From: Myxococcales bacterium
Lineage (GTDB): Bacteria > Myxococcota_A > Polyangia > Haliangiales > SHYZ01
Direction: 5' to 3'
Length of the DNA stretch: 64,000 nucleotides
Assembly (NCBI GenBank): GCA_009692535.1
Contig: SHYZ01000002.1
Span: 8,444-72,443 of the forward strand
Positions 1-64,000 of the stretch are shown in pieces. The position numbers were made by a program, and so were the translations under genes. Every line of letters begins with the position of its first letter. The stretch's first letter is position 1. The notes beneath the pieces are model-generated. The model had not been told where the DNA came from. It did no database searches and saw nothing but the letters and a program-made list of their open reading frames with translations.

Positions 1-2483
1 ACCAGGACCCGATCGACGGCCGCTTCGTCTACCGCGCCGCGTTCAGCGAATTCATCGACACGTCGGGCGGCCGCAGCGGCGAGGGCGCGGTCGAGAACTT
101 CGAGCAGGTTGTGCTGCAGAAGGCGGCGCCGGCGACGAAGGGCGTCGACTTCGCCGACCGCGACGAGGAGTTCGAGCTGCCGAAGACCGTCGCGGAGCTC
201 GACGAGGTCTGGAAGGCGTGGATCCTCGCGCTGCGCGACGAGCAGACCGGCAAGGAGGATCCCGAGCGGCCCTACCTTTCGTGGGCGCGCCACGCGCTGA
301 CGCGCAAGGACCACTCCGCCGCCAAGGAACACTTCGAGAAGGGCGTCGTGGCGCAGCCCGACGACGTCGACCTGCACCTCGAGTTTGCCCGCTACCTCCA
401 GTCGCGGGAGAAGGGCGGCAAGGGTGCGCGCGCGTCCGATCGCGCCGCCAAGCTCGCGTTGCGTGCCCTGCAACTGATCGAGGGGCAGGAGAAGGTCGGC
501 GAGAAAAAGATCGACGAAAAGAAGCTGAAGGAGGCCGACTCGCTCCTCACCGCGCTCGACCCGAAGCGCCGGATGCTCGACCGCATCCTGGAGCAACTCG
601 AAGCGGCCGCCGGCGGCATCGCCGAGCGCTACCTCACCGCGGGCCGACCACGGATGGCGATGGAAGTGAGCTGGCGGCTCGGCACCGAACTCGGTTTCCC
701 GAAGCTCTTCGAGATCTTCGAGCGCGCGGCGCGGTCATCGGGGAAGTCGCTCGCGCTCTGGCAGCTCGCCTACGACGAGAAGGGCTTCGACGGCTGGATC
801 GACGCCGGCAACGACGCGTTCCATCCGGCGGGCGCGGAGATCGCGTCGAAGTTCGGCGACCTCACGTCGGGCAAGTTCGACTACCAGTTCCTGATGCGCG
901 ACACGATCACGTCGGGCGATTTCTCGTTCGAGGCCGAGCTGCTGGCCGAGCACAACCTGCTCTCCTTCGCCGGCCTGGTCTTCGGCAAGAAAGCGAGCAG
1001 CACCTTCCACACGCTGGTCTACTACCCCGGCCGCGCCGCCGACGCGCGCTACGGCATCGAGGCGCGCCAGGCCGCGGTCGACCTCACCAGCTTCTATGGG
1101 CCGGCTGACTACCGCGTCTGGCGCCACAACGTGCTGCCGGGCACCGCATCGGGCTGGCATCGCCTGCGCGTCGACATCGTCGGCCGCATGGTCGACGTCT
1201 GGTGCGACGGCGAGCTGGTCGTGACCCAGGAGTTTCCGAGCCTCGACGTGCTGCGCGGCAACTTCGGCCTCATCACTGGGCCGGGCGAGGCGCATTGGCG
1301 CAACCTCCGCTACCTCGCCCGCCACTCGCGCGATCCGGGCGCGCTGATCGAACGCGACCTCACCATGCAGCGCCTGAAAGACGCAGCGGCGAAGAGCGGC
1401 AACCTGATCGGCGGGAGCTTCGTCGGGTTGACCCCGCCGTTCCCGACCGCGGTCCAGTGGGTGCGCGAGCCGCGGACCAGCTTCGACGAGGCCGGCAAGG
1501 TGCCGCAGCTGCTGCTGTTTTTCTCGATCGCCCAGAACGACCGTCTCGCGGTCGATGGCTGGCTGAAGGAGTTCTTCGAGAAGTGGCGCGACGTCGGGTT
1601 GAAGGTGATCTGCATCGGATCGCCCGACGATCTCGACCTCGCGGCCTACCTCGCCAAGCACTCCTTCGTTGGTTCCGTCGGCTACGACACCCGCGTGCGC
1701 GGCCGGCAGACCTACGGCATCACCTACGAGCAGTACCTGATCCCGCGCTTCAACCTGCCGCGCACGCTGCTGATCGACGTCGACGAGCGCGTGGCGTGGG
1801 AGGGTGATCCGGGCTTCAGCTTCAACGAGCCATGGCAGCCGGGCGCGGGCAGCTTCCTCGATGCGCCGATGGACGAGCTGGTTGCCAGGCGCGCGTTGCG
1901 GCTGCTGCCGGCGTGGCGGACGGCGTGGGCCGACGGCGGCGAGGCGGCGTGGAAGGCGGGGGACGTGGCGACGGCGCTGCCGTTGCTGAAGCAGGCCAAC
2001 GCGATGTACGGCGCGCTCGACGACCGCGTCCTCGCGGTGCGAGCCCAGCTTTCGGTCCTGCGTTCGGCGCTCGGCGCGATCGAGCTGACGGCCGAGAAGA
2101 TCGAGCGCGTCGGCGGTGCCGCTGCGCTGCCGGCGCTTGCCGCGCTCTACGGTTGGGGTGATGCGCTCGGGATGCCGGTGGCGGACGACAACAAGAAGGT
2201 GCTGGCGCCGAAGCTCGCGCGGCCCGAAGCGAAGGCGTTCATGCAACTCGTCGCGCGCGGCAAGGCGCTGAAGAAGGCGATCGAAGGCAAGGCGGGAGTC
2301 GGTGCGGCGACGCCGTTCGTCGCCGAGGTGGCGAAGCTCGGTGGGCCGCTCGCGCCGCTGTATGGTGCGTTCCTCGCCGAACAGGTCGCGATTGGCGATT
2401 CGGTGGCATTGGTCGCATGGCTCGAACAGGCGGATGTGCGCGTCGGCGGGGCGTGGCTCGCGAAGGAGCTGTTCCGCTGGTAG
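1..2483 (+). CDS. Multidomain exported protein, 5' end cut by window edge (TPR-like N-terminus, LamG/DUF1080-like jelly-roll, Cys-less thioredoxin-fold domain)
   Basis: Frame is open from nt 3 to TAG 2481-2483. Motifs GDFSFEAELL..FAGLVFG..WHRLRVDIVGRMVDVWCDGELV (concanavalin-like) and VPQLLLFFS..GLKVICIGSPDD (Trx fold without CXXC). Other frames translate to Arg/Pro-rich junk. Confidence 0.6.
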   Translation, partial: QDPIDGRFVYRAAFSEFIDTSGGRSGEGAVENFEQVVLQKAAPATKGVDFADRDEEFELPKTVAELDEVWKAWILALRDEQTGKEDPERPYLSWARHALTRKDHSAAKEHFEKGVVAQPDDVDLHLEFARYLQSREKGGKGARASDRAAKLALRALQLIEGQEKVGEKKIDEKKLKEADSLLTALDPKRRMLDRILEQLEAAAGGIAERYLTAGRPRMAMEVSWRLGTELGFPKLFEIFERAARSSGKSLALWQLAYDEKGFDGWIDAGNDAFHPAGAEIASKFGDLTSGKFDYQFLMRDTITSGDFSFEAELLAEHNLLSFAGLVFGKKASSTFHTLVYYPGRAADARYGIEARQAAVDLTSFYGPADYRVWRHNVLPGTASGWHRLRVDIVGRMVDVWCDGELVVTQEFPSLDVLRGNFGLITGPGEAHWRNLRYLARHSRDPGALIERDLTMQRLKDAAAKSGNLIGGSFVGLTPPFPTAVQWVREPRTSFDEAGKVPQLLLFFSIAQNDRLAVDGWLKEFFEKWRDVGLKVICIGSPDDLDLAAYLAKHSFVGSVGYDTRVRGRQTYGITYEQYLIPRFNLPRTLLIDVDERVAWEGDPGFSFNEPWQPGAGSFLDAPMDELVARRALRLLPAWRTAWADGGEAAWKAGDVATALPLLKQANAMYGALDDRVLAVRAQLSVLRSALGAIELTAEKIERVGGAAALPALAALYGWGDALGMPVADDNKKVLAPKLARPEAKAFMQLVARGKALKKAIEGKAGVGAATPFVAEVAKLGGPLAPLYGAFLAEQVAIGDSVALVAWLEQADVRVGGAWLAKELFRW

Positions 2484-2509
2484 CGACTTCTTTTGGGGGA
2501 GGGTCGCAG

Positions 2510-3448
2510 ATGACGAAGTCGATCGCAGCGCTGTTGCTGGGGTCTTGGGGTGCATCGCACGAGGCGTCCGCACAGGAGGCGGCGACATCCGCGGGTGATG
2601 CCGCGTGCGCGAAGTGCGCCGAGTGTCCGGAGTCGCCGATCGGTGGCGAGCTCTCGATGACCGCGACGACGCACTACTTCTTCCGCGGGCTGATCCAGGA
2701 AGATCAGGGGCTGATCTTCCAGCCCGCGCTGTCGCTGTCGACCGATCTGTGGTCGGGCGATGGACCGGTGCAGTCGCTCGAACTCTCCGTCTGCAGTTGG
2801 AACAGCCTGCATTCCGGGCCCACCGGCACCGGCGGCCATGGCAACAACTCGCCGAGCGCCTGGTACGAGTCGGACTTGCTCGCCGGCCTCACGTTCAACT
2901 TCGCCGGCGGCATGACGCTCGACGCGTCGTGGGTCGAGTACACCATCCCGAACGGGCTGTTCAAGACGACCAGCGAGATCGACTTCGTGGTCGGTTTTGA
3001 CGACTCGGAATGGTGCGCGCGGACGATGGGCCTGTCCGGCGGCTTCGGCCCCACCGTGACGCTTGGCATCGAGGTGGACGGGCAGAGCGATCAGAACGGC
3101 GCGCCCGCCGGCACCGACGAGGGGAAGTTCCTCGGCTTCGGCATCGCGCCGAGCTTCGACTGCTGCACGCTCGGCTCGGGCGAGTTCGCGACTCCGTGCA
3201 CGATGTCGTTCCCGCTCAACGCCGGCTTCAGCCTCGGCGACTACTACGAGGACGCGACCGGCGACGACGACCGCTTCGGTTACTGGGATGTCGGCGTCTT
3301 CGTCTCGTTTCCGATCGCGTCGCGCTTCGGCGAGTGGCAGATGTCGCTCGGCACGCAGGCGGTGATGCTGAACGGCAACCAGGAAGACCTGAACCACGGC
3401 GAGTCGTTCGAGTGGACCGGCACCATGGCGCTCTCGATCGGGTTCTGA
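2510..3448 (+). CDS. Outer-membrane beta-barrel protein, unknown family
   Basis: ATG 2510 is preceded by GGGGGAGGG. Signal peptide MTKSIAALLLGSWGASHEASAQ. Alternating strand-like pattern. C-terminus ...LSIGF has the terminal Phe typical of OMPs. Confidence 0.6.
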   Translation: MTKSIAALLLGSWGASHEASAQEAATSAGDAACAKCAECPESPIGGELSMTATTHYFFRGLIQEDQGLIFQPALSLSTDLWSGDGPVQSLELSVCSWNSLHSGPTGTGGHGNNSPSAWYESDLLAGLTFNFAGGMTLDASWVEYTIPNGLFKTTSEIDFVVGFDDSEWCARTMGLSGGFGPTVTLGIEVDGQSDQNGAPAGTDEGKFLGFGIAPSFDCCTLGSGEFATPCTMSFPLNAGFSLGDYYEDATGDDDRFGYWDVGVFVSFPIASRFGEWQMSLGTQAVMLNGNQEDLNHGESFEWTGTMALSIGF

Positions 3449-3566
3449 TCGGAAAGTTTGGCAGATCTCCTGCGTCGGGCGGCGGGTGCGAGAACGCCCG
3501 CCGCCCGCGCTCTCCCCGGTCTGCGCGCGCCGCGCTACTTTCTGCAGCGCTCCGGGGGATCCGTTG

Positions 3567-5888
3567 ATGCGACTGTTCGGCCCGATGCTGCTGTGTCTTG
3601 TCGTCGGCGTCGCCGTCGGAGCCGGATTCACCAAACTCCTTTCGCTGACGCCGGTGGCGCTGCAGCGGTCGAGCGGCAGTGATCGTGTCGCGCACGCGGA
3701 GCAGAAGAACCTCTCCGCAGCGGCTGCCGATGTCCCCTCCCTCCCCTCCCTCCCCGCGCCGGTCGAGGCAGAGCGAGTCGTTCTTCCGTCGGTCGTCAGC
3801 GCACCGAGCAGTGTGATCGAGGACGCGACGCGTGCGGCGCGCACGGCGCCGCTGCCATCGCGCGTCCGCGGCGATCGCAAGGTGAACGGACGCGTCGCGC
3901 GCTCGGACGGCAGCGGTGTCTCAGGTGTCGTCGTGCGAGCGCGTCTGCTGGACACTCGCGGCCGTGAACCGGGTCCGCCGCGCCTCGGCCTCGCGGCGCC
4001 GCTGTCCGACTCGCTCGATCGTGCCATCCAGCGCGCCGTCGAGTCGTGGTACGAGCAGGCGGGTCGCCGGGTCGAGACGACCACCGATGGCGACGGCCGC
4101 TACGAGTTGGCCGAGCTGCCGGCCGGACGCTGGTCGCTCGAACCGTGGAGCGAGGGTTTTGCGATCGAAGTGCCGGGCGGCGGTTCGACCGAAGTCGAAC
4201 CCGATGCGACCCTCGACTTCGTCGCAACACCCGTCGAGCGCGTGTCGATCACCGTGTTGCTTCCGAATGGCGACCCACCCGCGCGCGCCGCGATCCAACT
4301 GCGCAGCGGCCAAAGCGGCGGCGCCGGCCTGACGCTGTTGTGGACCGACGCGACGCGTGAGATCGCGGTGAAGCCGGGCGGTTACGAGGCGCGTGCCACG
4401 CTCGGCGATCCCGAGCAGGGGCCGGCATGGAGCGAGGTGCTCGCCTCCGATTGGACGACGATCGAGGTTGAGGAGGGCGTCATTCCCGCGCGCCTGCGTC
4501 TGACGTTGAAGGGCGCGCCCGGCTTGCGTGGACGCATCGTCTTCCCGACCGGCGCGAAGCGCGGGAACGTGATGGTGAGGATCGCGCCCGCGCCGGCGAA
4601 CACGCCGCCCGATCTCGTCGCGCTCACCAACGACCACTCCGCGCCGACTTCATGGGCGAGCCAAGGCACCTACCTGTTCCGCGACCTCGCACCCGGGTGC
4701 TACGTCGTCGGCGTCGCCCGCAATTGGGGCGAGCGGATCGTCGCGCACGCCGTCGTCGACGTGAAGGACGCGATGGTCGTGCAGGACCTCGCGATCCCGG
4801 CGGCGGATCCGTCGACCTCGCTGGTCGTCAAGGTGCTCGACGCCGACGGCGCCTTGGTCGAGGAGTGCGATTTCCATCTGGAGGTTGGCAACGCCGAAGG
4901 CCGTTCGACTGGCACCACCGCCTCCGCCGAACGCAAGGCGAATGGCAACTGGTGGGTTTCGCTCGCGGTGGTGAACGACGTTGACCTTGCCACGCCGTGG
5001 CCCGACGGTACGACGGTCAAGCTGACGGTGTCGACCTCTCGATTCGGATCGAAGTCGGTCGACATCGCGCCTGGCACGCGGGCGCTGCAGGTGCGTTTCG
5101 GCGCGCCCGCGAAGCTCCTGGCGACGATCGAAGGCTATGCCGGGAGCGGCTACGAAGGACGGTTGCAGCTCACGCTCGATCCGGTCGGCAGCGACGACGG
5201 CGCTTTCGCGCCACGCTCGCTCAACGGTCGCCAGGGCGTCGCTGCCGACGGCACGCAGACGTTCGGCCCGATCGAGGCCGGTGCATGGCGCCTCAAGCTG
5301 CAACTGCAGCAGAAGCAGGCCTGGCAGCGCCGGACGCTGGCGACGGTCGAGGTCGCGCTGGTGCCCGGCGACAACCGCGCCGCCATCGCGATCCCCACCA
5401 TCTCCGACCTCGTCGTGTCGGCGCCCGGCCGCTCGGGCACGATCCAGCTCCAGAACGTCGTGACCAAGGAGACCGAGCACGAATCGCTCGACGCGGAGGG
5501 CAGCGTCACGTTCGCGGGACTCCCCGCCGGCGACTACACGCTGCAGACGTTCGGCGGCGTCTTCGAGTTGATGCGCGTGCGCGTGCCCTGCGCCGGCGTG
5601 CTCCGCTTCGAACCGATGACGGTGAATGCCGCGCTCGTGACCATCACCGATCGCGCGGGCACGCTGGAGGCGATCGGCTTCCGTGACGGCGATCTGATCG
5701 TCGGCATCGACGGCAACGAGTTCGAGTCGAGCATGCAGATGCAGATCATCCTGATGCAGTCGATCGCGAAGGCGAAAGTCACCTTCACCCTCCTGCGCGG
5801 TAACCAACGAGTTGAGCTCGACGTGAATCCGAAGGATTTGATGAACCCGCAGAAACAAGGTGGATCGATCGAACCGACCAGCCGCTGA
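3567..5888 (+). CDS. Membrane-anchored carboxypeptidase-regulatory-like (Ig/transthyretin-like) repeat protein with C-terminal PDZ domain
   Basis: ATG 3567 gives N-terminal TM MRLFGPMLLCLVVGVAVGAGF. Motifs GRVARSDGSGVSGVVVRA and TDGDGRYELAELPAGRW (CarboxypepD_reg type). C-terminal PDZ motif GFRDGDLIVGIDGNEF. Confidence 0.7.
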   Translation: MRLFGPMLLCLVVGVAVGAGFTKLLSLTPVALQRSSGSDRVAHAEQKNLSAAAADVPSLPSLPAPVEAERVVLPSVVSAPSSVIEDATRAARTAPLPSRVRGDRKVNGRVARSDGSGVSGVVVRARLLDTRGREPGPPRLGLAAPLSDSLDRAIQRAVESWYEQAGRRVETTTDGDGRYELAELPAGRWSLEPWSEGFAIEVPGGGSTEVEPDATLDFVATPVERVSITVLLPNGDPPARAAIQLRSGQSGGAGLTLLWTDATREIAVKPGGYEARATLGDPEQGPAWSEVLASDWTTIEVEEGVIPARLRLTLKGAPGLRGRIVFPTGAKRGNVMVRIAPAPANTPPDLVALTNDHSAPTSWASQGTYLFRDLAPGCYVVGVARNWGERIVAHAVVDVKDAMVVQDLAIPAADPSTSLVVKVLDADGALVEECDFHLEVGNAEGRSTGTTASAERKANGNWWVSLAVVNDVDLATPWPDGTTVKLTVSTSRFGSKSVDIAPGTRALQVRFGAPAKLLATIEGYAGSGYEGRLQLTLDPVGSDDGAFAPRSLNGRQGVAADGTQTFGPIEAGAWRLKLQLQQKQAWQRRTLATVEVALVPGDNRAAIAIPTISDLVVSAPGRSGTIQLQNVVTKETEHESLDAEGSVTFAGLPAGDYTLQTFGGVFELMRVRVPCAGVLRFEPMTVNAALVTITDRAGTLEAIGFRDGDLIVGIDGNEFESSMQMQIILMQSIAKAKVTFTLLRGNQRVELDVNPKDLMNPQKQGGSIEPTSR

Positions 5889-5951
5889 ACAAGACTGTGG
5901 CGAACCGCAGGCGCGGCCCGCCGTTCCCGCCCGGTGCGAGGAGCAGCTCCG

Positions 5952-8324
5952 ATGTCTCGACCGTTGATCGCGATGGCCGCCGGCTTGGTGGTCGGCGCTG
6001 TCGCTGGCGCCGGCGCGATGGCGTTCCTGGGTGGCGGCGGCAAGTCGCTGCTCGCGGCGCAGGCCAAGACTCAAGCGGCCGATCGCGACGGGGAGTCGGC
6101 GACACCGAGCACCGCGCCGGCCCTGGCGCTGGTCGATCCATCGCTGGCGCCCGAACGCGTCGAGCGTGCCGCCGGCGCGACCGCGATCCCGGGCGAGCTC
6201 TCCGAGGGCGTTGGCGAGCTGATGCGCCGCGCGCCAGGCAAGCCGGTCGCCGCCGGCGATCGGGCGCTCAAGGGGCGCGTCGTCGATGTGCGCGGCAACC
6301 CGCTGGCCGGCGTTGTCATCCGCGCGGTGCGCCACGGCGATCCGGTGCCGCTGCTGCCTGAAGTGTCCGCGGTCGGACGCGGCGCACCGCCGCCGCCTTC
6401 GCTCGAGGAGTCGGTCCGAACGGCGATCGCGGCGTGGTACGAGACCGGCGGTGAGTTCCGCGAGGTCATGACCGGCGGCGACGGCCGCTACGAGCTCGCC
6501 GAGCTGCGTGATGGGCAATACACCGCGTCGGCGTGGAAGAGCGGCTGGGTATTCGACTCCGAGCACGGTCGCGGCCAAGTCAGCGTCCGGCCCGACGCGA
6601 AGCTCGACTGGAACGGGAAGGCGGTGCGGTCGCAGCAAGTCGTCGTCGAGCTGCCCGATGGCAGCGGCGCGCCATGCGCGAACGTCGAGTACCGCAAGCA
6701 GGGCCACGACGACTCCGCAGGCACGCAGGGCTGGTTGGCGAACCAGCCGACGATCGTGCTCGAGCCAGGTTCATGGGAGCTGCGAGCGACGCTCGGTCAT
6801 CCGCAGTCGGGACCGGCGTGGCCCGACTACCTGGTGTCGCCGTGGGTGAAAGTCGCGGAAAGCAGCGGGGGCGAGTCGGCGGCCGTGACCGTGCGCATGG
6901 TCGGAAAAGCCGGCGTGCGCGGACGCGTGACGCTGTCGACTGGCAAATCGGCGCCGCAGGCGCTGGTCAAGGTGAAGAAACTCGAATCGGGGGAGAGCGC
7001 CGACCCGGAGTCGATGCGCGACCGCGACGACGACGGCGGCACGATCCAAAGCGATTGGATCGGCAACGGCGAATACACGTTCGTTGACTTGAAGCCGGGC
7101 CGCTACCTGCTGACGGCCCAGCGCCACTGGAATGCCCCGATCCTGATCCACGCGCAGGTCGAAGTCGACGACAAGATGGTGCAGCACGACCTCGTGATGC
7201 CCGAACTCGATCGCGCCACCTGCCTCGAGGTCACGGTCCGCGCGCCCGACGGGACGCTGGTGCCCGAGATCAACTTCCAGTGGCGCTTCGACGGCGGCGA
7301 CAACAACTACAACCACGGGGATTGCACCTCCGATCGGCGTGACGTCGGCGTGTGGTGGTTGCCGCTCGAAGCGGCGAAGCAGGGCGAGTTCGATCCGCTC
7401 GGGGCGTGGCCGTCGGGATCGCACCTCTACCTCATCGCGGATCACGCGGACTACGGCTCGACCGCGGCCGAGGTGTTCGCGGCGACCCGCAGCCTCGAAG
7501 TGAAGTTCGGCCCGCCGGCGACCCTGCGGGTGACGGTGCTGGGGATGACCGGCGCGAACTTCGCCGGCACCATCAACCTCGGGCTCAATCGCGTCGGCAA
7601 CGGCATCGATTCCGCGGGCCATGGCGCGGGCGGCCAACCCAACAAGGAGGAGGGGGTCGCGCGGCTTGGTCCGGTCGAGGCCGGGCGCTGGAAGCTCACC
7701 ATGTGGATGAGCTCGAACAAGTCGCAGCGCTGGAACCAGTTCGAGGCGGCGTCGGCGGAGGTCACGCTGACGCCGGGCGAGAACGAGGCGACGCTGTCGA
7801 TCCCGACGCTCTACTCGATGGTGCTGCGGCTGCCCGAAGGTGTCGAAGGCCAGATCAACCTCGAGCAAACGGCCAAGACGCAAAACCGACGCTGGCTCCA
7901 CGGCCAGATCGAGAAGGACGGCGCGCAGAACAAGGCCGTGTTCGAGGACATCCCGGCTGGCGAGTATCGCGCCACGCTCCAGAACGGCCCGAAGCCTGGC
8001 GTGATGACGATCCATGTGCCGGGCAACGGCGGCGTGGTCGACTGGGCGCCGCAGCCGATCAATGCGGTGCTGGTCACGTTCAACGAGAACTCGGCAGCGG
8101 TCGCCGAGCTTGGCTTCGCCGATGGCGACATCATCACGGCGATCGATGGCAAGGAGGTCGCGAGCTCGGTCGATTTGCAGGTGATGTGGACCTTGGCGCG
8201 TGCGCAGCGTGAGATCGAGCTCACCATCCAGCGCGGCGGTGAAGCCGTGACGCTCAAGGTCGACGGCAAGAAGCTGATGGCGCAGGGCCGCAGCGGCGCG
8301 ATGTACGAGCCGACGACGCGATGA
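5952..8324 (+). CDS. Paralogue of 3567-5888: membrane-anchored CarboxypepD_reg-like repeat protein with C-terminal PDZ domain
   Basis: ATG 5952 follows GAGGAG. TM LIAMAAGLVVGAVAGAGAMAF. Motifs GRVVDVRGNPLAGVVIRA and GGDGRYELAELRDGQY. PDZ motif GFADGDIITAIDGKEV. Collinear with the upstream gene over its full length. Confidence 0.7.
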   Translation: MSRPLIAMAAGLVVGAVAGAGAMAFLGGGGKSLLAAQAKTQAADRDGESATPSTAPALALVDPSLAPERVERAAGATAIPGELSEGVGELMRRAPGKPVAAGDRALKGRVVDVRGNPLAGVVIRAVRHGDPVPLLPEVSAVGRGAPPPPSLEESVRTAIAAWYETGGEFREVMTGGDGRYELAELRDGQYTASAWKSGWVFDSEHGRGQVSVRPDAKLDWNGKAVRSQQVVVELPDGSGAPCANVEYRKQGHDDSAGTQGWLANQPTIVLEPGSWELRATLGHPQSGPAWPDYLVSPWVKVAESSGGESAAVTVRMVGKAGVRGRVTLSTGKSAPQALVKVKKLESGESADPESMRDRDDDGGTIQSDWIGNGEYTFVDLKPGRYLLTAQRHWNAPILIHAQVEVDDKMVQHDLVMPELDRATCLEVTVRAPDGTLVPEINFQWRFDGGDNNYNHGDCTSDRRDVGVWWLPLEAAKQGEFDPLGAWPSGSHLYLIADHADYGSTAAEVFAATRSLEVKFGPPATLRVTVLGMTGANFAGTINLGLNRVGNGIDSAGHGAGGQPNKEEGVARLGPVEAGRWKLTMWMSSNKSQRWNQFEAASAEVTLTPGENEATLSIPTLYSMVLRLPEGVEGQINLEQTAKTQNRRWLHGQIEKDGAQNKAVFEDIPAGEYRATLQNGPKPGVMTIHVPGNGGVVDWAPQPINAVLVTFNENSAAVAELGFADGDIITAIDGKEVASSVDLQVMWTLARAQREIELTIQRGGEAVTLKVDGKKLMAQGRSGAMYEPTTR

Positions 8325-10084
8325 GGTGGCGGTGCGACGCGCGCGCGCGGACGGCATGGCTGCTGGCGACGGCGGCTTGCGGGTTCGCGTCGGCGCGGGC
8401 GCAGGACGCAGCAGGAACGGTCGAATCGCCAGGTATTCCATTGAGCCAGTCGGCGTGGCGCGGGAGCCCGGTGCTGGAGCTCTACCGCTACCTTTCGGAG
8501 CGGGTGTTCGCCTCGCATCCGTCGCTCGTGGGCGTCGCGCGCGCGGTGTTCGAGTCGCGCGTGATCGCCGCGGTGCGCCAGCGCCTGATCGAAGAGCCCG
8601 ACCGGCGCGGGCGCGCCGGCGTCACGCTCCCCGAGGCGGACGGTGACCACGCGAAACCGGTCGCGCCGCTGCCGGAAGGGGCTCCGCTCGCGGACCTGAT
8701 CCGCGAGGCGCAGCGGCAACTGCAGTTCGAGATGACCGGTGGCGCCGGCTGGGCGACGGAGGATGCCAGTGCGCTGGCGCAGCTCTGGCTCGAGCCGTCG
8801 ATCGACTTCGCCGAAGAGACGGTGCGCGAACGGTTCGAGCTGCTGGTCGACGGCCTGATCGATTCGCTGCACGATCCGCACTGCCAGGCGATCCACTCGC
8901 GAAACCTGCTGCAGTCGGCGCTGGTCGAGCTGCTCGGCACGGCCTCGACGCTCGGGCTCGAGGTTCAGGCGACGGCGGATGGCGGTTTCGCGATCGAGTT
9001 CGCGATCGACTGGAGCGATGCGGCGCGCAAGGGCGTGCGGCGCGGCGATCGGCTGCTTTCGGTCGACGGGCGATCGGTCGCCGGTCACTCGCTGCGTGAA
9101 GTGCAGCACGCGATCGAGCGGCCGTGCCGGATGCACCTCGCGCGCGGTGCGGACGAGGAATACGACGTCGCAGTCGGGATCTGCAATCCGCAGCAAGCGC
9201 TGACCCGATCGACGCTGCTCGATGGCGAGATCGGTTGGATCTCGTTCCCCCTGTTCCGCGCCGGCGCGATCTTCGAGGTGCGTGACGCCGTCCGCTCGCT
9301 GGTCGCGCAGGGTGCGAGGGCGCTGCTGCTCGACCTGCGCGGCAACCCGGGCGGGTTGGTGAACGAGGCTGGCCTCATCGCGAACCTCTTCATCCGCGAG
9401 GGGTGCAAGGTCATCGAGACGCTGCCTCGCGTCGACGAGGACGACGCCGACTTCACGACCGGCCCAGCGCTCTTCCCCGACCTGCCGCTGGTGGTGCTGG
9501 TGGACCGCTGCTCGGCCAGCGCCGCCGAAGTGATTGCGGCCGCCTTCCAGGACGAGCATCGCGCGCTGCTGGTGGGGGAGACGACCTACGGCAAAGGCGT
9601 CGGCCAGTCGACGCTGCAGTTGCGCAGCTACGTTCCGGGCAGCGCAACGTTCGCGCCCGGGTTCACCGCCACCTCGCTGACCACCTTCGAGCTGCGTTCG
9701 CCGCTCGGCCGCGACTGGCACCACGTCGGGCTCGTGCCGGACCTGCGCGCCGCGACCGCGGTCGAGTCGATGGCGCGGATCGCGGCGCGCGCGCGGTTCC
9801 TCGACGACCCGTGGCTCGATGAGAAGCTGCTCGAACTCGCGCTCACCGACGACGAGATCGCGCAGCTGCGCAAGGCCGGGCCGCCGCCGCCGAGGGTGGT
9901 CGCGGCGGCGAAGTCGATCGGAGCGGCGCCGCAGGGCGACGATGAGCACGAGGCGCTGAAGGATGTCGCGCGGTTGCTGCTGCAGGCGGCGAATCCCGCC
10001 CTCGCCGCGTGCCCCGAGATCGATCCGGTGCTGGCGAAGGCGCTGCGGGCGGCGCGGCTGGCGTTGCGATCGTCCGGCGGATGA
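8321..10084 (+). CDS. S41 family C-terminal processing (tail-specific) peptidase with PDZ domain
   Basis: ATG 8321 overlaps the upstream stop (ATGA). Signal peptide present. PDZ motif GVRRGDRLLSVDGRSV. S41 motifs LLLDLRGNPGG, VLVDRCSASAAEVIA (Ser) and TYGKGVGQS (Lys). Confidence 0.85.
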   Translation: MRWRCDARARTAWLLATAACGFASARAQDAAGTVESPGIPLSQSAWRGSPVLELYRYLSERVFASHPSLVGVARAVFESRVIAAVRQRLIEEPDRRGRAGVTLPEADGDHAKPVAPLPEGAPLADLIREAQRQLQFEMTGGAGWATEDASALAQLWLEPSIDFAEETVRERFELLVDGLIDSLHDPHCQAIHSRNLLQSALVELLGTASTLGLEVQATADGGFAIEFAIDWSDAARKGVRRGDRLLSVDGRSVAGHSLREVQHAIERPCRMHLARGADEEYDVAVGICNPQQALTRSTLLDGEIGWISFPLFRAGAIFEVRDAVRSLVAQGARALLLDLRGNPGGLVNEAGLIANLFIREGCKVIETLPRVDEDDADFTTGPALFPDLPLVVLVDRCSASAAEVIAAAFQDEHRALLVGETTYGKGVGQSTLQLRSYVPGSATFAPGFTATSLTTFELRSPLGRDWHHVGLVPDLRAATAVESMARIAARARFLDDPWLDEKLLELALTDDEIAQLRKAGPPPPRVVAAAKSIGAAPQGDDEHEALKDVARLLLQAANPALAACPEIDPVLAKALRAARLALRSSGG

Positions 10085-10096
10085 GCGGTCAGGCGC

Positions 10097-11635
10097 TCAG
10101 GCGTCGAGCACCATCACCGCGTTCGAGACCGTGAATCCCGCAGGGACGCCGGGATCGACGACCAGCGTCTGCGTCACGAGCTGCACGCCGATCAGGCTCG
10201 GCGGGATGGTCTCGGCGAGGTCGAAGGCGCCGGTGCCCGCACCGCTTCCGGTCAGGAACAGCGAGAGCACGTCCGGCAACAGCGGCGCGACATGGAGCGA
10301 GCCGCCCGACTTCCCCATCGGCAGATCGGCGAAGTCGGTGCCGAAGACCAGCAGCGCGAGCGACCCGCCGAGCCCGTCACGCAGCGACAGCGTGATGTCC
10401 TCGCCCGGCATCGGCAGTCCATCAAGCGTCAGCGTCGGCACGAAGCCGCCGCTTCCCGGGCAGCCACCGTTCCGTGTTCGATCGAGCGTCGCGACGAAAA
10501 CGCCGTACCCCTTCGCGCCATCGGTGAACGTCGCGCGGAACGCCAACTGATGGCCATCGAAGCCGCGGTGCGAGAAGGTGAAGTGCGAGACCGTCCGACC
10601 GCCGAGTGTGGTGGCGGAGGTCGCGACCGTGTGGATCGTGCCGTCGAGCAGCAGGTAGAGCCCCTCGGTCGTCCCGCTCCATGCCGTGAACGCGAGCGCA
10701 CCGTCGGACCAGCCGAAGACACCGTTCACGGTGTCGAACGTGCCACCGCCCGGCGCCGGATCCCCATCCATCACCCACGCCGTGATCGGGCCGGCGCCGT
10801 TTGCGTGGAGCGGAGCGCTGAAGATTCCCGCCTTGGTCTTGCTCCAGCCGAAGAAGGCGACGTCGTTGGCGTCGTGGTCGGTCGCGCCGAGGTAGGTGAA
10901 CTTTTCGCTGGTGCCCGGCACCACGCTGCTGCCGTTGGCGACCAGCTCGACGGTGCCGGAAGTGATGTCGATGGTGTAGCAGCCGTAGCTGGTGCCGCCG
11001 GTGACGTTGGTGCGGGCAGGAACGCTGACGAAGTTCCCGTCGAGCGCCGGCATCTCGATGAAGTCGGAGTGGATGTAGGTGCCGCCGCCCGGAAGCGATT
11101 GGCCGCGGACCAGCAACAAGGTCTCGCTGCCGCCGTTCAGCGGCATCACGTTCGGATAGGTCCCGCGCAAGAACGCGACCCCGCTCGCGCCTGCCGACAG
11201 CGGCAGTCCGCCGAGCCCAACGTACTGGACCGACGTTGTCGTCGATGCGGTGTAGATCCCGTCGTAGCCGCTCCACCCATGGCCGGGGAATTCATCGCCG
11301 GCCGGGAAGTAGGCCGCGCCGGCGACGAGCGCGGGGTTCCAGAGCCAGGCGATCAGCTTGCCGGAAGTGTGAGGCGAGGCGTCACCGACGCTCACGAGCG
11401 AGACCAGTGGGCCCTGCCCGTTCGACGGCCCGATCACGATGGTGTCGACACCGCGGACCGTGTCGATCCCGGTCAGGGCGACTTGGCCAGCGTCGACGAC
11501 CGGATACTGGCCGTTCGGCACGACGACGGTCGTGTCTTCCGCGATTCGGACGAGCGACAGATGCTGCGCGGGAGCGACCGAAGCAAGGACGCCATTCACG
11601 ACGAGCGCGGCGCAGGCAGAGTGAAGGCTGAACAT
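10097..11635 (-). CDS. Secreted repeat protein of unknown function (NxxGxxAF-like repeats)
   Basis: Internal ATG 11635 gives signal peptide MFSLHSACAALVVNGVLASVAPAQ. Repeated motifs NDVAFFGW, GALAFTAW and HQLAFRATFTDG..GVFVA. The track's upstream extension is Arg-rich. Confidence 0.5.
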   Translation of the reverse strand: MFSLHSACAALVVNGVLASVAPAQHLSLVRIAEDTTVVVPNGQYPVVDAGQVALTGIDTVRGVDTIVIGPSNGQGPLVSLVSVGDASPHTSGKLIAWLWNPALVAGAAYFPAGDEFPGHGWSGYDGIYTASTTTSVQYVGLGGLPLSAGASGVAFLRGTYPNVMPLNGGSETLLLVRGQSLPGGGTYIHSDFIEMPALDGNFVSVPARTNVTGGTSYGCYTIDITSGTVELVANGSSVVPGTSEKFTYLGATDHDANDVAFFGWSKTKAGIFSAPLHANGAGPITAWVMDGDPAPGGGTFDTVNGVFGWSDGALAFTAWSGTTEGLYLLLDGTIHTVATSATTLGGRTVSHFTFSHRGFDGHQLAFRATFTDGAKGYGVFVATLDRTRNGGCPGSGGFVPTLTLDGLPMPGEDITLSLRDGLGGSLALLVFGTDFADLPMGKSGGSLHVAPLLPDVLSLFLTGSGAGTGAFDLAETIPPSLIGVQLVTQTLVVDPGVPAGFTVSNAVMVLDA

Positions 11636-11839
11636 CGTGCGGTCTCCTTGGACCGAGCGATGGCAATCGGGGTGCCGGCGTTGATGGTGCGAAATGCACC
11701 GGGTGGCCGATCGAGAATCGCAGGAGCGGCGAGGCAGGGGGGCAAATCGCGGGACACTGAAGATGGCCGTCGTCCAGCATTTGGATGGCACGGGACGAAG
11801 TTGCACGGCACGCATTGCACGGCCACGCGACTTCGAAGG

Positions 11840-14437
11840 CTAGTCGTGTTCGGCGGCGCCCTGCGGGTAGCCGAGCTGGTCGAGCATCCTTGCAAGCTCG
11901 GGCGAGAGCTCGAACTGCGCTCGGCTTTCCTGCTGCGCGAGCGATGATTTCTGGCGCTCGAATTCGGCGAGGCGGGCGTCAAGTTGGCGCTGCATTCCGG
12001 CGGTCCGCGCTGGTTCGTCGGCGGAGCGGTCGCGCGATTCCTGCGGGTCCTCGTCGAGCCGATAGAGCGCGACTGGCCATGGGCGTTCGTCGATGCGGCG
12101 GCGGACCAGCTTCCATGGCCACCGCACCAACGCGTCTTGGTCGGGCCGGTTGGCGATGCGGCGCAGCGACAACACGACCGGCTCGTCGTCGGCGGCGTTG
12201 CTGGCGCCGGTCGCTTCCGCGCTGAACTGGTCGATGGCCAGCACGCGCGGATCGAAGCCGAGGCCGAGCCGGCCGGCGATGGTGGGGGCGACGTCGGCCA
12301 GCACGACCGGCGTCTCGCGCACTTCGCCGCTTGGCACGCCGGGGCCAGCCATGATCCACGGCACCTGCGTGAGCGTGTGCCAGAGCTCGTCGCCGTGGCC
12401 GATCATGCGGTGCTCGAAGAACTCCTCGCCGTGGTCGGCGACCAGCACGACCAGGGTGTTCTCGGTCAGCTCGAGTGATTCGAGCGCTGCGACCAGGCGT
12501 GCGACGATCTCCGCGTCGGCTTGCGCCAGCGATGCGACATAGAGCGCCCGCAGGCGCGCGATGGCGGCGGCGTCGCCGGCCGCGGCCGCGCCGCGGATCG
12601 CGGTGAGCTCCTCGCGCGTGGGACGCGGCCCGCCGCCGACGCGGTCGAGCCATGGCGGGTGGGGGCGGTAGTTGTGGACGAGGTAGGTGTGGAGGAAGAG
12701 GAAGAACGGCGCATCGCGGCTCGCAGTGATCCAGTCGATCACCTCGCCCATTCGATCCTCGCCCGGCTGCGCGTCGTCGTCCTGTGCGTCGCCGATGCGG
12801 CGATGGAGGCCGACGATGCCGCCCGGATCGCGGATCGAGTAGCGGTCGAAGCCGACGCCGAAGCCGTAGCGCGGATGGACCAGTCCACCGGCGGTGAAGG
12901 CCGCGGTGCGCCAGCCCAACTCGCGCAGCCGGGCGGCGAGCGGCAGGGTCCGCAACGGATCCATCGGGTCGGTCGACGCGACCGTCTCGTGCACCAGCGG
13001 ATCCTGCCCCGACAGCATCGATAGGTGGGTCGGGAGCGTGTAGGACGCGGGTGAGAAGACGCGGGCGAAACGGGTGCCGCGAGCGGCCAGCGCGTCGAGC
13101 GCCGGCGTCGCGACCTGGGTGCCGCCGTAGCAGCCGACATGGTCGGCGCGCAGCGTGTCGAGCGAAACGACGATCACGTTCGGCGGGGTCGCTGCGGTCG
13201 GAGTCGGCGCCGGGCTCGGTTCTGACAGCAGCGTCGGCGCGCCGAGCAGCACGACGCTTCCGCGCGGACCAAGCGCGCCGAAGCGCAGCGTCACGTGGCG
13301 CCCTGCGTATGCGGCGAGCGCGATCGACTGCAGTTGCCAGCGCCTTTCGCCCGGCCGATCGCTGGTCAGTGGCGTCGCCGCAGCCATCGGCAGCGCGCAC
13401 TTCGTCCCCGCCTCGATCAAGAGGCCGAAGAGTCGCACTTCGCTAGGCGCTGTCGCCAATGCCGCGACGCCGAACTCGAGGCGCGCGCCGTGTGCCGGCA
13501 CGACGACATCGAACTCGACGCTGCCCGGCGCCGGCAGCGCGAGGCAGTCCCACGTCTCGAGGTCGAGCTCGACGCGACGTCGCAGCGGATGGGTGGCGAT
13601 CTCGACCGTCTCGTCGCCGGAGAGCGCGAGTGTCTCCGCCGCAGTGAGGCGCCGCAGTTCCACGCGATCGAGCGCAACGCCGCACGCGCCGCCGCTGACG
13701 GCGAAGGCGAGCGCCTTGCGGCCGGGATAGGGATGGACGACCGCGCGCAGCTCATGCCAGGTCGCGTGAGCGCCGGCGGCGGCGCCGGCCGCAAGGCGCG
13801 TCGCCCGCGGCTTGCGCGTGAACTCGCCCGCGTGATCGTGCAGGTCACGCACGAAGTCGTCGCCCTCGGGGGGCACGTGGTCGAGCGGCACGTAGTCGAG
13901 GCTCGGCGGCACCGGCTCGATCGGGGGCGTGCCGTCCGTGGTTGGCGTGGGCGGCGGCATCGGTGCCAGTCGCGCGACCCGGGCAGAGAGCAGGAAGCTC
14001 GTGTCGGCGTCGACCGGCGCGGTCGTCATCAGGAAGTCGCCGGCTTGAATCGCGACGGAGTCGCGCGTCCCATCGTGCAGCGGGCGCTGCGATCGTTTCC
14101 GCAACACGATTGCGTCCGCGCCGCCTTCGAGCGCCGCCTCGACGAACGACTTGCTGTGCCAGCGACCTGGAAACGGCACATCGGTCGCCATCTCGTCGGC
14201 CAGCAGCAGGTCGTCCGGCGCCGCCTCGCCGAGCGTGCCGAAGAAGGCGCCGGATTCGGGCAGGTCGAAGCGCGCGGAGTCGAGCCGTTCGAGCAGACGC
14301 GTGACGGACGGCAGCGCCGCGTCGTGGTGTGCAGCATCGTCGTGCGCAGCATCGCCGACCGTGCAATGCACGAGCGGCATCCCCACGCCCGCTACCACGA
14401 TTGCCGCGACGAGCGCACGTCCGCCTGCCACGCTCAT
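11840..14437 (-). CDS. Sulfatase-like alkaline-phosphatase-superfamily enzyme (Thr-type nucleophile motif) with large N-terminal domain
   Basis: Motifs NVIVVSLDTLRADHVG, SPASYTLPTHLSMLSG (T-x-P-x-H in place of C-x-P-x-R), HTYLVHNY and VLVADHGEEF. The ATG overlaps the stop of the upstream paralogue (ATGA at 14434-14437). Confidence 0.75.
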   Translation of the reverse strand: MSVAGGRALVAAIVVAGVGMPLVHCTVGDAAHDDAAHHDAALPSVTRLLERLDSARFDLPESGAFFGTLGEAAPDDLLLADEMATDVPFPGRWHSKSFVEAALEGGADAIVLRKRSQRPLHDGTRDSVAIQAGDFLMTTAPVDADTSFLLSARVARLAPMPPPTPTTDGTPPIEPVPPSLDYVPLDHVPPEGDDFVRDLHDHAGEFTRKPRATRLAAGAAAGAHATWHELRAVVHPYPGRKALAFAVSGGACGVALDRVELRRLTAAETLALSGDETVEIATHPLRRRVELDLETWDCLALPAPGSVEFDVVVPAHGARLEFGVAALATAPSEVRLFGLLIEAGTKCALPMAAATPLTSDRPGERRWQLQSIALAAYAGRHVTLRFGALGPRGSVVLLGAPTLLSEPSPAPTPTAATPPNVIVVSLDTLRADHVGCYGGTQVATPALDALAARGTRFARVFSPASYTLPTHLSMLSGQDPLVHETVASTDPMDPLRTLPLAARLRELGWRTAAFTAGGLVHPRYGFGVGFDRYSIRDPGGIVGLHRRIGDAQDDDAQPGEDRMGEVIDWITASRDAPFFLFLHTYLVHNYRPHPPWLDRVGGGPRPTREELTAIRGAAAAGDAAAIARLRALYVASLAQADAEIVARLVAALESLELTENTLVVLVADHGEEFFEHRMIGHGDELWHTLTQVPWIMAGPGVPSGEVRETPVVLADVAPTIAGRLGLGFDPRVLAIDQFSAEATGASNAADDEPVVLSLRRIANRPDQDALVRWPWKLVRRRIDERPWPVALYRLDEDPQESRDRSADEPARTAGMQRQLDARLAEFERQKSSLAQQESRAQFELSPELARMLDQLGYPQGAAEHD

Positions 14438-16737
14438 CTCCCGTAGCCGAGGTTGAAGATCTCGGCATCGAGGTCGGCGCCGCCGATCGCCCCCGTTTCG
14501 CGCCGCGCCGCGAACCGCTGCGCCTGCGCCTCGATCTCCGCAAGCTGCCGATCGAGCGCCGCGCGCGCCTGCAGCAAACTCGACCGCTGCGCCTCATCTC
14601 CGGCGAGATCGCGTGTCTCCGCCGGATCGTCCTCCACGTCGTAGAGCCGTTCGCTCGCCAGCTCGGGTTGACCGCCCGCGCCCTTCTTCATGAAACGCAG
14701 GTACTTGAAGCGACCGAGCACCAGTGCCGAGTGCACCTCGCCGGACGCAGGACAGTCCTGGATCAGCAGCGGCCGCGGCTCGCTCTCCTCGCCGCGCAGC
14801 AGCGGGACGAGGCTCACGCCCTGCAGATCGGCGGGCACCGCGAGGCCGGCGAGTTCGAGCATCGTCGGGGCGAGATCGACCAGGCTCACCGGCGTCGCGA
14901 CCGTCCGCGATTCGAGGCCCGGCACGTGGATCAGCAACGGCACGCGCACCACCTCGTCGTGCAGTCCGGTGGTGTGGAACAGGAAGCCGTGCTCGAGGAA
15001 GCCCTCGCCATGGTCGGCGGTCACGATCACGATCGAATCGTCGAGCGCGCCGCTCGCCTCCAAAGTGTCGAGCAACCGACCGACCGCGGCGTCGACCTCG
15101 GTCACGGTCGCGTCGTAGAGCGCTTCGTAGTGGCGCACCTGCGGCGAGCCCGGCGCGATCTGCGGGAACTGCTCGGGGGGCAGGTCGATCGGTGTCGGCC
15201 AGCGCGCATCGGTCGCGATCTGGCGGGTCGCCGCCGTCGCCTCGGACGGCGCGTAGTCGTGCGCGTGGTAGGTGTGGAAGAACAGGAAGAAGCGGCGGTC
15301 GGCCCGTTGGTCGAGCCAGCCGGTCACTTCGTCGAGCGACATCCCGTCGCGCACCGCCGCATTCCACTCGAACATCGCCCGCCGCGGGCTGCGCGTGTAA
15401 CGCAGGTTGCGCCGCGTCATCAGCGGGTCGAGCATCTTGTAACGGCTGAAGCCGCGATCGAAGCCGAAGGCGGCGTCGACGAAGCCGCCGCCGGTGAACG
15501 CCGCGGTCGCCATGCCCGCCGCTGTGCACGCCTCGGCGACGTTCGGCCATGGCCGGATCGAGATGCGTTCGCCGAAGCGGTAGGCGCCATGCACTGCGGG
15601 TTGCAGCCCAGTCATCATCGAGCCGTGCGCCGGGATGGTGAAGTTGGCCGGGCTGTAGCACCGCGGAAAGCGGATGCACTGCTCGGCGAACCGATCGAGG
15701 CGCGGCGTGAGGCCGCGCGCGCCCACGCGATCGGCGCGCAACGTGTCGAGCGAGATCAGGATCAGGTTCGGTGCGGTCGTCGCGTCGCGCTTCGCCTCGA
15801 CCACCGGCAGGCCGATGAAAAGTGCGCGTTGCGGCGCGCCCTCGATCGCGATTTCGAGCGTGGCGCCGGCCGGCAGCGCCACGGGCACGTCGAATGCGAC
15901 ATCGAGCCAGCGTCGGACGGCCTCGTCGTCAGCGAGCTTGCCGTCGACGACCCACACGACCTGTTCGGCGATCGCCGCGCCCGGCAGCCGGCAGCGCGCG
16001 CGCAGCGGCGCAGCCAGCGGCGCCATGCCCTCGGGCGCCGCCAATGCGAACGTCACGCGCGCGCCGGCGGGGATGGCCGGCAGCGTGAAGCGGCGCGTCT
16101 GGCCCGACGCCAGCGGGATCGACAGCCGCGATTCGGCGCCGACCGAATGGTGATCGGGCCGCGGCAGGACCTCCTCGCCGAGACGCGCTCGCCGCAGCAC
16201 GACCTTTCCGCCGGCCGGCACCTCGATCGAGAGCAGGATCCAGATCGTCTGGCGATCGCCGGCGACCGGCGCGGAGCGGAACCCCGCCGACCCCATCGCC
16301 CAGTCGGCTTCGAGCTGCTGAAGATGGATGCGCTGCAGCAGCGGTTCACCGAGCTTGTCGACCGTCGCGATGTTGCGCAGCGGACCGAGCAGCGAAGCCA
16401 GCCGCACCTTCGCGGGTGCGCCACTCACCTCGCCGTCGAGCTCGACCCGCAGGTCGCCGAGGATGCGGCCCGGCAGCTGCGCCACCAGCAACGCGCCCTC
16501 TTCGAGTTCGAGTGCGCCGTCGTCGCGCTCGTGGAACCGTTCGGCGCGCGGTCGCTCGTGCGGCGCGTTCGGCGAATCCCAGACGTTGCCGTTTCGCAGC
16601 AGCTCGGCCGCGGTGCGATCGAGGCGCGCGAAGGCGACCAGCGTCGGCCCATCGTCCGCCGCGCCGTGGCAGGCGATCGTCGCAATTGCACCGAACGCGA
16701 CGAGCAAGGCGATGGTGGCGGCCGCGGCGGCTCTCAT
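14434..16737 (-). CDS. Sulfatase-like alkaline-phosphatase-superfamily enzyme, paralogue of 11840-14437
   Basis: ATG 16737 gives signal peptide MRAAAAATIALLVAFGAIATIA. Motifs NLILISLDTLRADRVG, SPANFTIPAHGSMMTG, FHTYHAHDY and IVTADHGEGF. The start overlaps the murJ stop (ATGA). Confidence 0.75.
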   Translation of the reverse strand: MRAAAAATIALLVAFGAIATIACHGAADDGPTLVAFARLDRTAAELLRNGNVWDSPNAPHERPRAERFHERDDGALELEEGALLVAQLPGRILGDLRVELDGEVSGAPAKVRLASLLGPLRNIATVDKLGEPLLQRIHLQQLEADWAMGSAGFRSAPVAGDRQTIWILLSIEVPAGGKVVLRRARLGEEVLPRPDHHSVGAESRLSIPLASGQTRRFTLPAIPAGARVTFALAAPEGMAPLAAPLRARCRLPGAAIAEQVVWVVDGKLADDEAVRRWLDVAFDVPVALPAGATLEIAIEGAPQRALFIGLPVVEAKRDATTAPNLILISLDTLRADRVGARGLTPRLDRFAEQCIRFPRCYSPANFTIPAHGSMMTGLQPAVHGAYRFGERISIRPWPNVAEACTAAGMATAAFTGGGFVDAAFGFDRGFSRYKMLDPLMTRRNLRYTRSPRRAMFEWNAAVRDGMSLDEVTGWLDQRADRRFFLFFHTYHAHDYAPSEATAATRQIATDARWPTPIDLPPEQFPQIAPGSPQVRHYEALYDATVTEVDAAVGRLLDTLEASGALDDSIVIVTADHGEGFLEHGFLFHTTGLHDEVVRVPLLIHVPGLESRTVATPVSLVDLAPTMLELAGLAVPADLQGVSLVPLLRGEESEPRPLLIQDCPASGEVHSALVLGRFKYLRFMKKGAGGQPELASERLYDVEDDPAETRDLAGDEAQRSSLLQARAALDRQLAEIEAQAQRFAARRETGAIGGADLDAEIFNLGYGR

Positions 16738-18395
16738 GGGGGCAGCATCGTACGGGTGGCGGTCGATTCGTGGCGGGAACGGCGCGTGCGCACCATGCTC
16801 CAGAGTTCCGCGAGCTCCGCGCGCGCGATGAATCGTCCGGCGAGGAAGAAGACCGCGAGCCCGATCGCGATGCCACCGCCCGCCACCGCGAGTTGCTGTG
16901 CCGGCAACGGTACGCCGGCAATTCGGGTCGTGTGCGGCAGCCCGAGCCCCGCTGCGAACCAGCGCCAGGCGGCCACCGCGCCGCCCATCGCAGCGGCGGC
17001 AGCCAGCACGCGCACCGCCGGCAGCGCCAGCGTGCGCCGCGCTGCAAGCGTCGGCAGATCGAGGCCACGTGCCAGAGCGAGCGCGTTCCAGAGCGTCGCG
17101 ATCGTGGTCGCCCACGCCAACCCCGGCGCGCCGAACGGACCCACCAGCACGAAGTTGAGCACGACGTTCAAGACCACCGCCTGCAGGCTGATCCGCACCG
17201 GCCGCGATTGACGGCCGCGCGCATACTCGGCACGAGCGAGCAGCAGCACGGCCGTTTGCAGCAGCAACGTCGGCGCGTACGCGACCATGCAGGCGCCGCT
17301 CGCGGCCGCCGCCGCGGCATCGAGCTCACCGCCCTCGAACAGCAGCGCCATGATCGGACCGGCCAGCGTCATCAACCCGACGATCGCGGGGATGCAGAGC
17401 GTTGCGGTCGTGCGCAGCGCAGTGCCCAGCGTCGCGGCGAGTTCGCCGTCATCGCCGCGCGCGGCCGCCCGCGCCAACGACGGGTAGATCGCGGTGCCCA
17501 TCGCCACGCCGACGACACCCAGAGGCAACTGCATCAGCCGTTGCCCGAGGTAGAGATGGGTGACGGCGCCCTCGCCCGGGATCAGCCACTCCGCGATGAA
17601 GCTCGACAGCAGCGTGTTGATCTGGCCCGCCGCAAGGCCGAGCACCATCGGCGCCATCCGGCGCGACACGTCGGCGACGGCGCGCGTGCGCAGCGGCGCA
17701 GGGGCGAGGCAGTTTTCGCCCGTGCGGAACAGCTCGAACCACTGACAGCCGACCTGCAGCGCGCCGCCGGCGAGGATCCCGATCGCGACCCAGGTCGGAT
17801 CGGCCGGGCCACCGTGGGCGAGCCAGCCGGCGACGAGCGCGCCCAGGATCCAGGTCACGTTGCCAAGCGCGGGTGCAAGCGCGGGGAAGAAGAACCGTCC
17901 GGCGAGATTCGCGATCGCCTGCATCTGGCCCGCCACACAGATGAACACCAGATACGGCAGCGTGAAGCGCAGCAATCGCAGCGTCGTCGCGCCGGTCGCG
18001 TCCGATTCGAAGCAGAGCAGCAGCCACCTTTGCGGCAGCAGCAGCAGCGCCGCCAGCAGCGCCAGGGTCAGCGGCACCAGCGTCGCGATCAGCGACCAGA
18101 TGACCGAGCGGGCGACCCGATTGCGGCCGGCGACACCTTCGCGCCGCTCCGTCTCCGCCAGCACCGGCACCAGCGCGGCCGAGAGCGCGCCTTCGCCGAA
18201 GAGGCGGCGGAAGAGGTTCGGGATGGTCCACGCCAGCAGGATCGCGTCGGCGGTCGCCTGGCTGAAGAAGAAGACCGTGACCTTGTCGCGCACGAGCCCG
18301 AGCACGCGGCTCGCCATCGTCGCGATCGCGATGGCGCGGGCGGGCCTTACCGCGTTCTGCGCGTCGGTCGGAGCATCGGACATGGACGGAGGCAT
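16734..18395 (-). CDS. murJ: Lipid II flippase MurJ (MviN family)
   Basis: Start at ATG 18395 (or 18383). N-terminal signature ASRVLGLVRDKVTVFFFSQATADAILLAWTIPNLFRRLFGEGALSAALVPVLAE. Polytopic membrane protein of about 550 aa. The longer track ORF extension is Arg/Asp junk. Confidence 0.85.
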   Translation of the reverse strand: MPPSMSDAPTDAQNAVRPARAIAIATMASRVLGLVRDKVTVFFFSQATADAILLAWTIPNLFRRLFGEGALSAALVPVLAETERREGVAGRNRVARSVIWSLIATLVPLTLALLAALLLLPQRWLLLCFESDATGATTLRLLRFTLPYLVFICVAGQMQAIANLAGRFFFPALAPALGNVTWILGALVAGWLAHGGPADPTWVAIGILAGGALQVGCQWFELFRTGENCLAPAPLRTRAVADVSRRMAPMVLGLAAGQINTLLSSFIAEWLIPGEGAVTHLYLGQRLMQLPLGVVGVAMGTAIYPSLARAAARGDDGELAATLGTALRTTATLCIPAIVGLMTLAGPIMALLFEGGELDAAAAAASGACMVAYAPTLLLQTAVLLLARAEYARGRQSRPVRISLQAVVLNVVLNFVLVGPFGAPGLAWATTIATLWNALALARGLDLPTLAARRTLALPAVRVLAAAAAMGGAVAAWRWFAAGLGLPHTTRIAGVPLPAQQLAVAGGGIAIGLAVFFLAGRFIARAELAELWSMVRTRRSRHESTATRTMLPP

Positions 18396-18448
18396 CCTGG
18401 CCCTGCGAACGGTGGGTCCGCCCGAGGATGCCTCCGTGAGCGCGCGGA

Positions 18449-20698
18449 TCAACCGGCGTGCGGCGCCACCGGTTCCGCGACCGGCGCCAAGGCCTTGCGC
18501 GCGCTGGTCGAACCGATCTTGAACTGCCCGACCAACCGCTGCAGAGCCAGCGACATCTGCCCGAGCTGGACCGACGAGAGGTTGGTCTGCTCGGCGTTCT
18601 CCTTCGACTTCTTCGTCACGCCCGCCACACCGGCGATCGAGTGCGCGATCTCGTTGCTGCTCCGCGCCACTTCGCGCAGGTTGTTGCTGATCTGGTCGGT
18701 GGTCGCGCTCTGCTCCTCGACCGCGCTCGCGATCGAGTTCTGGTACTCGGCGATCTTCGAGATCACGTCGCGGATCTTGGCGATGGCGCCGACCGTCGAT
18801 TTCGTGTCGCCCTGGATCGCCGTGATGCGGGTGCCGATGTCCTGGGTCGCGGTGGCGGTCTGCTTGGCGAGTTCCTTGACCTCGTTGGCGACGACGGCGA
18901 AGCCTCTCCCGTCCTCGCCGGCGCGCGCGGCCTCGATCGTCGCGTTCAGGGCCAACAGGTTGGTCTGCTCCGCGATCGACGTGATGAGCTTCACCACGTT
19001 GCCGATCTCGAGGCTCGAGGCGCCGAGCTGTTGCACCGAAGCGTCGGTGGCGTGCACGTCCGACACTGCCACGCTCGCGATGCGGCTCGCGTCGCTCGAG
19101 TTCCGAGAGATCTCGCGGACACTCGCCGACATCTCCTCGACCGCCGTCGCGATGGTGTTCAGGTTCGCGCTGATCTGCGTCGCTGCACCCGAGGCGACGT
19201 TCGCTTGCTCGGTGCACTCCGCGGCGCCGGCGTTCATCCCGCTCGCGGTCCGATTCATGCCTTCGGCGGAGCGGTTCAGGCCGTCGGCGTTCTCGGAGAT
19301 GCTGCCGATCGCGCGCTGCATGGTGGCGACGGTGCCGTTCAGCGCTTCCTTGATCTTGGCGTGCTCCCCGCGGTAGTCGCCCTGCATGCGGGCGGTCAGG
19401 TCACCCTTGCCGATCTGCTGCAGGACGCTGCTCGCCTCCTGGATCGGCTGGACCACGGTCTCGAGCAGTTCGTTCATTCCTTGGCAGATCCCGCGGTAGC
19501 TGCCCTGGAAACGATCCGCCGCCGCCCGGTCCGCGAGCCGTCCATCCTTCGCGGCTTCGATCAGCGCGGTGGTCTGCTTGGCGAGGCCGGAGAGCACCTC
19601 GCGGGTCTTGTTGACGGCGACGGCGACGCGCCCGATCTCGTCGTTGCTCGTGACCTTCGCCTCGCGGTCGAGTTCGCCGCGCGCGAGCGCCTCCACCACG
19701 CCGCACACGTCGACGATCGGCCGGGTGAACCGCGGCGACAGCGCAAAGGCGGCCCCGCCGATCAGCAGGGCGATGAGCACTCCGAGCCGGATGGGTTCGG
19801 TCCGCAGCGCGCCGAGCGTGGCGAGCGCGTCCGACGTGTGCTCGCGGACGAGCGCGGTCCAGCCGTAGCCGGCGAAACCCAAGGCGCCGATGCTCTTCGC
19901 GAAGCCGTTCACCATCTCGCCGCCATCGCCGGCCTCGATCGTGAAGCCGGAAGTCTCGGACGCGGCGCGCTTCGCCGCAGTGAGGCCCTGGTCGACGCGA
20001 TTGGCGCGAAGGATCTCGGTGGCGTCGTCGGCGGCGAGGACCAACCCGTTCGCAGTCAGGACCTCGACGTGCGGGTCGCGGCCGCTGCGCTCCTTCATGT
20101 GATGGCGGCAGTCGTCGAGGATCGGATCGACGATCCGGCTCCAGGACGCGTAGTTGACCCAGATGCGCGCGATGGCGCCGGTCTCGTCGAAGATCGGTGC
20201 GACGAATGGCAGCACGTAGCCGTCGCCGCCGATTACCTGCGCGCAGAGCGGATCGCGGATCAGATCGGCGTACTAGGTCTGGCCCGCCTGCACGCGGCCC
20301 GACTTGATCTTGGTGAACCACCGCTCGGTCGACAGGTCGGCTCCGACCACGCCGGCGGTGGGGAGCTCGCGACCGTCGAAGGCGTGCGTGTTGCAGCCGA
20401 GCACCTTGCTGTCGAGGTCGACGACTGCGAGCAGGTCGTAGATCGCGTACGCCTTGCAGTAGAAGTTGGCCACCGCCGTGATTTGTTCGGCCGTGCCCCT
20501 CGCGGCGGGATGGAACGCGAAGGCCTGCACGTCGCCGTAGCGCTCGAACAGGTTGCGATCGAGTTTGTCCATCGCCGACTGCGCCTCGGCGGCGTACTGC
20601 ACTCCCGCCGGGTCGGTGAGGACGGCGCTCGAGCGCAGGAAGGTGTAGCTGCACAGCGCCACGATTGGCAGCAGCACGATCAAGAGTGCGCAGATCAC
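18449..20698 (-). pseudogene. Methyl-accepting chemotaxis protein (TM, Cache-like sensor, HAMP, MCP signalling domain) interrupted by in-frame TAG at 20273-20275
   Basis: The 141-aa and 588-aa track ORFs share one frame. The read-through reads ...[37 protein letters not shown]. Signalling motif [39 protein letters not shown] motif [18 protein letters not shown]. Confidence 0.7.
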
Positions 20699-20856
20699 GA
20701 GCTTGCTGCGCAGCGATCCGGAGGCAGAAGGCGTCGATGACCTTGCGTGCGGGGGCGCCCGTTCACCGGGCAGTCGAGGTCGATATCGGCGGGGCGGCCT
20801 ACGCCAATTGAGGCGCCGGACGCGATTCCGCGGAGCCCGGGTCGGGCCGGCGCGCG

Positions 20857-21264
20857 TCAGTGCGGGCGGACCGGGATCGGGCGGGCGCTTTGGTCGACGG
20901 CGACGTAGACCACCTCCGCGCTGGTCACCTCGACCGTCTGGGTGCAGTCCGAAAAGCGTTCGGCCTCGACCCGGATCTGCACCGTGATCGACGTGTTGCC
21001 GACCTTCAGCACCCGCCCGAAGTAGGAGACCACATCGCCGACGTAGACCGGCGCGATGAACTTGACCTCTTTCATCGCGACCGTGACGAAGCGATGGCAG
21101 GCGTAGTGGCGCGCGATCGCGGCGCCGGCGAGGTCGATTTGCGACAGGATCACGCCGCCGAAGACAATGCCGCTGCCGTTGGTGTCGCGCGGTAGCAGGA
21201 TCGTGCGCAGCGCCAGGGATTCAGCTACTGCTGCGGGCAGCGATTCGGGCGACGATTCGGCCAT
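20857..21264 (-). CDS. Acyl-CoA thioesterase, hotdog fold (YciA-like)
   Basis: Motifs [26 protein letters not shown] and [23 protein letters not shown] 21264, with an alternative GTG at 21273. Confidence 0.75.
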
Positions 21265-21269
21265 CGGAT

Positions 21270-22043
21270 TCACTCGTGCGGGTGGACGTGCTCGTGGAAG
21301 AGGAACGCCGCCGCGGCGATGCCGACCATCAGGAGCGCGACCTTGGCGCCGCGGTCCTTGCGTCCGTGGAAGACCTCGGGCAGCAGTTCCCCGACCGCGA
21401 CGTACAGGAAGGTGCCGGCGGCCAGCCCTTCGGCGGGGGCCAGCATTTCATCCGGCATCCAGGAGGCGAACAGGCGTCCGATCGTGATGCCGACCGGTGA
21501 GACCAACGCGTAGGCGCCGAGCAGCAGGAGGACGCTGCGCCGCGTCATCTGCGAAAGCAGCAGCACCGAGACCAGCGAAAACGCCTCGGGTGCCTTGTGG
21601 GCGAGCGTTGCCGTCACCAACGGTTCGCGCATCGCCGGGTCGTCAAACGCGATGCCGATCCCGATCGCGCCGCCGAGCGTGTGGACCGAGAGCCCGACGA
21701 AGGTGGCGATGCCGACGACGCGGTGGCCGCCGTGGTGGGCGGGGTGCTCGTGCCCGTGGTCGTGCTCGTGCTGATGCTGGTTGGGATCGCCCTGACGCAG
21801 CAGGAGCTCGGCGAAGAAGACCGCGAGGAAGCCGCACAGCACGCACGCCCACATCGCGATCGAGTCGCTCTGGTGCGCTACTTCGGGCAGCAAGTGGAGG
21901 AACGTGACGCCGAGGAAGAAGCCGCTGGCGAGCGCGACGATGGCGTGCAGCACGCGCTCGTTGGGACGCAGCACCAGCGGAAGCACGCCGGCGCCCACGA
22001 CCAATGCGGAGATCGCCAGACCGACGGTCCACGGGGAATTCAT
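21270..22043 (-). CDS. ZIP family divalent metal (zinc) transporter
   Basis: Multi-TM protein with a His-rich loop [18 protein letters not shown] and the ZIP motif [16 protein letters not shown]. Confidence 0.8.
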
Positions 22044-22101
22044 CGGCGCGCATGAAAGCGGGAGGGGCGGGGCGAAGCAATCGCGCCACGCGCCGCAAGC
22101 G

Positions 22102-25100
22102 TCAGCGGGTCGGCGCCTCGGAACGCGAACCCCAGCGCGCCACCGCCTCGAGCAGCACCTGCGGGCGCACCGGTTTCGCCACGTAGTCGTTCATGCCGCA
22201 GTTGATCGCGATCTCGCGGTCGTCGACCAGCGCGTTCGCGGTGAGGGCGATGATCGGCACGTCGCAGCGCGGCGCGGGGAGTTCGCGGATCGCGCGCGTC
22301 GCGGCGAAACCATCCATGACCGGCATCTGGCAGTCCATCAGGACGACGTCGAACTCGGCTTCCTGCAGCTTCCGGAGCGCCTCGCGATCGTCACCCGCGA
22401 CGGTCACGACGTGGCCGACCTGGCGCAAGATCGCGCAGGCGACCTTTTGGTTCACCGGATTGTCCTCGACCAGCAGGAGCTTCAGCGAGCGCGGCGCGGA
22501 ATCCGGCACCGACGGCCGGGCCGACTCCAGACGCGCGATCGTCCGGCGATCCGCTGCCGCGACCAGCGCCGCCTGCAACTGCGCGTCGCGGCACGGTTTG
22601 GTCAGCCATCCGCTGAAGCCGGCCGCCTTCGCCTGCGCGATCTCGTTCAACGCGCCCAGCGACGAAAAGAGCAGCAACTCCGGCGCCGCGGTGCCGCACG
22701 CCTCGCCCATGCGCCGCGCCAGTTCGATCCCGTCCATCCCCGGCATGTGGTAGTCGATCAGCGCCACGCGGAAGCGCGGCGAGTCGGGCGCGTTGAGCAG
22801 CTCGAGCGCCGCCGCTCCGCTCGCGACCGTCGTCGGACGGCAGCCCCACGCCGCGAGGCGATGCTCGAGGATGCGGCGGTTGTTCTCGTTGTCGTCGACG
22901 ACCAGGATCCGCGAGTCGCGCAGGACCGCCTGATCGCGCGCGGGCAGCGGCTTGCTGGCGGCGACGACCTTGCACGGCAGCTCGAACGAAAACGTCGACC
23001 CGACGCCTTCGCGCGACTCGACGGCGATCGTCCCGCCCATCAGCTCGACCAGCTGCTTGCTGATCGCGAGCCCGAGGCCGGTGCCGCCGAACTGTCGGGT
23101 CGTCGAGGCGTCGACCTGCATGAAAGGCTTGAACAGCCGGTCGATCCGATCGCTCGGGATGCCGATGCCGCTGTCGCGACAGGCGAAGCGGAGCATGCAA
23201 CGGCCGTCCTCGAGCGGGCGCGCGCGGAGGCTGATCTCCACGTCGCCGCCTGGCCGCGTGAACTTGCAGGCGTTCCCGACCAGGTTCACCAGGACCTGGC
23301 GGATGCGGTTCGGGTCGCCGAGGACGCGAGTCGGCAGGTCAGCAGAGGTGTCGGCCAGCAGCTCGACGCCGCCCTCCACCGCCTTCGAGGTGACGATGTC
23401 GAGGACCTCGCTGATCACGCCTTGCGGGTCGAACTCGACCGCCTCGAACTCGATCCGCCCGGCCTCGATCTTCGAAAGATCGAGGATCCCGTTCAGCCGG
23501 TCGAGCAGGGCCTCGGAGCAGGTGCGGACCGTGCGCGCGAACTCGATCTGCTCGGGGTCGAGCTTGGTGTCGAGCAGCAGGCCGGTCATCCCGATGATCC
23601 CGTTCATCGGGGTCCGGATCTCGTGGCTCATGTTCGCCAGGAAGTGGCTCTTCGACTTGGCCGCATCCTCGGCGTCGCGCCGCGCCTTGTCCAGCAGCTC
23701 CATCGCCGGATGGCTCGCGCTGATGTCGCGGGTGACCAGGATCGTGAAGCTGGTGTCATCGACGACGCACTCCGTGCGCGCGATCTCGAGGTCGAGCCGG
23801 CTGCCGTCGAGCGCGCCTGCCGCGAGCCCGACGCGGAAGAGGCCGTTCTTGCGCTGCTCGCGGCGCGGGTGCAGTTCAAGGAACTCGTCGAGAACCTGCA
23901 ACGCTGGCTCGAACTGGCCGGCGCGGTAGAGCGACTCGCCGACCAAGGCACTCTTCGGGAAGCGTTCGATGATGTCGACGAAGAACGGCAGCGCGTCGGT
24001 GAAACGCTGCTGCTGGAAGCGCGCCCAGCCCGACTTGTAGAGCGCTGCGTCAGCGACTGGCGAGTCGTCGCCGCTCGCCTTCGCGTAGTGGGTGAGGGCG
24101 CCGTCGAAATCGCCCTTCGCGTACGCCTGCTCGCCCAACTCGAAGGCCGCCTGCGCCGCGAGCGGCCCACCGCCGCGACCGTTCGCCACGCTGGTCAGCA
24201 GCACGTTCGACTCCGTGACGTCGCCGGCCGCCTGCAGTGAAAGTGCGCGCTGGTAGACCAGCCGATCGCGGCCGGCCGCCTTCGCCAAGCGCTTCAGCGC
24301 ATCGCCAAGCAACTCCGCCGCGCCGCGCGAGTCGTCGCCCTCTTCGAGCGTGAGCGCCGCGACCAGCGCGACCTCGACCGCCCGCTCGTCCTGCGGGAAC
24401 TCGGTCTGCAGCGCGTTCCAATGGCGCGCCGCGTCGCCATGGCGATCGAGCTTGAACGCGCACCAGCCAGCGCGTGACAGCGCTCGTGGTCGGAGCGTGG
24501 CCTCACCTGCGGTCGCCGCCACCGGTTCGAAGGCGGCGAGCGCCTCCTGCCACTGCTGTTGCGCGAAGAGCGCCTCGCCGAGCACCAGGTTCGTGCCGGC
24601 GCCATGGCGCCCGCTGCCAAACCGCTTCAACGCTTCGCGCGCGAGTTGTGCAGCGCCTGCGTGATCGCCGCTGTTCAGCGCCGCGACTGCCGCCGAGTAG
24701 GCCGCGTCCTCGCTGCTGCCGCCCGCCGCCGCGTAGGCGAGCTTCGCCGCCTCGAATTCGCCGGCATCAAAGAGCGCGTCAGCGCGCGCCAACTGCAACC
24801 GGCCCAACAGTTCTGCGGCCGGCTTGGTCGCGAGGCCGCGTTCGAAGCACGCGATCGCCGGCTTCGGGCCGCCGCGCCGCCGCTCGACCGTCCCGCGCCA
24901 CCACCACGCCTCGCCTGCGAGCGGGTCGGCACCGCTGTCAGCAGTCGATCGAGCACCGCCGCCGCCTCGTCGTCGCGTCCCGCCTTCTGCAGATGGATGC
25001 CTGCGTGGAGCCGCGCCTCGGCGAGCAGGGGGCTGTCGGGCACCGCCTGTTCGAGCCGCAGGAACCACTGCGCCGCGCGCGCATCGTCCTTCTGGCCCGC

Positions 25101-25224
25101 GCGGGCGAAGCCGCCTGCCGACAGCGCGTCGTCGAACCACTCGCCCGGCGTGACCTTCTGAAACGCCTGCAACGCCTCGGCCGGCTGGTCCTGCTTCATG
25201 CGGCACTCGCCGAGCAGGAACCAC
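22102..25224 (-). CDS. Hybrid sensor histidine kinase (HisKA, HATPase_c, two receiver domains) whose ORF runs upstream into TPR repeats without a stop
   Basis: Motifs SHFLANMSHEIRTPMNG (H-box), GGTGLGLAISKQLVELMGG, ILVVDDNENNR..DYHMPGMDG and LLLVEDNPVNQ..DCQMPVMDG..KP. The upstream half is TPR-like (YAKGDFDGALTHYAKA). Confidence 0.8.
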   Translation of the reverse strand: MVPARRVPHEAGPAGRGVAGVSEGHAGRVVRRRAVGRRLRPRGPEGRCARGAVVPAARTGGARQPPARRGAAPRRHPSAEGGTRRRGGGGARSTADSGADPLAGEAWWWRGTVERRRGGPKPAIACFERGLATKPAAELLGRLQLARADALFDAGEFEAAKLAYAAAGGSSEDAAYSAAVAALNSGDHAGAAQLAREALKRFGSGRHGAGTNLVLGEALFAQQQWQEALAAFEPVAATAGEATLRPRALSRAGWCAFKLDRHGDAARHWNALQTEFPQDERAVEVALVAALTLEEGDDSRGAAELLGDALKRLAKAAGRDRLVYQRALSLQAAGDVTESNVLLTSVANGRGGGPLAAQAAFELGEQAYAKGDFDGALTHYAKASGDDSPVADAALYKSGWARFQQQRFTDALPFFVDIIERFPKSALVGESLYRAGQFEPALQVLDEFLELHPRREQRKNGLFRVGLAAGALDGSRLDLEIARTECVVDDTSFTILVTRDISASHPAMELLDKARRDAEDAAKSKSHFLANMSHEIRTPMNGIIGMTGLLLDTKLDPEQIEFARTVRTCSEALLDRLNGILDLSKIEAGRIEFEAVEFDPQGVISEVLDIVTSKAVEGGVELLADTSADLPTRVLGDPNRIRQVLVNLVGNACKFTRPGGDVEISLRARPLEDGRCMLRFACRDSGIGIPSDRIDRLFKPFMQVDASTTRQFGGTGLGLAISKQLVELMGGTIAVESREGVGSTFSFELPCKVVAASKPLPARDQAVLRDSRILVVDDNENNRRILEHRLAAWGCRPTTVASGAAALELLNAPDSPRFRVALIDYHMPGMDGIELARRMGEACGTAAPELLLFSSLGALNEIAQAKAAGFSGWLTKPCRDAQLQAALVAAADRRTIARLESARPSVPDSAPRSLKLLLVEDNPVNQKVACAILRQVGHVVTVAGDDREALRKLQEAEFDVVLMDCQMPVMDGFAATRAIRELPAPRCDVPIIALTANALVDDREIAINCGMNDYVAKPVRPQVLLEAVARWGSRSEAPTR

Positions 25225-25880
25225 GCTTCACCGGCGGCGCTGTCTTGCGCGTGACGCTTGAGCCAGAGCTGCAGCGCGTCGCCGGCCAACGCGAACTCAC
25301 CGGCCTTGTAGTGCGCCCAGCCGAGGCCGTGCAGCCCGCTCTTCGCGTACTCGGCGTCCTTGCGGTCGGCCGCCTTGCCGTACGCCTTCCCCGCCGCGGC
25401 GAAGGCACCGGCGCGGAAGTGCGCCTCGCCCGCATTGAAGGCGGCGGCCGGCGCGAGGTAGTGGTCGCCGCCGGCGATCGCGTCGAAGCGGCGCGCGGCG
25501 ACCGCGAAGTCCTGCCGATCGAGCGCGCACTGAGCCAGCCGGAAGCTCACTTCGACCGCGTAGGGAAACTCGGCCGGCGTGGGCTCGAGCTTCGCGAGCT
25601 CCACCTCCGCTTCCTTCGCCCGCGCGTAGTTCGGCCGCTCCTTCAAGAACTTCGTCGCCTCGACGACGGCTTGATCGTGGAAGCCCTTCTCGAACAGGCC
25701 CGCGATGAAGTTGTAGGCGTCGTTCGCGGTGGCGTCGTTCGCAGCGGCATCTCGGCGAGGCGGAGCGGCTTGCGGTGTTTGCGGCAATGCGACGAGGCAG
25801 GGCGAGGCAGCCAGAGCCCGGGAATCGGCGGCGCCGACGAGCGCCGCGATCCCGAGCCACGTCGGGCGACGGCGAGCCAT
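24675..25880 (-). pseudogene. Signal peptide plus TPR-repeat N-terminal fragment, out of frame with ORF 22102-25224 (apparent 1-nt deletion near 24935-24950)
   Basis: ATG 25880 follows GGAAGGAAGG. Leader MARRRPTWLGIAALVGAADSRALA. TPR-like sequence runs up to ...DEAAAVLDRLLTA, then an Arg-rich tail. Sensible sequence resumes in the other frame as DSGADPLAGEAWWW... Confidence 0.6.
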
Positions 25881-26077
25881 GACCTTCCTTCCATGCAGCG
25901 CGAACGAATCGATGGATTGCCGGCGCCGATCCGACGGACCGCGCTCTCTCCCGCAGCCGCCCCGCTGCGCGAAACCGTCGACGCTCCTCTGCACGACGAG
26001 GAGGCGCCCAAGTTGCGCGCGTACCACGACGTCGAGGCGGCGGTTCCTACGCCGAATGCGATGCAGTGTTGGGACAC

Positions 26078-26097
26078 TCTCCTAAGAACTTAGGAGA
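26078..26097. promoter_or_regulatory. 20-bp AT-rich palindrome TCTCCTAAG-AA-CTTAGGAGA in the lpxD / TPR-kinase intergenic region
   Basis: Two perfect 9-bp inverted arms separated by 2 nt. Conspicuously AT-rich in a GC-rich spacer, about 200 bp upstream of ATG 25880. Confidence 0.35.
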
Positions 26098-26216
26098 TCG
26101 ACCTTGCCGTTCTCATCGATGCGGATTCACGGCTCGCGTCGTTCGCTCTTTGGACGCGAGCGAAGCGCGAACGGACGACGGAAACTTCAATGCTGTCTGG
26201 GCGCGCTTTGCCGCCG

Positions 26217-27290
26217 TCAGCTCGCGCCGGACCGCGCTTTCTCGAGCGCTGCGATCCGCTCTTCGAGCTTGGCGATGGTCTTCAGCGCCTCGGGGAGTCT
26301 CTCCGACGCGACCATCTCGCGCAGTGCCTGGCGGTGGGGGCGGGCCCAGAAGCCGAAGTAGTCGCCCGGCTCGGTGATGCTGCTGGCGATGCCGGAGCGG
26401 GCGCCGAAGCGGCTGTTGCTCGCCACCTTCACGTGGTCGGCGATGCCGGTCTGGCCGCCCATGAGGCAGTTCTCGCCGATCTCGCTCGAGCCGGCGACGC
26501 CGGTCAGGCCGGCGAGGATCGTGCGTGCGCCGACGCTGACGTTGTGGCCCAGGTGGACCTTGCTGTCGAGCTTCACGTCATCCGCGACGCGCGTCTCCCC
26601 GAAGCGCGCGCGGTCGATGGTCACGTGGTTGCCGACGTCGACGCGGTGGCCGACGATGACGCGTCCGATGTGGCGCAGGCGGACGGGGCCGGTCGGTCCG
26701 AAGCCGAAGCCGAAACCCTCGCCGCCGACGACCGCGCCGTGGCCGATGACACAGTCGTCGCCGATCGTCGCGCAGGCGCAGATCACGGCGTGCGAATGGA
26801 TGCGGCCGCGTGCGCCGACGACCGCGTCGGCTTCGACGACGGCATGCGGGTAGAGCCGGGTGCCGGCACCGATGCGGGCGCGCGGACCGACGACGGCGCA
26901 GGCGCCGATCGCCACGCCTTCGCCGAGGATCGCGGTCGCATCGACCACAGCGTTCGGGTGCTGGCCCGTCTCATTCCACGGTGATGGCCAGAGCCCGAGC
27001 TCGTCGATGACACGGTTCTGCGCGATCTGCGGCATCGGCGTCACGATCAGCCGCTTGCCCGTCAGCTCCGCCGCCAGCTTCGGCGGACAGAGCAGCGCCG
27101 CCGCCCCCGACGCCTTCGCCGCCTCGAGGAAGCGCTTGTCATCGAGCGCCGCGATTTCGTTCGACCCCGCCGACTCGATCGGCCCGACGCCGTCGATGAC
27201 GACCCCCGCAGCACCGTCATCACCCTGCAACCGCCCTTGCACCAGCGCAGCAACCTGCGCCAACGTCAGCTGAACCTTGCGCTGCGCCAT
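26217..27290 (-). CDS. lpxD: UDP-3-O-(3-hydroxyacyl)glucosamine N-acyltransferase
   Basis: N-terminus MAQRKVQLTLAQVAALVQGRL. Hexapeptide-repeat left-handed beta-helix (GVAIGACAVVG.., IGDDCVIGHGAVVG, VGNHVTIDR). C-terminal helical tail. About 357 aa. Confidence 0.85.
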   Translation of the reverse strand: MAQRKVQLTLAQVAALVQGRLQGDDGAAGVVIDGVGPIESAGSNEIAALDDKRFLEAAKASGAAALLCPPKLAAELTGKRLIVTPMPQIAQNRVIDELGLWPSPWNETGQHPNAVVDATAILGEGVAIGACAVVGPRARIGAGTRLYPHAVVEADAVVGARGRIHSHAVICACATIGDDCVIGHGAVVGGEGFGFGFGPTGPVRLRHIGRVIVGHRVDVGNHVTIDRARFGETRVADDVKLDSKVHLGHNVSVGARTILAGLTGVAGSSEIGENCLMGGQTGIADHVKVASNSRFGARSGIASSITEPGDYFGFWARPHRQALREMVASERLPEALKTIAKLEERIAALEKARSGAS

Positions 27291-27354
27291 CGACTGCCCT
27301 CCCATGAGGGGGCGCATTCTGCCGCGCCCGCCGCCGATGCGGGCGCGCGGTCGG

Positions 27355-29484
27355 TCAGCGTGCGGTACTGGCTGCGACGACGTCGTCGCCATCGCCGGCG
27401 ACGCCGTTGGGTCCGGCCGATCGGATCGCGATCGCGCCGCCGGTGATCTCGAGCGTGAAGGGCCGGCGCCAGGGATCCCACAACGCCGCGCGGTCGGCGA
27501 CATAGCCCGGCGCGGCGCCGCTCGGAAGGAGTTCGTCCAGCGTTGTCGGGGGCCGGCCGCGTGCAGCGACGCAGGACTCGACGGCGACCACCAGCCGACG
27601 CGCGGCGACGCGGGTCCGCTTGAGCGCGAGGTCGGGCTCGATGAGGCGCAGCAGCCCCTGCGAGCCAGCGCGGTTCTGGAGGCGCGTCAACAGCGTCGTG
27701 ATGCGATCGAGCGACGCCACCGCGTCCTCGTCCGGGAGCGTGCGCACCCGGCCGAGCAACGGCCGGGTGGCGGCGATCGCCAGCTCGCGATCGAGCGGGG
27801 CCAGCGCCGTCAGTTCCTCGATGCGCGTGACCGCCTCGCTCAAGTTGGCAACGTCGGGGCAGGCGGCGATCGCCTTCGACAGCGCCGCCACCGCCGACTC
27901 CCGCAGCGTGGTCCGCGCCGCTGCGTGCTCGTCCGTGTTCGCCAGCGCGAGTCCGGCGAGGCAACGCGCGACGCGCGAACGGTCGAAGCTCGCGAGCGCG
28001 GCGGGGAGCTGCGCGAAGGCGTCCTCCACCTGGGCGCGACGATCAGTCTCGCGCTGCGCCGCAACGCGCAGCATCTCAGCCTCGCGCTCCGCCTGCAGCT
28101 GCTGCATCTCCAATCGCCTGGCGAGTTCGGCGATCCGCTCCTGGTCCATTCGTTCATTTTCCGCCGCGACGCGCGCCTCCTCTGCGAGCTGGCGCTGCGA
28201 CTTCAGGCCAACCCGGCTGCCGACCCGCTCCTTCGCGGCCTCGGCGAAGTTGGGATGGGCGGCCTCTGCCGACAGCAGTGCCTCGCGCACTCGCCGCGCG
28301 ATCCGTGCGTGTGTCCGGAAGCGCCCTTCCGTGACGAGCTGCTCCAACAACGGCAACTGCTGTCGATCGACGGCGTAGCACGCATAGCCGGCGACGGCGA
28401 CGTCGATGACATCGGGCAGGTCGCCGAAGGTGCGTTGATCAATGGCGGCGAGGAGATTGATCTTGAGGCCGGCCGTCGCCAGGTCGGGCGTGTCGGCGAG
28501 GACCGCGACGAGGTCGACGACGCTTGCGCCGGCGTCGCGCGCCAGTTCGAACAGCTGTAGGAACCGCTCGCCCTCGGCTGAGTCGCCGGCTGCAATGTGC
28601 CGCAGGAACCAGTCGCGCAGCGCCGCCGACGTGGCGGCGGACAGCACCGGCGCCACCTGCTCGCGGCGCGGCCGAATCAGGCGATTGAACGCCGCCGGCA
28701 GCGCCGCCGAAGACACATTCGAGTCCGCCAGCAGCGCCAGCAGCTCCGCGGTGAGTTCGGCCTCGGCCACCGCCGGCCGCCCATTCGACAAGCCAAGCAG
28801 CGGCCCGAACTGGTCGATGACCGCGATCGCGAAGTCACTCTTCCGTTGCCGCAAAGCCTCTTCGCGCGCGCGCAGCGCGAGTGCGTCCCGGCAACGGAAC
28901 CCGTCGTCGCGCAGCAGTTGCGCGACCACGTCGAGCTGCTGGGTCTGGAAGGCGTAGACGACGTAGCGCGGCAGGAGCTGGCGCACCTCGTCGGAGACGA
29001 CGCCCCAGGTCTCCTGCTCCAGCAGGACGAGCAGTGCGAGTTTCGCTGGCACGGTGGCGTGATCCTGGTGGTCGAACAGCAGCGCGACCAGCTCGCGTGC
29101 GTCGTCGTCGACTCGCTCGATCGAGTCGCCGGCGGCCGCCGTCGCCGCATCGAGGGCGACGCGGAACAAGCCGACGAAGACCTGCTGTTCGACCTCCGCG
29201 CCAGCGACGATCCGTTCGGTGAACCAAGTGCGCAGCGCCAGCTTGGTTGCGGCAGGAAGCGTCCCCTTCACCACGTCCCAGCGCGGCCGGAACGCCAAGT
29301 TGAATCCAGCGGCGACGTCGGCCGCACTCCGCGCGATCTCCGCGATCGCGAGGATCTCCTCGGTGATCGTCGCGTCGCCCGCGACATCCTGCGCCGCTGC
29401 TGCTGGCGCCTCCTGACCGTGCAGCTGAGCAGCGAGCGACTGGCCCGCGACGATCGCGCCGGCAAGCGAGACGAAGAGCTTCAT
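27355..29484 (-). CDS. Secreted alpha-helical protein with internal duplication, coiled coil and C-terminal GspG-like (T2SS pseudopilin globular) domain
   Basis: ATG 29484 gives the Sec-type leader MKLFVSLAGAIVAGQSLAAQ. The C-terminus RGRPPTTLDELLP..ALWDPWRRPFTLEITGGAIAIRSAGPNGVAGDGDDVV resembles the GspG DPWG..Y..S.G.DG...DD motif. Confidence 0.6.
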   Translation of the reverse strand: MKLFVSLAGAIVAGQSLAAQLHGQEAPAAAAQDVAGDATITEEILAIAEIARSAADVAAGFNLAFRPRWDVVKGTLPAATKLALRTWFTERIVAGAEVEQQVFVGLFRVALDAATAAAGDSIERVDDDARELVALLFDHQDHATVPAKLALLVLLEQETWGVVSDEVRQLLPRYVVYAFQTQQLDVVAQLLRDDGFRCRDALALRAREEALRQRKSDFAIAVIDQFGPLLGLSNGRPAVAEAELTAELLALLADSNVSSAALPAAFNRLIRPRREQVAPVLSAATSAALRDWFLRHIAAGDSAEGERFLQLFELARDAGASVVDLVAVLADTPDLATAGLKINLLAAIDQRTFGDLPDVIDVAVAGYACYAVDRQQLPLLEQLVTEGRFRTHARIARRVREALLSAEAAHPNFAEAAKERVGSRVGLKSQRQLAEEARVAAENERMDQERIAELARRLEMQQLQAEREAEMLRVAAQRETDRRAQVEDAFAQLPAALASFDRSRVARCLAGLALANTDEHAAARTTLRESAVAALSKAIAACPDVANLSEAVTRIEELTALAPLDRELAIAATRPLLGRVRTLPDEDAVASLDRITTLLTRLQNRAGSQGLLRLIEPDLALKRTRVAARRLVVAVESCVAARGRPPTTLDELLPSGAAPGYVADRAALWDPWRRPFTLEITGGAIAIRSAGPNGVAGDGDDVVAASTAR
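28270..28689 (-). repeat. Second copy of a protein-level tandem duplication inside CDS 27355-29484
   Basis: FNRLIRPRREQVAPVLSAATSAALRDWF...QQLPLLEQLVTEGRFR...REAL aligns with the first copy. Confidence 0.6.
28849..29304 (-). repeat. First copy of a protein-level tandem duplication inside CDS 27355-29484
   Basis: FNLAFRPRWDVVKGTLPAATKLALRTWF...QQLDVVAQLLRDDGFR...REEAL. Shared pattern FN..RPR...L.AAT..ALR.WF..I.AG...LF..A.DA. Confidence 0.6.
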
Positions 29485-29534
29485 GGCGTCCTCACAGTCG
29501 GATTCAGGATCGGAGAGAGTCCGTCGTTGGTCAG

Positions 29535-31517
29535 TTACCGGATGAACCGCGCCGCCCAGCTCCGCACCACTTGGCCGTTCAGCACGTGCACCCGACGCAG
29601 CCTCGCGAGCGTGCGCGCGCTGAAGGTCGACAGTGGCAGGTGGACGATGTGGTGGCGCAGCCGTTTCGCCGTCGCGACCAGTTCGGGGCGCGGCGGCTTG
29701 GCAGCGACGTAGGCGACGAAGCGGTCCTTGGCGTGGAACAGCGCGGCGAGCAGCAGGCGCTCGGACGGGCGGCGCGCTTTCTCGAAGCGCAGGTCGTCCC
29801 AGATGTCGGGGATCGCGATCGGCGGGAAGAGGAACATGCAGCCGCCGTAGCGCGCGCGGCCGATGCCGGGCCCGACCAGATCCGCGAGCGGATCGGTGGC
29901 ATAGAAGGCGAGGGTCGACTCCTGCTGATGCTCCGCCATCCAGGTCATGCGCAGCGGGAAGCGGGTGCCGGCGTCGTCCTCCTCGAACACCAGCACGACG
30001 GCGCCGACCTTGCCCGGCACGCGCGGCTCGATCTTCACGTGGATCTTCCCGAGCGGCAGATCGCGCAGCGTCTCGCGGATCGCGAGGCCGTCCTTGAGCG
30101 AGCTCGAGAACTCCTCGGTGCGAACGCGATCGATGCCGGCCAGCGACAGCGTGCGATTCGAGACGTAGGCGCGCAGGTTCTCGATCAGGATGTCCTCGGG
30201 TGGCCAGCTGCACGAGGCATGCGGGTTCCACACCGATCTCCAGCGCTCGCGGTCGATCTTCGGGGGTTTGTCGTGGAGGCGCACCCGCTTCAACGTGCGC
30301 CAATCGCCAGGTGCGCGCGTGGTGATGCGCGCGACGGCGTCGCCGATGCGGGCGCGTTCGCCGGTCGCCTCGAACAGCAGGCCGGCGGCGGGGCCGTCGT
30401 AGGGCTCATCGGCGGGTGCTGCGGCAGGCGTCTTGCGCTCACCGCTCTCCGGCTCGAGTGAGTTCGGCGGATAGTGCGCGGCGACGTTCAGCAACGTGAG
30501 CGCGAAGTCGTTGCCGATGACGCCCTTCGCGGCGACGACCATCGAGTAGAGGTCGGGCGTGAGGCGATTGCGGCCGACCACGAGCTTGCGCAGGAAGTCG
30601 AACAGCGTGGCGAGCGCCGCCGGCGTTGGCTGCTCGAGCGAGTCGCCTTCCTCCTTGCGGTAGAGGTCGCGCGTCGCGAGGACCAGTTCTTTGATCGCGA
30701 GGATCTGGTCGTGACGGGCCAAGTCGATCGAATTGCGATGCTGCTCCCACGCCCATGTCACGAACGGGATCTCGCCCAGCACGTGGAAGAGCGACGCGGG
30801 GTGGACCGGCGCGAGGCCGACGTCGTCTGCTGCCGGACCGCAGCCCGAGTGCAGAGCTCCGCTGCCGTCGACGAGGTGCTGGCGGATGCGCTCCCAGTGC
30901 GCCATGCCACAGAGGAACAGCACGTCGCCGCGCTGCTCGTTCGCCTGTGCCAGGACTGCGAGTCGCGCGGCCATGTGCCGCTCGCGCAGATGATCCTCGG
31001 GAGTCGGCGGATGCTCGCGCTGGATCGTCGGCAGCGCGGCGAACCAGAATTCATCGACGCCGAGCGTCAGCAGCGCGTGCGGATCGGGCATGACGAAGCG
31101 CCGGCCGGCGAAATCCTCGACTTCGGCGTCGACGAAATGAACCGGCACGCGTTCGCCGCGCGCGATTCGCAACGCCTCGACGATCGCGTCGCACGGATCG
31201 ATCGGCACGTACCACGCGCGCAGTCCGGTCGCGGCCGAAACGTCATCGTCGTGGCCGCGCGCCTCGCGTTCGGGGCTCCACGGCGCGCCATCGAACTCGC
31301 TGCGCGTCCAGTCGCGGTAGACCGCCGCGTGCACCTTCGGCAGCAGATCGAGCCCCTTCAATATCGCCGCGCGCACGCTCGGCGGGAGCTCGACCGCGAG
31401 GGCGGCATGGCGCTTCGAGAGCATCCGCTCGCGCACCGCCACCGCGAACGCGACCCGCCCGTGGACGAGCGGGATCACCTCGACGTTCTTCCAGCGCAGT
31501 GGCGGGGGCAACGGCAT
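29535..31517 (-). CDS. TraB/GumN-like (possibly DUF5682-like) large protein
   Basis: N-terminal VEVIPLVHGRVAFAVAVRERML..ALAVELPPS and later RERHMAARLAVLAQ..VLFLCGMAHWERI resemble the two TraB/GumN His motifs. The gene starts 8 nt after the AAA+ gene's stop. Confidence 0.45.
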   Translation of the reverse strand: MPLPPPLRWKNVEVIPLVHGRVAFAVAVRERMLSKRHAALAVELPPSVRAAILKGLDLLPKVHAAVYRDWTRSEFDGAPWSPEREARGHDDDVSAATGLRAWYVPIDPCDAIVEALRIARGERVPVHFVDAEVEDFAGRRFVMPDPHALLTLGVDEFWFAALPTIQREHPPTPEDHLRERHMAARLAVLAQANEQRGDVLFLCGMAHWERIRQHLVDGSGALHSGCGPAADDVGLAPVHPASLFHVLGEIPFVTWAWEQHRNSIDLARHDQILAIKELVLATRDLYRKEEGDSLEQPTPAALATLFDFLRKLVVGRNRLTPDLYSMVVAAKGVIGNDFALTLLNVAAHYPPNSLEPESGERKTPAAAPADEPYDGPAAGLLFEATGERARIGDAVARITTRAPGDWRTLKRVRLHDKPPKIDRERWRSVWNPHASCSWPPEDILIENLRAYVSNRTLSLAGIDRVRTEEFSSSLKDGLAIRETLRDLPLGKIHVKIEPRVPGKVGAVVLVFEEDDAGTRFPLRMTWMAEHQQESTLAFYATDPLADLVGPGIGRARYGGCMFLFPPIAIPDIWDDLRFEKARRPSERLLLAALFHAKDRFVAYVAAKPPRPELVATAKRLRHHIVHLPLSTFSARTLARLRRVHVLNGQVVRSWAARFIR

Positions 31518-31525
31518 GACCGCGC

Positions 31526-32518
31526 TCAGCCGCGCTTGCCCTTCGGCGGGGGCTTGCCGCCATCCCCCGGCTTCCCCTCATCTTCCGCGTCGTCATCTTC
31601 CGCGTCGTCGTCATCGTCTTCTTCGTCGTCGAGGTCCTCGTCCGAGGTCATGAACTCGGAGAGATCCTTGACGTCCTTCGGGAAGAAGAGGCCAGCGGCG
31701 CGTTCCTCGAAGTTCTCGGCGTCGTCGCCGAGGACCTGCTTTACGGCCTGGTGGAACGCAGCGTCGATCGCGGTGCCGCGCGCGCTGTTCAGCTTGAGGG
31801 CGTAGCGCATGATGTTGATGCCGTCGCGCGTCGAGTAGTCGAGGTTGTGGCGGTGCGCCTCCTGCAGGAAGTTCGCGGTCAGGTCGAGCAGGTCGGCGGG
31901 CGCGAAGTCGACGTTGTACTGCAGGACCTGCCGCTCCTCGTCGCGATCGGGGAAGTCGACGAAGATCAGCGGCTGGATGCGCGAGACCATGTACTCGGGA
32001 ACCTCGTAGGTCGAGGCGTCGTCGTTCATCGTCACGCAGCAGCGGAAGTCCTCGTGCGCCGCGATCCGGACGCCGGCGACGATCGACTCGGCGTAGCGCC
32101 GGTGGTCGAGCAGTGGCGCCAGCGAGGCCCACGACTTCTCGGGCATCCGGTTGGCCTCGTCGAGGATCGCCACGCCGCCCTCGATCATCGCGCTCACCAG
32201 CGGCGAGGCGTGGTAGCTGATCTTCCCGGCGCCGGACAGCACCGGCGTGACCAGCAGATCCTCTGGCCGCGTGTCCGTCGTGCACTGATAGATGAAGGTC
32301 GGCTTGCCGAGCTTCTGCGCCGCCGCCTGCGCCAGCGTCGTCTTGCCCATCCCCGGCTTGCCGACCACGCGCGGCGTCAGCGGCAGGTCGCTCTTCGTCA
32401 CGCGCGTCCAGCAGGCGAGGATCTGCCCGAGCAGTTCCTCCTGGCCGATCCAGCGCACCGGCTGAGTGACCGGGTCTGCCAGAGTGAGGTTGATTTCGCC
32501 GAGGGTGTGGGTGCGCAT
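31526..32518 (-). CDS. MoxR/AAA_5-type AAA+ ATPase with poly-acidic C-terminal tail
   Basis: Walker A GKPGMGKTTLA and Walker B VAILDEANR. Motif LAPLLDHRRY..FRCCVTMN. Tail DEDLDDEEDDDDDAEDDDAEDEGKPGDGGKPPPKGKRG. Confidence 0.8.
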   Translation of the reverse strand: MRTHTLGEINLTLADPVTQPVRWIGQEELLGQILACWTRVTKSDLPLTPRVVGKPGMGKTTLAQAAAQKLGKPTFIYQCTTDTRPEDLLVTPVLSGAGKISYHASPLVSAMIEGGVAILDEANRMPEKSWASLAPLLDHRRYAESIVAGVRIAAHEDFRCCVTMNDDASTYEVPEYMVSRIQPLIFVDFPDRDEERQVLQYNVDFAPADLLDLTANFLQEAHRHNLDYSTRDGINIMRYALKLNSARGTAIDAAFHQAVKQVLGDDAENFEERAAGLFFPKDVKDLSEFMTSDEDLDDEEDDDDDAEDDDAEDEGKPGDGGKPPPKGKRG

Positions 32519-32674
32519 GGGGCGCGCGATGGTAGCGCCGCAGTTGGGGCGCGCGCGCCGCCGTCGGGAAGCGCGTTCCGTTCGCCGCCTCACCGGCCCA
32601 CCACGCTCCAGTCGAGCCGCGGACGGACGATCTAGTCCTGACCAACGAGCTTCCCCGCCGGTGCGGTCGGTGAA

Positions 32675-33145
32675 GTGGAGTCCAACACCGTGAGACGACA
32701 GCTACGGAACTCTCGCCGCCGCCAACGCGGCTTCACGATCATCGAGGCGATGGTCGCCTCGGCCGTCCTCTCCGTCGGCGTGGTCAGCCTGACCGGAGTC
32801 GCCGCCAACAGCGTGCGCCTCCATCAGGCCGGGCAGAGCAAGGCGACGGCGTTGCGTGGCCTCGAAGCTCAGGTAGCCACGGTCCAGAGCACCGCGTTCG
32901 CGGGGCTGCAGGCACTCGACGGGTCGACCTTCGACGCGGACACCTCGATCGTCGTGAGCACCGCCGCGCAGTACGGCGGAGAGACCTACACGGTCGACAC
33001 GCCCGCGACCGGCTCGATCAGCGTCACGGCGCCGACCGGCAATGCAGCCGAGCTACTCGAAGTCACGGTCGCGTTGACTTGGCAGGGCATGAACGGCGTG
33101 AACACGATGCAACGTCGCGTCCGTCGTTCGCGGCTGGGAGGCTGA
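32675..33145 (+). CDS. Prepilin-type N-terminal domain protein, small minor (pseudo)pilin (GspI/PilV-like), cassette 1
   Basis: Class III leader ...RRRQRG|FTIIEAMVASAVLSVGVVSL, with Gly-1, Phe+1 and Glu+5. GTG start at 32675 or 32690. Confidence 0.75.
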   Translation: MESNTVRRQLRNSRRRQRGFTIIEAMVASAVLSVGVVSLTGVAANSVRLHQAGQSKATALRGLEAQVATVQSTAFAGLQALDGSTFDADTSIVVSTAAQYGGETYTVDTPATGSISVTAPTGNAAELLEVTVALTWQGMNGVNTMQRRVRRSRLGG

Positions 33146-33148
33146 CCC

Positions 33149-33691
33149 ATGCGATCCCAACGCGGCATGACGTTGCTCGAGATCTCGATCTCGACGTCGA
33201 TCCTCGGGTTCCTGGTGTTCGCGGCGGCCACGGTGGCGAAGGTCGCGCTCGACGCGACGGGCGACGTTGTCGTTCTGGACGTGGCGGACGGCGTGGAGCG
33301 GCGCACCGACAGCCAGCTCGACGGTCTCCTGCTCTCCGCGAGCCAGGCCACGCTGCAGGGCATCCCCTCGAATCAGGGCAGCGTCGCCGAAACGATGCTC
33401 TCCGGCGTCGACTACCAGGACCTGCGATTCCGCCGGGTCGTCGGCTTCTTGGACGGCGCGCTGACCTACGAGCCGGCGAACGGCACGACGCCGATGCGCC
33501 TCTATCGCGCCGTCGATTCCTCCGGCACGGGTTCACTGGCCCTGGAGAACGGCGGACGCACGACGACGCTGGTCGCCGACGTCAGCGGCCTGACCTTCCT
33601 CCGCTCCGGCTCGAAGCTCACCGTCACGATCCAACACGGCCGCCACTCCGCGACCACCAACGTGCACGACCTCGTGTTGCGTGTGCCATGA
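33149..33691 (+). CDS. Prepilin-type N-terminal domain protein, mid-size minor (pseudo)pilin (GspJ/PilW-like), cassette 1
   Basis: ATG follows GGGAGG. Leader MRSQRG|MTLLEISISTSILGFLVFAAA with Glu+5. Confidence 0.75.
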   Translation: MRSQRGMTLLEISISTSILGFLVFAAATVAKVALDATGDVVVLDVADGVERRTDSQLDGLLLSASQATLQGIPSNQGSVAETMLSGVDYQDLRFRRVVGFLDGALTYEPANGTTPMRLYRAVDSSGTGSLALENGGRTTTLVADVSGLTFLRSGSKLTVTIQHGRHSATTNVHDLVLRVP

Positions 33692-34830
33692 AGGAACGAA
33701 TCATGCGATTCGCAGATTCTCCAGAACGCGGCAACGCGCTGCTGCTGGCGCTCGGGGCTACGACCAGCCTGATCGTCGCGGCCGGAACGCTGCTGGTCGC
33801 CGTGACTCACGAGCGCACGAGCTCCGAGCAGTCGGTGGTCAACTCGCAGGCGTGCGACGCTTCGGCCTCGGGTGCCGAGGATGGACTTGCGGCGCTGGCC
33901 AGCAACGCGAACTACACCGGCACCTTCCAGTTGACCTACGGCGGGCCGGTGGCCGACGTGACGGTCGTGGCATGGGCCAGCGACGGCGCCGACAACGACG
34001 GTGATGGCTCCGCCGACGAGGCGGATGAGGCGAACTACCTCTCGGTCACCTCGATCGGCCGCGTGAACGAGCAGCTCGACGGCAACGGAGCGCTGATCGA
34101 GCGCGCCTCGCGTCACGCCGACAGCACGACCCAGGTCGTCCTGCAGCGAACGCAGCTCAACCTGTCGGCGGACCAGGCGATCTACGTCGACGATGCCGCG
34201 TCGTCGTTCAAGTTCGCCGGCACCGCGTTCCTCATCAGCGGCAACGACACCAACCTCGACGGCAGCGCCGGGCCGAATGCGGCGAAGCCTGGCATCGGCA
34301 CGGTCGGCGACCCGGCGGGCATCAAGAGCCAGCTCAAGGCCAACCAGAAGCCGAAGGTGATCGGGCAGGGCGGCGCACCGAGCGTCGCCACCGTGCCCGA
34401 CATCGACCTGCCCGCCACGATGAGCTCGCTCAAGCCGATGGCGACGATCGTCTTCAACGGACCCGACGACACCTACAACGGCCAGCTCGGCGATTTCGTG
34501 AACCACGTACCGGTCATCACCCACGCCAAGGGCAACCTGCAGTTGAACGGCGGAACGAGCGGCTGCGGGATCCTGATCGTCGACGGCGATCTGACGATGA
34601 ACGGCAACTTCGATTACGCCGGCCTGATCTACTCGACAGGCGCGATCCGCTTCAACGGCGGCGGCGGCGGCAAGAACCTGCGCGGCGCGCTCTTCACGCT
34701 CGGTGCCGTGACCGGCGAGGACATCACGATCAACGGCTCGGTCGACATCCGCTACAGCTCGGAGGCGATCACGCTGATCAACACCCAGCTCTCGAGCGGC
34801 ATGGTGGTGGTGTCGTGGAAGCGCACCTGA
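33688..34830 (+). CDS. Large pseudopilin-like protein lacking Glu+5 (GspK/PilX-like position), Asp-rich Ca-loop motif and Gly-rich C-terminal region, cassette 1
   Basis: ATG 33688 overlaps the upstream stop (ATGA). N-terminus PERGNALLLALGATTSLIVAAGTLLVAV. Motifs DGADNDGDGSADEADE and GCGILIVDGDLTMNGNFDYAGLIYSTG. Confidence 0.65.
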   Translation: MKERIMRFADSPERGNALLLALGATTSLIVAAGTLLVAVTHERTSSEQSVVNSQACDASASGAEDGLAALASNANYTGTFQLTYGGPVADVTVVAWASDGADNDGDGSADEADEANYLSVTSIGRVNEQLDGNGALIERASRHADSTTQVVLQRTQLNLSADQAIYVDDAASSFKFAGTAFLISGNDTNLDGSAGPNAAKPGIGTVGDPAGIKSQLKANQKPKVIGQGGAPSVATVPDIDLPATMSSLKPMATIVFNGPDDTYNGQLGDFVNHVPVITHAKGNLQLNGGTSGCGILIVDGDLTMNGNFDYAGLIYSTGAIRFNGGGGGKNLRGALFTLGAVTGEDITINGSVDIRYSSEAITLINTQLSSGMVVVSWKRT

Positions 34831-34841
34831 GCTGCCGCCAC

Positions 34842-35705
34842 GTGCGGCGGCAAGGCATCGCGGGAGCGATGCTGGCTGGACTCGCCGGGTTTTGCGCCGT
34901 CGCCTCATCGGCGAGCGCGGAGGAGCCAGACGCGAAGCCGGAGGTTGCGCCACCGCCGCGGAAAGCGACGGCCGCGAAGGCGCCCCAGCTTGTCCGCGCT
35001 CGGGTCCTGCTCGATGGCGGCGAGGTCTGGGTCTGGCTGCTGGGTGCCGAGGAAGACGGGAAGCTCGCCCTCCTGCAGGACGACGGATTCATCGATTGGA
35101 TTGCCGCCGCACCCGAGCCGAAGTGGCTCGAGCGTGGCGATCAGCCGTTGGCGCAGGTTCCGCCGCTCCACTTCGCGGTCGGCCTTGCGCACGCCAGCGT
35201 CGCCGTGCGCGAGGTGTGCGAGGCGCTGCTCATCGCGCAGGGCCCGCTGGCGGCCGACGCGCTGGGCGTGCCGCTTCGGTCGGAGTCGGTCGAGGCCCGC
35301 CGCGGTGCGCTCGCGGTGCTGGCGGCGCAGCCGGCCAAGCAGTGGCGAGCGCGCATCAAGGAGCGACTGCGCGATGCCGATGTCGGCGTCCGACGGGCGG
35401 CGCTGACGGCCTACGCGGCGCAGAAGCCGGATGACCTGCGCGTCGCCTGCTTGGATTTGCTCCGCTTCGACGAATCGGCGCTGCTCCATCACGACGCGAT
35501 CAGCTTGCTCGGGCACCTCGGCGATCGCCGAGCCATCGACGTCATCGTCGCTCATCTCGACAGCTGCGACGACCGCAGCGAGCGGCTGGTCGCGTTCGAC
35601 GCCCTGCGCCGCATCACCGGGATGCGCTTCGGGCGCGATGCCGACGCGTGGCGAGCATGGTGGACCAACCACCGCGCCGAGGTCCTCGGCGAAGGCGCCG
35701 AGTGA
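34842..35705 (+). CDS. Secreted HEAT-repeat protein
   Basis: GTG 34842 gives the leader MRRQGIAGAMLAGLAGFCAVASSASA. HEAT/PBS-lyase-like repeats (DADVGVRRAALTAYA, LGDRRAIDVIVAHL, RLVAFDALRRI). C-terminal DADAWRAWW. Confidence 0.65.
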   Translation: MRRQGIAGAMLAGLAGFCAVASSASAEEPDAKPEVAPPPRKATAAKAPQLVRARVLLDGGEVWVWLLGAEEDGKLALLQDDGFIDWIAAAPEPKWLERGDQPLAQVPPLHFAVGLAHASVAVREVCEALLIAQGPLAADALGVPLRSESVEARRGALAVLAAQPAKQWRARIKERLRDADVGVRRAALTAYAAQKPDDLRVACLDLLRFDESALLHHDAISLLGHLGDRRAIDVIVAHLDSCDDRSERLVAFDALRRITGMRFGRDADAWRAWWTNHRAEVLGEGAE

Positions 35706-35879
35706 TCGCGTCGTCGCGAGCATCGCCGCGCGCGTTGCCTCCGTCGGCAGGAAAGCCGTTCCAACCGTCGTGATCACCAGGCGCGCCGACTTCATCGGCG
35801 CCATCGCCTACCGATGAGATCCGCTGTGAAGTCGCGGGCCGTCCGCGATGGCGATTGATGCCGCTGGAGCGAACGCAAC

Positions 35880-36353
35880 ATGAGGCGAACGATTGAGCTG
35901 CGGGATGGTGCGACGCGCCAATCGCGTGGCGAGCACGGTCTCACCCTGATCGAGACGCTCTGCGCGGCGGCAGTCCTCACGGTGGCGGTTCTCGGCCTGT
36001 CGCAAGTCGCGCTGACCACCCACGAACTGCAACAGAGCGGCGCGCAGAAGGCCGCTGCGACTCGCACGCTCCAGGACCAGATGGCGAGGGTGCAGTCGAC
36101 GGACTTCTCTGCCCTCCAGACGACCTTCGATGGCGCCGCCTTCGACGTCGTCCTCGAGGGTGCCACCACGGCGGCACTTCCGCCGCAGGACGGCGATGTC
36201 GATGGCCGCGCCGGCAGCATCGCCGTGACCGCGCCGACCGGCGCTCCCGCCGACCTGCTGCTGGTCGTCGTGCGGGTGGATTGGTCGGGCCACAATGGGC
36301 CGCAATCGATCACCCGCGCGCTGCGCGTTTCGCGCGTCGGGAGCGGATCGTGA
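35880..36353 (+). CDS. Prepilin-type N-terminal domain protein, small minor (pseudo)pilin, cassette 2 (paralogue of 32675-33145)
   Basis: Leader ...SRGEHG|LTLIETLCAAAVLTVAVLGL with Glu+5. Shared motif SI(S/A)VTAPTG.A..LL.V.V...W. Confidence 0.75.
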   Translation: MRRTIELRDGATRQSRGEHGLTLIETLCAAAVLTVAVLGLSQVALTTHELQQSGAQKAAATRTLQDQMARVQSTDFSALQTTFDGAAFDVVLEGATTAALPPQDGDVDGRAGSIAVTAPTGAPADLLLVVVRVDWSGHNGPQSITRALRVSRVGSGS

Positions 36354-36925
36354 CCGGCGAGCCTTGGCGAGCGGGTCGCCGCGGTGGCTTCACCCTGATC
36401 GAGGTCCTGATCTCGACGGTGCTGTTGTCGTTCCTGATCCTGCTGGCCGGCACCGTCACGCGTGGCTCGATGAGCTCGACTGCGCGCAGCGTCGCGCTCG
36501 ACACCGCCAACGGCCGGACGCAACGCGCCCTCGACCGCGCCCGCGCGCACCTCGCCTCGGCGAGCCTCGCCACGCTCGAGGCCGCGCTGCCGGGCGATCC
36601 CGCGCTGCTGCCGATGGCCGACGATGTCGCCTGCGACAACATCGCGTTCCGCCAGGTGGTCGGCTTCGCCGCGGGTGCGCCGCTGCTCGACCCCGATCCG
36701 GCGGAGCTGCCGATGCGGCTTTGGCTGCAGGCGGACAGCGGGAGTGGGAGCGGGGGCACGCTCTGGTTCGACGACGGCACGCAAGCGGCGCCGATCGCAG
36801 GCGAGGTCGTCAGTCTCGACATCACGAAATCGGGCCGGCGCCTGGCGATTGTGATCGGCTTCGCCCGTCCCGATGCCAAGCAGTTCGCGACCACTGGTCT
36901 CTCGGTGGCGCTGGTGGTGCCATGA
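36350..36925 (+). CDS. Prepilin-type N-terminal domain protein, mid-size minor (pseudo)pilin, cassette 2 (paralogue of 33149-33691)
   Basis: GTG 36350 overlaps the upstream stop (GTGA). Leader ...AGRRGG|FTLIEVLISTVLLSFLILLAG with Glu+5. Confidence 0.7.
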   Translation: MTGEPWRAGRRGGFTLIEVLISTVLLSFLILLAGTVTRGSMSSTARSVALDTANGRTQRALDRARAHLASASLATLEAALPGDPALLPMADDVACDNIAFRQVVGFAAGAPLLDPDPAELPMRLWLQADSGSGSGGTLWFDDGTQAAPIAGEVVSLDITKSGRRLAIVIGFARPDAKQFATTGLSVALVVP

Positions 36926-38088
36926 AGCGGAGGGAACTTCCGATGAAGCGACGATCGACGAATGGGCAGGGCTCCAACCGTGAATGCGGCAGCGCGATGC
37001 TGCTCGCGCTCGGAGCCGCGCTGCCGCTGATGGTGGCGGGAGGCACGATGCTGTTCGCGGTCGTTCGGGAACGGACAGTTGCCGAGCAGGTCGCGGCGGA
37101 AGTCGCCGCGGAAGATTCCGCCGCGTCCGGCGCTCACGACGCGATCGCGCTGCTGACCGGCGATCCGAGCTTCTCCGGGAGCTACGTGCTGAGCGTCGAC
37201 GGTCACGTCGCGGACATCACCGTGACTTCGTGGGCGCACGACGGCAGCGACAACGACGGCAACGGCCTGATCGACGACGCGGCCGAGGCCGATTGGTCGA
37301 CGGTCACCTCCGAAGGGCAGGTGAACGTCCGGTTCGACGCGCAAGGCAACTTGATCGAGGGTGCGACGCGCACGGCGCGGTCGACGGTGGAAGCGATCGC
37401 CTGGTTCGAACGCATCACGATTCCGGCGGCGCAGGCGTTCTACTGCCACGATCCCGAGGCGGACTGGGACTTCATCGGGACGGCGTTCCGGATCTCGGGG
37501 CACGACCTGAACCCCGACGGCTCGGCCGGCGGCGCGGCGTCGCTTCCTGGCATCGGCACGCCTGGCAGCACGGCCTCGATCACCAAGCAGCTCGCTTCCA
37601 ACCAGAAGGGGCGCGTGAACGGGCAGGGCAAATTCCCGAGCGTTCGCAAAGTCAGCGGAATCGACGTCGACACGCTGATCACCGACTTCTCTCCGTTCGC
37701 GGCAGTGACCTACGACGGACCCTTCGACGTGCTTGGCAACGTCAATCTCGGCGATCGCACGGCACTCCTGCCGCAGGTCACCTACGCGAAGGGTGATCTC
37801 AAGCTGAGCGGGACGACGACCGGTTGCGGCGTGCTGCTGGTCGAGGGGAATCTCGAAGTCACGGGCGCGCTCGACTTCGCCGGTCTCGTGGTTGTGGGCG
37901 GCAACACCTCGTTCCGAACTGGCAGCAACGTGCAGATCCTCTGGGGCGCGCTGGCGACTGTCGCGACCGTGTCCGGTGAAGACGTCGAGATCGGCGGCAA
38001 CGCGACGATCCAGTACAGCTCGAGCGTGCTGAGCACGGTGGGCTCGAACATGTCGGGCCTTCGGCTCAAGTCCTGGACGCAGCGCTGA
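36922..38088 (+). CDS. Large pseudopilin-like protein lacking Glu+5, cassette 2 (paralogue of 33688-34830)
   Basis: ATG 36922 overlaps the upstream stop (ATGA). N-terminus NRECGSAMLLALGAALPLMVAGGTMLFAV. Motifs DGSDNDGNGLIDDAAE and GCGVLLVEGNLEVTGALDFAGLVVVGG. Confidence 0.65.
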   Translation: MKRRELPMKRRSTNGQGSNRECGSAMLLALGAALPLMVAGGTMLFAVVRERTVAEQVAAEVAAEDSAASGAHDAIALLTGDPSFSGSYVLSVDGHVADITVTSWAHDGSDNDGNGLIDDAAEADWSTVTSEGQVNVRFDAQGNLIEGATRTARSTVEAIAWFERITIPAAQAFYCHDPEADWDFIGTAFRISGHDLNPDGSAGGAASLPGIGTPGSTASITKQLASNQKGRVNGQGKFPSVRKVSGIDVDTLITDFSPFAAVTYDGPFDVLGNVNLGDRTALLPQVTYAKGDLKLSGTTTGCGVLLVEGNLEVTGALDFAGLVVVGGNTSFRTGSNVQILWGALATVATVSGEDVEIGGNATIQYSSSVLSTVGSNMSGLRLKSWTQR

Positions 38089-38103
38089 GGCAGCTCAGCG
38101 CTG
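38080..38103. terminator. 10-bp stem / 4-nt loop hairpin shared by convergent genes, with both stop codons inside the stem
   Basis: CAGCGCTGAG-GCAG-CTCAGCGCTG contains TGA (38086-38088, plus gene) and TCA (38095-38097, minus-gene stop). No U-tract, so this is not a canonical intrinsic terminator. Confidence 0.3.
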
Positions 38104-39225
38104 ATCGCCGGTGCCGGGTCGCGGTGAAACGGGAGAGGACTCGGCCAGCAGCAGGTCGATGGCGCGGTCGATGGCATGGTCGGTGGCGAGGGCGGCCGTG
38201 CCGTCGGGTTGAGTTGGTTCTCTCGGTTCGGTCGGTCCTGGCAGTCCGAGCCATTTTCCGCGGATGACGCCCTGCGCGTCGATCAGGTAGAGCGTCGGCA
38301 GGCCGGCCACGTCCCATTGGCGGAACAGCGCTCCTTCGGATGGGTCGCCATCGAGGAGGCTCGGCCACGCCATCGGGCGAGCCGTGAAGAGGGCGTCGAG
38401 CGCCGCGCCGGGCGGATCGCAATTCACGCCGAGGCGGGCAAACGGCCGTTCAGCAAGACGCGCCGCCTGCGCGCGTGCGGCTGGCAGCGCCGACAGCCAC
38501 TCCTCGCACCAGAACGCGAAGAACTCGACCAGCACCACCTTGCCGCGGAAGTCGGCGAGCGCGAGCGGGGTGCCCGTGCGATCGCGTCCCGCGAGCGGCG
38601 GCGCGACGCAACCGATGCGCAGATGTCGCAGCGCGAATTGGGCCGCGCGAGCGGGCTCGTCCCAGTGGGCGCCGAGCTGACTTTGCAGCGCGCCGAACTC
38701 CTTGGCGAATGCATCGAGCCGGTCGATCAGCGCGACGACCACGGCTTCGTCGAGGGGCGCGGACCAGTCGAGCTGGCGCTCGCGATCGAGGATGCGCCAG
38801 CGGTAGGCGGCCTTGAGCGGCTGCGAATGCGTTGCGGCGTCGATGCGCACGAGCAGCGCGTCGGCTTTCGCGGCCAGCCAAGGCGGCGCCTGCATGTAGA
38901 GCAGTGGCGCCGCGAGTCGCTCGTCGTCGGCGAAACGGGTGGCCAGCGGCTCAATCGCGGTTTCCCACAACGCGATCGTCGCCGGCGCCTCGACCGACCC
39001 CGCGAGGTCCGCCGCGAACAGCAGCGCGTCGAGCTCGCCGGGCTGGCCACGTTGCGTCCGCGCGAGTTCGAGCGCCGCGCGGCTTGCTTCCGCGACTTCC
39101 ACCGCGTCGAGCCACCGCCCTTTCTGCTGCGCCGCCGCGATCCGTGCGTCGACCTGCTGCTTCAGCGCTTCGAATGCATCGCCCGGCGCACCCTGCAGCA
39201 GCACCGCCACCACCCAACTTCGCAT
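38095..39225 (-). CDS. TlpA-like thioredoxin-fold protein with degenerate C-E-E-W motif and N-terminal helical domain
   Basis: ATG 39225 follows GAAGGAG. Motifs FRGKVVLVEFFAFWCEEW and GLPTLYLIDAQGVIRGKWLG (cis-Pro region). Same architecture as the upstream gene. Confidence 0.7.
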   Translation of the reverse strand: MRSWVVAVLLQGAPGDAFEALKQQVDARIAAAQQKGRWLDAVEVAEASRAALELARTQRGQPGELDALLFAADLAGSVEAPATIALWETAIEPLATRFADDERLAAPLLYMQAPPWLAAKADALLVRIDAATHSQPLKAAYRWRILDRERQLDWSAPLDEAVVVALIDRLDAFAKEFGALQSQLGAHWDEPARAAQFALRHLRIGCVAPPLAGRDRTGTPLALADFRGKVVLVEFFAFWCEEWLSALPAARAQAARLAERPFARLGVNCDPPGAALDALFTARPMAWPSLLDGDPSEGALFRQWDVAGLPTLYLIDAQGVIRGKWLGLPGPTEPREPTQPDGTAALATDHAIDRAIDLLLAESSPVSPRPGTGDQR

Positions 39226-39318
39226 CGCCGCGCTCCTTCGGGTCCGCCGCAGAACGAAACCGGGCCGGCGCGTTTTGCACACCGGCCCGGAGGATTGCCG
39301 ATCAGCGCGGGCGCTTGG

Positions 39319-40482
39319 CTACTCCGCGCCCGCCTTGCCCTTCAGCTTGGCACCCGCGGGATTCTTCGCCTCGGCGACGAGCGTCTCGATCTCGCGATCG
39401 AGCGCCTCGTCACCCGGGCTGCCCAACCACTTCTGCCGGATCTTGCCGGTGTGGTCGACCAGGTAGAGCGTCGGCCAACCGCGCACGTTCCAGGCACGCG
39501 AAATGGGTCCTTGCGTGCCCTCCTCGCCGTTCCAGAAGCTGCGCCAGGTGATCTGCTCTTCCTTGAACTTCGGCTTCATCGCCGTGAGATCGGAATCGCT
39601 GTTCACACCGATCAGCGCGAATGGCTCATCCTTCAGCTTGTTCACGAGCGACCGCTCGTGCGGGAACATGGCCCGGCAAGGGCCTCACCAGTACCCCCAG
39701 AAGTCGATCAGCACCACCTTGCCGCGGTAGTCGGAGAGCTTGAACTTCACGCCGTCCAAGTCGGGCGCCTCGATCTCCGGCGCCATCCCGCCGACCTTCA
39801 AGTTGACCAGCGCGTAGCTGGTGTTTTTGGTCCACTCGGCGTAGGTCCCGCCCTGCACGCTGTCGACCATGCCGAACTGCTGGCCGAACGTGGCGAGGTC
39901 GGCGAGGAGCTTTGTCTCCAGCTCCGGCGTGAGCGGCGTGTCGCCCGCAGCATCGGCGCGTTGCGACAGCGACAGGTACGCGGCCGCCGCCTTCACCGCG
40001 ACGTTGTTCGAACGGATGAGCTTCGTCGCGTATCCCGCCGCCTCGGCCTTCGCCTTGGCCGGCGAGGGGAAATTCATCACGAAGGTCGCCATGCGATCGT
40101 CGTCGATGAAGTCGGTGAACAGCTTCGAGGCGCAATCGCGCCACGCTTGCAGCGACTTCTCGCTGGTCGGTTTCACGTACGGGTCCGACGTCAGCGCGAG
40201 GATCTGGCTCAGCGCGTCGAACTCGGCCGGCTCGCCGGCGCTCACGTCGTAGATCTTCTGGCAGCGATCGATGAAAACCTGCAGCTCGGACTCGCTCATC
40301 GACGGTGCCTGCACGCCCGCGGGCAGGTCTTTCTTCGCCTTCGCCGAATTGCTGCGCAGCGTCGCGAAATAGTCGCTCTTCACTGCACTGACCGAATCGT
40401 CGTTGACCGAGTCGTCCTCCCGCGCCTGCAGCGGTGGGCTCGCCGCGACGGCAAGCCAAGCCAGGAACAGCCAGTGTTTCAT
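39319..40482 (-). CDS. TlpA/ResA-like thiol:disulfide oxidoreductase, candidate selenoprotein (U-G-P-C; UGA at 39685-39687)
   Basis: ATG 40482 follows AAAGGAG. Signal peptide MKHWLFLAWLAVAASPPLQA. The frame continues through the TGA: YRGKVVLIDFWGYW-U-GPCRAMFP...IGVNSD...GWPTLYLVDHTGKIRQKWLG. The two track ORFs are in the same frame. Confidence 0.6.
39643..39684 (-). promoter_or_regulatory. Candidate bacterial SECIS: two hairpins immediately 3' of the UGA
   Basis: mRNA reads GGCCC-UUGCC-GGGCC (39684-39670), then CACGAGC-GGUC-GCUCGUG (39660-39643). The apical loop GU lies about 36-37 nt from the U of UGA. Confidence 0.45.
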
Positions 40483-40569
40483 CCGTGCTCCTTTCTTCGA
40501 TGGGGTCGGGCGGGGAAGCCTACGGTTCCGCTCACCAGAGGACGAGTCGTCGCGGGTTACGCTCCGGCG

Positions 40570-41526
40570 ATGGCTCGCTCGATCCCGATCCTCCCGCTGT
40601 CGAAACGGCGTGCCCACGTCAGCGGATTCGGCGCCGAGCTGCGTACGGCGTGGCGCGATTTCGGTTTCGTCGGGATTGTCGAGCACGGGATCACGGAGGA
40701 CGTCGTCCGTGCGGCGCTCGCGGGCGCGCGCGCGTTCTTCGCGCTGCCGGACGCGATCAAGCGGCGCTACGAGGTGGTCGGCGGCGCCGGTCAACGCGGC
40801 TACACGCGGCTTTGCGTCGAGAAGGCAAGAGACCAGGCGCTGCCCGATCTGAAGGAGTTCTGGCACGTTGGGCGTGAGGTGGGGCGCGACGATCCGCTTG
40901 CCGCGATCCTGCTGCCGAACCTCTGGCCCGACGAGGTGGCCGGTTTTCGCAAGTCGCAGCTCGCGCTCTTCGCCGCGCTCGAGCGCCTTGGCGGCGAGCT
41001 TCTTGAGGCGCTCGCGCCGACGTTGGGGCTGCCGGCCGGCTGGTTTGCCGCACGGATCGCCCGCGGCAACTCGATCCTGCGCGCGATCCACTACCCGCCG
41101 CTGCCGCGCACGGCAGCCCATGTCGCCGCGCCGACCCAGGTTCGCGCCGCCGCGCACGAGGACATCAACCTGATCACGCTGCTGGTCGGCAGCGACGAGC
41201 CGGGCCTCGAACTCCAGACACGTGCCGGCGAATGGCTGCCGATCACCACGCTGCCCGGCACCGTCGTCGTCAACGTCGGCGACATGCTGCAACGGCTCAC
41301 CAACGGCGTGCTGCCATCGACAACCCATCGCGTCGTCAACCCGTCGCCGCCGTGGGACACGCGTTCGCGCCACTCGATCCCGTTCTTCCTCCACTTCGAG
41401 CCGGAGGTCCTGATCGAGACGCTGCCGAGTTGCATCAGCGCCGACCGGCCGAACCAGTGGCCCACGCCGATCCGCGCGCACGACTACCTCGAGCAGCGGC
41501 TGCGGGAGATCGGGCTGCTGGCATGA
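40570..41526 (+). CDS. 2-oxoglutarate/Fe(II)-dependent oxygenase (isopenicillin N synthase-like family)
   Basis: Start at ATG 40570 (MARSIPILPL). Motifs ILRAIHYPP, AAHEDINLITLL (H-x-D), LPSTTHRV (distal His) and RHSIPFF (Arg-x-Ser). The upstream part of the 1116-aa track ORF is antisense junk. Confidence 0.8.
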   Translation: MARSIPILPLSKRRAHVSGFGAELRTAWRDFGFVGIVEHGITEDVVRAALAGARAFFALPDAIKRRYEVVGGAGQRGYTRLCVEKARDQALPDLKEFWHVGREVGRDDPLAAILLPNLWPDEVAGFRKSQLALFAALERLGGELLEALAPTLGLPAGWFAARIARGNSILRAIHYPPLPRTAAHVAAPTQVRAAAHEDINLITLLVGSDEPGLELQTRAGEWLPITTLPGTVVVNVGDMLQRLTNGVLPSTTHRVVNPSPPWDTRSRHSIPFFLHFEPEVLIETLPSCISADRPNQWPTPIRAHDYLEQRLREIGLLA

Positions 41527-41568
41527 CGACGGGCGTCGGGCGGCGCGCGTCGGGCGACGCATCAGCTC

Positions 41569-43371
41569 TCAGGGTTCCTCTCGTCGCAGTCCCTTGACGA
41601 CGAACGCGCCTGCGACCACCGCGATGACTGCCGCGGCGATCGCGGTGGCCGTCTCCCCGAACAAGGCGTGGCCGCAGGCGAAGAGCAGCCCGTAGGTTGC
41701 CGCAGTCGACGCGAACCAGAGCGTGAGATCGCGGCGCAGCGATGCGGTCGGCGTGCCGGCGGCCGCCGCGACCGGTCCCCATGCGCCGCCCGGTCGCACG
41801 CGCCGGAAGAAGCGCACGAGTTGCTCGGTGCTGCAGGGTTTCGTTGCCAGCGTCGTCGCGATCCACGCGACCGACGTGATCGCGACCACGACCAGCATGC
41901 GTCGCCAGCCGGAGCCGACCGCGTCGGCGATCGCGTCGATCTGCAGCAGCGAGGAGGTGCCGATCGATGCGGCCAGCGCGGCGATCTCGCTCCACGCATT
42001 GACGCGCCACCAGAGCCACCGCGCGAGCAGCACGAGTCCGGTGCCGGCGGTGAACTCCCACACTAGGCTCCAGCCGGCGCCGGCATGGTCGAGCGAACAG
42101 GTCACCGCGATGCCGGCGATGGCGACGATCGCCACGGCGATGCGCGCGATCGCGACCGAGCCGGGGATGTCGCCAGTGGCAGCGCCGCCGGCTTGCGCTT
42201 GGCGGCGTGCCTGCAGCGGCAGCCAGAAGTCGTTCACGAGGTAGCTCGCCGACAGGTTGAGCAGCGAGGTGATCGTGCTCATGTAGGCGGCGAAGAACGA
42301 GGCGATGACGAGGCCGAGCAGGCCGCTCGGCAACAAGCGGAACATCCACGGATAGGCCGATTCAGCGTCGAACTCGGAGCCGGATGCGCCGACCGTTGCG
42401 CCGATCCCGGCGAAGCGCGGCTCGAGGACCAACGCCGCGAGGCCGGTCACGATCCACGGCCACGGCCGCACCGCGTAGTGGAAGACGACGTACCAGAGCG
42501 TGCCGCCACGCGCGTGACTTTCGTCCTTGGCCGCGAACATCCGCTGTGCGACGTAGCCGCCGCCGCCCGGCTCGGAACCAGGGTAGTAGACCGCCCACCA
42601 CTGCACCGCCAGCGGCACGACGAGCAGCGCCACGATCGCGTCGCCGCCGGTCGGCAGCAGGGAAAGGAAGTCGCGGCCGCTGGTCGCCTCGATCGCGCGC
42701 ACGCGTTCGAGCATGGTCGCGAGGCCGCCGCATTCCGCGACGCCGAGCCATGCGACGACGACGGCGCCGACCATCGCCACCACGAATTGCAGCACGTCGG
42801 TCGCGACGACTCCCCACAGACCCGAGAGCGCGGTGTAGATCAACGTGATGCCGACCAGCAGTCCCATCGTGAACGTCTCGCTGGCGAGCAGACCGTGGTC
42901 CGGCAGCACGACGCGCAGCACTTTCACCATCGCCTTCGTGACCCAACCGAAGACGAGCGCGTTCAGCAACAGCCCGAGGTAGAGCGCCTTGAAGCCGCGC
43001 AGCAACGGCGCGGCGCGGCCGTCGTAGCGCAGCGCGATCAGCTCGACCTCGGTGGTGAGCTCGGCGCGCCGCCACCAGCGCGAGAAGACGAACACGGTGA
43101 GCGTGCCGCCGACCAGGAAGTTCCACCAGGTCCAGTTCTGCGCGGTGCCCGCGGTGAGCACGAAGCCGGTCACGATCAGCGGCGTGTCGGAGGCGAAGCT
43201 TGTCGCGATCATCGAGGTCCCGAGCGCCCACCACGGCAGATCGCGCCCCGACACGAAGTAGTCGGCCAGGCTCTTCCCCGATCGCCGCGTGAACCAGACC
43301 CCGACCCCGAGCGACACGACCAGGAACACCACCACCACCCACCAATCGAGCGCCTGCATGTCGAGCCGCAT
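41569..43371 (-). CDS. Sodium:solute symporter family (SSF) transporter
   Basis: ATG 43371 follows GGAGA. Motif SGKSLADYFVSGRDLPWWALGTSMIATSFASDTPL. About 13 hydrophobic segments. Confidence 0.8.
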   Translation of the reverse strand: MRLDMQALDWWVVVVFLVVSLGVGVWFTRRSGKSLADYFVSGRDLPWWALGTSMIATSFASDTPLIVTGFVLTAGTAQNWTWWNFLVGGTLTVFVFSRWWRRAELTTEVELIALRYDGRAAPLLRGFKALYLGLLLNALVFGWVTKAMVKVLRVVLPDHGLLASETFTMGLLVGITLIYTALSGLWGVVATDVLQFVVAMVGAVVVAWLGVAECGGLATMLERVRAIEATSGRDFLSLLPTGGDAIVALLVVPLAVQWWAVYYPGSEPGGGGYVAQRMFAAKDESHARGGTLWYVVFHYAVRPWPWIVTGLAALVLEPRFAGIGATVGASGSEFDAESAYPWMFRLLPSGLLGLVIASFFAAYMSTITSLLNLSASYLVNDFWLPLQARRQAQAGGAATGDIPGSVAIARIAVAIVAIAGIAVTCSLDHAGAGWSLVWEFTAGTGLVLLARWLWWRVNAWSEIAALAASIGTSSLLQIDAIADAVGSGWRRMLVVVAITSVAWIATTLATKPCSTEQLVRFFRRVRPGGAWGPVAAAAGTPTASLRRDLTLWFASTAATYGLLFACGHALFGETATAIAAAVIAVVAGAFVVKGLRREEP

Positions 43372-43534
43372 GTCTTCTCCGATCCGGGAACAGCGCCGCC
43401 GCTCTTTGTAGCGCCGCCGCACGCTTCACCGCACACGCGCACGGCGAGGCGTCTCGCAACTCGGTCAGTGCCGCGATCGCGGTGTGCGGTGACTCGTTCG
43501 GTAGCGCTCGTAATCCGGCGGCGTTGTTCCCGGA

Positions 43535-44191
43535 TCAGGAATGGCGATCGAGTAGGCGGGACCACTCGGCGAGTGGCGCAAGATGGGGGTGCGGTGGCTC
43601 GGTGCGGTGAGGGCAGTTGCCGTCGCGGAGGGCTCGACGGAGCTCCTCGAGCGTCCGGCCGCAGATTGCGGTGAGCTGCGCCTGATGTTGTTGGATCGAG
43701 GTGTCGGCGTCGCGCAGGAACTGGCGCAGATCGCCGTCGCGCCGGAAGAAGCAGGGCTGGATGTCGACCTGCTCGTCGAACCACGCTTCGACCTCGTTCG
43801 GCGTGCCGGGATGCCATGCGCAGCTCGCGAGGCAGCATGCCAGCTCCTCGAAGAGCAGCCGCCGTCCCTGCTCGCTCATGACATCGAACGGGATCTTCGC
43901 GTAATCGGTCGCGTGGTCCTTCGCCAGCCGGCCGAGCAGCACCACGTGCGCGAGCTCATGGAACAAGTTCGGCGAGCCCTGCACTTCGATCACGAAAGGC
44001 AGCGCCGCCGCGTTGCCGCCGCCGGCAACCGCTTCGCCCGCCGCGCGCGGCCGCACGCAGTTGTCGGCGTCCGCGAAGACGCGCACCTCGCCGCCGCGCT
44101 GCGCCAACGCGACGACGGCGGCGGCATGCGCGACAGCGTGCGGCGCGCTGCAGCCGGCGACGCGCCCCTGCTCCGGATCTTCAGCGCTCAC
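43535..44191 (-). CDS. Hypothetical protein with HExxH zinc-metallopeptidase-like motif
   Basis: Contains NLFHELAHVVLLG. No other recognisable domain. The start overlaps the end of the amidohydrolase gene by 11 nt. Confidence 0.45.
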   Translation of the reverse strand: MSAEDPEQGRVAGCSAPHAVAHAAAVVALAQRGGEVRVFADADNCVRPRAAGEAVAGGGNAAALPFVIEVQGSPNLFHELAHVVLLGRLAKDHATDYAKIPFDVMSEQGRRLLFEELACCLASCAWHPGTPNEVEAWFDEQVDIQPCFFRRDGDLRQFLRDADTSIQQHQAQLTAICGRTLEELRRALRDGNCPHRTEPPHPHLAPLAEWSRLLDRHS

Positions 44192-45503
44192 CGGCGCCCC
44201 TCACCACCTCGCCACCCTTCATCACCCATGCGATCCGCTCGAGCGCAGTGATGTCGGCGAGCGGATCGCCGCTGGTCGCAACCAGATCGGCAAAGCGGCC
44301 GGGCGCGACGCGGCCGACGCGATCGCTCCAGCCGAGCAGATCGGCGGCGCGGCTGGTCGCGTTCTGGATCGCCTCCATCGGCGTCAGTCCCGAGTCGACC
44401 AGCAGCTTGAACTCGCGCGCGTTCAAGCCGTGCGGGAAGACGCCAGCGTCGGTGCCGAAGGCCAACTTCACACCGGCGGCACGCGCACGACGGACCGCGT
44501 CGCGAGCTTGGGTCGCGACCTCGTTCGCCTTCGCCCGTTGCTTCGCGGGGATCGCATTACCCGCACTCGCCAGGATCCACGCACCGACGTAGAGCGTCGG
44601 GACGAGGGTCGTGCCGCGCAGCTTGGCCAGCGCGATGCCCTCATCGTCGAGCAGGCTCGCGTGCTCGATCGAGTCGACGCCGGCCTCGATCGCGCGGCGG
44701 ATCCCATCGGCGCCGTGCGCGTGCGCCGCGACCTTGCGGCCCCACATGTGCGCCTCGTCGACGGCCGCCTTCATCTCTGCGAGCGTGTATTGCGGCGCGC
44801 CGACCGAGTCCTCGTTCGACAGCACGCCCGCGGTCGCGGCCAGCTTGATCAGGTCGGCGCCCTGCTTGATCTCGGTGCGGATCAGCTTGCGGATCGCGTC
44901 TTCGCCGTCGGCGATGCCGCTGAAGCCGCGGAACTCGAGGAACGGCGAAAGGTGGCTTTCGTCGAAGTGGCCGCCGGTCGCACCGACGCCGAGCGTGGCG
45001 ACGAGCATGCGCGGCCCGGCCACGGCGCCGCGATCAATCGCGTCACGCAGCGCGACGTCGACGTAGCCGCCGGCGCCGACGTCACGGACCGTCGTGAACC
45101 CGGCATCGAGCGTCGCCTTGGCGTGGCGATGAGCGACGATCGCGGAGTCGATGATCGAGCGGGTCGCGAGCGACTCGTACTCGCCGCCGAACTGACCGAG
45201 CTCCATCGTGAGGTGGGTGTGGCAGTCGATCAGGCCCGGCAGCAGCGTCGCGCCTTCGAGATCGAGGATCGTGGCGGCGGGCGGGGGTGTGAGGTCGCTG
45301 CCGACCGCGATGATGCGATCGCCTTCGATGAGGACCGTCGCCGGTTCGAGTGGCGTCGCGCCGGTGCCGTCGATCAAGCGTGCCGCGCGGATCAGCACCT
45401 GGTGGGGGGGCGATGCGACTTGCGCGCTGCCTGGCACGATCGCCGCAGCGAGGCTGATCAACGATGCGCTGACGATTGCAAGCAAGGCGAGGCGATGACT
45501 CAC
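44181..45503 (-). CDS. Amidohydrolase family metal-dependent hydrolase (secreted)
   Basis: Motifs LLPGLIDCHTHL, KVAAHAHGADGI, GVDSIEHASLL and LAFGTDAGV. GTG 45503 gives the leader SHRLALLAIVSASLISLAAAIVPGSAQ. The longest ORF begins at GTG 45560. Confidence 0.8.
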   Translation of the reverse strand: MSHRLALLAIVSASLISLAAAIVPGSAQVASPPHQVLIRAARLIDGTGATPLEPATVLIEGDRIIAVGSDLTPPPAATILDLEGATLLPGLIDCHTHLTMELGQFGGEYESLATRSIIDSAIVAHRHAKATLDAGFTTVRDVGAGGYVDVALRDAIDRGAVAGPRMLVATLGVGATGGHFDESHLSPFLEFRGFSGIADGEDAIRKLIRTEIKQGADLIKLAATAGVLSNEDSVGAPQYTLAEMKAAVDEAHMWGRKVAAHAHGADGIRRAIEAGVDSIEHASLLDDEGIALAKLRGTTLVPTLYVGAWILASAGNAIPAKQRAKANEVATQARDAVRRARAAGVKLAFGTDAGVFPHGLNAREFKLLVDSGLTPMEAIQNATSRAADLLGWSDRVGRVAPGRFADLVATSGDPLADITALERIAWVMKGGEVVRGAGER

Positions 45504-45608
45504 GAGCGGGCACTCCGCGGCGACGATCGGTTGGCTTGCGATCGTACGGAGCGAGGTCACCGGAAGAGCGGTCGAGTTTCGCCGATGGCGAGCGACCGCT
45601 CCGGCCGA

Positions 45609-46739
45609 TCAGTTCGCTGGCTGCTGCTGCGTGACGCAGTGGACCATGCCGCCGAAGCGGTAGAGGTTGCGGCAGTCGATGCCGACGACAACGCGCTCCT
45701 CGAACAGATCTTGCAGCAGCGCGAGCGCGACCGCGTCGTTCGCGTCGGCGTAGGTCGGCACCAGGACGACCGTGTTGCCGACGTAGAAATTCACGTACGA
45801 ACCCTTGTAGCCGAGGTTGAGGCCCCAGGTGGTCACGACGTTCTGGTTGGTCAGCGGGAGCTCGAGTCGCCGATATTCGTGCCCGTCGACATCGTCTGCG
45901 GCGGCGAGCGTCGCGACGTCGGCCTCCGACAGCCCCCAATACCCGAGGTCGGCGGCACTCATGGTGACCAGCGTGCGCGGGTCAGCGAAGCGGGCGAAAC
46001 CGTCGACGTGCATGTCGGTGATGTCGGCTTTCCCGCCAGGCGCGCCATCGAGCCAGATCACCTTCGTCGCACCGATGTTGCGAGCGAGGCGTTGCTCGAG
46101 CTCCTCCTCCGAAAGGCCAGGGTTTCGCTTCGCATCGAGGATCGAGCTGCGCGTGGCGATCAGCGTGCCCCGTCCGTCGATCTCGATCGCGCCGCCCTCG
46201 AGGACCGTCTTCGCGCGATCGAGCCGCTCGATTCCAAGGGCGTCCGCGATCGCGGCAGGCACCGAGTCGTCGAGCGCGGACGGCGCGTCGTCGCCCCAAC
46301 CGTCGAAGCCCCAGTCGAGGATCTTCAGCGCATTGCCCTCGCCCTCGGCGTTGTCGCGCACGAAGAGCGGTCCATTGTCGCGGACCCAGCAGTCGTTGGT
46401 GCGTCGCAGCAGGAAGTCGACGGCGTCGAGCTCGATGCCGTTTGAGGTCAGCAGTCCAACGATCCGCGCCTGCGCCGCGGCATCCCAGGCGACGATGTGG
46501 ACCCGCTCGCTGTTGACCAGTTCGCGCGTCATCTCGATCCAGGTCGACTCGATCCGATCGCGGTAGGTGCGGCCGTAGGTGTGCTGGTGGGGCCACTGCA
46601 GCCACGTGCCTTCGTGCGGCGCGGACTCGTCCGGCATCTGCCACGCTGAACCGCGAAACGACACAGGCAGGAGCAGAGCGGCGGCGAGGCAGGCGGAGAT
46701 GCGTATGGTGGGCTCTCGGTACGTTGCAGGACGTGTCAT
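45609..46739 (-). CDS. Agmatine deiminase / peptidyl-arginine deiminase (PAD_porph) family protein
   Basis: Motifs EGTWLQWPH, CWVRDNGPLFV, DWGFDGWG and DMHVDGFARF. C-terminal GGMVHCVTQQQP carries the catalytic Cys. ATG 46739 is followed by a signal-like segment. Confidence 0.8.
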   Translation of the reverse strand: MTRPATYREPTIRISACLAAALLLPVSFRGSAWQMPDESAPHEGTWLQWPHQHTYGRTYRDRIESTWIEMTRELVNSERVHIVAWDAAAQARIVGLLTSNGIELDAVDFLLRRTNDCWVRDNGPLFVRDNAEGEGNALKILDWGFDGWGDDAPSALDDSVPAAIADALGIERLDRAKTVLEGGAIEIDGRGTLIATRSSILDAKRNPGLSEEELEQRLARNIGATKVIWLDGAPGGKADITDMHVDGFARFADPRTLVTMSAADLGYWGLSEADVATLAAADDVDGHEYRRLELPLTNQNVVTTWGLNLGYKGSYVNFYVGNTVVLVPTYADANDAVALALLQDLFEERVVVGIDCRNLYRFGGMVHCVTQQQPAN

Positions 46740-46853
46740 GGAATAGCCGTTCGGCGTAATCCTGCTGGCGCAGTCGATTCGTGCAGTTGGCGATTCGGGC
46801 CCAATACGGAACCGGCCGTCCCGCCGCATCGCCGAGCCGCCGCGAGCGGTGCG

Positions 46854-49076
46854 TTACCGCGCGGGCAGCAGCCAGCGGTCGAGCCACTCGATCACCGTCT
46901 CGTGCCAGTGGATCGAGTTCTTCGGCTTCAGGATCCAGTGGTTTTCGTCGGGGAACCAGAGCAGCTTGCTCGGGATGCCGCGGCGTTGCAGCGCGGTGAA
47001 CGCGGCGAGACCCTCGGCATCGATCAGCCGGAAGTCATTCGCGCCGTGGATCACCAACTCGGGCGTCTTCCAGTCGGCGACGTACCGGCTTGGCGAGAAC
47101 TTCTCGAACAGCTCCGGCTTCTCCCATGGCACGCCCTGGTACTCCCACTCCGGGAACCAAAGCTCCTCGGTCGTGAAGTAATTGGCCGCCTCGTCGAAAC
47201 CGCCGTCATGGCAGATCAACGTCTTGAATCGGTCGGTGTGGCCGTTGATCCAATTGATCATCCAGCCGCCGTAGCTCGCGCCGAGCGCGCCGACCCGCTC
47301 GCCATCCATCCACGGGAACGCTGCCAACCCCGCATCGAGCCCCTTCATCAGGTCCTCGAACGGCTTGCCGCCCCAATCCCCCGAGATCGAATCGGTGAAC
47401 GCCTGCCCGAATCCGGTCGAGCCGTGGAAGTTGACCGTCATCACCGCGTAGCCCGCGCCGGTGAAGGCGTTCAGGTTCCAGCGGTAGTGGAAGTGGTCGC
47501 CGATCGCGCCCTGCGGCCCGCCGTGGATCACGAACGCGACCGGGTAGCGCTTGCCCTCCTCGAACCCGACCGGCTTCGCCACCCACGCGTGCACCTTCGC
47601 GCCCTCGGCGCCCTCGAACCAGAAGTCCTCCGGCTGGCTCATCTCGATCCGATCGATCCGCGCGTCGTTCGCCCGCGTCAGCCGCAGCCGATTCGCCCCG
47701 TCGACGTCGCACCGGAACAGCTCGGCCGGCGACGTGAAGCTGTCCATCGCGTAGGTCAGCCGCACCGGCTCGTTCCCGTTTGCCGGGATCAGCGCGACAC
47801 CGTCGTTCCAGTGCTCGGTCACGAGCGGACGCACTCCACCGCTCGCGACATCGACGGCGAAGATCCGCAGTCGCGCCTCCTCCTCGGCGGTCACGATCAG
47901 CGTCTTTCCATCCGGCATCCACAGCGCCGAGCCGACCGAGCGATCCCAGTCCGCCGCGACCGTCCGCACCGCGCCGCTCGCGCGATCGAGCAGATGGATC
48001 ACCTGTCGATCGGCCTCGAAGCCGGGCCGCGCCATCGACAGCCACAGCAGCGTTGAGCCGTCGGGCGAGTAGGCCGGCGACTTGTCGCTGCCGCGGTACG
48101 CGTCGGTCACGCACTTCGCCTCGCCACCGGCCACCGGCACGGTGTGAACGTCGAGGTCGGTGGTCCACGCCCGGTCGGCGCCGGCGTGCACCACGTAGGC
48201 GAGCTCGTTGCCATCGGGCGAGAAGACGAAATCCTCGCTGCCGCCGAACGGCTTGGTCGGGCAGTCAGCGTCGAGCTCCTTCATCAGGTCGACCGCGGCG
48301 CCCGTCGCCGTCGCATTCCCATCCGCATCCCACGCCAGCGGCAGCACGAAGACGTGGTTGCGCTTGCCGTCCTCCCACGTGTCCCAGTGGCGGACCATCA
48401 GCTTCTCGTAGCTCTTCGCCTTCACCGGGTTCTTGGCCGCCTCGCCATCGCGCTTCGCCGTCTCTTCCGGCGTCGTGCCGGGATAGACCTCGGCGCTGAA
48501 CGCGAGGTGGGCACCGGTCGGCGACAGCCGCAGGTTGTCAGCCTCGACCGCGAACTCGGCGAACTTGCGCGGCTCGCCGCCGTCGAGGCGCATTGACCAG
48601 ACCTTGCCGCCGCCATCGCGCGAGGAGCAGAACAAGAGCGACTTCGAGTCGGGCGCCCACACCGGGGAGAAATCCGCTACGCCCTTCGCCGTCGTGAGGC
48701 GCTTGGTCCCGCTGCCGTCGGCGTTCACCACCCAGAGGCTCGTGGTCTTCTGGTTCGCGTCGGCATCCCAGGTCTGGCGCGTGTGCAGCAGCCACTGGCC
48801 GTCAGGCGACGGGATCGGCGCGCCGACCCGCTCGAGCCGCACCATGTCGTGCACGGTGAGCGCGTGCTTCCGATCGAGACTCGGCGCGGGCCGGATTGCG
48901 ACCGGTGGCCGCCCGCTCCCGACAGCGGTCGCGTCTGCATCTGTCGAATGCGCCCCAGCATGCACCTCGCCGCCGCTCGATGGCTTCGTCGGCTCGCTCG
49001 AGCAGCCGGCGAAGCTGCCGACCAGCACGACCGCGAACCCGGTGATGGAACGGCGATTCGATGAGCGCTTCTGCAT
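46854..49076 (-). CDS. S9 family serine peptidase (prolyl oligopeptidase / acylaminoacyl peptidase type), lipoprotein
   Basis: ATG follows GAAGGAAG. Lipobox VGSFAGC. N-terminal beta-propeller half. C-terminal GALGASYGGW (GxSxGG), HGANDFR and ENHW. Confidence 0.85.
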   Translation of the reverse strand: MQKRSSNRRSITGFAVVLVGSFAGCSSEPTKPSSGGEVHAGAHSTDADATAVGSGRPPVAIRPAPSLDRKHALTVHDMVRLERVGAPIPSPDGQWLLHTRQTWDADANQKTTSLWVVNADGSGTKRLTTAKGVADFSPVWAPDSKSLLFCSSRDGGGKVWSMRLDGGEPRKFAEFAVEADNLRLSPTGAHLAFSAEVYPGTTPEETAKRDGEAAKNPVKAKSYEKLMVRHWDTWEDGKRNHVFVLPLAWDADGNATATGAAVDLMKELDADCPTKPFGGSEDFVFSPDGNELAYVVHAGADRAWTTDLDVHTVPVAGGEAKCVTDAYRGSDKSPAYSPDGSTLLWLSMARPGFEADRQVIHLLDRASGAVRTVAADWDRSVGSALWMPDGKTLIVTAEEEARLRIFAVDVASGGVRPLVTEHWNDGVALIPANGNEPVRLTYAMDSFTSPAELFRCDVDGANRLRLTRANDARIDRIEMSQPEDFWFEGAEGAKVHAWVAKPVGFEEGKRYPVAFVIHGGPQGAIGDHFHYRWNLNAFTGAGYAVMTVNFHGSTGFGQAFTDSISGDWGGKPFEDLMKGLDAGLAAFPWMDGERVGALGASYGGWMINWINGHTDRFKTLICHDGGFDEAANYFTTEELWFPEWEYQGVPWEKPELFEKFSPSRYVADWKTPELVIHGANDFRLIDAEGLAAFTALQRRGIPSKLLWFPDENHWILKPKNSIHWHETVIEWLDRWLLPAR

Positions 49077-49157
49077 GGCCCGAGCTTCCTTCTTCGACGA
49101 TGAGCGGCTCCGTCGGCAGACGGCGCGCGCCGCGAAAGTCCGATCAGTCTGCCGAAT

Positions 49158-50144
49158 TCAGCGCGCGAGCGGCTCCGCTCGATACGTCCAGGTCAGGTTG
49201 CCCGTTCCCGCGACTTCGATCGGACTGCCCGAATGCTCCGCCGCGCCCTCGCATCGGACCGGCCCCGACAGCGCGGCGCGGAGCAGCCGGCCATCCAGCA
49301 GTCCGACGACGAGCTCGCCGGTGAGGACGAACGTCGTGCGCACTGCGGGGACCTCCTTGTCGGCTTCGTTCGGCGCCAGCTCGGCCTGGACCTCCGCGTC
49401 CAGCACGACGGCGTCGCGTTCGCCTTCGCGTCGCGCCGACTGCGGCGTCAACCGGAACGACGTGAGGGTCGCGCCGCGCAATGGGTCGGCGAGCAGTTGC
49501 GCGCCGAGATCGAGCGGAAGGTCGAACGGCTGACGGGCCACCAGCGGCGCGAGCGCCAGTCGCTCGGACAACCACCCGCCACGAAGGGTCTCGCGCGCAT
49601 CCTGCTCGACACGGCGGCGAAGATCCGCGCTCACGGCCCGCGGCGGCTCGAACACGACGCGCGGCGCGTTCGCGTCACTCACCGGCTCCTCGAGCAGAAG
49701 CACTTTGGAGTCGTTCGCGCTGCCGGTCACCGTGAAGCGGCGGCGGTCGTAGGCGCTCGCGCCCTGCTGCTCGCTCGCGAGCGTGGTCACGCGCGCGGCG
49801 CAGACGCCGTAGTCGACGGTCGCAGTCAGGAGGCCGCCGTCGTCCGCCACGAGTTCGGTCTGCCACACCGCTTCGTCGCGGACGGCCTGCTCAATTTCGC
49901 GCAGCGGCGAGCCGGCAACGCGGATCTGCGCCGACAAGCGCTGCTCAACCGTCGAGGCTAGGCGCCACCGCTCACCGGCGATCGGCGCCGCGGCGTGGAC
50001 GCGCCACTCCGCGGGGTTCGCGGAAACCGCGTCGGCAGCGGCGACGGTCGGTGGGGGTGGATTGGATTGTGCGGGTGGTGTCAGCAGCGCGGCCAGCGCC
50101 ATGCCGAGCACGCCGCCTGCTCCCACCCCGAAAGCTCCGACCAT
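49158..50144 (-). CDS. Hypothetical membrane-anchored protein
   Basis: ATG 50144 follows GGGAGAG. N-terminal hydrophobic MVGAFGVGAGGVLGMALAALL. No recognisable domain. Same strand as, and downstream of, the large repeat protein. Confidence 0.45.
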   Translation of the reverse strand: MVGAFGVGAGGVLGMALAALLTPPAQSNPPPPTVAAADAVSANPAEWRVHAAAPIAGERWRLASTVEQRLSAQIRVAGSPLREIEQAVRDEAVWQTELVADDGGLLTATVDYGVCAARVTTLASEQQGASAYDRRRFTVTGSANDSKVLLLEEPVSDANAPRVVFEPPRAVSADLRRRVEQDARETLRGGWLSERLALAPLVARQPFDLPLDLGAQLLADPLRGATLTSFRLTPQSARREGERDAVVLDAEVQAELAPNEADKEVPAVRTTFVLTGELVVGLLDGRLLRAALSGPVRCEGAAEHSGSPIEVAGTGNLTWTYRAEPLAR

Positions 50145-50276
50145 TCCGCTCTCCCGGCTCGAGCGCCGGCGCCGACGGATCGCGTCAGCGCGGCAGTTTG
50201 CGCGGGCAGCCAGTATCGCACGCTGCCCACGCTCCGGCACGCGCCGCCGCCGCGGCGTTCACCGCGATTGCGCCGC

Positions 50277-53200
50277 TCACATGTCGATGGTCGTCTCGGC
50301 CGTGAGTCCCGCCTCGCAAGCGATGCTGGTCGACGGCGCGTCGCTCGCGCCACCGCCGCCCCGACCGCGGCCGAAGTCGATGTCGCGCAACGAGACGTTC
50401 CAAGTACCCGGCTTCAGGCTCTCGAAGGTCGCAACGCCCTCGGCGTCGGTCATCTCGAATCCGCCGCCTTCGTTCTCGGTGCTCAGCTGCACGCCGGTGC
50501 CTTCCACCGGCTGGCCGGTCGCCTTGTTGCGCACGTGCACCTTGAGGCGCGCCGCCGGCGGCATTTCGAGCTTCACATCGGAGACGCGCGCGTTCATCGC
50601 GAGCGCGACCGGTTCGCTGCTCGCCGTGAGGTGGCCGCTGTGAGTCACCCGGACCCGGTACTTGCCCGCCGGCACCCACGGCACGCTGAAGCTGCCGTCG
50701 CGCGCGGTCATGACGCGCGTGCCGGGGTCGTCGCCACCGCCGAATCGCATCGTCCGGCCGCGGCCGCGGCCGCCGAGACTGATCGCAAACTCCATCCGCA
50801 CGCCGAGCGCGCCGCCGGCGCTCCCGCCGTCTTCTTCGCGCACGACTTCGAGCTGCACCACCGCGCCCTCGATCCCGTTCTTGGTTCCGGCGCCGACGAC
50901 TTGGCCTTCGATGACGCCGCCTTCGAGCGCAAAGTCCTGACGCGAAGATTCGCCCGCTGCCACGGTCACGGTGGCCGTCGTCGGAACCAATCCTTGCGGG
51001 TGGCGCGCCGAGACGCGAAGCGTGCCAGGATCGAGGTCGGTCAGCCGATAACGCCCGTCCGCGCCGGTCGTCGCTTCCTTGCGCTGCCCGCCGAACAGCC
51101 CCGGGAAGCCGCGTCCGCCACCGCCGTCGGGAGAGGCCGACACCGTCGCACCGGCGACCGGGCCGTCCGCGCAGGTCACGATCCCCTCAAGGATCGGCTT
51201 CTCCATCTGGGAGAAGTCGACTTGCGTCGTCTGCCCTTCCTCGACGAGGACCGTCTTGCCCTCTTCCGGCTGCCCGCCGCCGCCAGCCATCACGAATACG
51301 AAGTCGCCGGCACCACCGCCGCCAGTCTCCTGTTCCTCGCGAGTCGCGACCGCCTCACCGGCGGGAACGTGATCCACGCGGTAGTAGCCGTTGGCGTCGC
51401 TCACCGCAGAGAGATGCACACTCTCGATCGACTTGCTCTGCACGTTCACGCGGTCGCCGGCGCGCGGCGCGCCATCGATACCGACGATCGTGCCCTCGAG
51501 CGTGCCGCCGCGCGGCAGCCGGAAATCGACGTCCTTGCGCTGTTCTCCGGCGGTCACGTCGGCGACGGTCGCGACCAACATCGCGAAGTCGGGATGGGTG
51601 ATCTCGACCTCGAGCGTGCCCACGCCGAGGTGTTCGATCTTGTAGCGGCCATCCGCGTCGGTCGTCGTTCGCCCGAGCGTTCGACGGCCGTCGAAGTTCA
51701 TGCGCGGCATGCGGAGGGCGCGGCCGCCGCCGAGGCGGATCCCGGTGGAGGTCAGCGCGACGGCGTTGCCGTCGTCTTGCTGCGGCGGGCGCGGTTCGGC
51801 TGCGCGCAACGCCGCGTTCGTGACCGGTGCGCCACTCGGATCGAGGACGCGGCCGGAGACCAGCGCGCCGCGTTCGACTTCGACCACCAGGTTCTCGACG
51901 CTCTTGCCGTCCTCGATCTTGATCGGCTCCGAGGTGCCGCGCGTGGTGCCCGCGCCGCGCGCGATCACCCGGTAGTCGCCCGGCTCGACGCCTTCGACGC
52001 GGAACAAGCCGGCGTCGGTCGACTTGTTCTCCAGATCTTCGGTGTCGAGCAGGGGCATGTTGATGTTGTTGTCGCCCCAGTGCGGGACGAGCTGCACCTT
52101 GATGTCGCTCGGCGCCTCCGACGTGCCCTTCAACTGCACACGCCCGGCCACGAACAGCGTCTCTCCGAGCGTGATGTCGAGCGTGCTGGTCTGCGCCGGA
52201 TCGATGTTCGGCGTCTCCTTGCGCGCGAAGCCGGTCGCCGTCGCCGTGATGCTGATCGCCCCGGCCTTGAGGCCGGAGATCTCGTACCGACCGTCATCGT
52301 CCGTCACGTAGTCCGGAGTGCCGGTGCTGCGCATGAGCCGTTGCCAGTCGCTGGGGTCGGCAGCGGTCAGTTCCGCGCCCGCGACCGGCTTGCCGCCCGC
52401 GTCCTTCACCGTGCCCTTCAGTGTGAAACCGCGTTCGAGGTGGAGCACGACCTCGCCGGCCGTCTGCTGGACGATGACTTCGATCGGCGCCGAGACGCTG
52501 GTCACGAGGCCGTCCGCGCTTGCTTCGACGACCGCCTTGCCGACCGGCATGCCGGTGAGGCGGAAGCGCCCTTCCTCGTCGGTCGTCGCATGGCGCTCGC
52601 CGCGCGCGCCGAAGTTGAAGCTGAAGAAGTTGCGCCCGGGCTCCTCGTTGGGCGGATCGCTGAGGATCACGTCAGCGCCCGAAAGCTTCGCGCCACCCGG
52701 CCCATAGACGAAGCCGGTCACAGCCCCGCCCGCCTCGAGCTTCAAGTGCCCGACGTCGAGGCCGCTGGCCGGCAAGACGAGGTCGTTGCGCACCAGCAGG
52801 ACGTAGTCGGGATGGTCGACGCGCAGCTCGATGCCTTCCGTGCGCGCCGGCTTCGCGAGGTGGAAGCTGCCGTCAAGACCGGTCTTCGCCGTGACGTTTT
52901 GCACTTCGGTGGGGGCGTTGGTGGGGTTGATGAAACTGATGCCGCTGCGTCCGCGCCCGCGGCCGCCACGTCCGCCACGACCACCTGGACCGCCCCGTCC
53001 GCGCGCGAACGCCGGCAACGTCGAGCCACCGTAGCTGACGTTCGCGCCCGCGACCGGCTGCCCCTGCGCGTCGACGACGATGCCGATCAGGTGATCGGCG
53101 GTCGGGATCGGGGCGCTCGTCGCGGCAGTTGCAGTTTCCGGCGTTGTCGCCTTCGGGTCGGCGGCGCGCTCTGCTGCGAGCCCGCCGTCGGTGTGGGGAT

Positions 53201-53375
53201 CGACATCGGCTGGAGCGGCGAGGGCGTCGACGCGCGCACCACCTTCGGCCGCCGTCTTGCCACCCGCGACGAGCGTCGGCTTGTCGTTGCCGCCGCTCAT
53301 GATCCAGAAGCCGATGCTGGCGGCCGCCGCCAGCACGATCGCGAGGAGCACGAGACCCTTGCCGGCGTTTCGCAT
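50277..53375 (-). CDS. Large membrane-anchored carboxypeptidase-regulatory-like (CarboxypepD_reg) multi-repeat protein
   Basis: TM GLVLLAIVLAAAASIGFWIM. Many repeats of the type G.V.D..G.PVAGA.V......TD..GR..L..L..G, for example GRVLDPSGAPVTNAAL and TDADGRYKIEHLGVGTLEVE. Alternative GTG start at 53378. Confidence 0.75.
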   Translation of the reverse strand: MRNAGKGLVLLAIVLAAAASIGFWIMSGGNDKPTLVAGGKTAAEGGARVDALAAPADVDPHTDGGLAAERAADPKATTPETATAATSAPIPTADHLIGIVVDAQGQPVAGANVSYGGSTLPAFARGRGGPGGRGGRGGRGRGRSGISFINPTNAPTEVQNVTAKTGLDGSFHLAKPARTEGIELRVDHPDYVLLVRNDLVLPASGLDVGHLKLEAGGAVTGFVYGPGGAKLSGADVILSDPPNEEPGRNFFSFNFGARGERHATTDEEGRFRLTGMPVGKAVVEASADGLVTSVSAPIEVIVQQTAGEVVLHLERGFTLKGTVKDAGGKPVAGAELTAADPSDWQRLMRSTGTPDYVTDDDGRYEISGLKAGAISITATATGFARKETPNIDPAQTSTLDITLGETLFVAGRVQLKGTSEAPSDIKVQLVPHWGDNNINMPLLDTEDLENKSTDAGLFRVEGVEPGDYRVIARGAGTTRGTSEPIKIEDGKSVENLVVEVERGALVSGRVLDPSGAPVTNAALRAAEPRPPQQDDGNAVALTSTGIRLGGGRALRMPRMNFDGRRTLGRTTTDADGRYKIEHLGVGTLEVEITHPDFAMLVATVADVTAGEQRKDVDFRLPRGGTLEGTIVGIDGAPRAGDRVNVQSKSIESVHLSAVSDANGYYRVDHVPAGEAVATREEQETGGGGAGDFVFVMAGGGGQPEEGKTVLVEEGQTTQVDFSQMEKPILEGIVTCADGPVAGATVSASPDGGGGRGFPGLFGGQRKEATTGADGRYRLTDLDPGTLRVSARHPQGLVPTTATVTVAAGESSRQDFALEGGVIEGQVVGAGTKNGIEGAVVQLEVVREEDGGSAGGALGVRMEFAISLGGRGRGRTMRFGGGDDPGTRVMTARDGSFSVPWVPAGKYRVRVTHSGHLTASSEPVALAMNARVSDVKLEMPPAARLKVHVRNKATGQPVEGTGVQLSTENEGGGFEMTDAEGVATFESLKPGTWNVSLRDIDFGRGRGGGGASDAPSTSIACEAGLTAETTIDM

Positions 53376-53511
53376 CACGGCTTTCCTTCGTCAGTACAGT
53401 TGTTGCTTCAGATGTTGCGTCGGAGTTGTGGGCGTCGTTGCCGACGCGGGCAGGGGGCGCACGATACGCCGGCGTTTTGCGCAACGTTGGCGCGAAAGCC
53501 TGAGGAGTGTC

Positions 53512-54252
53512 ATGGAATCGTCATCCGACCGCTTCCCGCTGACGCGCCAATCGGTGCTGCACGCGGTGCGGTGCGCCGATGCGACGGAGCGACAGCGCGG
53601 GTGGGCGCGGTTGGTCGAGGCCTACTGGTAAGCCGGTCTACAAGTACCTCCGGTTGCAATGGCGCGTGGATGCGGAGCAGGCGCGCGACTGGACGCAGGA
53701 GTTCTTCGCGCGCGCACTCGAGAAGGAGTTCTTCGAGCGGTTCGATCCGGCGCGCGCCCGCTTCCGCACGTTCCTGTGCGTTTGCATCGACGGCTTCTTC
53801 GGCAAGGAGCGGCAGGCGGCGGCACGACTGAAGCGCGGCGGTGGCATTGCGCCCTTGTCGCTCGATTTCGGGTCGGCGGAGGGCGAGTTCAAGGGCCTCG
53901 AGCCGCCCGCGCCCGATCGCATGGAGGACTACTTCCACCGCGAGTGGATGAAGTCGCTGTTCGAATCGGCATTGGCGCAACTGCAAACGATCTGCGCCGC
54001 GGAGGGACAAGGAGACGTTCTACGAACTCTTGCGCCGCCACGACCTCGACGCGGCGTCGCGGACGGAGCGGCTGTCGTACGCCGATCTCGGCTAAGGAAC
54101 TCGGGATGCCGGTCACGCAGGTCACGAATGGGCTGCATTGGGCGCGCACGCGGCTGCGCGCCTGCGTGCTCGAACGGCTGCGCGAGCTCACCGTCGACGA
54201 CGACGAGTTTTGCGCCGAGGCCAGGGCGCTTCTTGGCGTCGATTCCAAGTGA
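53512..54252 (+). pseudogene. ECF-type sigma-70 family factor disrupted by three single-nucleotide insertions
   Basis: ATG follows GAGGAG. Sensible sequence jumps frames 1>2>0>1: ...RLVEAYW|KPVYKYLRLQW..DWTQEFFARALE..KRGGG...ICAAE|KETFYELLRRHDL..SYADLG|KELGMPVTQVTNGLHWARTRLR. The last segment is the region-4 HTH. Confidence 0.7.
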
Positions 54253-55041
54253 GCGAGCCGCCACGCGTGCTGCCGCTCTCCGATGCCGCGCTGGCGCGAT
54301 TGCGCGTCGTGCTCGACGAACCCGACCTGTCGGCCACGCGCTACGAACTCGGCAATGCGCTCGGCGGCGGCGGCGGTCGCGGCCCGCCTGCGGGCTGAAG
54401 CGCGGGTGCTCGCGATGCTCGAACATCCCGGCATCGTGCCGGTGCATGACGTCGGCACGCTGCCGGACGGGAGATTGTGGTACGCGATGAAGCAGGTGCG
54501 CGGCGCGCGTCTCGATCAACTCCTCGTGCATGGCATCGCGAACCCGGAGAAGTTCCGCGTCTTCGAGCGCATCGGCGAGGCGGTCGTGTTCGCCCATTCG
54601 CGCGGCGTGCTCCACCGCGACTTGAAGCCGCAGAACGTGATGGTGGGGGAGTTCGGCGAGGTGCTGGTGCTCGACTGGGGGCTGGCGGTGGCGGCGGGCA
54701 AACCGAGCGGCGCGAACGAGGTCGCCGGTACGCCGGGCTTCATGGCCCCCGAGCAGGCGACGGGTGGGCCGATCGACGCGCGCGCCGATGTCTTTTCGCT
54801 CGGACGGATCATCGCGGCCAAGGCCAGCGCCCTCGATCCGGCCGCCCGCTACGCGAGCGCCGCCGATCTCGCCGCCGACGTCGCGCGTTGGCACGCCGGT
54901 GCCGCGGTCGCGGCGCTGCCGGAGCGCTGGCCGCAGAAGCTCGCGCGCCATTACCGCAGCTACCGTGCGGCGTATTGGTTGATCGGCACGTATGTGGTCT
55001 TGCGGGTCGCGTTCGAGTTGTGGCGGTCGCGCTTCACCTGA
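54249..55041 (+). pseudogene. Ser/Thr protein kinase remnant (frame break and internal deletions; lacks VAIK lysine region)
   Basis: GTG 54249 overlaps the sigma stop (GTGA). RYELGNALGGGGG then frame change to AARLRAEARVLAMLEHPGIVPVHD. Motifs HRDLKPQNVMV, LDWGLA and GTPGFMAPEQ. DVFSLGRII is joined directly to KASALDPAARYASAADLAADV. C-terminal TM present. Confidence 0.65.
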
Positions 55042-55102
55042 ATCGGATAGTCGCGAACAGTGTCCGATCCGCGGCGTTTCGGTGAGCTGTGGAGTCGCGT
55101 CG

Positions 55103-57541
55103 ATGTGGAACCCGATCCTGCTGGCAGCCTGCTTCGTGTCGGCGATGGTGTGGCAAACCACGGATCCGACGACGTCGAGTCCCGCGAAGCCCGACGCATC
55201 AGGACCGCAGGATGCCGAAGCCGAGGTGACGCGACTCATCGCGCAAGCGAGCGGCGCGCGAGCGACCTTCGATGAAGATTCAGCGGTGTCGGAGCTGGTG
55301 AAGCTCGGAGCGTCGGCGGTCGCGCCGCTGCAACGCCGCGTCGAGGAACGCGCGCCCGAGATCGCGCTGGCGATGCAGGCACTCGTGCGGATGGGGGAGC
55401 CGGCGCGTCCCGCGTTGCCGTTGCTGCTCGCCATCCTTGGCGATCGCGATTTCATCGAGCCGGCCAGCCAGCTGACGCGCGGTACGGCACGCGGCCACAT
55501 CTTCGACGTGATCGACGAGGCGAAGTGGGCGGTCGCCGAGGTGGCGCCAATCCTCGCGCTTGTCGCCGCCAATTCGCGCGAGGAGGAGGGGTTGCGGCGG
55601 CGATCGCTCTGGGCACTCGGCGGGTTCGGCGAGGTCTCGGCGCCGGCGCTCGCGGCGTTTCTCGGCGATGTGACGCAGGACATCGGGTTGCGGCAGACCG
55701 CGCTGTCGGCGCTCGGCAAGACGGGTGTCGACGCGTCGGATGCCGTGCGGCCGATCGCGGACCAATTGGGTCACCCGCTCCGAAACGTCGCGTTGCATGT
55801 CTTGGCGGCGATGGAGGAGGCGGCCGCGCGCCAGTCGCAGTTCGACTTCTGGTCGGGACGGATGGCCACCGAGCCCGAGTGGCCGTTGGCGCGCGGCTGG
55901 CTGCGCAACGCCTGCGAAGCCACCGATCCGGCGACCGCGTTGGCGCTGGCACGCCAGGTTGAGGCGAGTTGGCGCGAGCGGCTCGCAGCGAAGCCCGACG
56001 CCGAGCTCGCGTTCGCGATCGCCATGCTCTGCCACGACCAGTTGCACGACAGCCAGATCGACTGGGCGGGACGGCACGAGTACCGCCCGAAGCGCGATCC
56101 GCGCCAGAACTACCCCGTGCTGGCCGACGCGCTGCGCGTCGCGAAGGAGCAGGCGGAGAAGTGGACGCCGCGGTGGCAGCGATCGCTGCGCGGACTGGCC
56201 GCGGTGGCGCTGGCGCGCGGCGACTGGGACGGGATGAACGCCGCATTGGTCGAGCTCGGTCTGCCGCCGATGCCGGCCGAGCAGCGGCAGTGGCTGACGC
56301 CGCCGCACGAAAGCTGGGCGGTCCATCCCGAGAAGTGGGTGGCGTGCGATGAGGCGATGCGCAACGGCGACTGTAGTTTCGAGCTGCGTATCGAAAAGGA
56401 AGGCCGCGGTGTTGCTGGCGTCCACGTCCGCCTGCACGAGCTGCCGCGCGACGACGGCTTCCGGTCGAGCGGCGTCGACACGAGCACGCTCTTTTACAAT
56501 CGCCACGTGGTGGCAGAGGACCACTGGACGGGTGCGCCGGCCCTCGGTTACCAAGGGCGCGATCGACAGCAATGCCGCTACGTCGTGACCGGCGACGACG
56601 GCATCGCGCGATTCGAGCAGTTGCCCGAGATCGACGTCGAAATCGAGGTGATGGTGCCGACTGGCAACTTCACCGAGCCCATCGCGCACTGGGAACTCTG
56701 GTCGCGTGAAGCGGATGGCACGTTGTCGCCGCGGAGCTACCGCTGGCACGAGGGTTTCCAGTTGATCAGCGGCGAGACGGTCGCCGGTCCGACGCTGGTC
56801 GTGCGGCCGCGCTTCGCGATGAACCTTGTCGAAGGGCAGGCGCTCGACGCGCAAGCGGCCGTGCTGTCGTGGGACGCGACGCCGCCGCTCGCGAGTGGCG
56901 TTCCCGTGCGCTACGAAGTCTCGCTTTCGCTTGGATTCCCGGGCCGGAAGCGGATCGTCACCCTGCTCGTGGAACCGGAGCGTCTCGCGACCGCCATCGT
57001 CACGACGACGGCAACGACGCTGTCGCTGGCGGACCCGCGTTTCGCCACCGTTCCGCTCGAGGCGGGCAACGTCTACGTCGTCGCGATCGTCGCCAGGGAC
57101 GAGCAGGACGTCGTCCTCGCGCGCTACGGCTCGACCGTTGCCTATGTGCCGTGGCGTCATCGCGTTGCCCTGCTGCCGGTGGCATGCGACCCCGAGATCG
57201 AATTCCACGAAGACTTCGCGTCGATCGCGCTCGAGTCGAAGGTGTGGCATCTCGGTCAGTACCACTCCGCGCGCGGGAAGGTCGAGACGTTGCCGCAGTG
57301 GATCGATCGCCGGCTGGCGGAGCGACCCGACGCATTCGAGCGCGAGTACCTCGAGGTCGCGCGCGCGTGGCTGCATTGGACCGAGGGCGATGCCGCGACG
57401 GCGCGGGCCGCGCTTGCGGTGCTGGCGAACGCGCTGCCCGCCGGGAATCTCGCCGGCGCCACCGCAGCGCAGCTGATCCGCCGGATCGATGCGAGCGAGG
57501 CGCCCGGCAAGGAGCTGCAGTTCGGGCTCGCCGAGCGCTGA
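55103..57541 (+). CDS. Secreted hypothetical protein with N-terminal HEAT-like repeats
   Basis: ATG follows GGAG. Leader MWNPILLAACFVSAMVW. HEAT-like ALAMQALVRMGEPARPALPLLLAILGD. The remainder has no recognisable domain. Confidence 0.55.
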   Translation: MWNPILLAACFVSAMVWQTTDPTTSSPAKPDASGPQDAEAEVTRLIAQASGARATFDEDSAVSELVKLGASAVAPLQRRVEERAPEIALAMQALVRMGEPARPALPLLLAILGDRDFIEPASQLTRGTARGHIFDVIDEAKWAVAEVAPILALVAANSREEEGLRRRSLWALGGFGEVSAPALAAFLGDVTQDIGLRQTALSALGKTGVDASDAVRPIADQLGHPLRNVALHVLAAMEEAAARQSQFDFWSGRMATEPEWPLARGWLRNACEATDPATALALARQVEASWRERLAAKPDAELAFAIAMLCHDQLHDSQIDWAGRHEYRPKRDPRQNYPVLADALRVAKEQAEKWTPRWQRSLRGLAAVALARGDWDGMNAALVELGLPPMPAEQRQWLTPPHESWAVHPEKWVACDEAMRNGDCSFELRIEKEGRGVAGVHVRLHELPRDDGFRSSGVDTSTLFYNRHVVAEDHWTGAPALGYQGRDRQQCRYVVTGDDGIARFEQLPEIDVEIEVMVPTGNFTEPIAHWELWSREADGTLSPRSYRWHEGFQLISGETVAGPTLVVRPRFAMNLVEGQALDAQAAVLSWDATPPLASGVPVRYEVSLSLGFPGRKRIVTLLVEPERLATAIVTTTATTLSLADPRFATVPLEAGNVYVVAIVARDEQDVVLARYGSTVAYVPWRHRVALLPVACDPEIEFHEDFASIALESKVWHLGQYHSARGKVETLPQWIDRRLAERPDAFEREYLEVARAWLHWTEGDAATARAALAVLANALPAGNLAGATAAQLIRRIDASEAPGKELQFGLAER

Positions 57542-57682
57542 GCGAGACCCTACCGTCCGCACCCTTCGCGCTTCTGCCAAAGGACTCGCGGTGATCGCGG
57601 AAGAGAGGCTGCGGTGCGTCGCGAACTCGACTCGCGCGGGAAGGCGGCGAGCCGGCCGCGGGCAGGACGATCGGAGCGAGCG

Positions 57683-58068
57683 ATGAACAAGGCGTTGCTG
57701 GGACTCGTGGTGGGCGCGGTGCTTGGGCTCGCCGACGGCCTTTCGGCCGGCTTCTACCCCAAGGCGTTGGAGGTCGAAGGCAAGCTGCTGTTCATCGCGC
57801 TCGCGTCGAGTTGCAAGGGGCTCGTCGCCGGACTCATCACCGGGTTCATCGCGCGCAAGTACAGCAACCTGCCGATCGGGACGCTGCTGGGGTTGGTCGT
57901 GGCGGCTCTGGTCACCCTGCCGGTGGCGATGATGTACGACCCGGCCTCGGCAAGACGCCGTTTTGGGAGATCATGATTCCCGGCTCGATCTGCGGCGCGA
58001 TCGTCGGTTTCGCGACGCAACGCTATGGACGGGGTGCTGGCGACGCAGCGGTGCCGACCGCGAGGTGA
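57683..58068 (+). pseudogene. Small multi-TM membrane protein with apparent 1-nt deletion near 57945-57952
   Basis: MNKALLGLVVGAVLGLADGL...LPVAMMYDPAS in one frame continues as GKTPFWEIMIPGSICGAIVGFATQRYG in the next frame. Confidence 0.5.
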
Positions 58069-58128
58069 GACGAAGGGAACGCATCCGACTGTGAGGATTC
58101 CGACCGTGGGGATACAGAGGAGCAGCTG

Positions 58129-58680
58129 ATGAATGCATGGAATCGGGCGGCCGCGGTCTGTGGCGCGCTGGCGCTTGCCGGGTGCCAGGTGCGGACGATG
58201 GACGGCGCGACGAACGGCTTCGACACGCAGATGGCATTCGAGCGGCTGAAGACGATGGCGGGGACCTACGACGTCGAGTTCCCTGACGAGCCCGAGCACT
58301 TCAAGGTCATCTGGGACAACGTGTCAGGCGGCCACGCGATCGTCGAGACGCTGAACGTCGGCACGCCGCACGAAATGGTGTCGCTCTACTACCTCGACGG
58401 CGAGGACCTGGCGATCACGCACTACTGTGGCATCGGCAACCGGCCGCTGATGCGGCTCGATCGCGTGCGCTCGACCCGCGACGAGTACTTCTTCGAGTTC
58501 GATCGCGCGACGACCGGGATCGATCCGGCGACCGACGCGCATATCCACGCCGCGCACTTCAAGTTCCTCGCCGCCGACGCGGTCGACGTCGAATGGTCGT
58601 TCTGGGACAAGGGCGCCGAACAGCACCAGAAGCTCTTCGAGCTGCGCAAGCAGCCGGGCAAGTTCACGGCAGGGGGCTGA
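58129..58680 (+). CDS. Hypothetical lipoprotein
   Basis: ATG follows GAGGAG. Lipobox CGALALAGC. No confident domain assignment. Confidence 0.55.
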   Translation: MNAWNRAAAVCGALALAGCQVRTMDGATNGFDTQMAFERLKTMAGTYDVEFPDEPEHFKVIWDNVSGGHAIVETLNVGTPHEMVSLYYLDGEDLAITHYCGIGNRPLMRLDRVRSTRDEYFFEFDRATTGIDPATDAHIHAAHFKFLAADAVDVEWSFWDKGAEQHQKLFELRKQPGKFTAGG

Positions 58681-58684
58681 ACCG

Positions 58685-59244
58685 ATGGCCACGCCCGAGC
58701 AGATGGTCCAGTCGATGATCGCCAACCTCGTCGAAAAGACCGGCAAGGCGCTCCCCGAGTGGGTGAAGATCGCGCGCGCGAGCGGCGCCGCGAAGCACGG
58801 CGAGATCGTCACCTTCCTGAAGACGAAGCACGAGATCGGCCACGGCTACGCCAACCTCGTGGCGCAGGGGGCGCTGAAGAGCGACGGCGCTGCGGAACCA
58901 ACCGGCGCGCGCTGATCGACGCGCAGTACGCCGGCAACAAGGCGGCGATGCGACTGTTGTGTGACGCGCTCATCGCCGCGGCGAAGAAGCTCGGCAAGGA
59001 CGTCGAGATCGCGCCGAAGAAGACCAGCGTCAGCCTGCGCCGCACGAAGCAGTTCGCGCTGATCGAGCCGGCAAGCGCGACGCGCGTCAACCTCGGCCTC
59101 CAGCTGAAGGGCGTGCCCGTCGCCGGCCGCCTCGAGAAGTACCCGAGCACGATGTGCACCTACCGCGTGAAGCTCGATTCCGCGGCGCAGCTCGACGCCG
59201 AACTCAAGGGCTGGCTGAAGCAGGCTTACGACGCGGCGGGGTGA
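58685..59244 (+). pseudogene. DUF4287 + DUF5655-like two-domain protein with apparent 1-nt deletion near 58900-58912
   Basis: The N-terminal part MVQSMIANLVEKTGKALPEWVKIARASGAAKHGEIVTFLKTKHEIGHGYANLV ends at TGA 58913-58915. The C-terminal part ALIDAQYAGNKA..KKTSVSLRRTKQFALIEP continues in another frame. Confidence 0.55.
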
Positions 59245-59309
59245 GCGCGCGTATCGTGCGCCGCCATTCGTGATCGCAATTTTGGCGATCCGACCCGAGG
59301 AACCGCCCG

Positions 59310-60107
59310 ATGCGCTCGACTCTCTGTCTCGCTTTGATTGCGGCGCTTGCCGCCGTGGCGACCGTCTCATCCGTTACCGCCGCCGCATGGACGCGCCCGC
59401 TCGCGCCGTCGGCACCCGCCGTCCAAGTGAACCCCGCCACCACTCCCGTCGCCCGTCCCGACGCCTGGTGGCAGCAGTGTCACACCGCGATGAACGAGCG
59501 CGTGAAGCAGGGCAAGGTCGACCTCGTCTTCATCGGCGACTCGATCACTCAAGCGTGGGATGACACGGGCGCCGCGCTGTGGGCCAAGCGCTTCGCGCCG
59601 CGCAACGCGGTCAACCTCGGCATCAGCGGCGACCAGACCGAGCACGTGCTCTGGCGGCTGCAGAACGGCAACCTCGCCGGGATCACGCCGAAGGCGGCGG
59701 TGATCATGATCGGGACCAACAACGTCGGGAACACCGGCGGGTCGCACAGCGCCGAGCAGATCGCGGCGGGGGTGCAGGCGATCGTCGACGAGCTCGGGAA
59801 GAAGACGCCGACCACCAAGGTCCTGCTGCTGGCGATCTTCCCGCGCGCCGAGCCGACGGACCCGATGCGCGAGAAGATCACCGCGATCAACGCGAGTCTC
59901 GCCAAGTTCGCGAAGCTCGCCAACGCTGCCGCGCCGAAAGGCGGCGAGCGCGTGACCTTCCTCGACGTCGGCCCGAAGTTCCTTGCCGCCGACGGCACGC
60001 TGCCGAAGGAGCTGATGCCCGACCTGCTCCACCTGTCGGCGAAGGGCTACGAGATCTGGGCCGACGCGATCGAAGCCGATCTGAAGAAGCTGCTCGGCGA
60101 GAAGTAG
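59310..60107 (+). CDS. SGNH/GDSL-family hydrolase (secreted)
   Basis: ATG follows GAGGAA. Signal peptide present. Block I VFIGDSIT, block II NLGISGD, block III IMIGTNN and block V-like DLLHLS. Confidence 0.8.
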   Translation: MRSTLCLALIAALAAVATVSSVTAAAWTRPLAPSAPAVQVNPATTPVARPDAWWQQCHTAMNERVKQGKVDLVFIGDSITQAWDDTGAALWAKRFAPRNAVNLGISGDQTEHVLWRLQNGNLAGITPKAAVIMIGTNNVGNTGGSHSAEQIAAGVQAIVDELGKKTPTTKVLLLAIFPRAEPTDPMREKITAINASLAKFAKLANAAAPKGGERVTFLDVGPKFLAADGTLPKELMPDLLHLSAKGYEIWADAIEADLKKLLGEK

Positions 60108-60220
60108 GACTGGGTTCACGGCGTGTTTGCAACACGCGATCTTCCGGCAGGACAATCTGATGGATGCGCTGGTCGCGCCGCAACTCTCGCAGACCACGAC
60201 CCAAAGTAAGAGACCCAACC

Positions 60221-60850
60221 ATGCGCGCTCGTTTCCTCACCGCGACCCTCGCGGTCCTCGCATTCGTCCCCGCGTTGCCGGCCCAGCAGGTGTTCGGCGG
60301 ACCCGATCCGGAGCGCAAGGCGTCGACCGTCTTCGTCTCGACCGAGAGCTTCGAGACCCTTGCGGCCGTGTCGATCAGCTACAGCCAGCCCAGTTGGCAC
60401 GACAGCTACGACGGTGAGCTCAAGAGCCTCGCAGGCAGCAACTACACGCGGCTCGGCAAGGGCTGGTGGACCACCTTCGACACGGTCGGCACGCTTGAGA
60501 TCGGCGGCACGAAGATCGAGGCCGGCAGCTACTACCTGGGTCTCGCCGTCGGCAAGGAGGGCGCCTTCAGCCTGCTCGTCTTCGACAGCAAGCAAGCGAT
60601 GAAGAGCGGCTTGCTGCCGGGCACTACTGCGCTCTACACGGCCGAGGCCAAGGCCGAGGCCAAGGCGCCGCTGACGCTCGCCAAGGACGCGCTGAAGGAA
60701 GCGGTCGTCAAGCTGGAGATCGAGATCACCGCGGACAAGACGGACCCCGCGACCGGCAGGTTCTCGATCCGCTGGGGCAAGCACGAGCTGTCGGCGCCGG
60801 TCAAGTTCGACTTGGCAGGAGCCAAGGACGCCGCCGCACCGAAGAAATGA
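60221..60850 (+). CDS. DUF2911-like secreted protein
   Basis: Leader MRARFLTATLAVLAFVPALPAQ. Motifs ISYSQPSW..RLGKGWWTTFDT..LEIGGTKIEAGSYYLGL. Confidence 0.55.
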   Translation: MRARFLTATLAVLAFVPALPAQQVFGGPDPERKASTVFVSTESFETLAAVSISYSQPSWHDSYDGELKSLAGSNYTRLGKGWWTTFDTVGTLEIGGTKIEAGSYYLGLAVGKEGAFSLLVFDSKQAMKSGLLPGTTALYTAEAKAEAKAPLTLAKDALKEAVVKLEIEITADKTDPATGRFSIRWGKHELSAPVKFDLAGAKDAAAPKK

Positions 60851-61740
60851 CCGAGCGGCGCCGTCGTTGCTCGCCCCTCGCGCTGCCGCTACGGTCTGCC
60901 TCCCTCATGACGACCGAGCTCCTGCGCTTCGACAACCTCGAGCAGCACCTGCTGCTGAAGAACGGCAACTACCTCTACAAGGTGCCGTTCCGCGGCGGCT
61001 TCGCGGTGCTGAAGGTCTATTCGGGCAGCCGCAGCTGGTTCGACTACGCGTTGAAGACCTGCGGCAACGTGCTGGTCTGCAACCAGACGTCGTTCATGCC
61101 GCGCGCGCGGCGGCGCACCGAGCTCGCCTGCCTGAAGCTCTGGCGCGACGCCGGCTTCCGCGTGTTCGGCTTGTTCGAGGATGTCGCGGTCGAGGGCATC
61201 GATCCGTCGCTGTGGGCGCTCTACGAATACGTGCCACGGCCGAAGCTCGTCGATCTGTTGGGCCAGAAGCAGGTGCCGTTGGAGCAGCGCCTCGCGCTGT
61301 GGCGCGGCTTCTTGGCCGTCTGGCATCGCCGCCACGCGCTGGCGATCGAGCGGGCCGAGCCTCGTCTCGTCCATGAGAACGGCGACCTGAAGCACGTGAT
61401 GGTGCTGGAGGACGGCGGCTACCTGCAGTTTGATTTCGAGATGGTCTTTCGCTCGCGCTCGCGGGTGAAGGAGTTCGTCGCGCGCGAGATCCTGTCGTTC
61501 CTGAAGAGCCTCGGGAAGACGGTCGGGGAGAAGGACTTCGCAATGTTCATGGCGGAGACGGTCCGCCACTACCCCGACCACGATCTGCTGCGTTACACGC
61601 ATGCCTTCGCGTTCGCGAATCCCAACCCGATCTTGCGCCTTGCGCGCGCCATCGATCGCCGGATCAAGTCGCGCGCGCAGAAGCCCTTCTCGAAGTACAA
61701 CGTTGCCCGCCGACTCGACCAAGCCCTCGCGTCCAGCTGA
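60847..61740 (+). CDS. Protein-kinase-like fold protein (RIO / Bud32 / Kdo-kinase-like)
   Basis: ATG overlaps the upstream stop (ATGA); an alternative ATG lies at 60907. Motifs FAVLKVY (Lys), RRRTELACLKLWRDAGFRV, LVHENGDLKHVMV and YLQFDFE. Confidence 0.55.
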   Translation: MTERRRRCSPLALPLRSASLMTTELLRFDNLEQHLLLKNGNYLYKVPFRGGFAVLKVYSGSRSWFDYALKTCGNVLVCNQTSFMPRARRRTELACLKLWRDAGFRVFGLFEDVAVEGIDPSLWALYEYVPRPKLVDLLGQKQVPLEQRLALWRGFLAVWHRRHALAIERAEPRLVHENGDLKHVMVLEDGGYLQFDFEMVFRSRSRVKEFVAREILSFLKSLGKTVGEKDFAMFMAETVRHYPDHDLLRYTHAFAFANPNPILRLARAIDRRIKSRAQKPFSKYNVARRLDQALASS

Positions 61741-61768
61741 CGCGCGGCCGGTTCGTCCGCGCGAGCGC

Positions 61769-62623
61769 GTGACGCTGCACGGCCTCGATGGCGAAGTGCT
61801 CGCCCGCAGCGCTCGCGGCGATGGCCGCCACCTCGTGCTCAAGGTGGCGATCGCCGGCACGCCCGCTGTCCTCAAGCTCTACGGCCGCAAGCGCGATTGG
61901 CTGCGCGACGCGCTGCGTGGCATCGGCCAGCGCTGGTTCGTCGGCAAGACCGGCATGTCGCCGACCGCGCGCTGCACGACCGAGCGTGAAACGCTCGCAC
62001 TCTGGCGCAGCCACGGCTTCGACGTGCCGGCCGCGCTCGACCTGCCGTTGCCGGCCGCGGTGCCGTCGCTGCGGCTGCTGCTCGAATGCCTCGAAGGGGA
62101 ACTGCTCCATCGCTCGATCGCGCGCCGCGACGTGCCGCTCGCGGAGAAGATCGCGCTGCTCGAGCGCCTCGCCGCCGACTGGGGGCGCCGCCACGTCGTC
62201 GCGCAGCGCGAGCGCGAGCCGCGGCTGATCCAGGCGCACGCGATGCTGGGCCACGTCTTCCGCGTGCCGGCGGCCGGAGACGGAGCCGCCGCCGCCGAGC
62301 GCCTGGTCACCTTCGACTTCGAGGTCGCGTGGGCGCGTCGCTCGGCGCTGCCGCGTCTGATCAGTCTCGAGATCGCGCAACTGCTCGAATCAGTGGCGGC
62401 GTGGGGGCCGCTCGAACAGTTGCCGGCCCTGATCGCAGCCTTCGTCAACGCCTACCCCGATCGGGCCGTGGTCGAGCGGCTCGCCGTCGATGTGAGGCGC
62501 GGTCCGCTGCCGCTGTTCGCGTGGATCAACGGGATCGCGTTGCAACTGCGCGAGCGCGGACCGCGTCGCAAGCGCGCCGTTCTCCGGCACGTGGAGACGG
62601 CATTGAAGGAGCGACCCGAATGA
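61769..62623 (+). CDS. Paralogous kinase-like fold protein with degenerate catalytic loop
   Basis: GTG 61769 is the first start after the upstream stop. Motifs PAVLKLY, TTERETLALWRSHGFDVP and LIQAHAMLGHVFRV (no Asp), plus LVTFDFE. Confidence 0.5.
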   Translation: MTLHGLDGEVLARSARGDGRHLVLKVAIAGTPAVLKLYGRKRDWLRDALRGIGQRWFVGKTGMSPTARCTTERETLALWRSHGFDVPAALDLPLPAAVPSLRLLLECLEGELLHRSIARRDVPLAEKIALLERLAADWGRRHVVAQREREPRLIQAHAMLGHVFRVPAAGDGAAAAERLVTFDFEVAWARRSALPRLISLEIAQLLESVAAWGPLEQLPALIAAFVNAYPDRAVVERLAVDVRRGPLPLFAWINGIALQLRERGPRRKRAVLRHVETALKERPE

Positions 62624-63924
62624 GCTGGCTCGACGGATTCGTGACGGTGATCGCGGCGCTGGCGGCGCAAGACGACCTGCAGCACGATCCGCAGCAGGAG
62701 TGGGAGCGGGCGACGCGGTTCGAGTTCGACGGTTACGGACCCCTCGGCGGACCTTTTGGCGGTCGCGACCTGACGCTCCACTTTGGCGGCCGACTCGCGG
62801 TCGACTTCATCCGCTGGGACGACCGCAACTCGAACGAGAACGGCTTCGCGCTTGGCGCGCTGCGGCCGCTGTTCGACCTCGATGTCGGCGGTCGCTCGCA
62901 ATTCCGCGCCGAGTTCGACCTTGACGATGTCGACAGCAAGCGCGGCGCCTACGACCTCTGGGTGCGCCAGGAGATCGGGCGGCACGCCGCCGTGCAGGTC
63001 GGCCAGGTGCGCGTGGCGATGGGCAGCGAATACGCGACGCGCGAGGAGAGCCTGCCGCTGGTCGGGTACTCGTTCACGTCGTACCTCACCGGCCGCTACG
63101 ACCTCGGCGTGCGCGCGACGTTCGACGGCGCGCGCGACTCGCTCCACCTCGAAGGCGTGGCGACGATCGGCTCCGGCTTCGGCCTCGAAGGCGAGGGCAA
63201 GGATGATCCGTTCTTCATGGGTCGCGCGACGCTCGAGCCGCTGCGCGCGCACGGTCCCGACTGGCTGAAGAGCGTCTACGTCGGCGCTGCCTTCGCCTGG
63301 CAGCCGGGATTCCACGACGAGCTGCTGCTGGCAACCCCGTACCAGACTCCAGTCTTCACGACTCCCGACTTGCGTGGCGGCCCTGCGGCGTGGGGCTTGG
63401 TCGAAGCCGGTTGGCACTGCGGTCCGGTCCGCGTCGGCATCGAGGGCGTGCGCGGAGTCATCACCGACGTCGACGTGCCGGGCGGTGGCGATCGCGACCT
63501 CGACGAGCTCATGGCGTGGACGGCGTTCGCCTCGGTGTTCCTGACCGGCGAGGGGCCGACCTGGGACGCCGGTCGTCATGGCCGCCACCGCCAGCGCAAG
63601 GGTCGGATTGCGGCTGCCGATGCCGATGCCGACTCCGACGGCGGCCCGACCTTCCGGCTCGCGCCGTTCTCGACTCCGATCGAGCTCGCGCTGCGCTACA
63701 GCAATGCCGACCTCGACCGCGCGCTCTTCACCAGTGGCCTGACCACCACCAATCCCTCGACGCAGGAGGTGCGCACGGCCGGCGCCAACCTGGTGTTCCA
63801 TGTGGCGCCCGGCACCCGCTTCCAACTCGGTGTCGTGCGCACGATCGCCGCCGACGACCTCGCGGTCTTCGGCGGCGCCAATCGCGACACGTCCTACCTC
63901 GCGCGCTTCGAGATCGACTTCTGA
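62620..63924 (+). CDS. Outer-membrane porin (phosphate-selective porin O/P-like)
   Basis: ATG overlaps the upstream stop (ATGA). Beta-rich sequence. C-terminal ...YLARFEIDF ends in Phe. The family assignment comes from general resemblance only. Confidence 0.5.
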   Translation: MSWLDGFVTVIAALAAQDDLQHDPQQEWERATRFEFDGYGPLGGPFGGRDLTLHFGGRLAVDFIRWDDRNSNENGFALGALRPLFDLDVGGRSQFRAEFDLDDVDSKRGAYDLWVRQEIGRHAAVQVGQVRVAMGSEYATREESLPLVGYSFTSYLTGRYDLGVRATFDGARDSLHLEGVATIGSGFGLEGEGKDDPFFMGRATLEPLRAHGPDWLKSVYVGAAFAWQPGFHDELLLATPYQTPVFTTPDLRGGPAAWGLVEAGWHCGPVRVGIEGVRGVITDVDVPGGGDRDLDELMAWTAFASVFLTGEGPTWDAGRHGRHRQRKGRIAAADADADSDGGPTFRLAPFSTPIELALRYSNADLDRALFTSGLTTTNPSTQEVRTAGANLVFHVAPGTRFQLGVVRTIAADDLAVFGGANRDTSYLARFEIDF

Positions 63925-64000
63925 GAGCGCCTAACAGAATGTCCGCTGCGTTCGGCCGGCTGCGGCCGCCTGGGACTTCGTCGACCTCCATCGGCGACTC

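What the first reader, a model, noticed from the sequence alone, without database searches (positions are those of the whole stretch)
3567..10084. Tandem paralogous TM-CarboxypepD_reg-PDZ proteins translationally coupled to an S41 C-terminal processing peptidase
Two proteins of about 770-790 aa are collinear along their whole length. Shared blocks include GDGRYELAEL, ATLG.P..GPAW and the C-terminal PDZ G(F)(R/A)DGD(L/I)I..IDG.E..SS. Both end in a similar tail, GGSIEPTSR versus GAMYEPTTR. The second gene's stop overlaps the ATG of an S41 peptidase (ATGA at 8321-8324) that has its own PDZ and a signal peptide. S41 enzymes recognise substrate C-termini. A dedicated protease encoded with two PDZ-bearing surface or periplasmic repeat proteins that have conserved tails suggests a processing or quality-control module. 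I do not recognise this architecture as a described system.
Basis: inference. Interest (0 to 1): 0.6.

Follow-up and report, generated by a model that had tools for sequence, protein, structure and literature searches.

The report
Membrane stalk proteins with self-docking tails, plus protease
Two old duplicate genes for membrane-anchored stalk proteins, each tipped by a peptide-binding (PDZ) domain that seems to hold the protein's own conserved tail, sit directly before a distinctive tail-recognising protease; the pairing is real and old but optional, so it looks like an add-on regulator of a large, unstudied planctomycete envelope protein family.

Summary
Genes A (3567-5888) and B (5952-8324) are collinear paralogues (32% identity, E 5e-118). 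Each has a TM anchor, beta-sandwich repeats, a C-terminal PDZ domain and a similar tail. B's stop overlaps the ATG of an S41 peptidase (ATGA, 8321-8324).

- **Family size:** A and B belong to a large unnamed family found mostly in Planctomycetota, with at least 150 full-length cluster representatives.
- **Tail:** The tail G-G-x-[LFM]-E-P-x-[ST]-R-COOH marks the whole family, whether or not an S41 gene is nearby.
- **Self-docking:** AlphaFold2 and covariation both place the tail as a strand against the ligand-binding strand (beta2) of the protein's own PDZ. This is inferred, because model coordinates could not be read.
- **S41 enzyme:** It has an intact Ser400/Lys425/Gln429 active site and belongs to a small distinct clade, not the housekeeping Ctp type.
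- **Linkage:** S41 follows B at -4 to +15 nt in 7 lineages diverged to about 45% identity. It was lost twice while B stayed, and it is absent from distant family members.

Best reading: S41 is an optional, co-expressed protease acting on or with these self-latched stalk proteins. Nothing here shows the substrate. I rate it a new variant of a known kind, of moderate interest.

The parts
2510..3448 (+). Context gene: probable outer-membrane beta-barrel protein (312 aa from the internal ATG). It has a signal peptide and ends in ...LSIGF-COOH.
   Evidence: Translation. Orthologues at 55-66% identity sit at the same position in L003, L007 and L031, and all end in LSIGF. There is a weak TorF-family porin hit and no Pfam hit.
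3567..5888 (+). Paralogue A (773 aa): TM anchor, disordered linker, beta-sandwich stalk, PDZ, and tail GGSIEPTSR-COOH.
   Evidence: It falls in the A-type clade of the NJ tree.
5952..8324 (+). Paralogue B (790 aa), same architecture, tail GAMYEPTTR-COOH.
5961..6041 (+). B residues 4-30: the single N-terminal TM helix, with a conserved glycine zipper (G11, G15, G19).
   Evidence: Hydropathy scan. G15 and G19 are invariant and G11 nearly so. The same pattern is seen across distant representatives.
6261..8042 (+). B residues 104-697: about six tandem prealbumin/CarboxypepD_reg-like beta-sandwich domains forming the stalk.
   Evidence: AF2 secondary structure and pLDDT, mostly 75-93. Foldseek matches Gram-positive pilin, CnaB and SdrD stalks. 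Pfam CarboxypepD_reg, SdrD_B and NOMO-like hits.
8064..8264 (+). B residues 705-771: prokaryotic-type PDZ domain (beta2 705-710, alpha2 739-749).
   Evidence: PDZ_2 at 8.5e-09. Sequence matches to HtrA, DegQ and GspC PDZ domains in the PDB. Fragment model has pLDDT 85.8 and resembles RseP, DegQ, DegS, Nas2 and GRASP PDZ domains.
8295..8321 (+). B residues 782-790: conserved tail G-A-M-Y-E-P-T-T-R-COOH, predicted to dock as a strand on PDZ beta2.
   Evidence: Family-wide motif. It is a strand in both AF2 models. Covariation register i+j = 1491-1495.
8321..8324 (+). ATGA: B's TGA stop overlaps the S41 ATG start.
   Evidence: Direct reading of the sequence.
8321..10084 (+). S41 C-terminal processing peptidase (587 aa) of a distinct clade. 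It has a signal-peptide-like N-terminus, a clade-specific helical N-region, a PDZ, the catalytic core, and a clade-specific C-terminal region.
8945..9127 (+). S41 residues 209-269: PDZ domain.
   Evidence: Pfam PDZ at 1.7e-05 and PDZ_6 at 8.7e-06.
9518..9607 (+). S41 catalytic residues: Ser400 (9518-9520), Lys425 (9593-9595) and Gln429 (9605-9607).
   Evidence: All three are invariant in alignment A3. The 25-residue Ser-to-Lys spacing and Lys+4 Gln match Prc S430/K455 and CtpB S309/K334/Q338; those reference numbers are from my own knowledge.
111..2483 (+). Context gene: the C-terminal 790 aa of a roughly 1240-aa TPR plus DUF1080-like protein, cut by the window edge. It is constantly linked upstream in relatives.

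Best explanation
A and B are ancient paralogues of a large, unnamed, mostly planctomycetal family of bitopic envelope proteins.

**Shown or predicted from sequence**
- An N-terminal glycine-zipper TM anchor.
- A disordered Pro/Ala-rich linker of about 70 residues.
- About six prealbumin-like beta-sandwich domains forming a stalk.
- A distal prokaryotic-type PDZ domain.
- A 20-residue tail ending in G-G-x-[LFM]-E-P-x-[ST]-R-COOH.

**Predicted (AF2 plus covariation)**
The tail lies antiparallel on PDZ strand beta2, with the terminal Arg carboxylate at the loop before beta2. This is the canonical PDZ ligand position. The PDZ is therefore occupied by its own tail, or by a neighbour's tail in an oligomer, and acts as a latch.

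**Shown**
In the B lineage, a catalytically intact S41 C-terminal processing peptidase of a distinct clade is encoded immediately downstream and is translationally coupled here.

**Inferred**
S41 is an accessory partner made together with B. It acts on the stalk proteins, most likely by capturing the tail once it leaves the PDZ groove and then trimming or degrading the protein. That would give regulated turnover or processing of the stalks. Because S41 is dispensable in several lineages, this is a modulatory layer and not the family's core function.
For: **Paralogy and architecture:**

**Family size and hallmark tail**
- A profile search found 150 listed full-length representatives, all at E <= 5.5e-106.
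- 125 of 160 sequences end in Arg, and 105 of 160 fit the motif.
- The seven listed representatives whose match stops near profile position 690-717 (P0153, P0198, P0226, P0228, P0233, P0236, P0264) lack the PDZ and also lack the tail. PDZ and tail therefore come and go together.

**Tail on the PDZ**
- The tail is a strand in the full-length model (residues 783-788, pLDDT about 72).
- It stays a strand when only the PDZ and tail are modelled (pLDDT 85.8, last five residues 88). The partner strand must therefore be inside the PDZ.
- The strongest tail-to-PDZ covarying pairs fall on beta2 and its loop (703-789, 704/705-786, 710-783) and on alpha2 (743/747-786).
- Four of the five best antiparallel registers, out of 80 tested, are i+j = 1491-1495.

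**S41 is active and distinct:**

**Linkage**
- B then S41 at -4 to +15 nt in 7 lineages.
- This includes the basal B lineage (L035), so the link is ancestral to the B clade.

**Literature**
- Substrate C-termini are required for degradation by CtpA (bioRxiv 10.1101/2020.03.31.019315).
- CTP PDZ domains gate activity (PMC6686036).
- Tails binding their own PDZ are known for Dishevelled and X11 (PMC13142005, PMC2891790).
Against: - No direct evidence shows that A or B are S41 substrates.
- S41 was lost twice while B was retained. In L031, both A and B were retained.
- Distant family members with the same tail have no adjacent S41 (L004, L034).
- S41-clade members occur alone, with no tail-bearing neighbour (L009-L012).
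- The region as a whole is syntenic (TPR protein, OMP, sulfatases, MurJ), so conserved order may partly be inertia.
- A terminal Arg is not the nonpolar C-terminus reported for Prc substrates (abstract of 10.1101/2020.03.31.019315).
- A tail buried in its own PDZ is not freely available to a protease.
- The docking claim rests on secondary structure, pLDDT and modest covariation (z of 2-4) from 111 related sequences. Model coordinates could not be inspected.
Confidence: 0.4

Rival explanations
1. Adaptor model. A and B are not substrates. They are membrane-anchored scaffolds that position or activate S41 and present other envelope proteins to it, as the lipoproteins LbcA and NlpI do for CtpA and Prc. 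The PDZ opens when a client C-terminus displaces the tail.
For: - Known CTPs of this type need a membrane-anchored partner (PMC8764530, PMC11021448). The closest solved relative of this S41 is P. aeruginosa CtpA, 7RPQ, at 2.8e-72.
- A and B carry a peptide-binding domain on a long stalk.
- Gene coupling is tight.
- The locus also encodes a conserved outer-membrane protein ending in LSIGF-COOH, the kind of aromatic C-terminus that HtrA/DegS-type PDZ domains bind (the DegS YxF rule is from my own knowledge).
Against: - A and B share no homology with the TPR adaptors.
- Most of the family exists without this S41.
- A roughly 1240-aa TPR protein, a more LbcA-like candidate, is encoded upstream and persists where S41 is absent.
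- No interaction was modelled.
Confidence: 0.2
2. No specific relationship. S41 is an independent envelope protease that happens to lie in a slowly rearranging envelope-biogenesis neighbourhood, and A and B act on their own.
For: - Flanking synteny (TPR protein, OMP, two LtaS-like sulfatases, MurJ, thioesterase, ZIP) is conserved across the same lineages.
- S41 was lost twice with no visible change in B or its tail.
- S41-clade members occur alone.
- The tail is independent of S41.
Against: - The same-strand pair keeps -4 to +15 nt spacing in 7 lineages down to about 45% identity, while other genes were inserted or lost around it. Examples are the DnaJ block in L003/L013, a 572-aa gene in the window, and a third paralogue in L001.
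- The S41 belongs to a specialised clade and is not the generic enzyme.
Confidence: 0.3
3. The tail is not a PDZ ligand. It is either a purely structural extra strand of the domain, or a sorting or attachment signal read by machinery encoded elsewhere. The S41 link is then unrelated to it.
For: - The terminal Arg and the Gly-Gly are nearly invariant across a very wide family, as expected for a signal or a structural element.
- AF2 gives a well-ordered strand.
Against: - The tail has no TM segment or basic cluster of the kind seen in known C-terminal sorting signals such as PEP-CTERM, GlyGly-CTERM and LPXTG (my own knowledge).
- Covariation points to beta2 and alpha2, the ligand groove.
- The tail is absent exactly where the PDZ is absent.
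Confidence: 0.1

Closest known systems
LbcA-CtpA (Pseudomonas aeruginosa) and NlpI-Prc (E. coli) proteolytic complexes
   Same: A periplasmic S41 C-terminal processing peptidase with an internal PDZ works with a membrane-anchored partner and depends on substrate C-termini. P. aeruginosa CtpA is the closest solved relative of this S41 (7RPQ, 2.8e-72).
   Different: - The partners here are inner-membrane stalk proteins with their own PDZ, not TPR lipoproteins.
- This S41 has clade-specific N- and C-terminal regions and fails the CtpA, Prc and prc model cutoffs.
- Neither the substrates nor a complex has been shown.
CtpA processing of the photosystem II D1 precursor
   Same: An S41 enzyme removes a short conserved C-terminal extension from a membrane protein. 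D1 protease 1FC6 matches at 1.4e-55.
   Different: - No cleavage site is known here.
- The tail ends in Arg.
- It appears to be held by the protein's own PDZ.
- It is conserved where the protease is absent.
Self-binding C-termini in PDZ proteins (Dishevelled, X11/Mint1, NHERF1)
   Same: The extreme C-terminus folds back into the protein's own PDZ groove and closes it (PMC13142005, PMC2891790).
   Different: - Those are eukaryotic cytosolic scaffolds.
- Here the PDZ is a prokaryotic, circularly permuted type on a periplasmic stalk.
- The docking is predicted, not solved.
NOMO and Gram-positive pilin, CnaB or SdrD B-repeat stalks
   Same: Beads-on-a-string arrays of prealbumin/CarboxypepD_reg-like beta-sandwiches anchored by one TM helix or covalently (Foldseek hits; NOMO2 sequence hit).
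   Different: - No isopeptide or sortase features were examined.
- The anchor is N-terminal.
- The tip carries a PDZ.
GspC of type II secretion, and DegS or RseP PDZ sensors
   Same: Inner-membrane-anchored periplasmic proteins whose HtrA-type PDZ reads C-termini of other envelope proteins (PDZ matches).
   Different: - There is no HR domain and no protease domain in A or B.
- There is no secretion-system context.
- There is essentially no cytoplasmic part to transmit a signal.

Membership tests
Peptidase S41 / C-terminal processing peptidases (CTP) | Peptidase_S41 catalytic domain above Pfam's gathering score | tested here: met
   PF03572 scores 110.7 bits against a cutoff of 24, over residues 304-475.
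Peptidase S41 / C-terminal processing peptidases (CTP) | Ser-Lys catalytic dyad (S-A-S-A-x-E and G-K-G motifs, 25 residues apart), plus the Gln at Lys+4 and the DLRGNPGG loop | tested here: met
   S400, K425, Q429 and D338-G345 are invariant in 14 sequences. The spacing matches Prc and CtpB; those residue numbers are from my own knowledge.
Peptidase S41 / C-terminal processing peptidases (CTP) | PDZ domain inserted before the catalytic core | tested here: met
   PDZ scores 25.5 bits against a cutoff of 23.2, over residues 209-269. The core aligns with CtpA, CtpB and D1P over profile positions 116-460.
Named CTP subfamilies (TIGR00225 prc, CtpA/B/C/Z, Prc/Tsp, MXAN_5808 long form) | Score at or above NCBIfam's curated cutoff | tested here: not met
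   - TIGR00225: 151 bits against 218.6.
- CtpA: 134 against 625.
- CtpB: 125 against 633.
- Prc: 83 against 825.
- MXAN_5808: 114 against 661.
- Homologue scores drop sharply from 1e-80 within the clade to 1e-36 for generic Ctp.
LbcA-CtpA / NlpI-Prc type adaptor-protease complex | A TPR lipoprotein adaptor that binds and activates the protease | not testable with these tools
   A roughly 1240-aa TPR protein is encoded upstream. No complex modelling or lipobox test was possible. A and B are not TPR proteins.
PDZ domain (prokaryotic HtrA/RseP type) in A and B | PDZ_2 above the gathering score, and a PDZ fold | tested here: met
   - B scores 36.0 bits against 27. A scores 26.1 bits, just below.
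- The fragment model has pLDDT 85.8, and its best folds are RseP, DegQ, DegS, Nas2 and GRASP PDZ domains.
Self-liganded (autoinhibited) PDZ | The protein's own C-terminal residues occupy the beta2/alpha2 groove, with the carboxylate in the loop before beta2 | tested here: inconclusive
   The tail is a strand in both models, and its partner lies within the PDZ. The covariation register points to residues 702-712 and to alpha2. Coordinates could not be inspected, and cis versus trans docking is unresolved.
CarboxypepD_reg / prealbumin-like repeat stalk | Repeated beta-sandwich domains above the Pfam cutoff | tested here: met
   PF13620 scores 56.9 bits in A and 50.6 bits in B against a cutoff of 32.3. 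The model has about six sandwiches, with pilin-like structural hits.
Known C-terminal sorting signals (PEP-CTERM, GlyGly-CTERM, LPXTG) | A motif followed by a hydrophobic helix and a basic cluster | tested here: not met
   Only seven residues follow the Gly-Gly. Neither A nor B has a C-terminal hydrophobic segment.

The most novel reading that the evidence does not exclude
The family is a previously unrecognised class of periplasm-spanning 'latched' receptors or tethers of the planctomycetal envelope. The invariant ...E-P-x-x-R-COOH tail keeps the tip PDZ closed. An incoming C-terminus, for example that of the co-encoded outer-membrane protein ending in LSIGF, displaces the tail. In the B lineage, a dedicated S41 protease then reads the freed tail and destroys or trims the stalk. 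Together this would be a new ligand-triggered proteolytic switch.
Probability: 0.12. Interest if true: 0.75.

Novelty: new variant of a known kind. Interest (0 to 1): 0.5.

Why it matters
Planctomycetes have unusual, poorly understood envelopes, and their genomes are rich in PDZ proteins of unknown role (PMC6411480). This analysis defines a large uncharacterised family with a clear, testable design: TM anchor, stalk, PDZ, and an invariant self-docking tail. It also identifies a natural genetic partner, a specialised C-terminal processing protease that is present in some lineages and lost in close relatives. How such proteases choose substrates is an open question (PMC11021448). A conserved tail next to a dedicated enzyme would be a convenient model if the link proves real. 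If it does not, the family and its latch still merit description.

Tried and rejected
- **Word-index homologue searches.** These under-reported the family badly. Twelve hits came from B alone. A 40-sequence profile returned mostly generic CarboxypepD_reg repeat proteins. The narrow alignment added only one new lineage, L024. S41 adjacency in the wide family therefore rests on four loci with enough flanking DNA (L004, L019, L027, L034); L018 is too short to judge.\n- **Co-loss hypothesis.** I considered that A and S41 are always lost together. I rejected it because L031 keeps A and B but lacks S41.\n- **Tail as an S41-specific signature.** Rejected, because the tail is family-wide.\n- **Lipoprotein S41.** The Cys at residue 20 is not conserved in orthologues.\n- **Promoter and terminator scan.** No promoter-like site was found, and terminator-like sites were at chance level.\n- **Tail-bearing proteins near stand-alone S41 genes.** None were found in L009 or L012.\n- **Unavailable tools.** The AFDB Foldseek library was unavailable. 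Model coordinates are not exposed, so contacts were inferred indirectly. No multimer modelling was possible.

Full report
**1. What is in the sequence**

The window has about 69% G+C. Filtering ORFs by codon-position G+C gives this gene order:
- A large protein cut by the left edge of the window (111-2483).
- A protein of about 312 aa (2510-3448).
- Gene A (ATG at 3567, ending at 5888).
- Gene B (ATG at 5952, ending at 8324).
- An S41 peptidase (8321-10084).
- Three convergent genes.

A (773 aa) and B (790 aa) align end to end at 32% identity, E 5e-118. Both carry CarboxypepD_reg repeats and a C-terminal PDZ, and each has a single N-terminal hydrophobic helix. The ATGA overlap at 8321-8324 is exact.

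The S41 protein has a Peptidase_S41 domain (6.9e-32) and a PDZ. Its Arg-rich, then hydrophobic N-terminus aligns with those of its orthologues. This favours the ATG at 8321 over the downstream TTG that a public gene call used (P0013, 547 aa).

**2. The A/B family is large, not local**

The word-index search found only 12 relatives. An exhaustive profile search of 1.84 billion cluster representatives returned far more:
- 150 listed proteins, nearly all 690-820 aa.
- Most of them match the profile end to end.
- All have E <= 5.5e-106.

The true family is therefore larger than 150 clusters. The count of 1039 at E <= 1e-30 probably also includes generic repeat proteins.

Public names are 'hypothetical protein' or 'PDZ domain-containing protein'. 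Related genome records are titled Planctomycetota, Phycisphaerales or Planctomycetaceae MAGs. The identical NCBI protein is labelled 'Myxococcales bacterium'. Neither Pfam nor NCBIfam has a whole-protein model for the family.

**3. Architecture**

AlphaFold2 on B with a 13-sequence alignment gave mean pLDDT 74.7. The model shows:
- Residues 1-100 unstructured, apart from the TM helix.
- About six beta-sandwich domains (residues 104-697, pLDDT mostly 75-93).
- A PDZ (residues 705-771), then a short helical turn.
- A final strand at residues 783-788.

Foldseek matches the stalk to Gram-positive pilin, CnaB and SdrD arrays. A sequence profile also touches NOMO2. The TM helix carries an invariant glycine zipper (G15 and G19, with G11 nearly invariant), which suggests helix-helix association in the membrane.

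**4. The tail**

I examined 160 family sequences.
- 125 end in Arg.
- 105 fit G[GASC]x6R-COOH.
- The consensus is G-G-x-[LFM]-E-P-[TAV]-[ST]-R.

The tail is conserved in members with and without an S41 neighbour. Seven listed representatives match only up to profile position 690-717. These lack the PDZ and also lack the tail, so PDZ and tail form one unit.

Two lines of evidence place the tail on the PDZ.
- **Modelling.** When only the PDZ and tail (B residues 696-790) were modelled, the tail stayed a strand. Confidence was high: mean pLDDT 85.8, pTM 0.76, and 88 for the last five residues. The partner strand must therefore lie within the PDZ.
- **Covariation.** I computed mutual information with average-product correction on 111 distinct C-terminal regions.
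  - The best tail-to-PDZ pairs were 717-783, 703-789, 710-783, 705-786, 704-786, 727-788 and 747-786.
  - In a scan of 80 antiparallel registers, four of the top five were i+j = 1491-1495. That pairs the tail with residues 702-712, which are beta2 and the loop before it.
  - Model strands 705-710 and 783-788 give i+j = 1493.

This is the canonical PDZ ligand geometry, with the terminal carboxylate at the loop preceding beta2 and additional contacts to alpha2.

The statistics are modest (z of 2-4) and the sequences are related, so I treat the docking as probable, not proven. Docking in cis cannot be told apart from docking in trans. The fragment model resembles RseP, DegQ, DegS, Nas2 and GRASP PDZ domains. 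Precedent for self-bound tails exists in Dishevelled and X11 (PMC13142005, PMC2891790).

**5. The S41 enzyme**

Alignment with clade members and generic Ctp enzymes shows that the motifs S398-A-S400-A-x-E403, G424-K425-G426, Q429 and DLRGNPGG are invariant. The enzyme should therefore be active.

Its core is closest to P. aeruginosa CtpA (7RPQ, 2.8e-72), followed by CtpB, D1 protease and Prc. It fails every curated CTP model cutoff. About 11 clusters share its full length at E <= 1e-80. They share a helical N-region and a C-terminal region with the motif ALKDVAR...HP.LAACP.LDP.LAKAL. Scores then fall to 1e-36 for generic Ctp, which covers only the core. It is a specialised clade, not the housekeeping enzyme.

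**6. Is the arrangement conserved?**

| Pattern | Loci |
|---|---|
| B then S41, gap -4 to +15 nt | window (-4), L001 (+4), L033 (+5), L003/L016 (+11), L013 (+11), L017, L035 (+15) |
| A also present | All of the above with enough upstream sequence; L001 has a third paralogue |
| A and B present, S41 absent | L031 (B 68% identical to the window's, the closest relative); B is followed directly by the sulfatase |
| B only | L007/L008; also L014 and L024, whose upstream DNA is cut by the contig end |
| Single family member, no S41 | L005 |
| Distant members, no S41 | L004, L019, L027, L034 |

- **Tree.** A neighbour-joining tree makes A and B old sister clades. It places L031 and the L007 group together as sister to the window's B.
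- **History.** L035 is a basal B-type relative of L005 and does carry S41. The simplest history is an ancestral B-S41 pair with two losses of S41.
- **Stand-alone S41.** S41-clade members also occur alone (L009-L012), with no tail-bearing protein nearby.
- **Wider synteny.** The wider neighbourhood is also syntenic: CHAD protein, 1240-aa TPR/DUF1080 protein, outer-membrane protein, two LtaS-like sulfatases, MurJ, thioesterase and ZIP.
- **Local rearrangements.** Other genes were inserted or lost around the pair. Examples are the DnaJ block in L003 and L013, and the 572-aa gene in the window.

**7. Interpretation**

The link between B and S41 is old, tight and specific to a specialised protease clade. 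This argues for a functional association of some kind, which I put at about 0.6. The link is dispensable, and the tail does not depend on it.

My best mechanism is that S41 is an accessory protease co-produced with B. It would act on the stalk proteins through their C-termini when the tail leaves the PDZ groove, giving regulated trimming or turnover (0.4). This fits what is known of CTPs: substrate C-termini are required, and the CTP PDZ gates activity (10.1101/2020.03.31.019315; PMC6686036).

The rivals are:
- A and B act as LbcA/NlpI-like scaffolds for other substrates (0.2).
- There is no specific relationship (0.3).
- The tail is purely structural or a sorting element (0.1).

**8. Comparison and novelty**

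Every part is of a known kind: an S41 CTP, a prokaryotic PDZ, and prealbumin-like repeats. CTP-partner systems and self-bound PDZ tails are both known. Three things are new:
- The family-level architecture.
- The invariant Arg-terminated tail paired with its PDZ.
- The recurrent coupling of one lineage to a distinct CTP clade.

I rate it a new variant of a known kind, with interest 0.5.

Noticed in passing
window 2510-3448 (+): A conserved protein of about 310 aa with a signal peptide and an invariant ...LSIGF-COOH ending, which is an outer-membrane beta-barrel signature. It sits just upstream of A or B in the window, L003, L007 and L031 at 55-66% identity. Its aromatic C-terminus is the kind of ligand HtrA/DegS-type PDZ domains bind. 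In L001 and L004 an FG-GAP protein takes its place.
   Followed up: partly
window 111-2483 (+), cut by the left edge; full length in L031:2496-6212: A roughly 1240-aa protein with N-terminal TPR repeats and a DUF1080 (3-keto-disaccharide hydrolase-like) domain. It lies upstream of the A/B genes in the window, L001, L003, L005, L007/L008 and L031, with or without S41. It could be an LbcA-like partner.
   Followed up: partly
L019:7336-16028: A Planctomycetaceae MAG carries five tandem, distant, shortened relatives of the family. All end near profile position 675-692, so they lack the PDZ and the tail.
   Followed up: no
L001:5329-7614: This lineage has a third paralogue (761 aa) upstream of A and B, with a degenerate tail (SGELAPTAR). 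In the tree it groups with distant representative P0140, not with the A or B clades.
   Followed up: partly
window 50277-53378 (-): A 1033-aa protein with seven CarboxypepD_reg repeats (1.4e-83). It is only distantly related to A and B (family profile E 2.5e-15) and has no PDZ.
   Followed up: partly
window 8321 versus 8441: A public gene call for the S41 protein (P0013, 547 aa) starts 40 codons later, at a TTG. That removes the signal-peptide-like N-terminus and the overlap with B. Orthologue N-termini support the longer form.
   Followed up: yes
window as a whole; P0001: The identical NCBI protein is labelled 'Myxococcales bacterium'. All related genome records found are titled Planctomycetota, Phycisphaerales or Planctomycetaceae, so the label of the source MAG may be wrong.
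   Followed up: partly
window 10097-11815 (-): A 572-aa protein with a weak DUF7453 hit lies between S41 and the sulfatases in the window only. It is absent at this position in L001, L031 and L035.
   Followed up: no
window 11840-17115 (-): Two adjacent genes for large proteins (865 and 893 aa) with a C-terminal sulfatase/LtaS-like domain. In relatives they are followed by MurJ. The set is conserved next to the A/B locus and points to an envelope-biogenesis neighbourhood.
   Followed up: no
window 34815-35705 (+) and 34905-35804 (-): Two long ORFs on opposite strands overlap almost completely, and both show coding-like codon-position G+C. I did not resolve which one is real.
   Followed up: no

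Follow-up and report, generated by a model that had tools for sequence, protein, structure and literature searches.

A MoxR-class AAA_5 ATPase and a 660-aa TraB/TIKI-like protein as a candidate VWA-less two-gene module, with a GspG-tailed exported protein as its neighbor

Among the described MoxR-type systems, CbbQ-CbbO and NorQ-NorD consist of a single-module AAA_5 ATPase, carrying GxxGxGKT and hhLDExNR motifs, and a larger partner whose gene follows at once and which is a VWA adaptor. In E. coli, yehL and yehM are likewise adjacent: the gene for an AAA_5 MoxR-class ATPase precedes a DUF5682 gene in the yehLMPQ cluster. A further point of reference is the superfamily of TraB/PrgY/GumN, TIKI and erythromycin esterase proteins, where a 2His/2Glu catalytic motif has been defined for TIKI and is used by the active TIKI enzymes (PMC6254334).

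The locus considered here, part of a 64,000-nucleotide stretch of DNA analyzed as a whole (the window), follows the same plan, in that an AAA_5 ATPase gene is directly followed by the gene for a larger protein, which we call P660. Unlike the partners in CbbQ-CbbO and NorQ-NorD, P660 lacks a VWA/MIDAS domain, nor does any VWA gene lie nearby.

Layout of the locus

The features referred to below are the following:

32519..32674, no strand: divergent spacer of 156 bp, from the AAA+ start to the first pseudopilin gene
31526..32518, minus strand: AAA+ ATPase gene, 330 aa, ATG start
31529..31642, minus strand: acidic C-terminal tail of the AAA+ protein, aa ~293-330, from the sequence and ortholog comparison
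29535..31517, minus strand: gene for the 660-aa protein P660, without Pfam, NCBIfam or PADLOC family, annotated hypothetical
30798..31487, minus strand: P660 N-terminal alpha/beta domain, aa ~11-240, DUF5682-N / TraB-TIKI-like, with H19, E43, E179 and H207
30468..30797, minus strand: P660 middle helical domain, aa ~241-350 (AF2 helices 240-346, pLDDT about 90)
29538..30380, minus strand: P660 C-terminal domain, aa ~380-660 (~280 aa), the most conserved part of P660, no known match
27355..29484, minus strand: gene for the 709-aa protein P709, with a Sec-type signal peptide, two tandem repeats, a coiled coil, a helical region and a C-terminal T2SSG domain
27367..27627, minus strand: GspG-like (T2SSG) globular domain, P709 aa ~620-706, from Pfam, remote homologs and AF2 fold matches

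The genes are closely spaced. The AAA+ stop codon (TGA, 31528-31526) is followed 8 nt further on by the ATG of P660 (31517); a gap of 50 nt separates the end of P660 (29535) from the P709 ATG (29484), which is preceded by GAGGA; and 64 nt lie between the end of P709 (27355) and the ATG (27290) of lpxD, a gene identified by its Pfam LpxD and Hexapep matches. Public gene calls, made independently on identical contigs, agree in predicting genes of 330, 660, 709 and 357 aa. In the other direction the first pseudopilin gene, recognized by a Pfam N_methyl match, starts at 32675. The spacer of 156 bp in front of it contains neither a sigma-70-like site nor an Rfam match and is not conserved, since two extra genes occupy this place in the sister genome.

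A first-pass annotation of this DNA had given coordinates, spacings and motifs for these genes, and our ORF check bore out all of them, including a divergent spacer put at about 155-170 bp. Its remark that the usual VWA partner was missing also holds: a VWA domain occurs in none of the ~40 window ORFs scanned, and there is no VWA gene in the Pfam-annotated gene tables of three related loci (L083-L085). Genes for GspD, GspE and GspF are absent from the same ~40 ORFs and from the tables of L083, L084 and L085.

The ATPase and P660

The AAA+ protein is a single-module MoxR-class AAA_5 ATPase of the CbbQ/NorQ-like group. It has the GxxGxGKT and hhhDExNR signatures of AAA_5 members, scores 77.2 bits against Pfam AAA_5 (curated cut-off 22), and contains a Walker A (GKPGMGKT) and a Walker B (ILDEANR) that are both invariant across 23 orthologs. 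Its nearest solved chains in a phmmer search of the PDB are CbbQ (6l1q, E 1e-11; 5c3c) and NorQ (9qh4, E 1e-9), with further matches to Midasin (1e-8) and MoxR (2r44, E 2e-4), in accord with the MoxR-type label given to it in the first-pass annotation. Two narrower assignments were rejected: MoxR proper (AAA_3, 34.4 bits, well under the AAA_5 score) and the GvpN equivalog (NCBIfam score 27.8 against a cut-off of 266.8). Its relation to YehL is distant only (pairwise E 0.015). The NCBI label is simply 'AAA family ATPase'.

The orthologs adjacent to P660 in 22 other loci share 51-80% identity with the window protein and contain long invariant blocks, and identity across orders is 51-57%. Unlike CbbQ and NorQ, this ATPase bears a conserved DPLHPD-poly-acidic tail, which in the window protein reads DEDLDDEEDDDDDAEDDDAEDE...PPPKGKRG. 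Orthologs from Isosphaeraceae, Pirellulaceae, Planctomycetaceae and others all terminate in GLGDFFFxxxDPLHPD plus a stretch of poly-D/E, after which F, Y, L, I or V is often the last residue. The basic end PPPKGKRG is lineage-specific and confined to the window protein and, in partial form, the protein of locus L011. The tail (i.e., FFxxxDPLHPD plus poly-D/E) is likely to be a docking or autoregulatory element. Together with the block QCTxDTRPEDLLVTPVL, the DPLHPD-acidic tail serves as a recognition mark of this ATPase.

P660 itself matches no family in Pfam, NCBIfam or PADLOC. It has at least 235 full-length homologs, which are uniform in length and architecture, and its AF2 model (pLDDT 84, pTM 0.77) shows three domains with a disordered linker at residues 357-378. 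Neither P660 nor the ATPase has an export signal.

Profile comparison demonstrates, at the level of sequence, that the N-terminal domain of P660 shares ancestry with that of DUF5682/YehM: hhalign of the P660 family profile against the DUF5682 (YehM) profile gives 87% probability and E 3.9e-6 over 186 columns (aa 11-220). Pfam DUF5682 is matched by 5 of 31 family members (best E 5.5e-5), and one of the 31 weakly matches Erythro_esteras. The P660 residues H19, E43, E179 and H207 are the counterparts of H11, E35, E176 and H202, which are invariant in the DUF5682 alignment. Full membership in DUF5682 was rejected, because homology is confined to this domain: the window protein has no match to PF18934 at E up to 10, whereas YehM scores 330.8 bits against this profile of ~700 positions. 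The likeness to YehL-YehM thus comprises the gene order, the ~200 homologous N-terminal residues of the partner and the colinear 2His/2Glu motif; in contrast, P660 and YehM show no relationship over the rest of their lengths (~420 and ~540 aa, respectively), and the window has no equivalents of YehP (VWA), YehQ (SWIM) or YehI (DUF4132).

The same domain can be called TraB-like, a designation that rests on one Foldseek match and on sub-significant profile alignments. Its best match in BFVD is a 'TraB family protein' (E 5e-3, probability 0.99), and hhalign against a 9-sequence TraB/GumN alignment stays below significance (probability 1-10%, E 0.003-0.05) with four motifs in register; these are the h-H-G, hhhE, RExxM and hhCGxxH motifs, colinear in the alpha/beta domains of P660 and of the TraB/PrgY/GumN-TIKI-erythromycin esterase proteins. 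Foldseek against the PDB found nothing for P660, and Pfam TraB_PrgY_gumN matches neither the window protein nor any of the 31 family members. The TraB/GumN-like His motifs reported in the first-pass annotation hold in substance, in view of the intact HEEH set, the TraB-family fold match and the DUF5682-N homology. Unlike the TraB/TIKI superfamily, P660 has its N-terminal domain fused to two further domains and probably coupled to an AAA+ ATPase, and half of its family has a degenerate motif. Of 201 homologs, 78 (the window protein included) retain HEEH, and about 94 have H-P-x-D/E; i.e., in about half of the family H-P-[IVA]-D/E replaces the TIKI-type motif and three of its four residues are lost. 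Because of this replacement, hydrolysis by the N-terminal domain cannot be the conserved function of P660.

The middle domain resembles none of YehM, YehP, YehQ, YehI and YehL. The strictly conserved positions are in the C-terminal domain, with at least 12 invariant polar residues: S437, E441, D442, E446, D476, R485, T525, W526, E529, E533, S534 and H644 are the same in 201 of 201 homologs. For this domain the PDB yields neither a sequence match nor a Foldseek match at E < 0.3; profile comparison links it to none of the Yeh proteins, and there is no VWA match by sequence or Foldseek.

P709 and its GspG-like tail

P709 begins with MKLFVSLAGAIVAGQSLAAQ, which has the look of a Sec signal and gives no N_methyl match, and contains two tandem helical units of ~175 aa that are 35% identical (E 1e-24). 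Its C-terminal ~90 aa resemble GspG, PulG and EpsG in their T2SSG fold and in the motifs LWDPW... and SAGPNGVAGDGDD. Pfam T2SSG scores fall below the cut-off of 21, with 18.8 bits for the C-terminal 134 aa and 15.5 bits for each of the two full-length homologs. Among 1.84 billion representatives, 22 short proteins match the tail region only (E 1e-6 to 1e-3), and nine of the ten that were tested contain a T2SSG domain. The top PDB fold matches of the AF2 model (pLDDT 67) are GspG 3g20, PulG 5o2y and EpsG 3fu1, with probability 0.82-0.99 and TM about 0.55 for the tail. The first-pass description of a Sec-exported helical protein whose last 90 or so residues are GspG-like is therefore upheld by signal peptide, remote homologs and fold matches alike.

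Unlike GspG, PulG and EpsG, however, P709 has its T2SSG domain attached to the end of ~600 aa of exported helical protein that includes an internal duplication. A prepilin leader, an N-methylation motif and a hydrophobic alpha1N are all missing, and the T2SSG domain occupies residues 620-706 of 709; judged from its sequence, P709 cannot act as an ordinary pseudopilus subunit. Its one full-length homolog (58% identity) is in the sister genome, and among the 1.84 billion representatives no protein beyond its own 50%-identity cluster is related to it over the full length. We take P709 to be an exported protein of recent, lineage-specific origin, which acquired its C-terminal GspG-type pilin domain by recruitment. 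P660 and P709 lie side by side, with gaps of 50 and 18 nt, in the two genomes where P709 is present, and there may be a lineage-specific functional tie between them.

Distribution and the competing readings

P660 has relatives in at least 592 species: when one-genome-per-species contigs were examined, 592 of the 600 pattern matches encoded one. Nearly all of these are labelled Planctomycetota (e.g., Singulisphaera acidiphila, Tautonia sociabilis and Planctomicrobium). When ORFs from 80 loci were clustered all against all, the sole recurrent neighbor of P660 was the AAA+ gene, which in 32 loci lies on the same strand at a median of 78 bp upstream. Among the 73 loci with enough upstream DNA, it is adjacent (< 400 bp) in 26 (about 36%), within 10 kb in 6 more, and absent from within 10 kb in 41, so that the partnership may not be obligate. 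In L084, the AAA+ stop and the P660 start overlap.

The first-pass annotation had suggested that the ATPase, P660, P709 and the divergent cassettes form one non-canonical pseudopilus-related apparatus, with a MoxR-type ATPase in place of GspE. The close co-directional genes, the 156-bp spacer shared with cassette 1, the T2SSG domain of P709 and the lack of a GspE-type ATPase in the window would all fit such an apparatus, as would the identical order of the window genes in the sister genome (L085). Yet of the 99 loci fetched, that of this closest sister genome alone has the pseudopilin cassette and the P709 gene, and there the supposed operon is broken at three places: two extra genes lie between the cassette and the AAA+ gene, an opposite-strand beta-lactamase gene between the AAA+ and P660 genes, and an opposite-strand SDR gene between the P709 gene and lpxD. 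The proposed three-gene operon thus has the spacing described for it here but is interrupted by opposite-strand genes there; similarly, of the genes expected to co-occur, AAA+ and P660 recur together, whereas P709 is limited to two genomes and the pair is found in the many other species without P709 or cassettes. The context is already different where P660 is 72% (L083) and 56% identical, both loci being without the P709 gene and cassettes. Furthermore, since an export signal is present on P709 only, the proposed chaperone and its client would be in different compartments, and P709 lacks the prepilin N-terminus required for pseudopilus assembly. The missing co-occurrence across relatives, an outcome that the first-pass annotation had itself named as refuting, largely refutes this apparatus, to which we assign a very slim chance. 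Hardly better placed is a role for the pair in envelope or lipid A biogenesis, for which lpxD is the argument: three loci (the window, L085 and L084, where it is on the other side and divergent) have it no more than 2.3 kb from the pair, but tblastn at E 1e-4 finds no lpxD in the 96 others, even in L083, and the linkage is most simply residual synteny in one clade. We regard this role as extremely improbable.

If the pair were a mobile MoxR-type system for conflict or for defence against phage, similar to the MoxR-vWA ternary systems, one could point to the MoxR-class ATPases that such systems include and to flanking genes that differ from genome to genome. However, PADLOC gave no meaningful match for any of the three proteins, and the very high conservation of the ATPase across orders speaks against mobility. 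The restriction to one phylum, the uniform protein length and architecture, and the absence of a composition anomaly fit housekeeping inheritance instead, making a conflict or anti-phage role highly unlikely. More can be said for an ATP-dependent TIKI-type hydrolase, analogous to the two-component AAA+ proteases, in which the ring would unfold a protein substrate, or present it, for an active 2His/2Glu peptidase or esterase site in the N-terminal domain and the C-terminal domain would be a scaffold. HEEH, the motif that active TIKI enzymes use, is retained by the 78 homologs noted above, the window protein among them, and by all aligned DUF5682 proteins; a TraB-family protein is the top fold match of the domain; and the P660 and YehM genes both come directly after a MoxR-class ATPase gene. 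But the AAA+ gene is also adjacent in those clades that lack three of the four residues, and the strictly invariant residues of P660 belong to the C-terminal domain. In addition, no MoxR-class ATPase is known to act as a protease partner. We consider such a hydrolase unlikely.

The explanation we favor, and think probable, is that the ATPase and P660 are an ancient, vertically conserved cytoplasmic module of the Planctomycetota, proposed to act in ATP-driven remodelling, with P709 and the cassettes as unrelated neighbors. It is best read as a VWA-less MoxR-type module distantly related to YehL-YehM. The ATPase would presumably form a hexameric ring, and P660 would stand in for its usual VWA adaptor. 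Because YehM shares the N-terminal domain and directly follows the AAA_5 ATPase YehL, this domain would be the part coupled to the ATPase, and the invariant C-terminal domain would carry the core activity of the family, either catalysis on a client or client binding. By analogy with CbbQ-CbbO, NorQ-NorD and YehL-YehM, the module may drive the ATP-dependent remodelling or maturation of a cytoplasmic target, with P660 as adaptor or enzyme. P709 is a neighbor of the pair and not a member of it; P709, lpxD and the divergent pseudopilin cassettes would be where they are through local genome history and not as partners of the ATPase pair.

As an uncharacterized module kept across a phylum, the pair is of moderate interest. 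More tentatively, and with rather less confidence than doubt, we suggest that it is a phylum-wide, VWA-independent MoxR-type machine whose C-terminal domain is a new enzyme or client-binding fold for a Planctomycetota-specific core process, and whose TraB/TIKI N-terminal domain is a general MoxR-coupling module. If so, it would provide the first functional handle on the uncharacterized yehLMPQ-type systems.

Linkage of the ATPase and its partner in related genomes

In this G+C-rich window (~69%), our reading of the open reading frames agrees with the public gene calls on identical contigs and gives the following genes:

31526-32518, minus strand: AAA+ gene, encoding the 330-aa ATPase
29535-31517, minus strand: P660 gene, encoding its 660-aa partner
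27355-29484, minus strand: P709 gene, encoding a 709-aa protein
26217-27290, minus strand: lpxD

These four genes are co-directional, with successive gaps of 8, 50 and 64 nt, and NCBI names the first two products 'AAA family ATPase' and 'hypothetical protein'. The gene set had been read correctly from the sequence, as had, in the ATPase, both Walker motifs (A and B) and a tail that is first acidic and then basic, and public gene calls agree. The first gene for an N_methyl pseudopilin starts 156 bp upstream of the AAA+ gene on the opposite strand. Neither a sigma-70-like promoter nor an Rfam element was found in the region. Between the P709 stop codon and lpxD there is a GC-rich stem-loop with a 9-bp stem (27323-27347, minus strand); because it is no more stable than shuffled sequence (z -1.33), we rejected its reading as a terminator, and base composition probably accounts for it.

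The first-pass annotation had described the AAA+, P660 and P709 genes as an operon, and had proposed, as speculation, that a MoxR ATPase services a non-canonical pseudopilin-related apparatus encoded here. This model fails the test of co-occurrence in other genomes that was proposed along with it. Across 80 loci from different species, the AAA+ gene was the sole recurrent neighbor of P660, appearing on the same strand in 32 of them (median 78 bp upstream). Among the 73 loci with enough upstream sequence, the two were adjacent in 26 and within 10 kb of one another in six more, and 41 had no AAA+ gene within 10 kb of P660. When P709, LpxD and all seven pseudopilin-cassette proteins were used as tblastn queries against 99 loci, the cassette and P709 were found only in L085, the sister genome, and even there the arrangement is broken: two extra genes separate the cassette from the AAA+ gene, an opposite-strand beta-lactamase sits between the AAA+ gene and P660, and an opposite-strand SDR gene sits between P709 and lpxD, none of these insertions being present in the window. 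In L083, a relative with 72% P660 identity, P709 and the cassettes are absent and the AAA+ gene is 5 kb off, past genes for a sigma factor, a kinase and a PD40 protein. In L084 (56% identity), P660 overlaps the AAA+ gene, with lpxD divergent upstream and a sulfatase gene after the pair. The four-gene 'operon' is therefore a local arrangement, and the AAA+/P660 pair is independent of P709 and the cassettes. Moreover, P709 has an export signal whereas, on our reading of their sequences, the ATPase and P660 have none, and no GspD, GspE or GspF gene occurs among the ~40 open reading frames of the window. The same scan uncovered no VWA gene, which bears out the earlier remark that the usual MoxR partner is missing.

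P709 and other genes of the window

That P709 is an exported helical protein with a GspG-like tail was borne out. Read by eye, its N-terminus is a Sec-like signal peptide, and a helical unit of ~175 aa is duplicated in tandem within the protein (residues ~60-230 vs. ~265-430; 35% identity, E 1e-24). Its last ~90 residues form a T2SSG domain: the Pfam match falls just under threshold on both known P709 homologs, and phmmer, run exhaustively against 1.84 billion representatives, returned 22 short proteins that match this region alone, nine of the ten tested carrying T2SSG. The model of the tail is of only moderate confidence (pLDDT 67), and the best PDB matches to it are GspG, PulG and EpsG; phmmer of the C-terminus against PDB sequences gave no match. 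The N-terminus of P709 is not that of a prepilin. Beyond the protein's own cluster, the exhaustive phmmer run yielded no full-length relative, the sole homolog (58% identity) being that of the sister genome. P709 shows that a large exported helical protein can acquire a GspG domain.

On the plus strand lie two paralogous pseudopilin cassettes (32675-35705 and 35880-38088), each encoding N_methyl proteins of ~131-157 and ~180-191 aa plus a protein of 375 or 381 aa without a family, with a HEAT-repeat gene (34815-35705) between the two. L085 has the HEAT gene with just one cassette, so the second arose by a recent tandem duplication. Tandem copies of AhpC/TSA-type and small thioredoxin-like genes also occupy 38200-40400 (minus strand), and each such gene of L085 matches two places in the window. 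Of the long plus-strand open reading frame at 38176-41526, only the C-terminal segment, a 2OG-Fe(II) oxygenase, is genuine. At 11840-17325 (minus strand), two large sulfatase genes stand side by side, with N-terminal extensions of ~470-520 aa without a family match; a sulfatase also follows the AAA+/P660 pair in L084.

Sequence and architecture of the ATPase and P660

The AAA+ protein matches Pfam AAA_5 (77 bits), with a weaker match to AAA_3. Among solved proteins it is nearest to CbbQ (E 1e-11) and NorQ (E 1e-9), and after these to Midasin AAA modules and MoxR 2r44; these matches assign it to the MoxR class, to a CbbQ/NorQ-like kind, but it falls into no curated equivalog. The 22 orthologs taken from loci in which the AAA+ gene adjoins P660 are 51-80% identical to the window protein and have long invariant blocks in common. 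Because all 22 end in FFxxxDPLHPD followed by a poly-D/E run, the acidic tail, as judged from this alignment, is a trait of the whole family, and the terminal PPPKGKRG alone is lineage-specific. The tail may act as a docking or regulatory element. In many orthologs (L016, L040, L045, L065, L067, L082 and others) it closes with one residue that is hydrophobic or aromatic (…DEDF, …SELF, …DELEF, …DDAY), which recalls docking peptides at the C-termini of other chaperones; in the window protein the end is basic instead. Binding of the acidic tail to a basic P660 C-domain is a weak candidate, in that the net charge of that domain is +15 here and its family median only +4. Scanning metagenomes with the AAA+ protein mostly picked up the poly-acidic pattern, and the four resulting loci were uninformative.

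P660 itself has no match in Pfam, NCBIfam or PADLOC, although it belongs to a sizeable family: more than 235 full-length homologs extend down to 35% identity, and in a scan of one genome per species 592 of the 600 candidate matches listed were confirmed as relatives, so that the family spans at least 592 species. Almost all of those listed are labelled Planctomycetota, including the cultured Singulisphaera, Tautonia and Planctomicrobium. The source MAG, named 'Myxococcales bacterium' at NCBI, has P660 and AAA+ relatives that are almost all planctomycetal (L003-L082); it is probably a planctomycete, or its label is outdated. From an alignment of 31 sequences, AlphaFold gave a confident model (pLDDT 84, pTM 0.77) with an alpha/beta domain at either end and, between the two, a helical domain followed by a disordered linker. 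Searching the PDB with the full model in Foldseek gave nothing below E 0.3, and a PDB sequence-profile search gave only noise.

The first-pass annotation had called P660 'TraB/GumN-like', and for its N-domain we accept this as a probable remote homology, without counting P660 as a member. Of 31 family members, five have weak matches to Pfam DUF5682 and one matches erythromycin esterase. E. coli YehM is a DUF5682 protein, the gene for which directly follows that of the MoxR-class ATPase YehL. When the P660 family was compared, profile against profile, with 22 DUF5682 proteins, the probability was 87% (E 3.9e-6), the match being limited to the first ~200 residues. There, H19, E43, E179 and H207 align with DUF5682-invariant residues, in the order and context of the 2His/2Glu motif that characterizes active TIKI/TraB/Ere enzymes (PMC6254334). 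Foldseek against a viral structure library gave one outstanding match, a 'TraB family protein' (E 5e-3, probability 0.99). Against these stand the empty PDB search and the direct comparisons: in hhalign, the P660 and DUF5682 N-domains aligned in register with a nine-member TraB/GumN alignment without reaching significance, nor was the match to YbaP alone significant.

The C-domain resembled nothing known in a PDB sequence-profile search, in Foldseek against the PDB or in hhalign against the Yeh proteins, and hhalign of the helical and C-terminal domains with the rest of YehM, YehP, YehQ, YehI and YehL gave no match. Yet this domain has at least 12 positions at which a polar or aromatic residue never varies among 201 homologs. 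In the N-domain the HEEH motif is present in 78 of 201, including the window protein and its clade, and is replaced by H-P-[IVA]-D/E in ~94 Planctomycetia-type sequences. Because the N-domain motif varies while these C-domain residues do not, the conserved function of the family would reside in the C-domain, and hydrolase activity of the N-domain, if any, would be restricted to certain clades.

A probable MoxR-class module without a VWA protein

The best-supported reading is that the ATPase and P660 constitute a cytoplasmic, VWA-less MoxR-class module situated beside lineage-specific exported genes. Beyond the observed family assignments, conservation and adjacency statistics, the two proteins would act together, with the TraB-like N-domain as an ATPase-coupled module; the likeness to YehL-YehM lies at the level of the partner's N-domain. 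A rival reading is a TIKI hydrolase fed by the ATPase, for which the 2His/2Glu-type residues speak and against which their replacement in so many homologs must be set. Another is a link of the pair to lipid A. As for lpxD, it lies within ~2.3 kb of the pair in three related lineages, differing in side and orientation (L084, 7703-8764; window, 26217-27290; L085, 15078-16145), and the other 96 loci lack it. We rejected a reading of the pair as a defence system, PADLOC giving no match. Our literature search found no functional study of DUF5682, YehM/YehL or DUF4132+MoxR.

MoxR-class AAA+ ATPases are nearly always explained via VWA partners. Here, an ATPase of this class that is highly conserved across a phylum is paired with a VWA-less protein, in which a TIKI/TraB-type domain, common to the equally mysterious E. 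coli YehM, is joined to an invariant domain of unknown fold. The tempting story of a MoxR-driven pseudopilus is unsupported and is set aside. The pair offers a testable link between two orphan systems, and its two genes are a well-defined target for genetic work in planctomycetes that are amenable to it.

Follow-up and report, generated by a model that had tools for sequence, protein, structure and literature searches.

The minus-strand frame from 40482 to 39319 of the window (the whole 64-kb stretch of DNA analyzed here) is very probably one real selenoprotein gene, in which the UGA codon at residue 266 would be read as selenocysteine (Sec), and which the database annotation presents as two genes, of 265 and 116 aa. 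A first reading of the letters alone, which we call the earlier note, had suggested a selenoprotein split at a Sec-UGA with a SECIS element downstream, and this central suggestion is sustained by the conservation of the UGA, by its alignment with Cys in homologues and by a hairpin whose own conservation is linked to the UGA. Genes of this kind have already been predicted in bacteria, since Sec-containing TlpA/Prx-like families have been listed and split genes of the planctomycete P1 were flagged in 2016; the window gene is an unannotated further member.

Results

Layout of the gene

On the minus strand, a single frame of 388 codons, stop included, runs from ATG 40482-40480 to TAG 39321-39319. 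Its sole internal stop is TGA 39687-39685, which stands in the context ...KVVLIDFWGYW-TGA-GPCRAMFPHERSLV (in longer form, ...YRGKVVLIDFWGYW-TGA-GPCRAMFPHERSLVNKLKDEPFALIGVNSD). The 116-aa ORF begins at ATG 39669, five codons past this TGA and in frame with the upstream ORF; translation and the ORF list reproduce both the splitting of one frame into two ORFs and the coordinates that the earlier note gave for it. Its choice of ATG 40482 as the true start, preceded by a Shine-Dalgarno (SD) sequence, also stands up, the SD lying where it was placed (Table 1) and the orthologues having this start Met in common. The same is true of its single protein of 387 codons, in that the frame is open through the UGA in 65 related loci and substitution past the UGA is of the coding type. 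The terminator-like hairpin, 29 nt past the TAG stop, has a 13-bp stem in which 11 pairs are G-C, and TTTCGTTCTG comes directly after it. Elsewhere in the window, the ORFs recognized by Pfam encode sulfatases, CarboxypepD_reg/PDZ proteins, peptidases S41 and S9, an MCP, a hybrid histidine kinase, LpxD, an SSF transporter and an amidohydrolase.

Table 1. Features of the predicted selenoprotein gene, in window coordinates (+ numbers count from the U of the UGA as +1)
Feature	Position	Strand	Remarks
Predicted complete selenoprotein CDS	39319..40482	-	387 residues, Sec at residue 266
Shine-Dalgarno-like AAAGGAG	40488..40494	-	5 nt before ATG 40482; direct sequence reading
Probable signal peptide, residues 1-20 (MKHWLFLAWLAVAASPPLQA / RED)	40423..40482	-	hydrophobic core, then LQA
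N-terminal all-alpha domain, residues ~31-228	39799..40392	-	nine helices, repeat-like
Thioredoxin-fold TlpA/ResA/Prx-like domain, residues ~229-356	39415..39798	-	encloses the UGA
UGA codon 266, predicted to be read as Sec	39685..39687	-	nucleophilic position, W-U-G-P-C motif
UGC codon 269, predicted resolving Cys of U-x-x-C	39676..39678	-	second UGA in UxxU relatives
Candidate short helix 5' of SECIS	39661..39675 (+13..+27)	-	C13-G27, G14-C26, G15-C25, G16-C24
Predicted SECIS hairpin	39643..39660	-	CACGAGC-GGUC-GCUCGUG, 7-bp form of the window
SECIS core ACGAGC-GGUC-GCUCGU	39659-39644 (+29..+44)	-	16 nt, 6-bp stem
Apical loop GGUC	39653-39650 (+35..+38)	-	GGUC in 66/66 UGA forms
Pro337 codon in G-W-P-T	39472..39474	-	sequence position
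True stop TAG	39319..39321	-	direct sequence reading
Intrinsic-terminator-like hairpin	39260..39290	-	consensus scan only

Conservation of the UGA

With the read-through sequence as query, and Cys in place of the UGA, a protein search found 772 relatives. The best 20 of these 772 (43-100% identity) range in length from 248 to 275 residues, and all of them end in ...DFWGYW, which means that in each of these best ~20 orthologous proteins the gene callers had halted at the same codon. At the level of DNA, 79 related loci were taken from species-representative genomes, mostly Planctomycetota MAGs, with some from Verrucomicrobiota and one from Bacteroidales, and the codon after FWGxW was scored in 77 of them: it is TGA in 65, TGC or TGT in 11, and TGG in 1. 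Beyond that codon the frame continues in the related loci as [GP]PCRAM[YF]PHERSLV...ITWRSF. Moreover, full-length FWGxW-C-x-x-C homologues exist by the dozen, and the UGA aligns with their Cys; this is the UGA/Cys column whose alignment the earlier note had recommended, and its make-up bears out the assignment. Over the 112 codons that follow the UGA, identity to the nearest orthologue (L001) is 81%, against 62% over the part before it, and the differences after the UGA fall on codon positions 1, 2 and 3 in numbers of 12, 8 and 33. Such a bias, together with the 81% identity, indicates that the frame after the UGA is translated and constrained.

A reassigned code, with UGA standing for Trp or Gly, can be rejected: of the 37 genes predicted in the window, 30 end in UGA, and the genetic code is thus standard. 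When the window was scanned systematically for further in-frame TGAs with high-GC3 flanks, every other candidate proved to be an off-frame artefact of the 69% G+C.

The hairpin downstream of the UGA

The 60 nt after the UGA were aligned for the window and the 65 TGA loci, and the segment from +29 to +44 reads ACGAGCGGTCGCTCGT in all 66 UGA forms, bar one C-to-T change that keeps a G-U pair. This invariance covers the synonymous third-codon positions 30, 33, 36, 39 and 42; neighboring third positions have a consensus of 33-60%. The hairpin that the segment can form starts 25 nt past the UGA, 95% of its cells pair over the 66 sequences, and its 6-bp GGUC-loop stem is the sole conserved structure in the consensus fold. 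A seventh pair, C28-G45, is present in the window and shared by 42 of the 66 sequences, and is U-A in two. The GU of the loop was measured at +36/+37 from the U of the UGA, in line with the ~36-37 nt of the earlier note, which had also asked for orthologues that conserve the TGA and the hairpin together; the 66 UGA forms, which keep the hairpin, are of just this kind. Both of the hairpins that it had drawn are present in the minimum free energy (MFE) fold of the window, but compared with shuffles the stretch has an unremarkable folding energy (z = -1.0), so that folding by itself is no proof. As the hairpin is invariant, there is almost no covariation, and the argument for it rests on the constraint at synonymous sites and not on compensatory change.

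That constraint could in principle belong to the peptide, and here the Cys-codon forms are informative. The SECIS element is missing from the 11 Cys-codon loci. Six Cys-codon homologues with the same HERSLV peptide served as a control set: two keep the exact 16-mer, and four have 1-2 synonymous changes at the invariant sites, which in three of the four turn the loop from GGUC to GCUC. Synonymous changes at the invariant sites thus number 7/30 in the Cys forms versus 1/330 in the UGA forms (Fisher p = 1e-7), and the decay of the hairpin in these HERSLV Cys forms means that the nucleotide constraint tracks the UGA and not the peptide. The earlier note had counted Cys orthologues without hairpin conservation against its own reading; the pattern found, a hairpin lost with the Cys codon and kept with the UGA, speaks for that reading instead.

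A recent model of the bacterial SECIS (PMC13188914, a 2026 review) specifies a loop of 3-9 nt, a stem of 4-16 bp, a G in the first two loop positions, 16-37 nt from the UGA to the loop, and an MFE <= -7.5 kcal/mol. The window hairpin falls within every one of these bounds, with a 4-nt loop starting GG, a 6-7 bp stem, 31 nt from UGA to loop, and an MFE of -7.9 kcal/mol for the core and -10.5 kcal/mol for the window's 7-bp form; with its invariance in the family and its agreement with four published bacterial criteria, the proposal that the second of the hairpins, at 39660-39643, is the SECIS holds good. The Rfam SECIS families gave no match at gathering score in the whole window, nor at E up to 10 in 39560-39760, and what Rfam returned for the segment and the window was noise (TarB, sR12, 6S). 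The E. coli fdhF SECIS, a segment verified in 5,419/5,426 genomes, is likewise a hairpin in coding sequence 3' of the UGA with an apical loop GGUC (G23/U24). It differs from the window hairpin in three respects: its loop lies at +22..+25, so that the window loop is 13 nt more distant from the UGA; its stem has a bulged U, whereas the window stem is a perfect 6-7 bp; and, unlike in fdhF, the window UGA takes no part in a long lower stem, and there may instead be a separate short helix on the 5' side.

Searches with the 16-mer gave a similar picture. In metagenome contigs, 84 among the 121 matches listed for the bare 16-mer stand at +29 of a TGA in the family motif, and a Cys codon precedes none of the 121. 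As a marker of other selenoprotein families the 16-mer was rejected, 0 of the 37 non-family contexts among these matches having a plausible coding Sec site. Within the window, a second GAGCGGTCGCTC copy lies 8 nt past TGA 45609-45611, but there the TGA properly terminates a complete PAD_porph-type gene (...GGMVHCVTQQQPAN*) and the motif falls in intergenic DNA; hence it was rejected as a second Sec site and put down to coincidence.

Between the UGA and the hairpin

The first of the two hairpins in the earlier note, GGCCC-UUGCC-GGGCC at 39684-39670 (+4..+18), directly after the UGA, is real in the window and in close relatives only. Across the 66 sequences two inner pairs hold and 72% of cells pair, no better than in shuffles. 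Sequences with P-P-C in place of G-P-C cannot form the 39684-39670 stem, which is therefore not a family feature; for want of conservation it was rejected as part of the SECIS, and on this point the earlier note does not carry over from the window to the family.

A different helix, of four G-C pairs, may occupy the space just 5' of the SECIS hairpin (Table 1). At +13..15, Arg is encoded by CGG in 56 of 60 cases, and in 103 of 120 in a larger sample, whereas CGG makes up 17% of the Arg codons in the rest of these genes. Of the 120 sequences, 90-93% keep the inner pairs 14-26, 15-25 and 16-24, and there are four double changes from G-C to C-G. In the UxxU subfamily there is an analogous GGCC/GGCC helix in another register (+15-18 with +23-26), which is 92-100% paired, and a four-fold-degenerate Ala codon in it is fixed as GCC. 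Within the window the short helix competes with the first hairpin, and of the two-helix alternatives (-16.0 versus -22.3 kcal/mol) the one with the first hairpin is the stabler. That a small helix abutting the SECIS hairpin is real seems likely from these patterns but is unproven.

Sec-decoding machinery and the alternative of read-through without Sec

ARAGORN found no tRNA in the 64-kb window, hence no tRNA-Sec; tblastn with E. coli SelA, SelB and SelD drew a blank both in the window and in 86 loci (1.15 Mb); and Pfam detected no Sec machinery among 20 large window ORFs. The loci of the closest orthologues likewise held none of tRNA-Sec, selA, selB and selD. One tRNA-SeC gene, the sole tRNA-Sec among the 86 loci, is located 1.5 kb upstream of a homologue (L020), and full selA/B/C/D sets have been described in four planctomycetes, the machinery being on record for Gemmata and Isosphaera (PMC4807772).

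The lack of Sec machinery in the window and of a match to an Rfam SECIS model would fit a UGA that is read through without Sec, by near-cognate Trp or Cys or under some other recoding signal, the hairpin then being a general stimulator of read-through. We consider this highly unlikely. The recoded site is exactly the redox-active Cys position, which is the hallmark of Sec/Cys pairs (PMC1794560); the loop is the GGUC of E. coli fdhF, in a hairpin that follows the bSECIS rules; and a tRNA-SeC gene adjoins the L020 homologue.

Domains of the protein and the annotated split

Residues 1-26 have a pLDDT < 50 in the AlphaFold model, and the N-terminus, MKHWLFLAWLAVAASPPLQA, is a probable signal peptide, from which the window protein would be expected to reside outside the cytoplasm. 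The helical N-terminal domain (mean pLDDT 80) is conserved in ~20 orthologues; Foldseek found no significant match for it in the PDB (best E = 0.1), and Pfam found none. In what follows it, Pfam recognizes AhpC-TSA (7e-18, 65 bits against a cut-off of 26), Redoxin (3e-16, 60 against 26.6) and Thioredoxin_8 (1e-14, 55 against 27), so that residues ~229-356 form one domain and the UGA is inside it. The redox motif W-U-G-P-C comprises residues 265-269, and G-W-P-T residues 335-338; Pro337 we take to be in the probable cis-proline loop of the thioredoxin fold, the cis conformation being presumed.

These boundaries bear on whether the annotation could simply be right, with a 265-aa helical protein ending at the UGA, the 116-aa ORF either a separate small thioredoxin-like protein or unexpressed, and Sec playing no part. 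The gene callers and NCBI concur on it, there is an ATG five codons past the UGA, and the window shows no Sec machinery. However, the UGA would then cut the Pfam domain in its middle (residues 230-350) and leave the 116-aa piece lacking both the nucleophile and the first strands; the family does not conserve the Met at 39669, where relatives read RALY, RTFY or RELY; and the UGA-linked nucleotide invariance would be left unexplained. We give this reading very little credence. A pseudogene, in which a recent TGC-to-TGA nonsense mutation has struck an ordinary CxxC TlpA-like gene, was kept as a live alternative in the earlier note on account of other possible lesions in the window, and it would take one base change in a family where Cys-codon homologues exist, but the same TGA in 65/77 loci with orthologues down to 43% identity, the intact downstream frame under purifying selection with its coding-type substitutions, the conserved UGA-linked hairpin, and the origin of the loci in distinct MAGs of several phyla that differ at most synonymous sites, and so are not assembly copies, all contradict it and make it scarcely credible.

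Discussion

Relation to known families

Sec-containing TlpA/Prx-like oxidoreductases (UxxC/UxxU) are listed selenoprotein families, with entries such as "Thiol:disulfide interchange protein", "Thiol-disulfide isomerase-like protein" (UxxC) and "Redoxin family protein" (UxxC) (PMC1794560, PMC9312934, PMC13188914). The window protein shares with these redoxin-type families the AhpC-TSA/Redoxin/Thioredoxin_8 fold, a Sec placed first in UxxC, and the existence of UxxU and Cys relatives, the comparison with the listed families (reference sequences WP_010940744.1 and MGB1650493.1) being by description only. Unlike them, it has a ~200-residue helical N-terminal domain and a predicted signal peptide, and its family is found mainly in Planctomycetota and Verrucomicrobiota, as against Deltaproteobacteria for the listed ones. 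For the planctomycete P1, two split "thiol-disulfide isomerase-like thioredoxin" candidate genes were tabulated (Kim et al. 2016, PMC4807772, Table S9). As in the window, and likened by description, these are adjacent ORFs divided at an in-frame UGA, with a Cys at that place in the closest database match; but the P1 candidates were marked "SECIS: no" by bSECISearch at default settings (PMC4807772), whereas the window family has a strictly conserved, bSECIS-conforming hairpin.

With TlpA, ResA and DsbE (CcmG) the window protein has in common the fold, the position of the motif (W-C-x-x-C) and an N-terminus resembling an export signal; it departs from them in having Sec for Cys and the extra N-terminal domain. 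Its best NCBIfam matches, ResA and TlpA (NF002854, NF047696), score 73 bits against a cut-off of 170 and 53 against 230, far enough below to make it a relative within the superfamily and not an orthologue, and no cytochrome-maturation genes were found near the window gene. NCBIfam NF041054, the "ResA-like WAxxUGC motif-containing protein", is likewise a Sec-containing protein of ResA-like thioredoxin fold, but the window protein scores 39 bits on it against a cut-off of 300, and has the motif FWGxW-U-[GP]-P-C versus WAxxUGC.

Proposed decoding and function

In the mechanism we propose, a complex of SelB, GTP and Sec-tRNA(Sec) would bind the GGUC-loop hairpin at +29..+44 and deliver Sec to a ribosome paused at the UGA; the candidate G-C helix that abuts the hairpin on its 5' side may help to position it. 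The product would be an exported two-domain thiol-disulfide oxidoreductase, consisting of signal peptide, helical N-terminal domain and TlpA/ResA/Prx-like domain in that order, whose mature form may serve, outside the cytoplasm, as a selenol/thiol (selenenylsulfide) reductant or as an isomerase. Such an enzyme would be like TlpA or ResA but with a more reactive nucleophile.

Possible novelty and implications

Two aspects may be new. The first is the signal itself: the strict invariance of the hairpin, its linkage to the UGA, the long spacing and the possible 5' helix. The second is the extent of the family in Planctomycetota and Verrucomicrobiota, where there are several Sec paralogues per genome and some copies are in tandem (in L016, L047 and L069). 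A doubtful extension, to which we would assign less than even chances by a clear distance, is that the GGUC hairpin and the 5' G-C helix make up a distinct, family-private SECIS class of the Planctomycetota and Verrucomicrobiota, serving a large, multi-paralogue group of exported selenoproteins that includes diselenide forms. On this view, one copy of the element has to serve two UGAs 9 nt apart in the UxxU relatives, from which a looser, or different, SelB spacing rule in these phyla would follow, and annotation pipelines would currently be cutting a whole multi-paralogue group of exported selenoproteins in two. An exported Sec disulfide reductase with UxxU relatives would matter to the study of redox chemistry outside the cytoplasm; as a general phenomenon, this is already established in work on selenoproteins.

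From a more utilitarian perspective, the deposited records show the window gene and hundreds of its relatives from MAGs of Planctomycetota and Verrucomicrobiota as a truncated "redoxin domain-containing protein" with a small orphan ORF beside it. Since no NCBIfam model captures the family, the selenoproteomes of the two phyla are undercounted; the exact 16-mer at +29 offers a simple and specific key with which to search for further members. The 16-nt hairpin also shows with unusual clarity how an RNA signal can fix codons and peptide (HERSLV) alike, and its decay after reversion from UGA to Cys amounts to a natural experiment on the co-evolution of SECIS and protein.

Two UGA codons and an apparently decaying hairpin

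In one subfamily the redox motif contains two in-frame TGA codons, FWSEY-TGA-x-x-TGA-RAxWPHERSLV (UxxU), and the frame of these genes is open and conserved. They carry a single hairpin, the same as that of the UxxC form, at +29 from the first UGA, and the two UGAs, 9 nt apart, would need to share this one SECIS. The subfamily also has its own version (GGCC/GGCC) of the mini-helix, a candidate short G-C helix just 5' of the hairpin, and it accounts for 25 of the 84 family matches among the metagenome matches listed. Judged from the sequences, the UxxU motif is a candidate diselenide. The homologues that have a Cys codon and keep the HERSLV peptide encoded by the hairpin form a graded series: the exact 16-nt hairpin is present in 2 of 6, and in the other 4 it is altered by 1 or 2 synonymous changes, a pattern that resembles decay of the SECIS once Sec had been replaced by Cys.

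Features in the window and in loci of related genes (L-numbers) from other genomes or metagenome contigs
Feature	Position	Strand	Remarks
UxxU loci	L051, about 10190-10235; L075, about 5781-5826
UxxU loci, metagenome			25 loci, e.g. L089, L090, L095, L110, L152
Cys-codon homologues keeping HERSLV	L082, about 1072-1117; L085, about 988-1033		also L081, L083, L084, L086
Paired Sec-type copies	L016, 5875 and 9161; L047, 1173 and 1834; L069, 10301 and 12076
Metagenomic member	L127, near 4751	+	GPCRAM*AHERSLV
tRNA-SeC, anticodon TCA	L020, 7249-7346	+	Bacteroidales MAG contig
Next gene downstream of focal gene	38095-39225	-	paralogue, same two-domain architecture
N-terminal domain of focal protein	39799-40392	-	about 200 residues; all-helical, repeat-like predicted fold
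Second GAGCGGTCGCTC copy	45590-45611	-	8 nt 3' of a TGA

Copies, neighbors and source

The family is expanded within genomes, with paired Sec-type copies lying within a few kb of each other (about 660 nt apart in L047) and multiple loci in each of the MAGs PBOG01, JAZGFI01, JBGCDK01 and JANNXA01. In L020, a TGA-bearing homologue lies 1.5 kb downstream of the tRNA-SeC, the sole tRNA-Sec among the family loci, which total 1.15 Mb. The member at L127 has an extra stop codon between redox motif and hairpin, where relatives have Tyr or Phe; a sequencing error, a further recoded codon or decay into a pseudogene could explain it.

The paralogue downstream of the focal gene matches the focal protein at 30% identity over 309 aa (E = 2e-42), and its redox motif, W-C-E-E-W, has one Cys and lacks the resolving Cys. 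This tandem of Sec and 1-Cys forms was not seen beside orthologues in the other loci. The fold of the N-terminal domain is confidently predicted (pLDDT 80), with neither a Pfam family nor a significant PDB neighbor; the domain is kept in about 20 orthologues and is also found, at 30% identity, in the adjoining paralogue.

The second GAGCGGTCGCTC copy was rejected as a Sec site: the preceding TGA ends a complete PAD_porph-type gene (45609-46829) as its ordinary stop codon, and the copy lies within the spacer ahead of an amidohydrolase gene. About 0.03 copies of the 12-mer are expected by chance in the window; the second copy is probably a coincidence.

In NCBI, the source MAG of the window is labeled "Myxococcales bacterium." The best-matching orthologues, at 59-62% identity, come from Planctomycetota, as do almost all relatives, and the window genes have a planctomycete-like look (sulfatases, CarboxypepD_reg/PDZ proteins, an N_methyl prepilin-like gene). 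On this showing, the NCBI label may be wrong.
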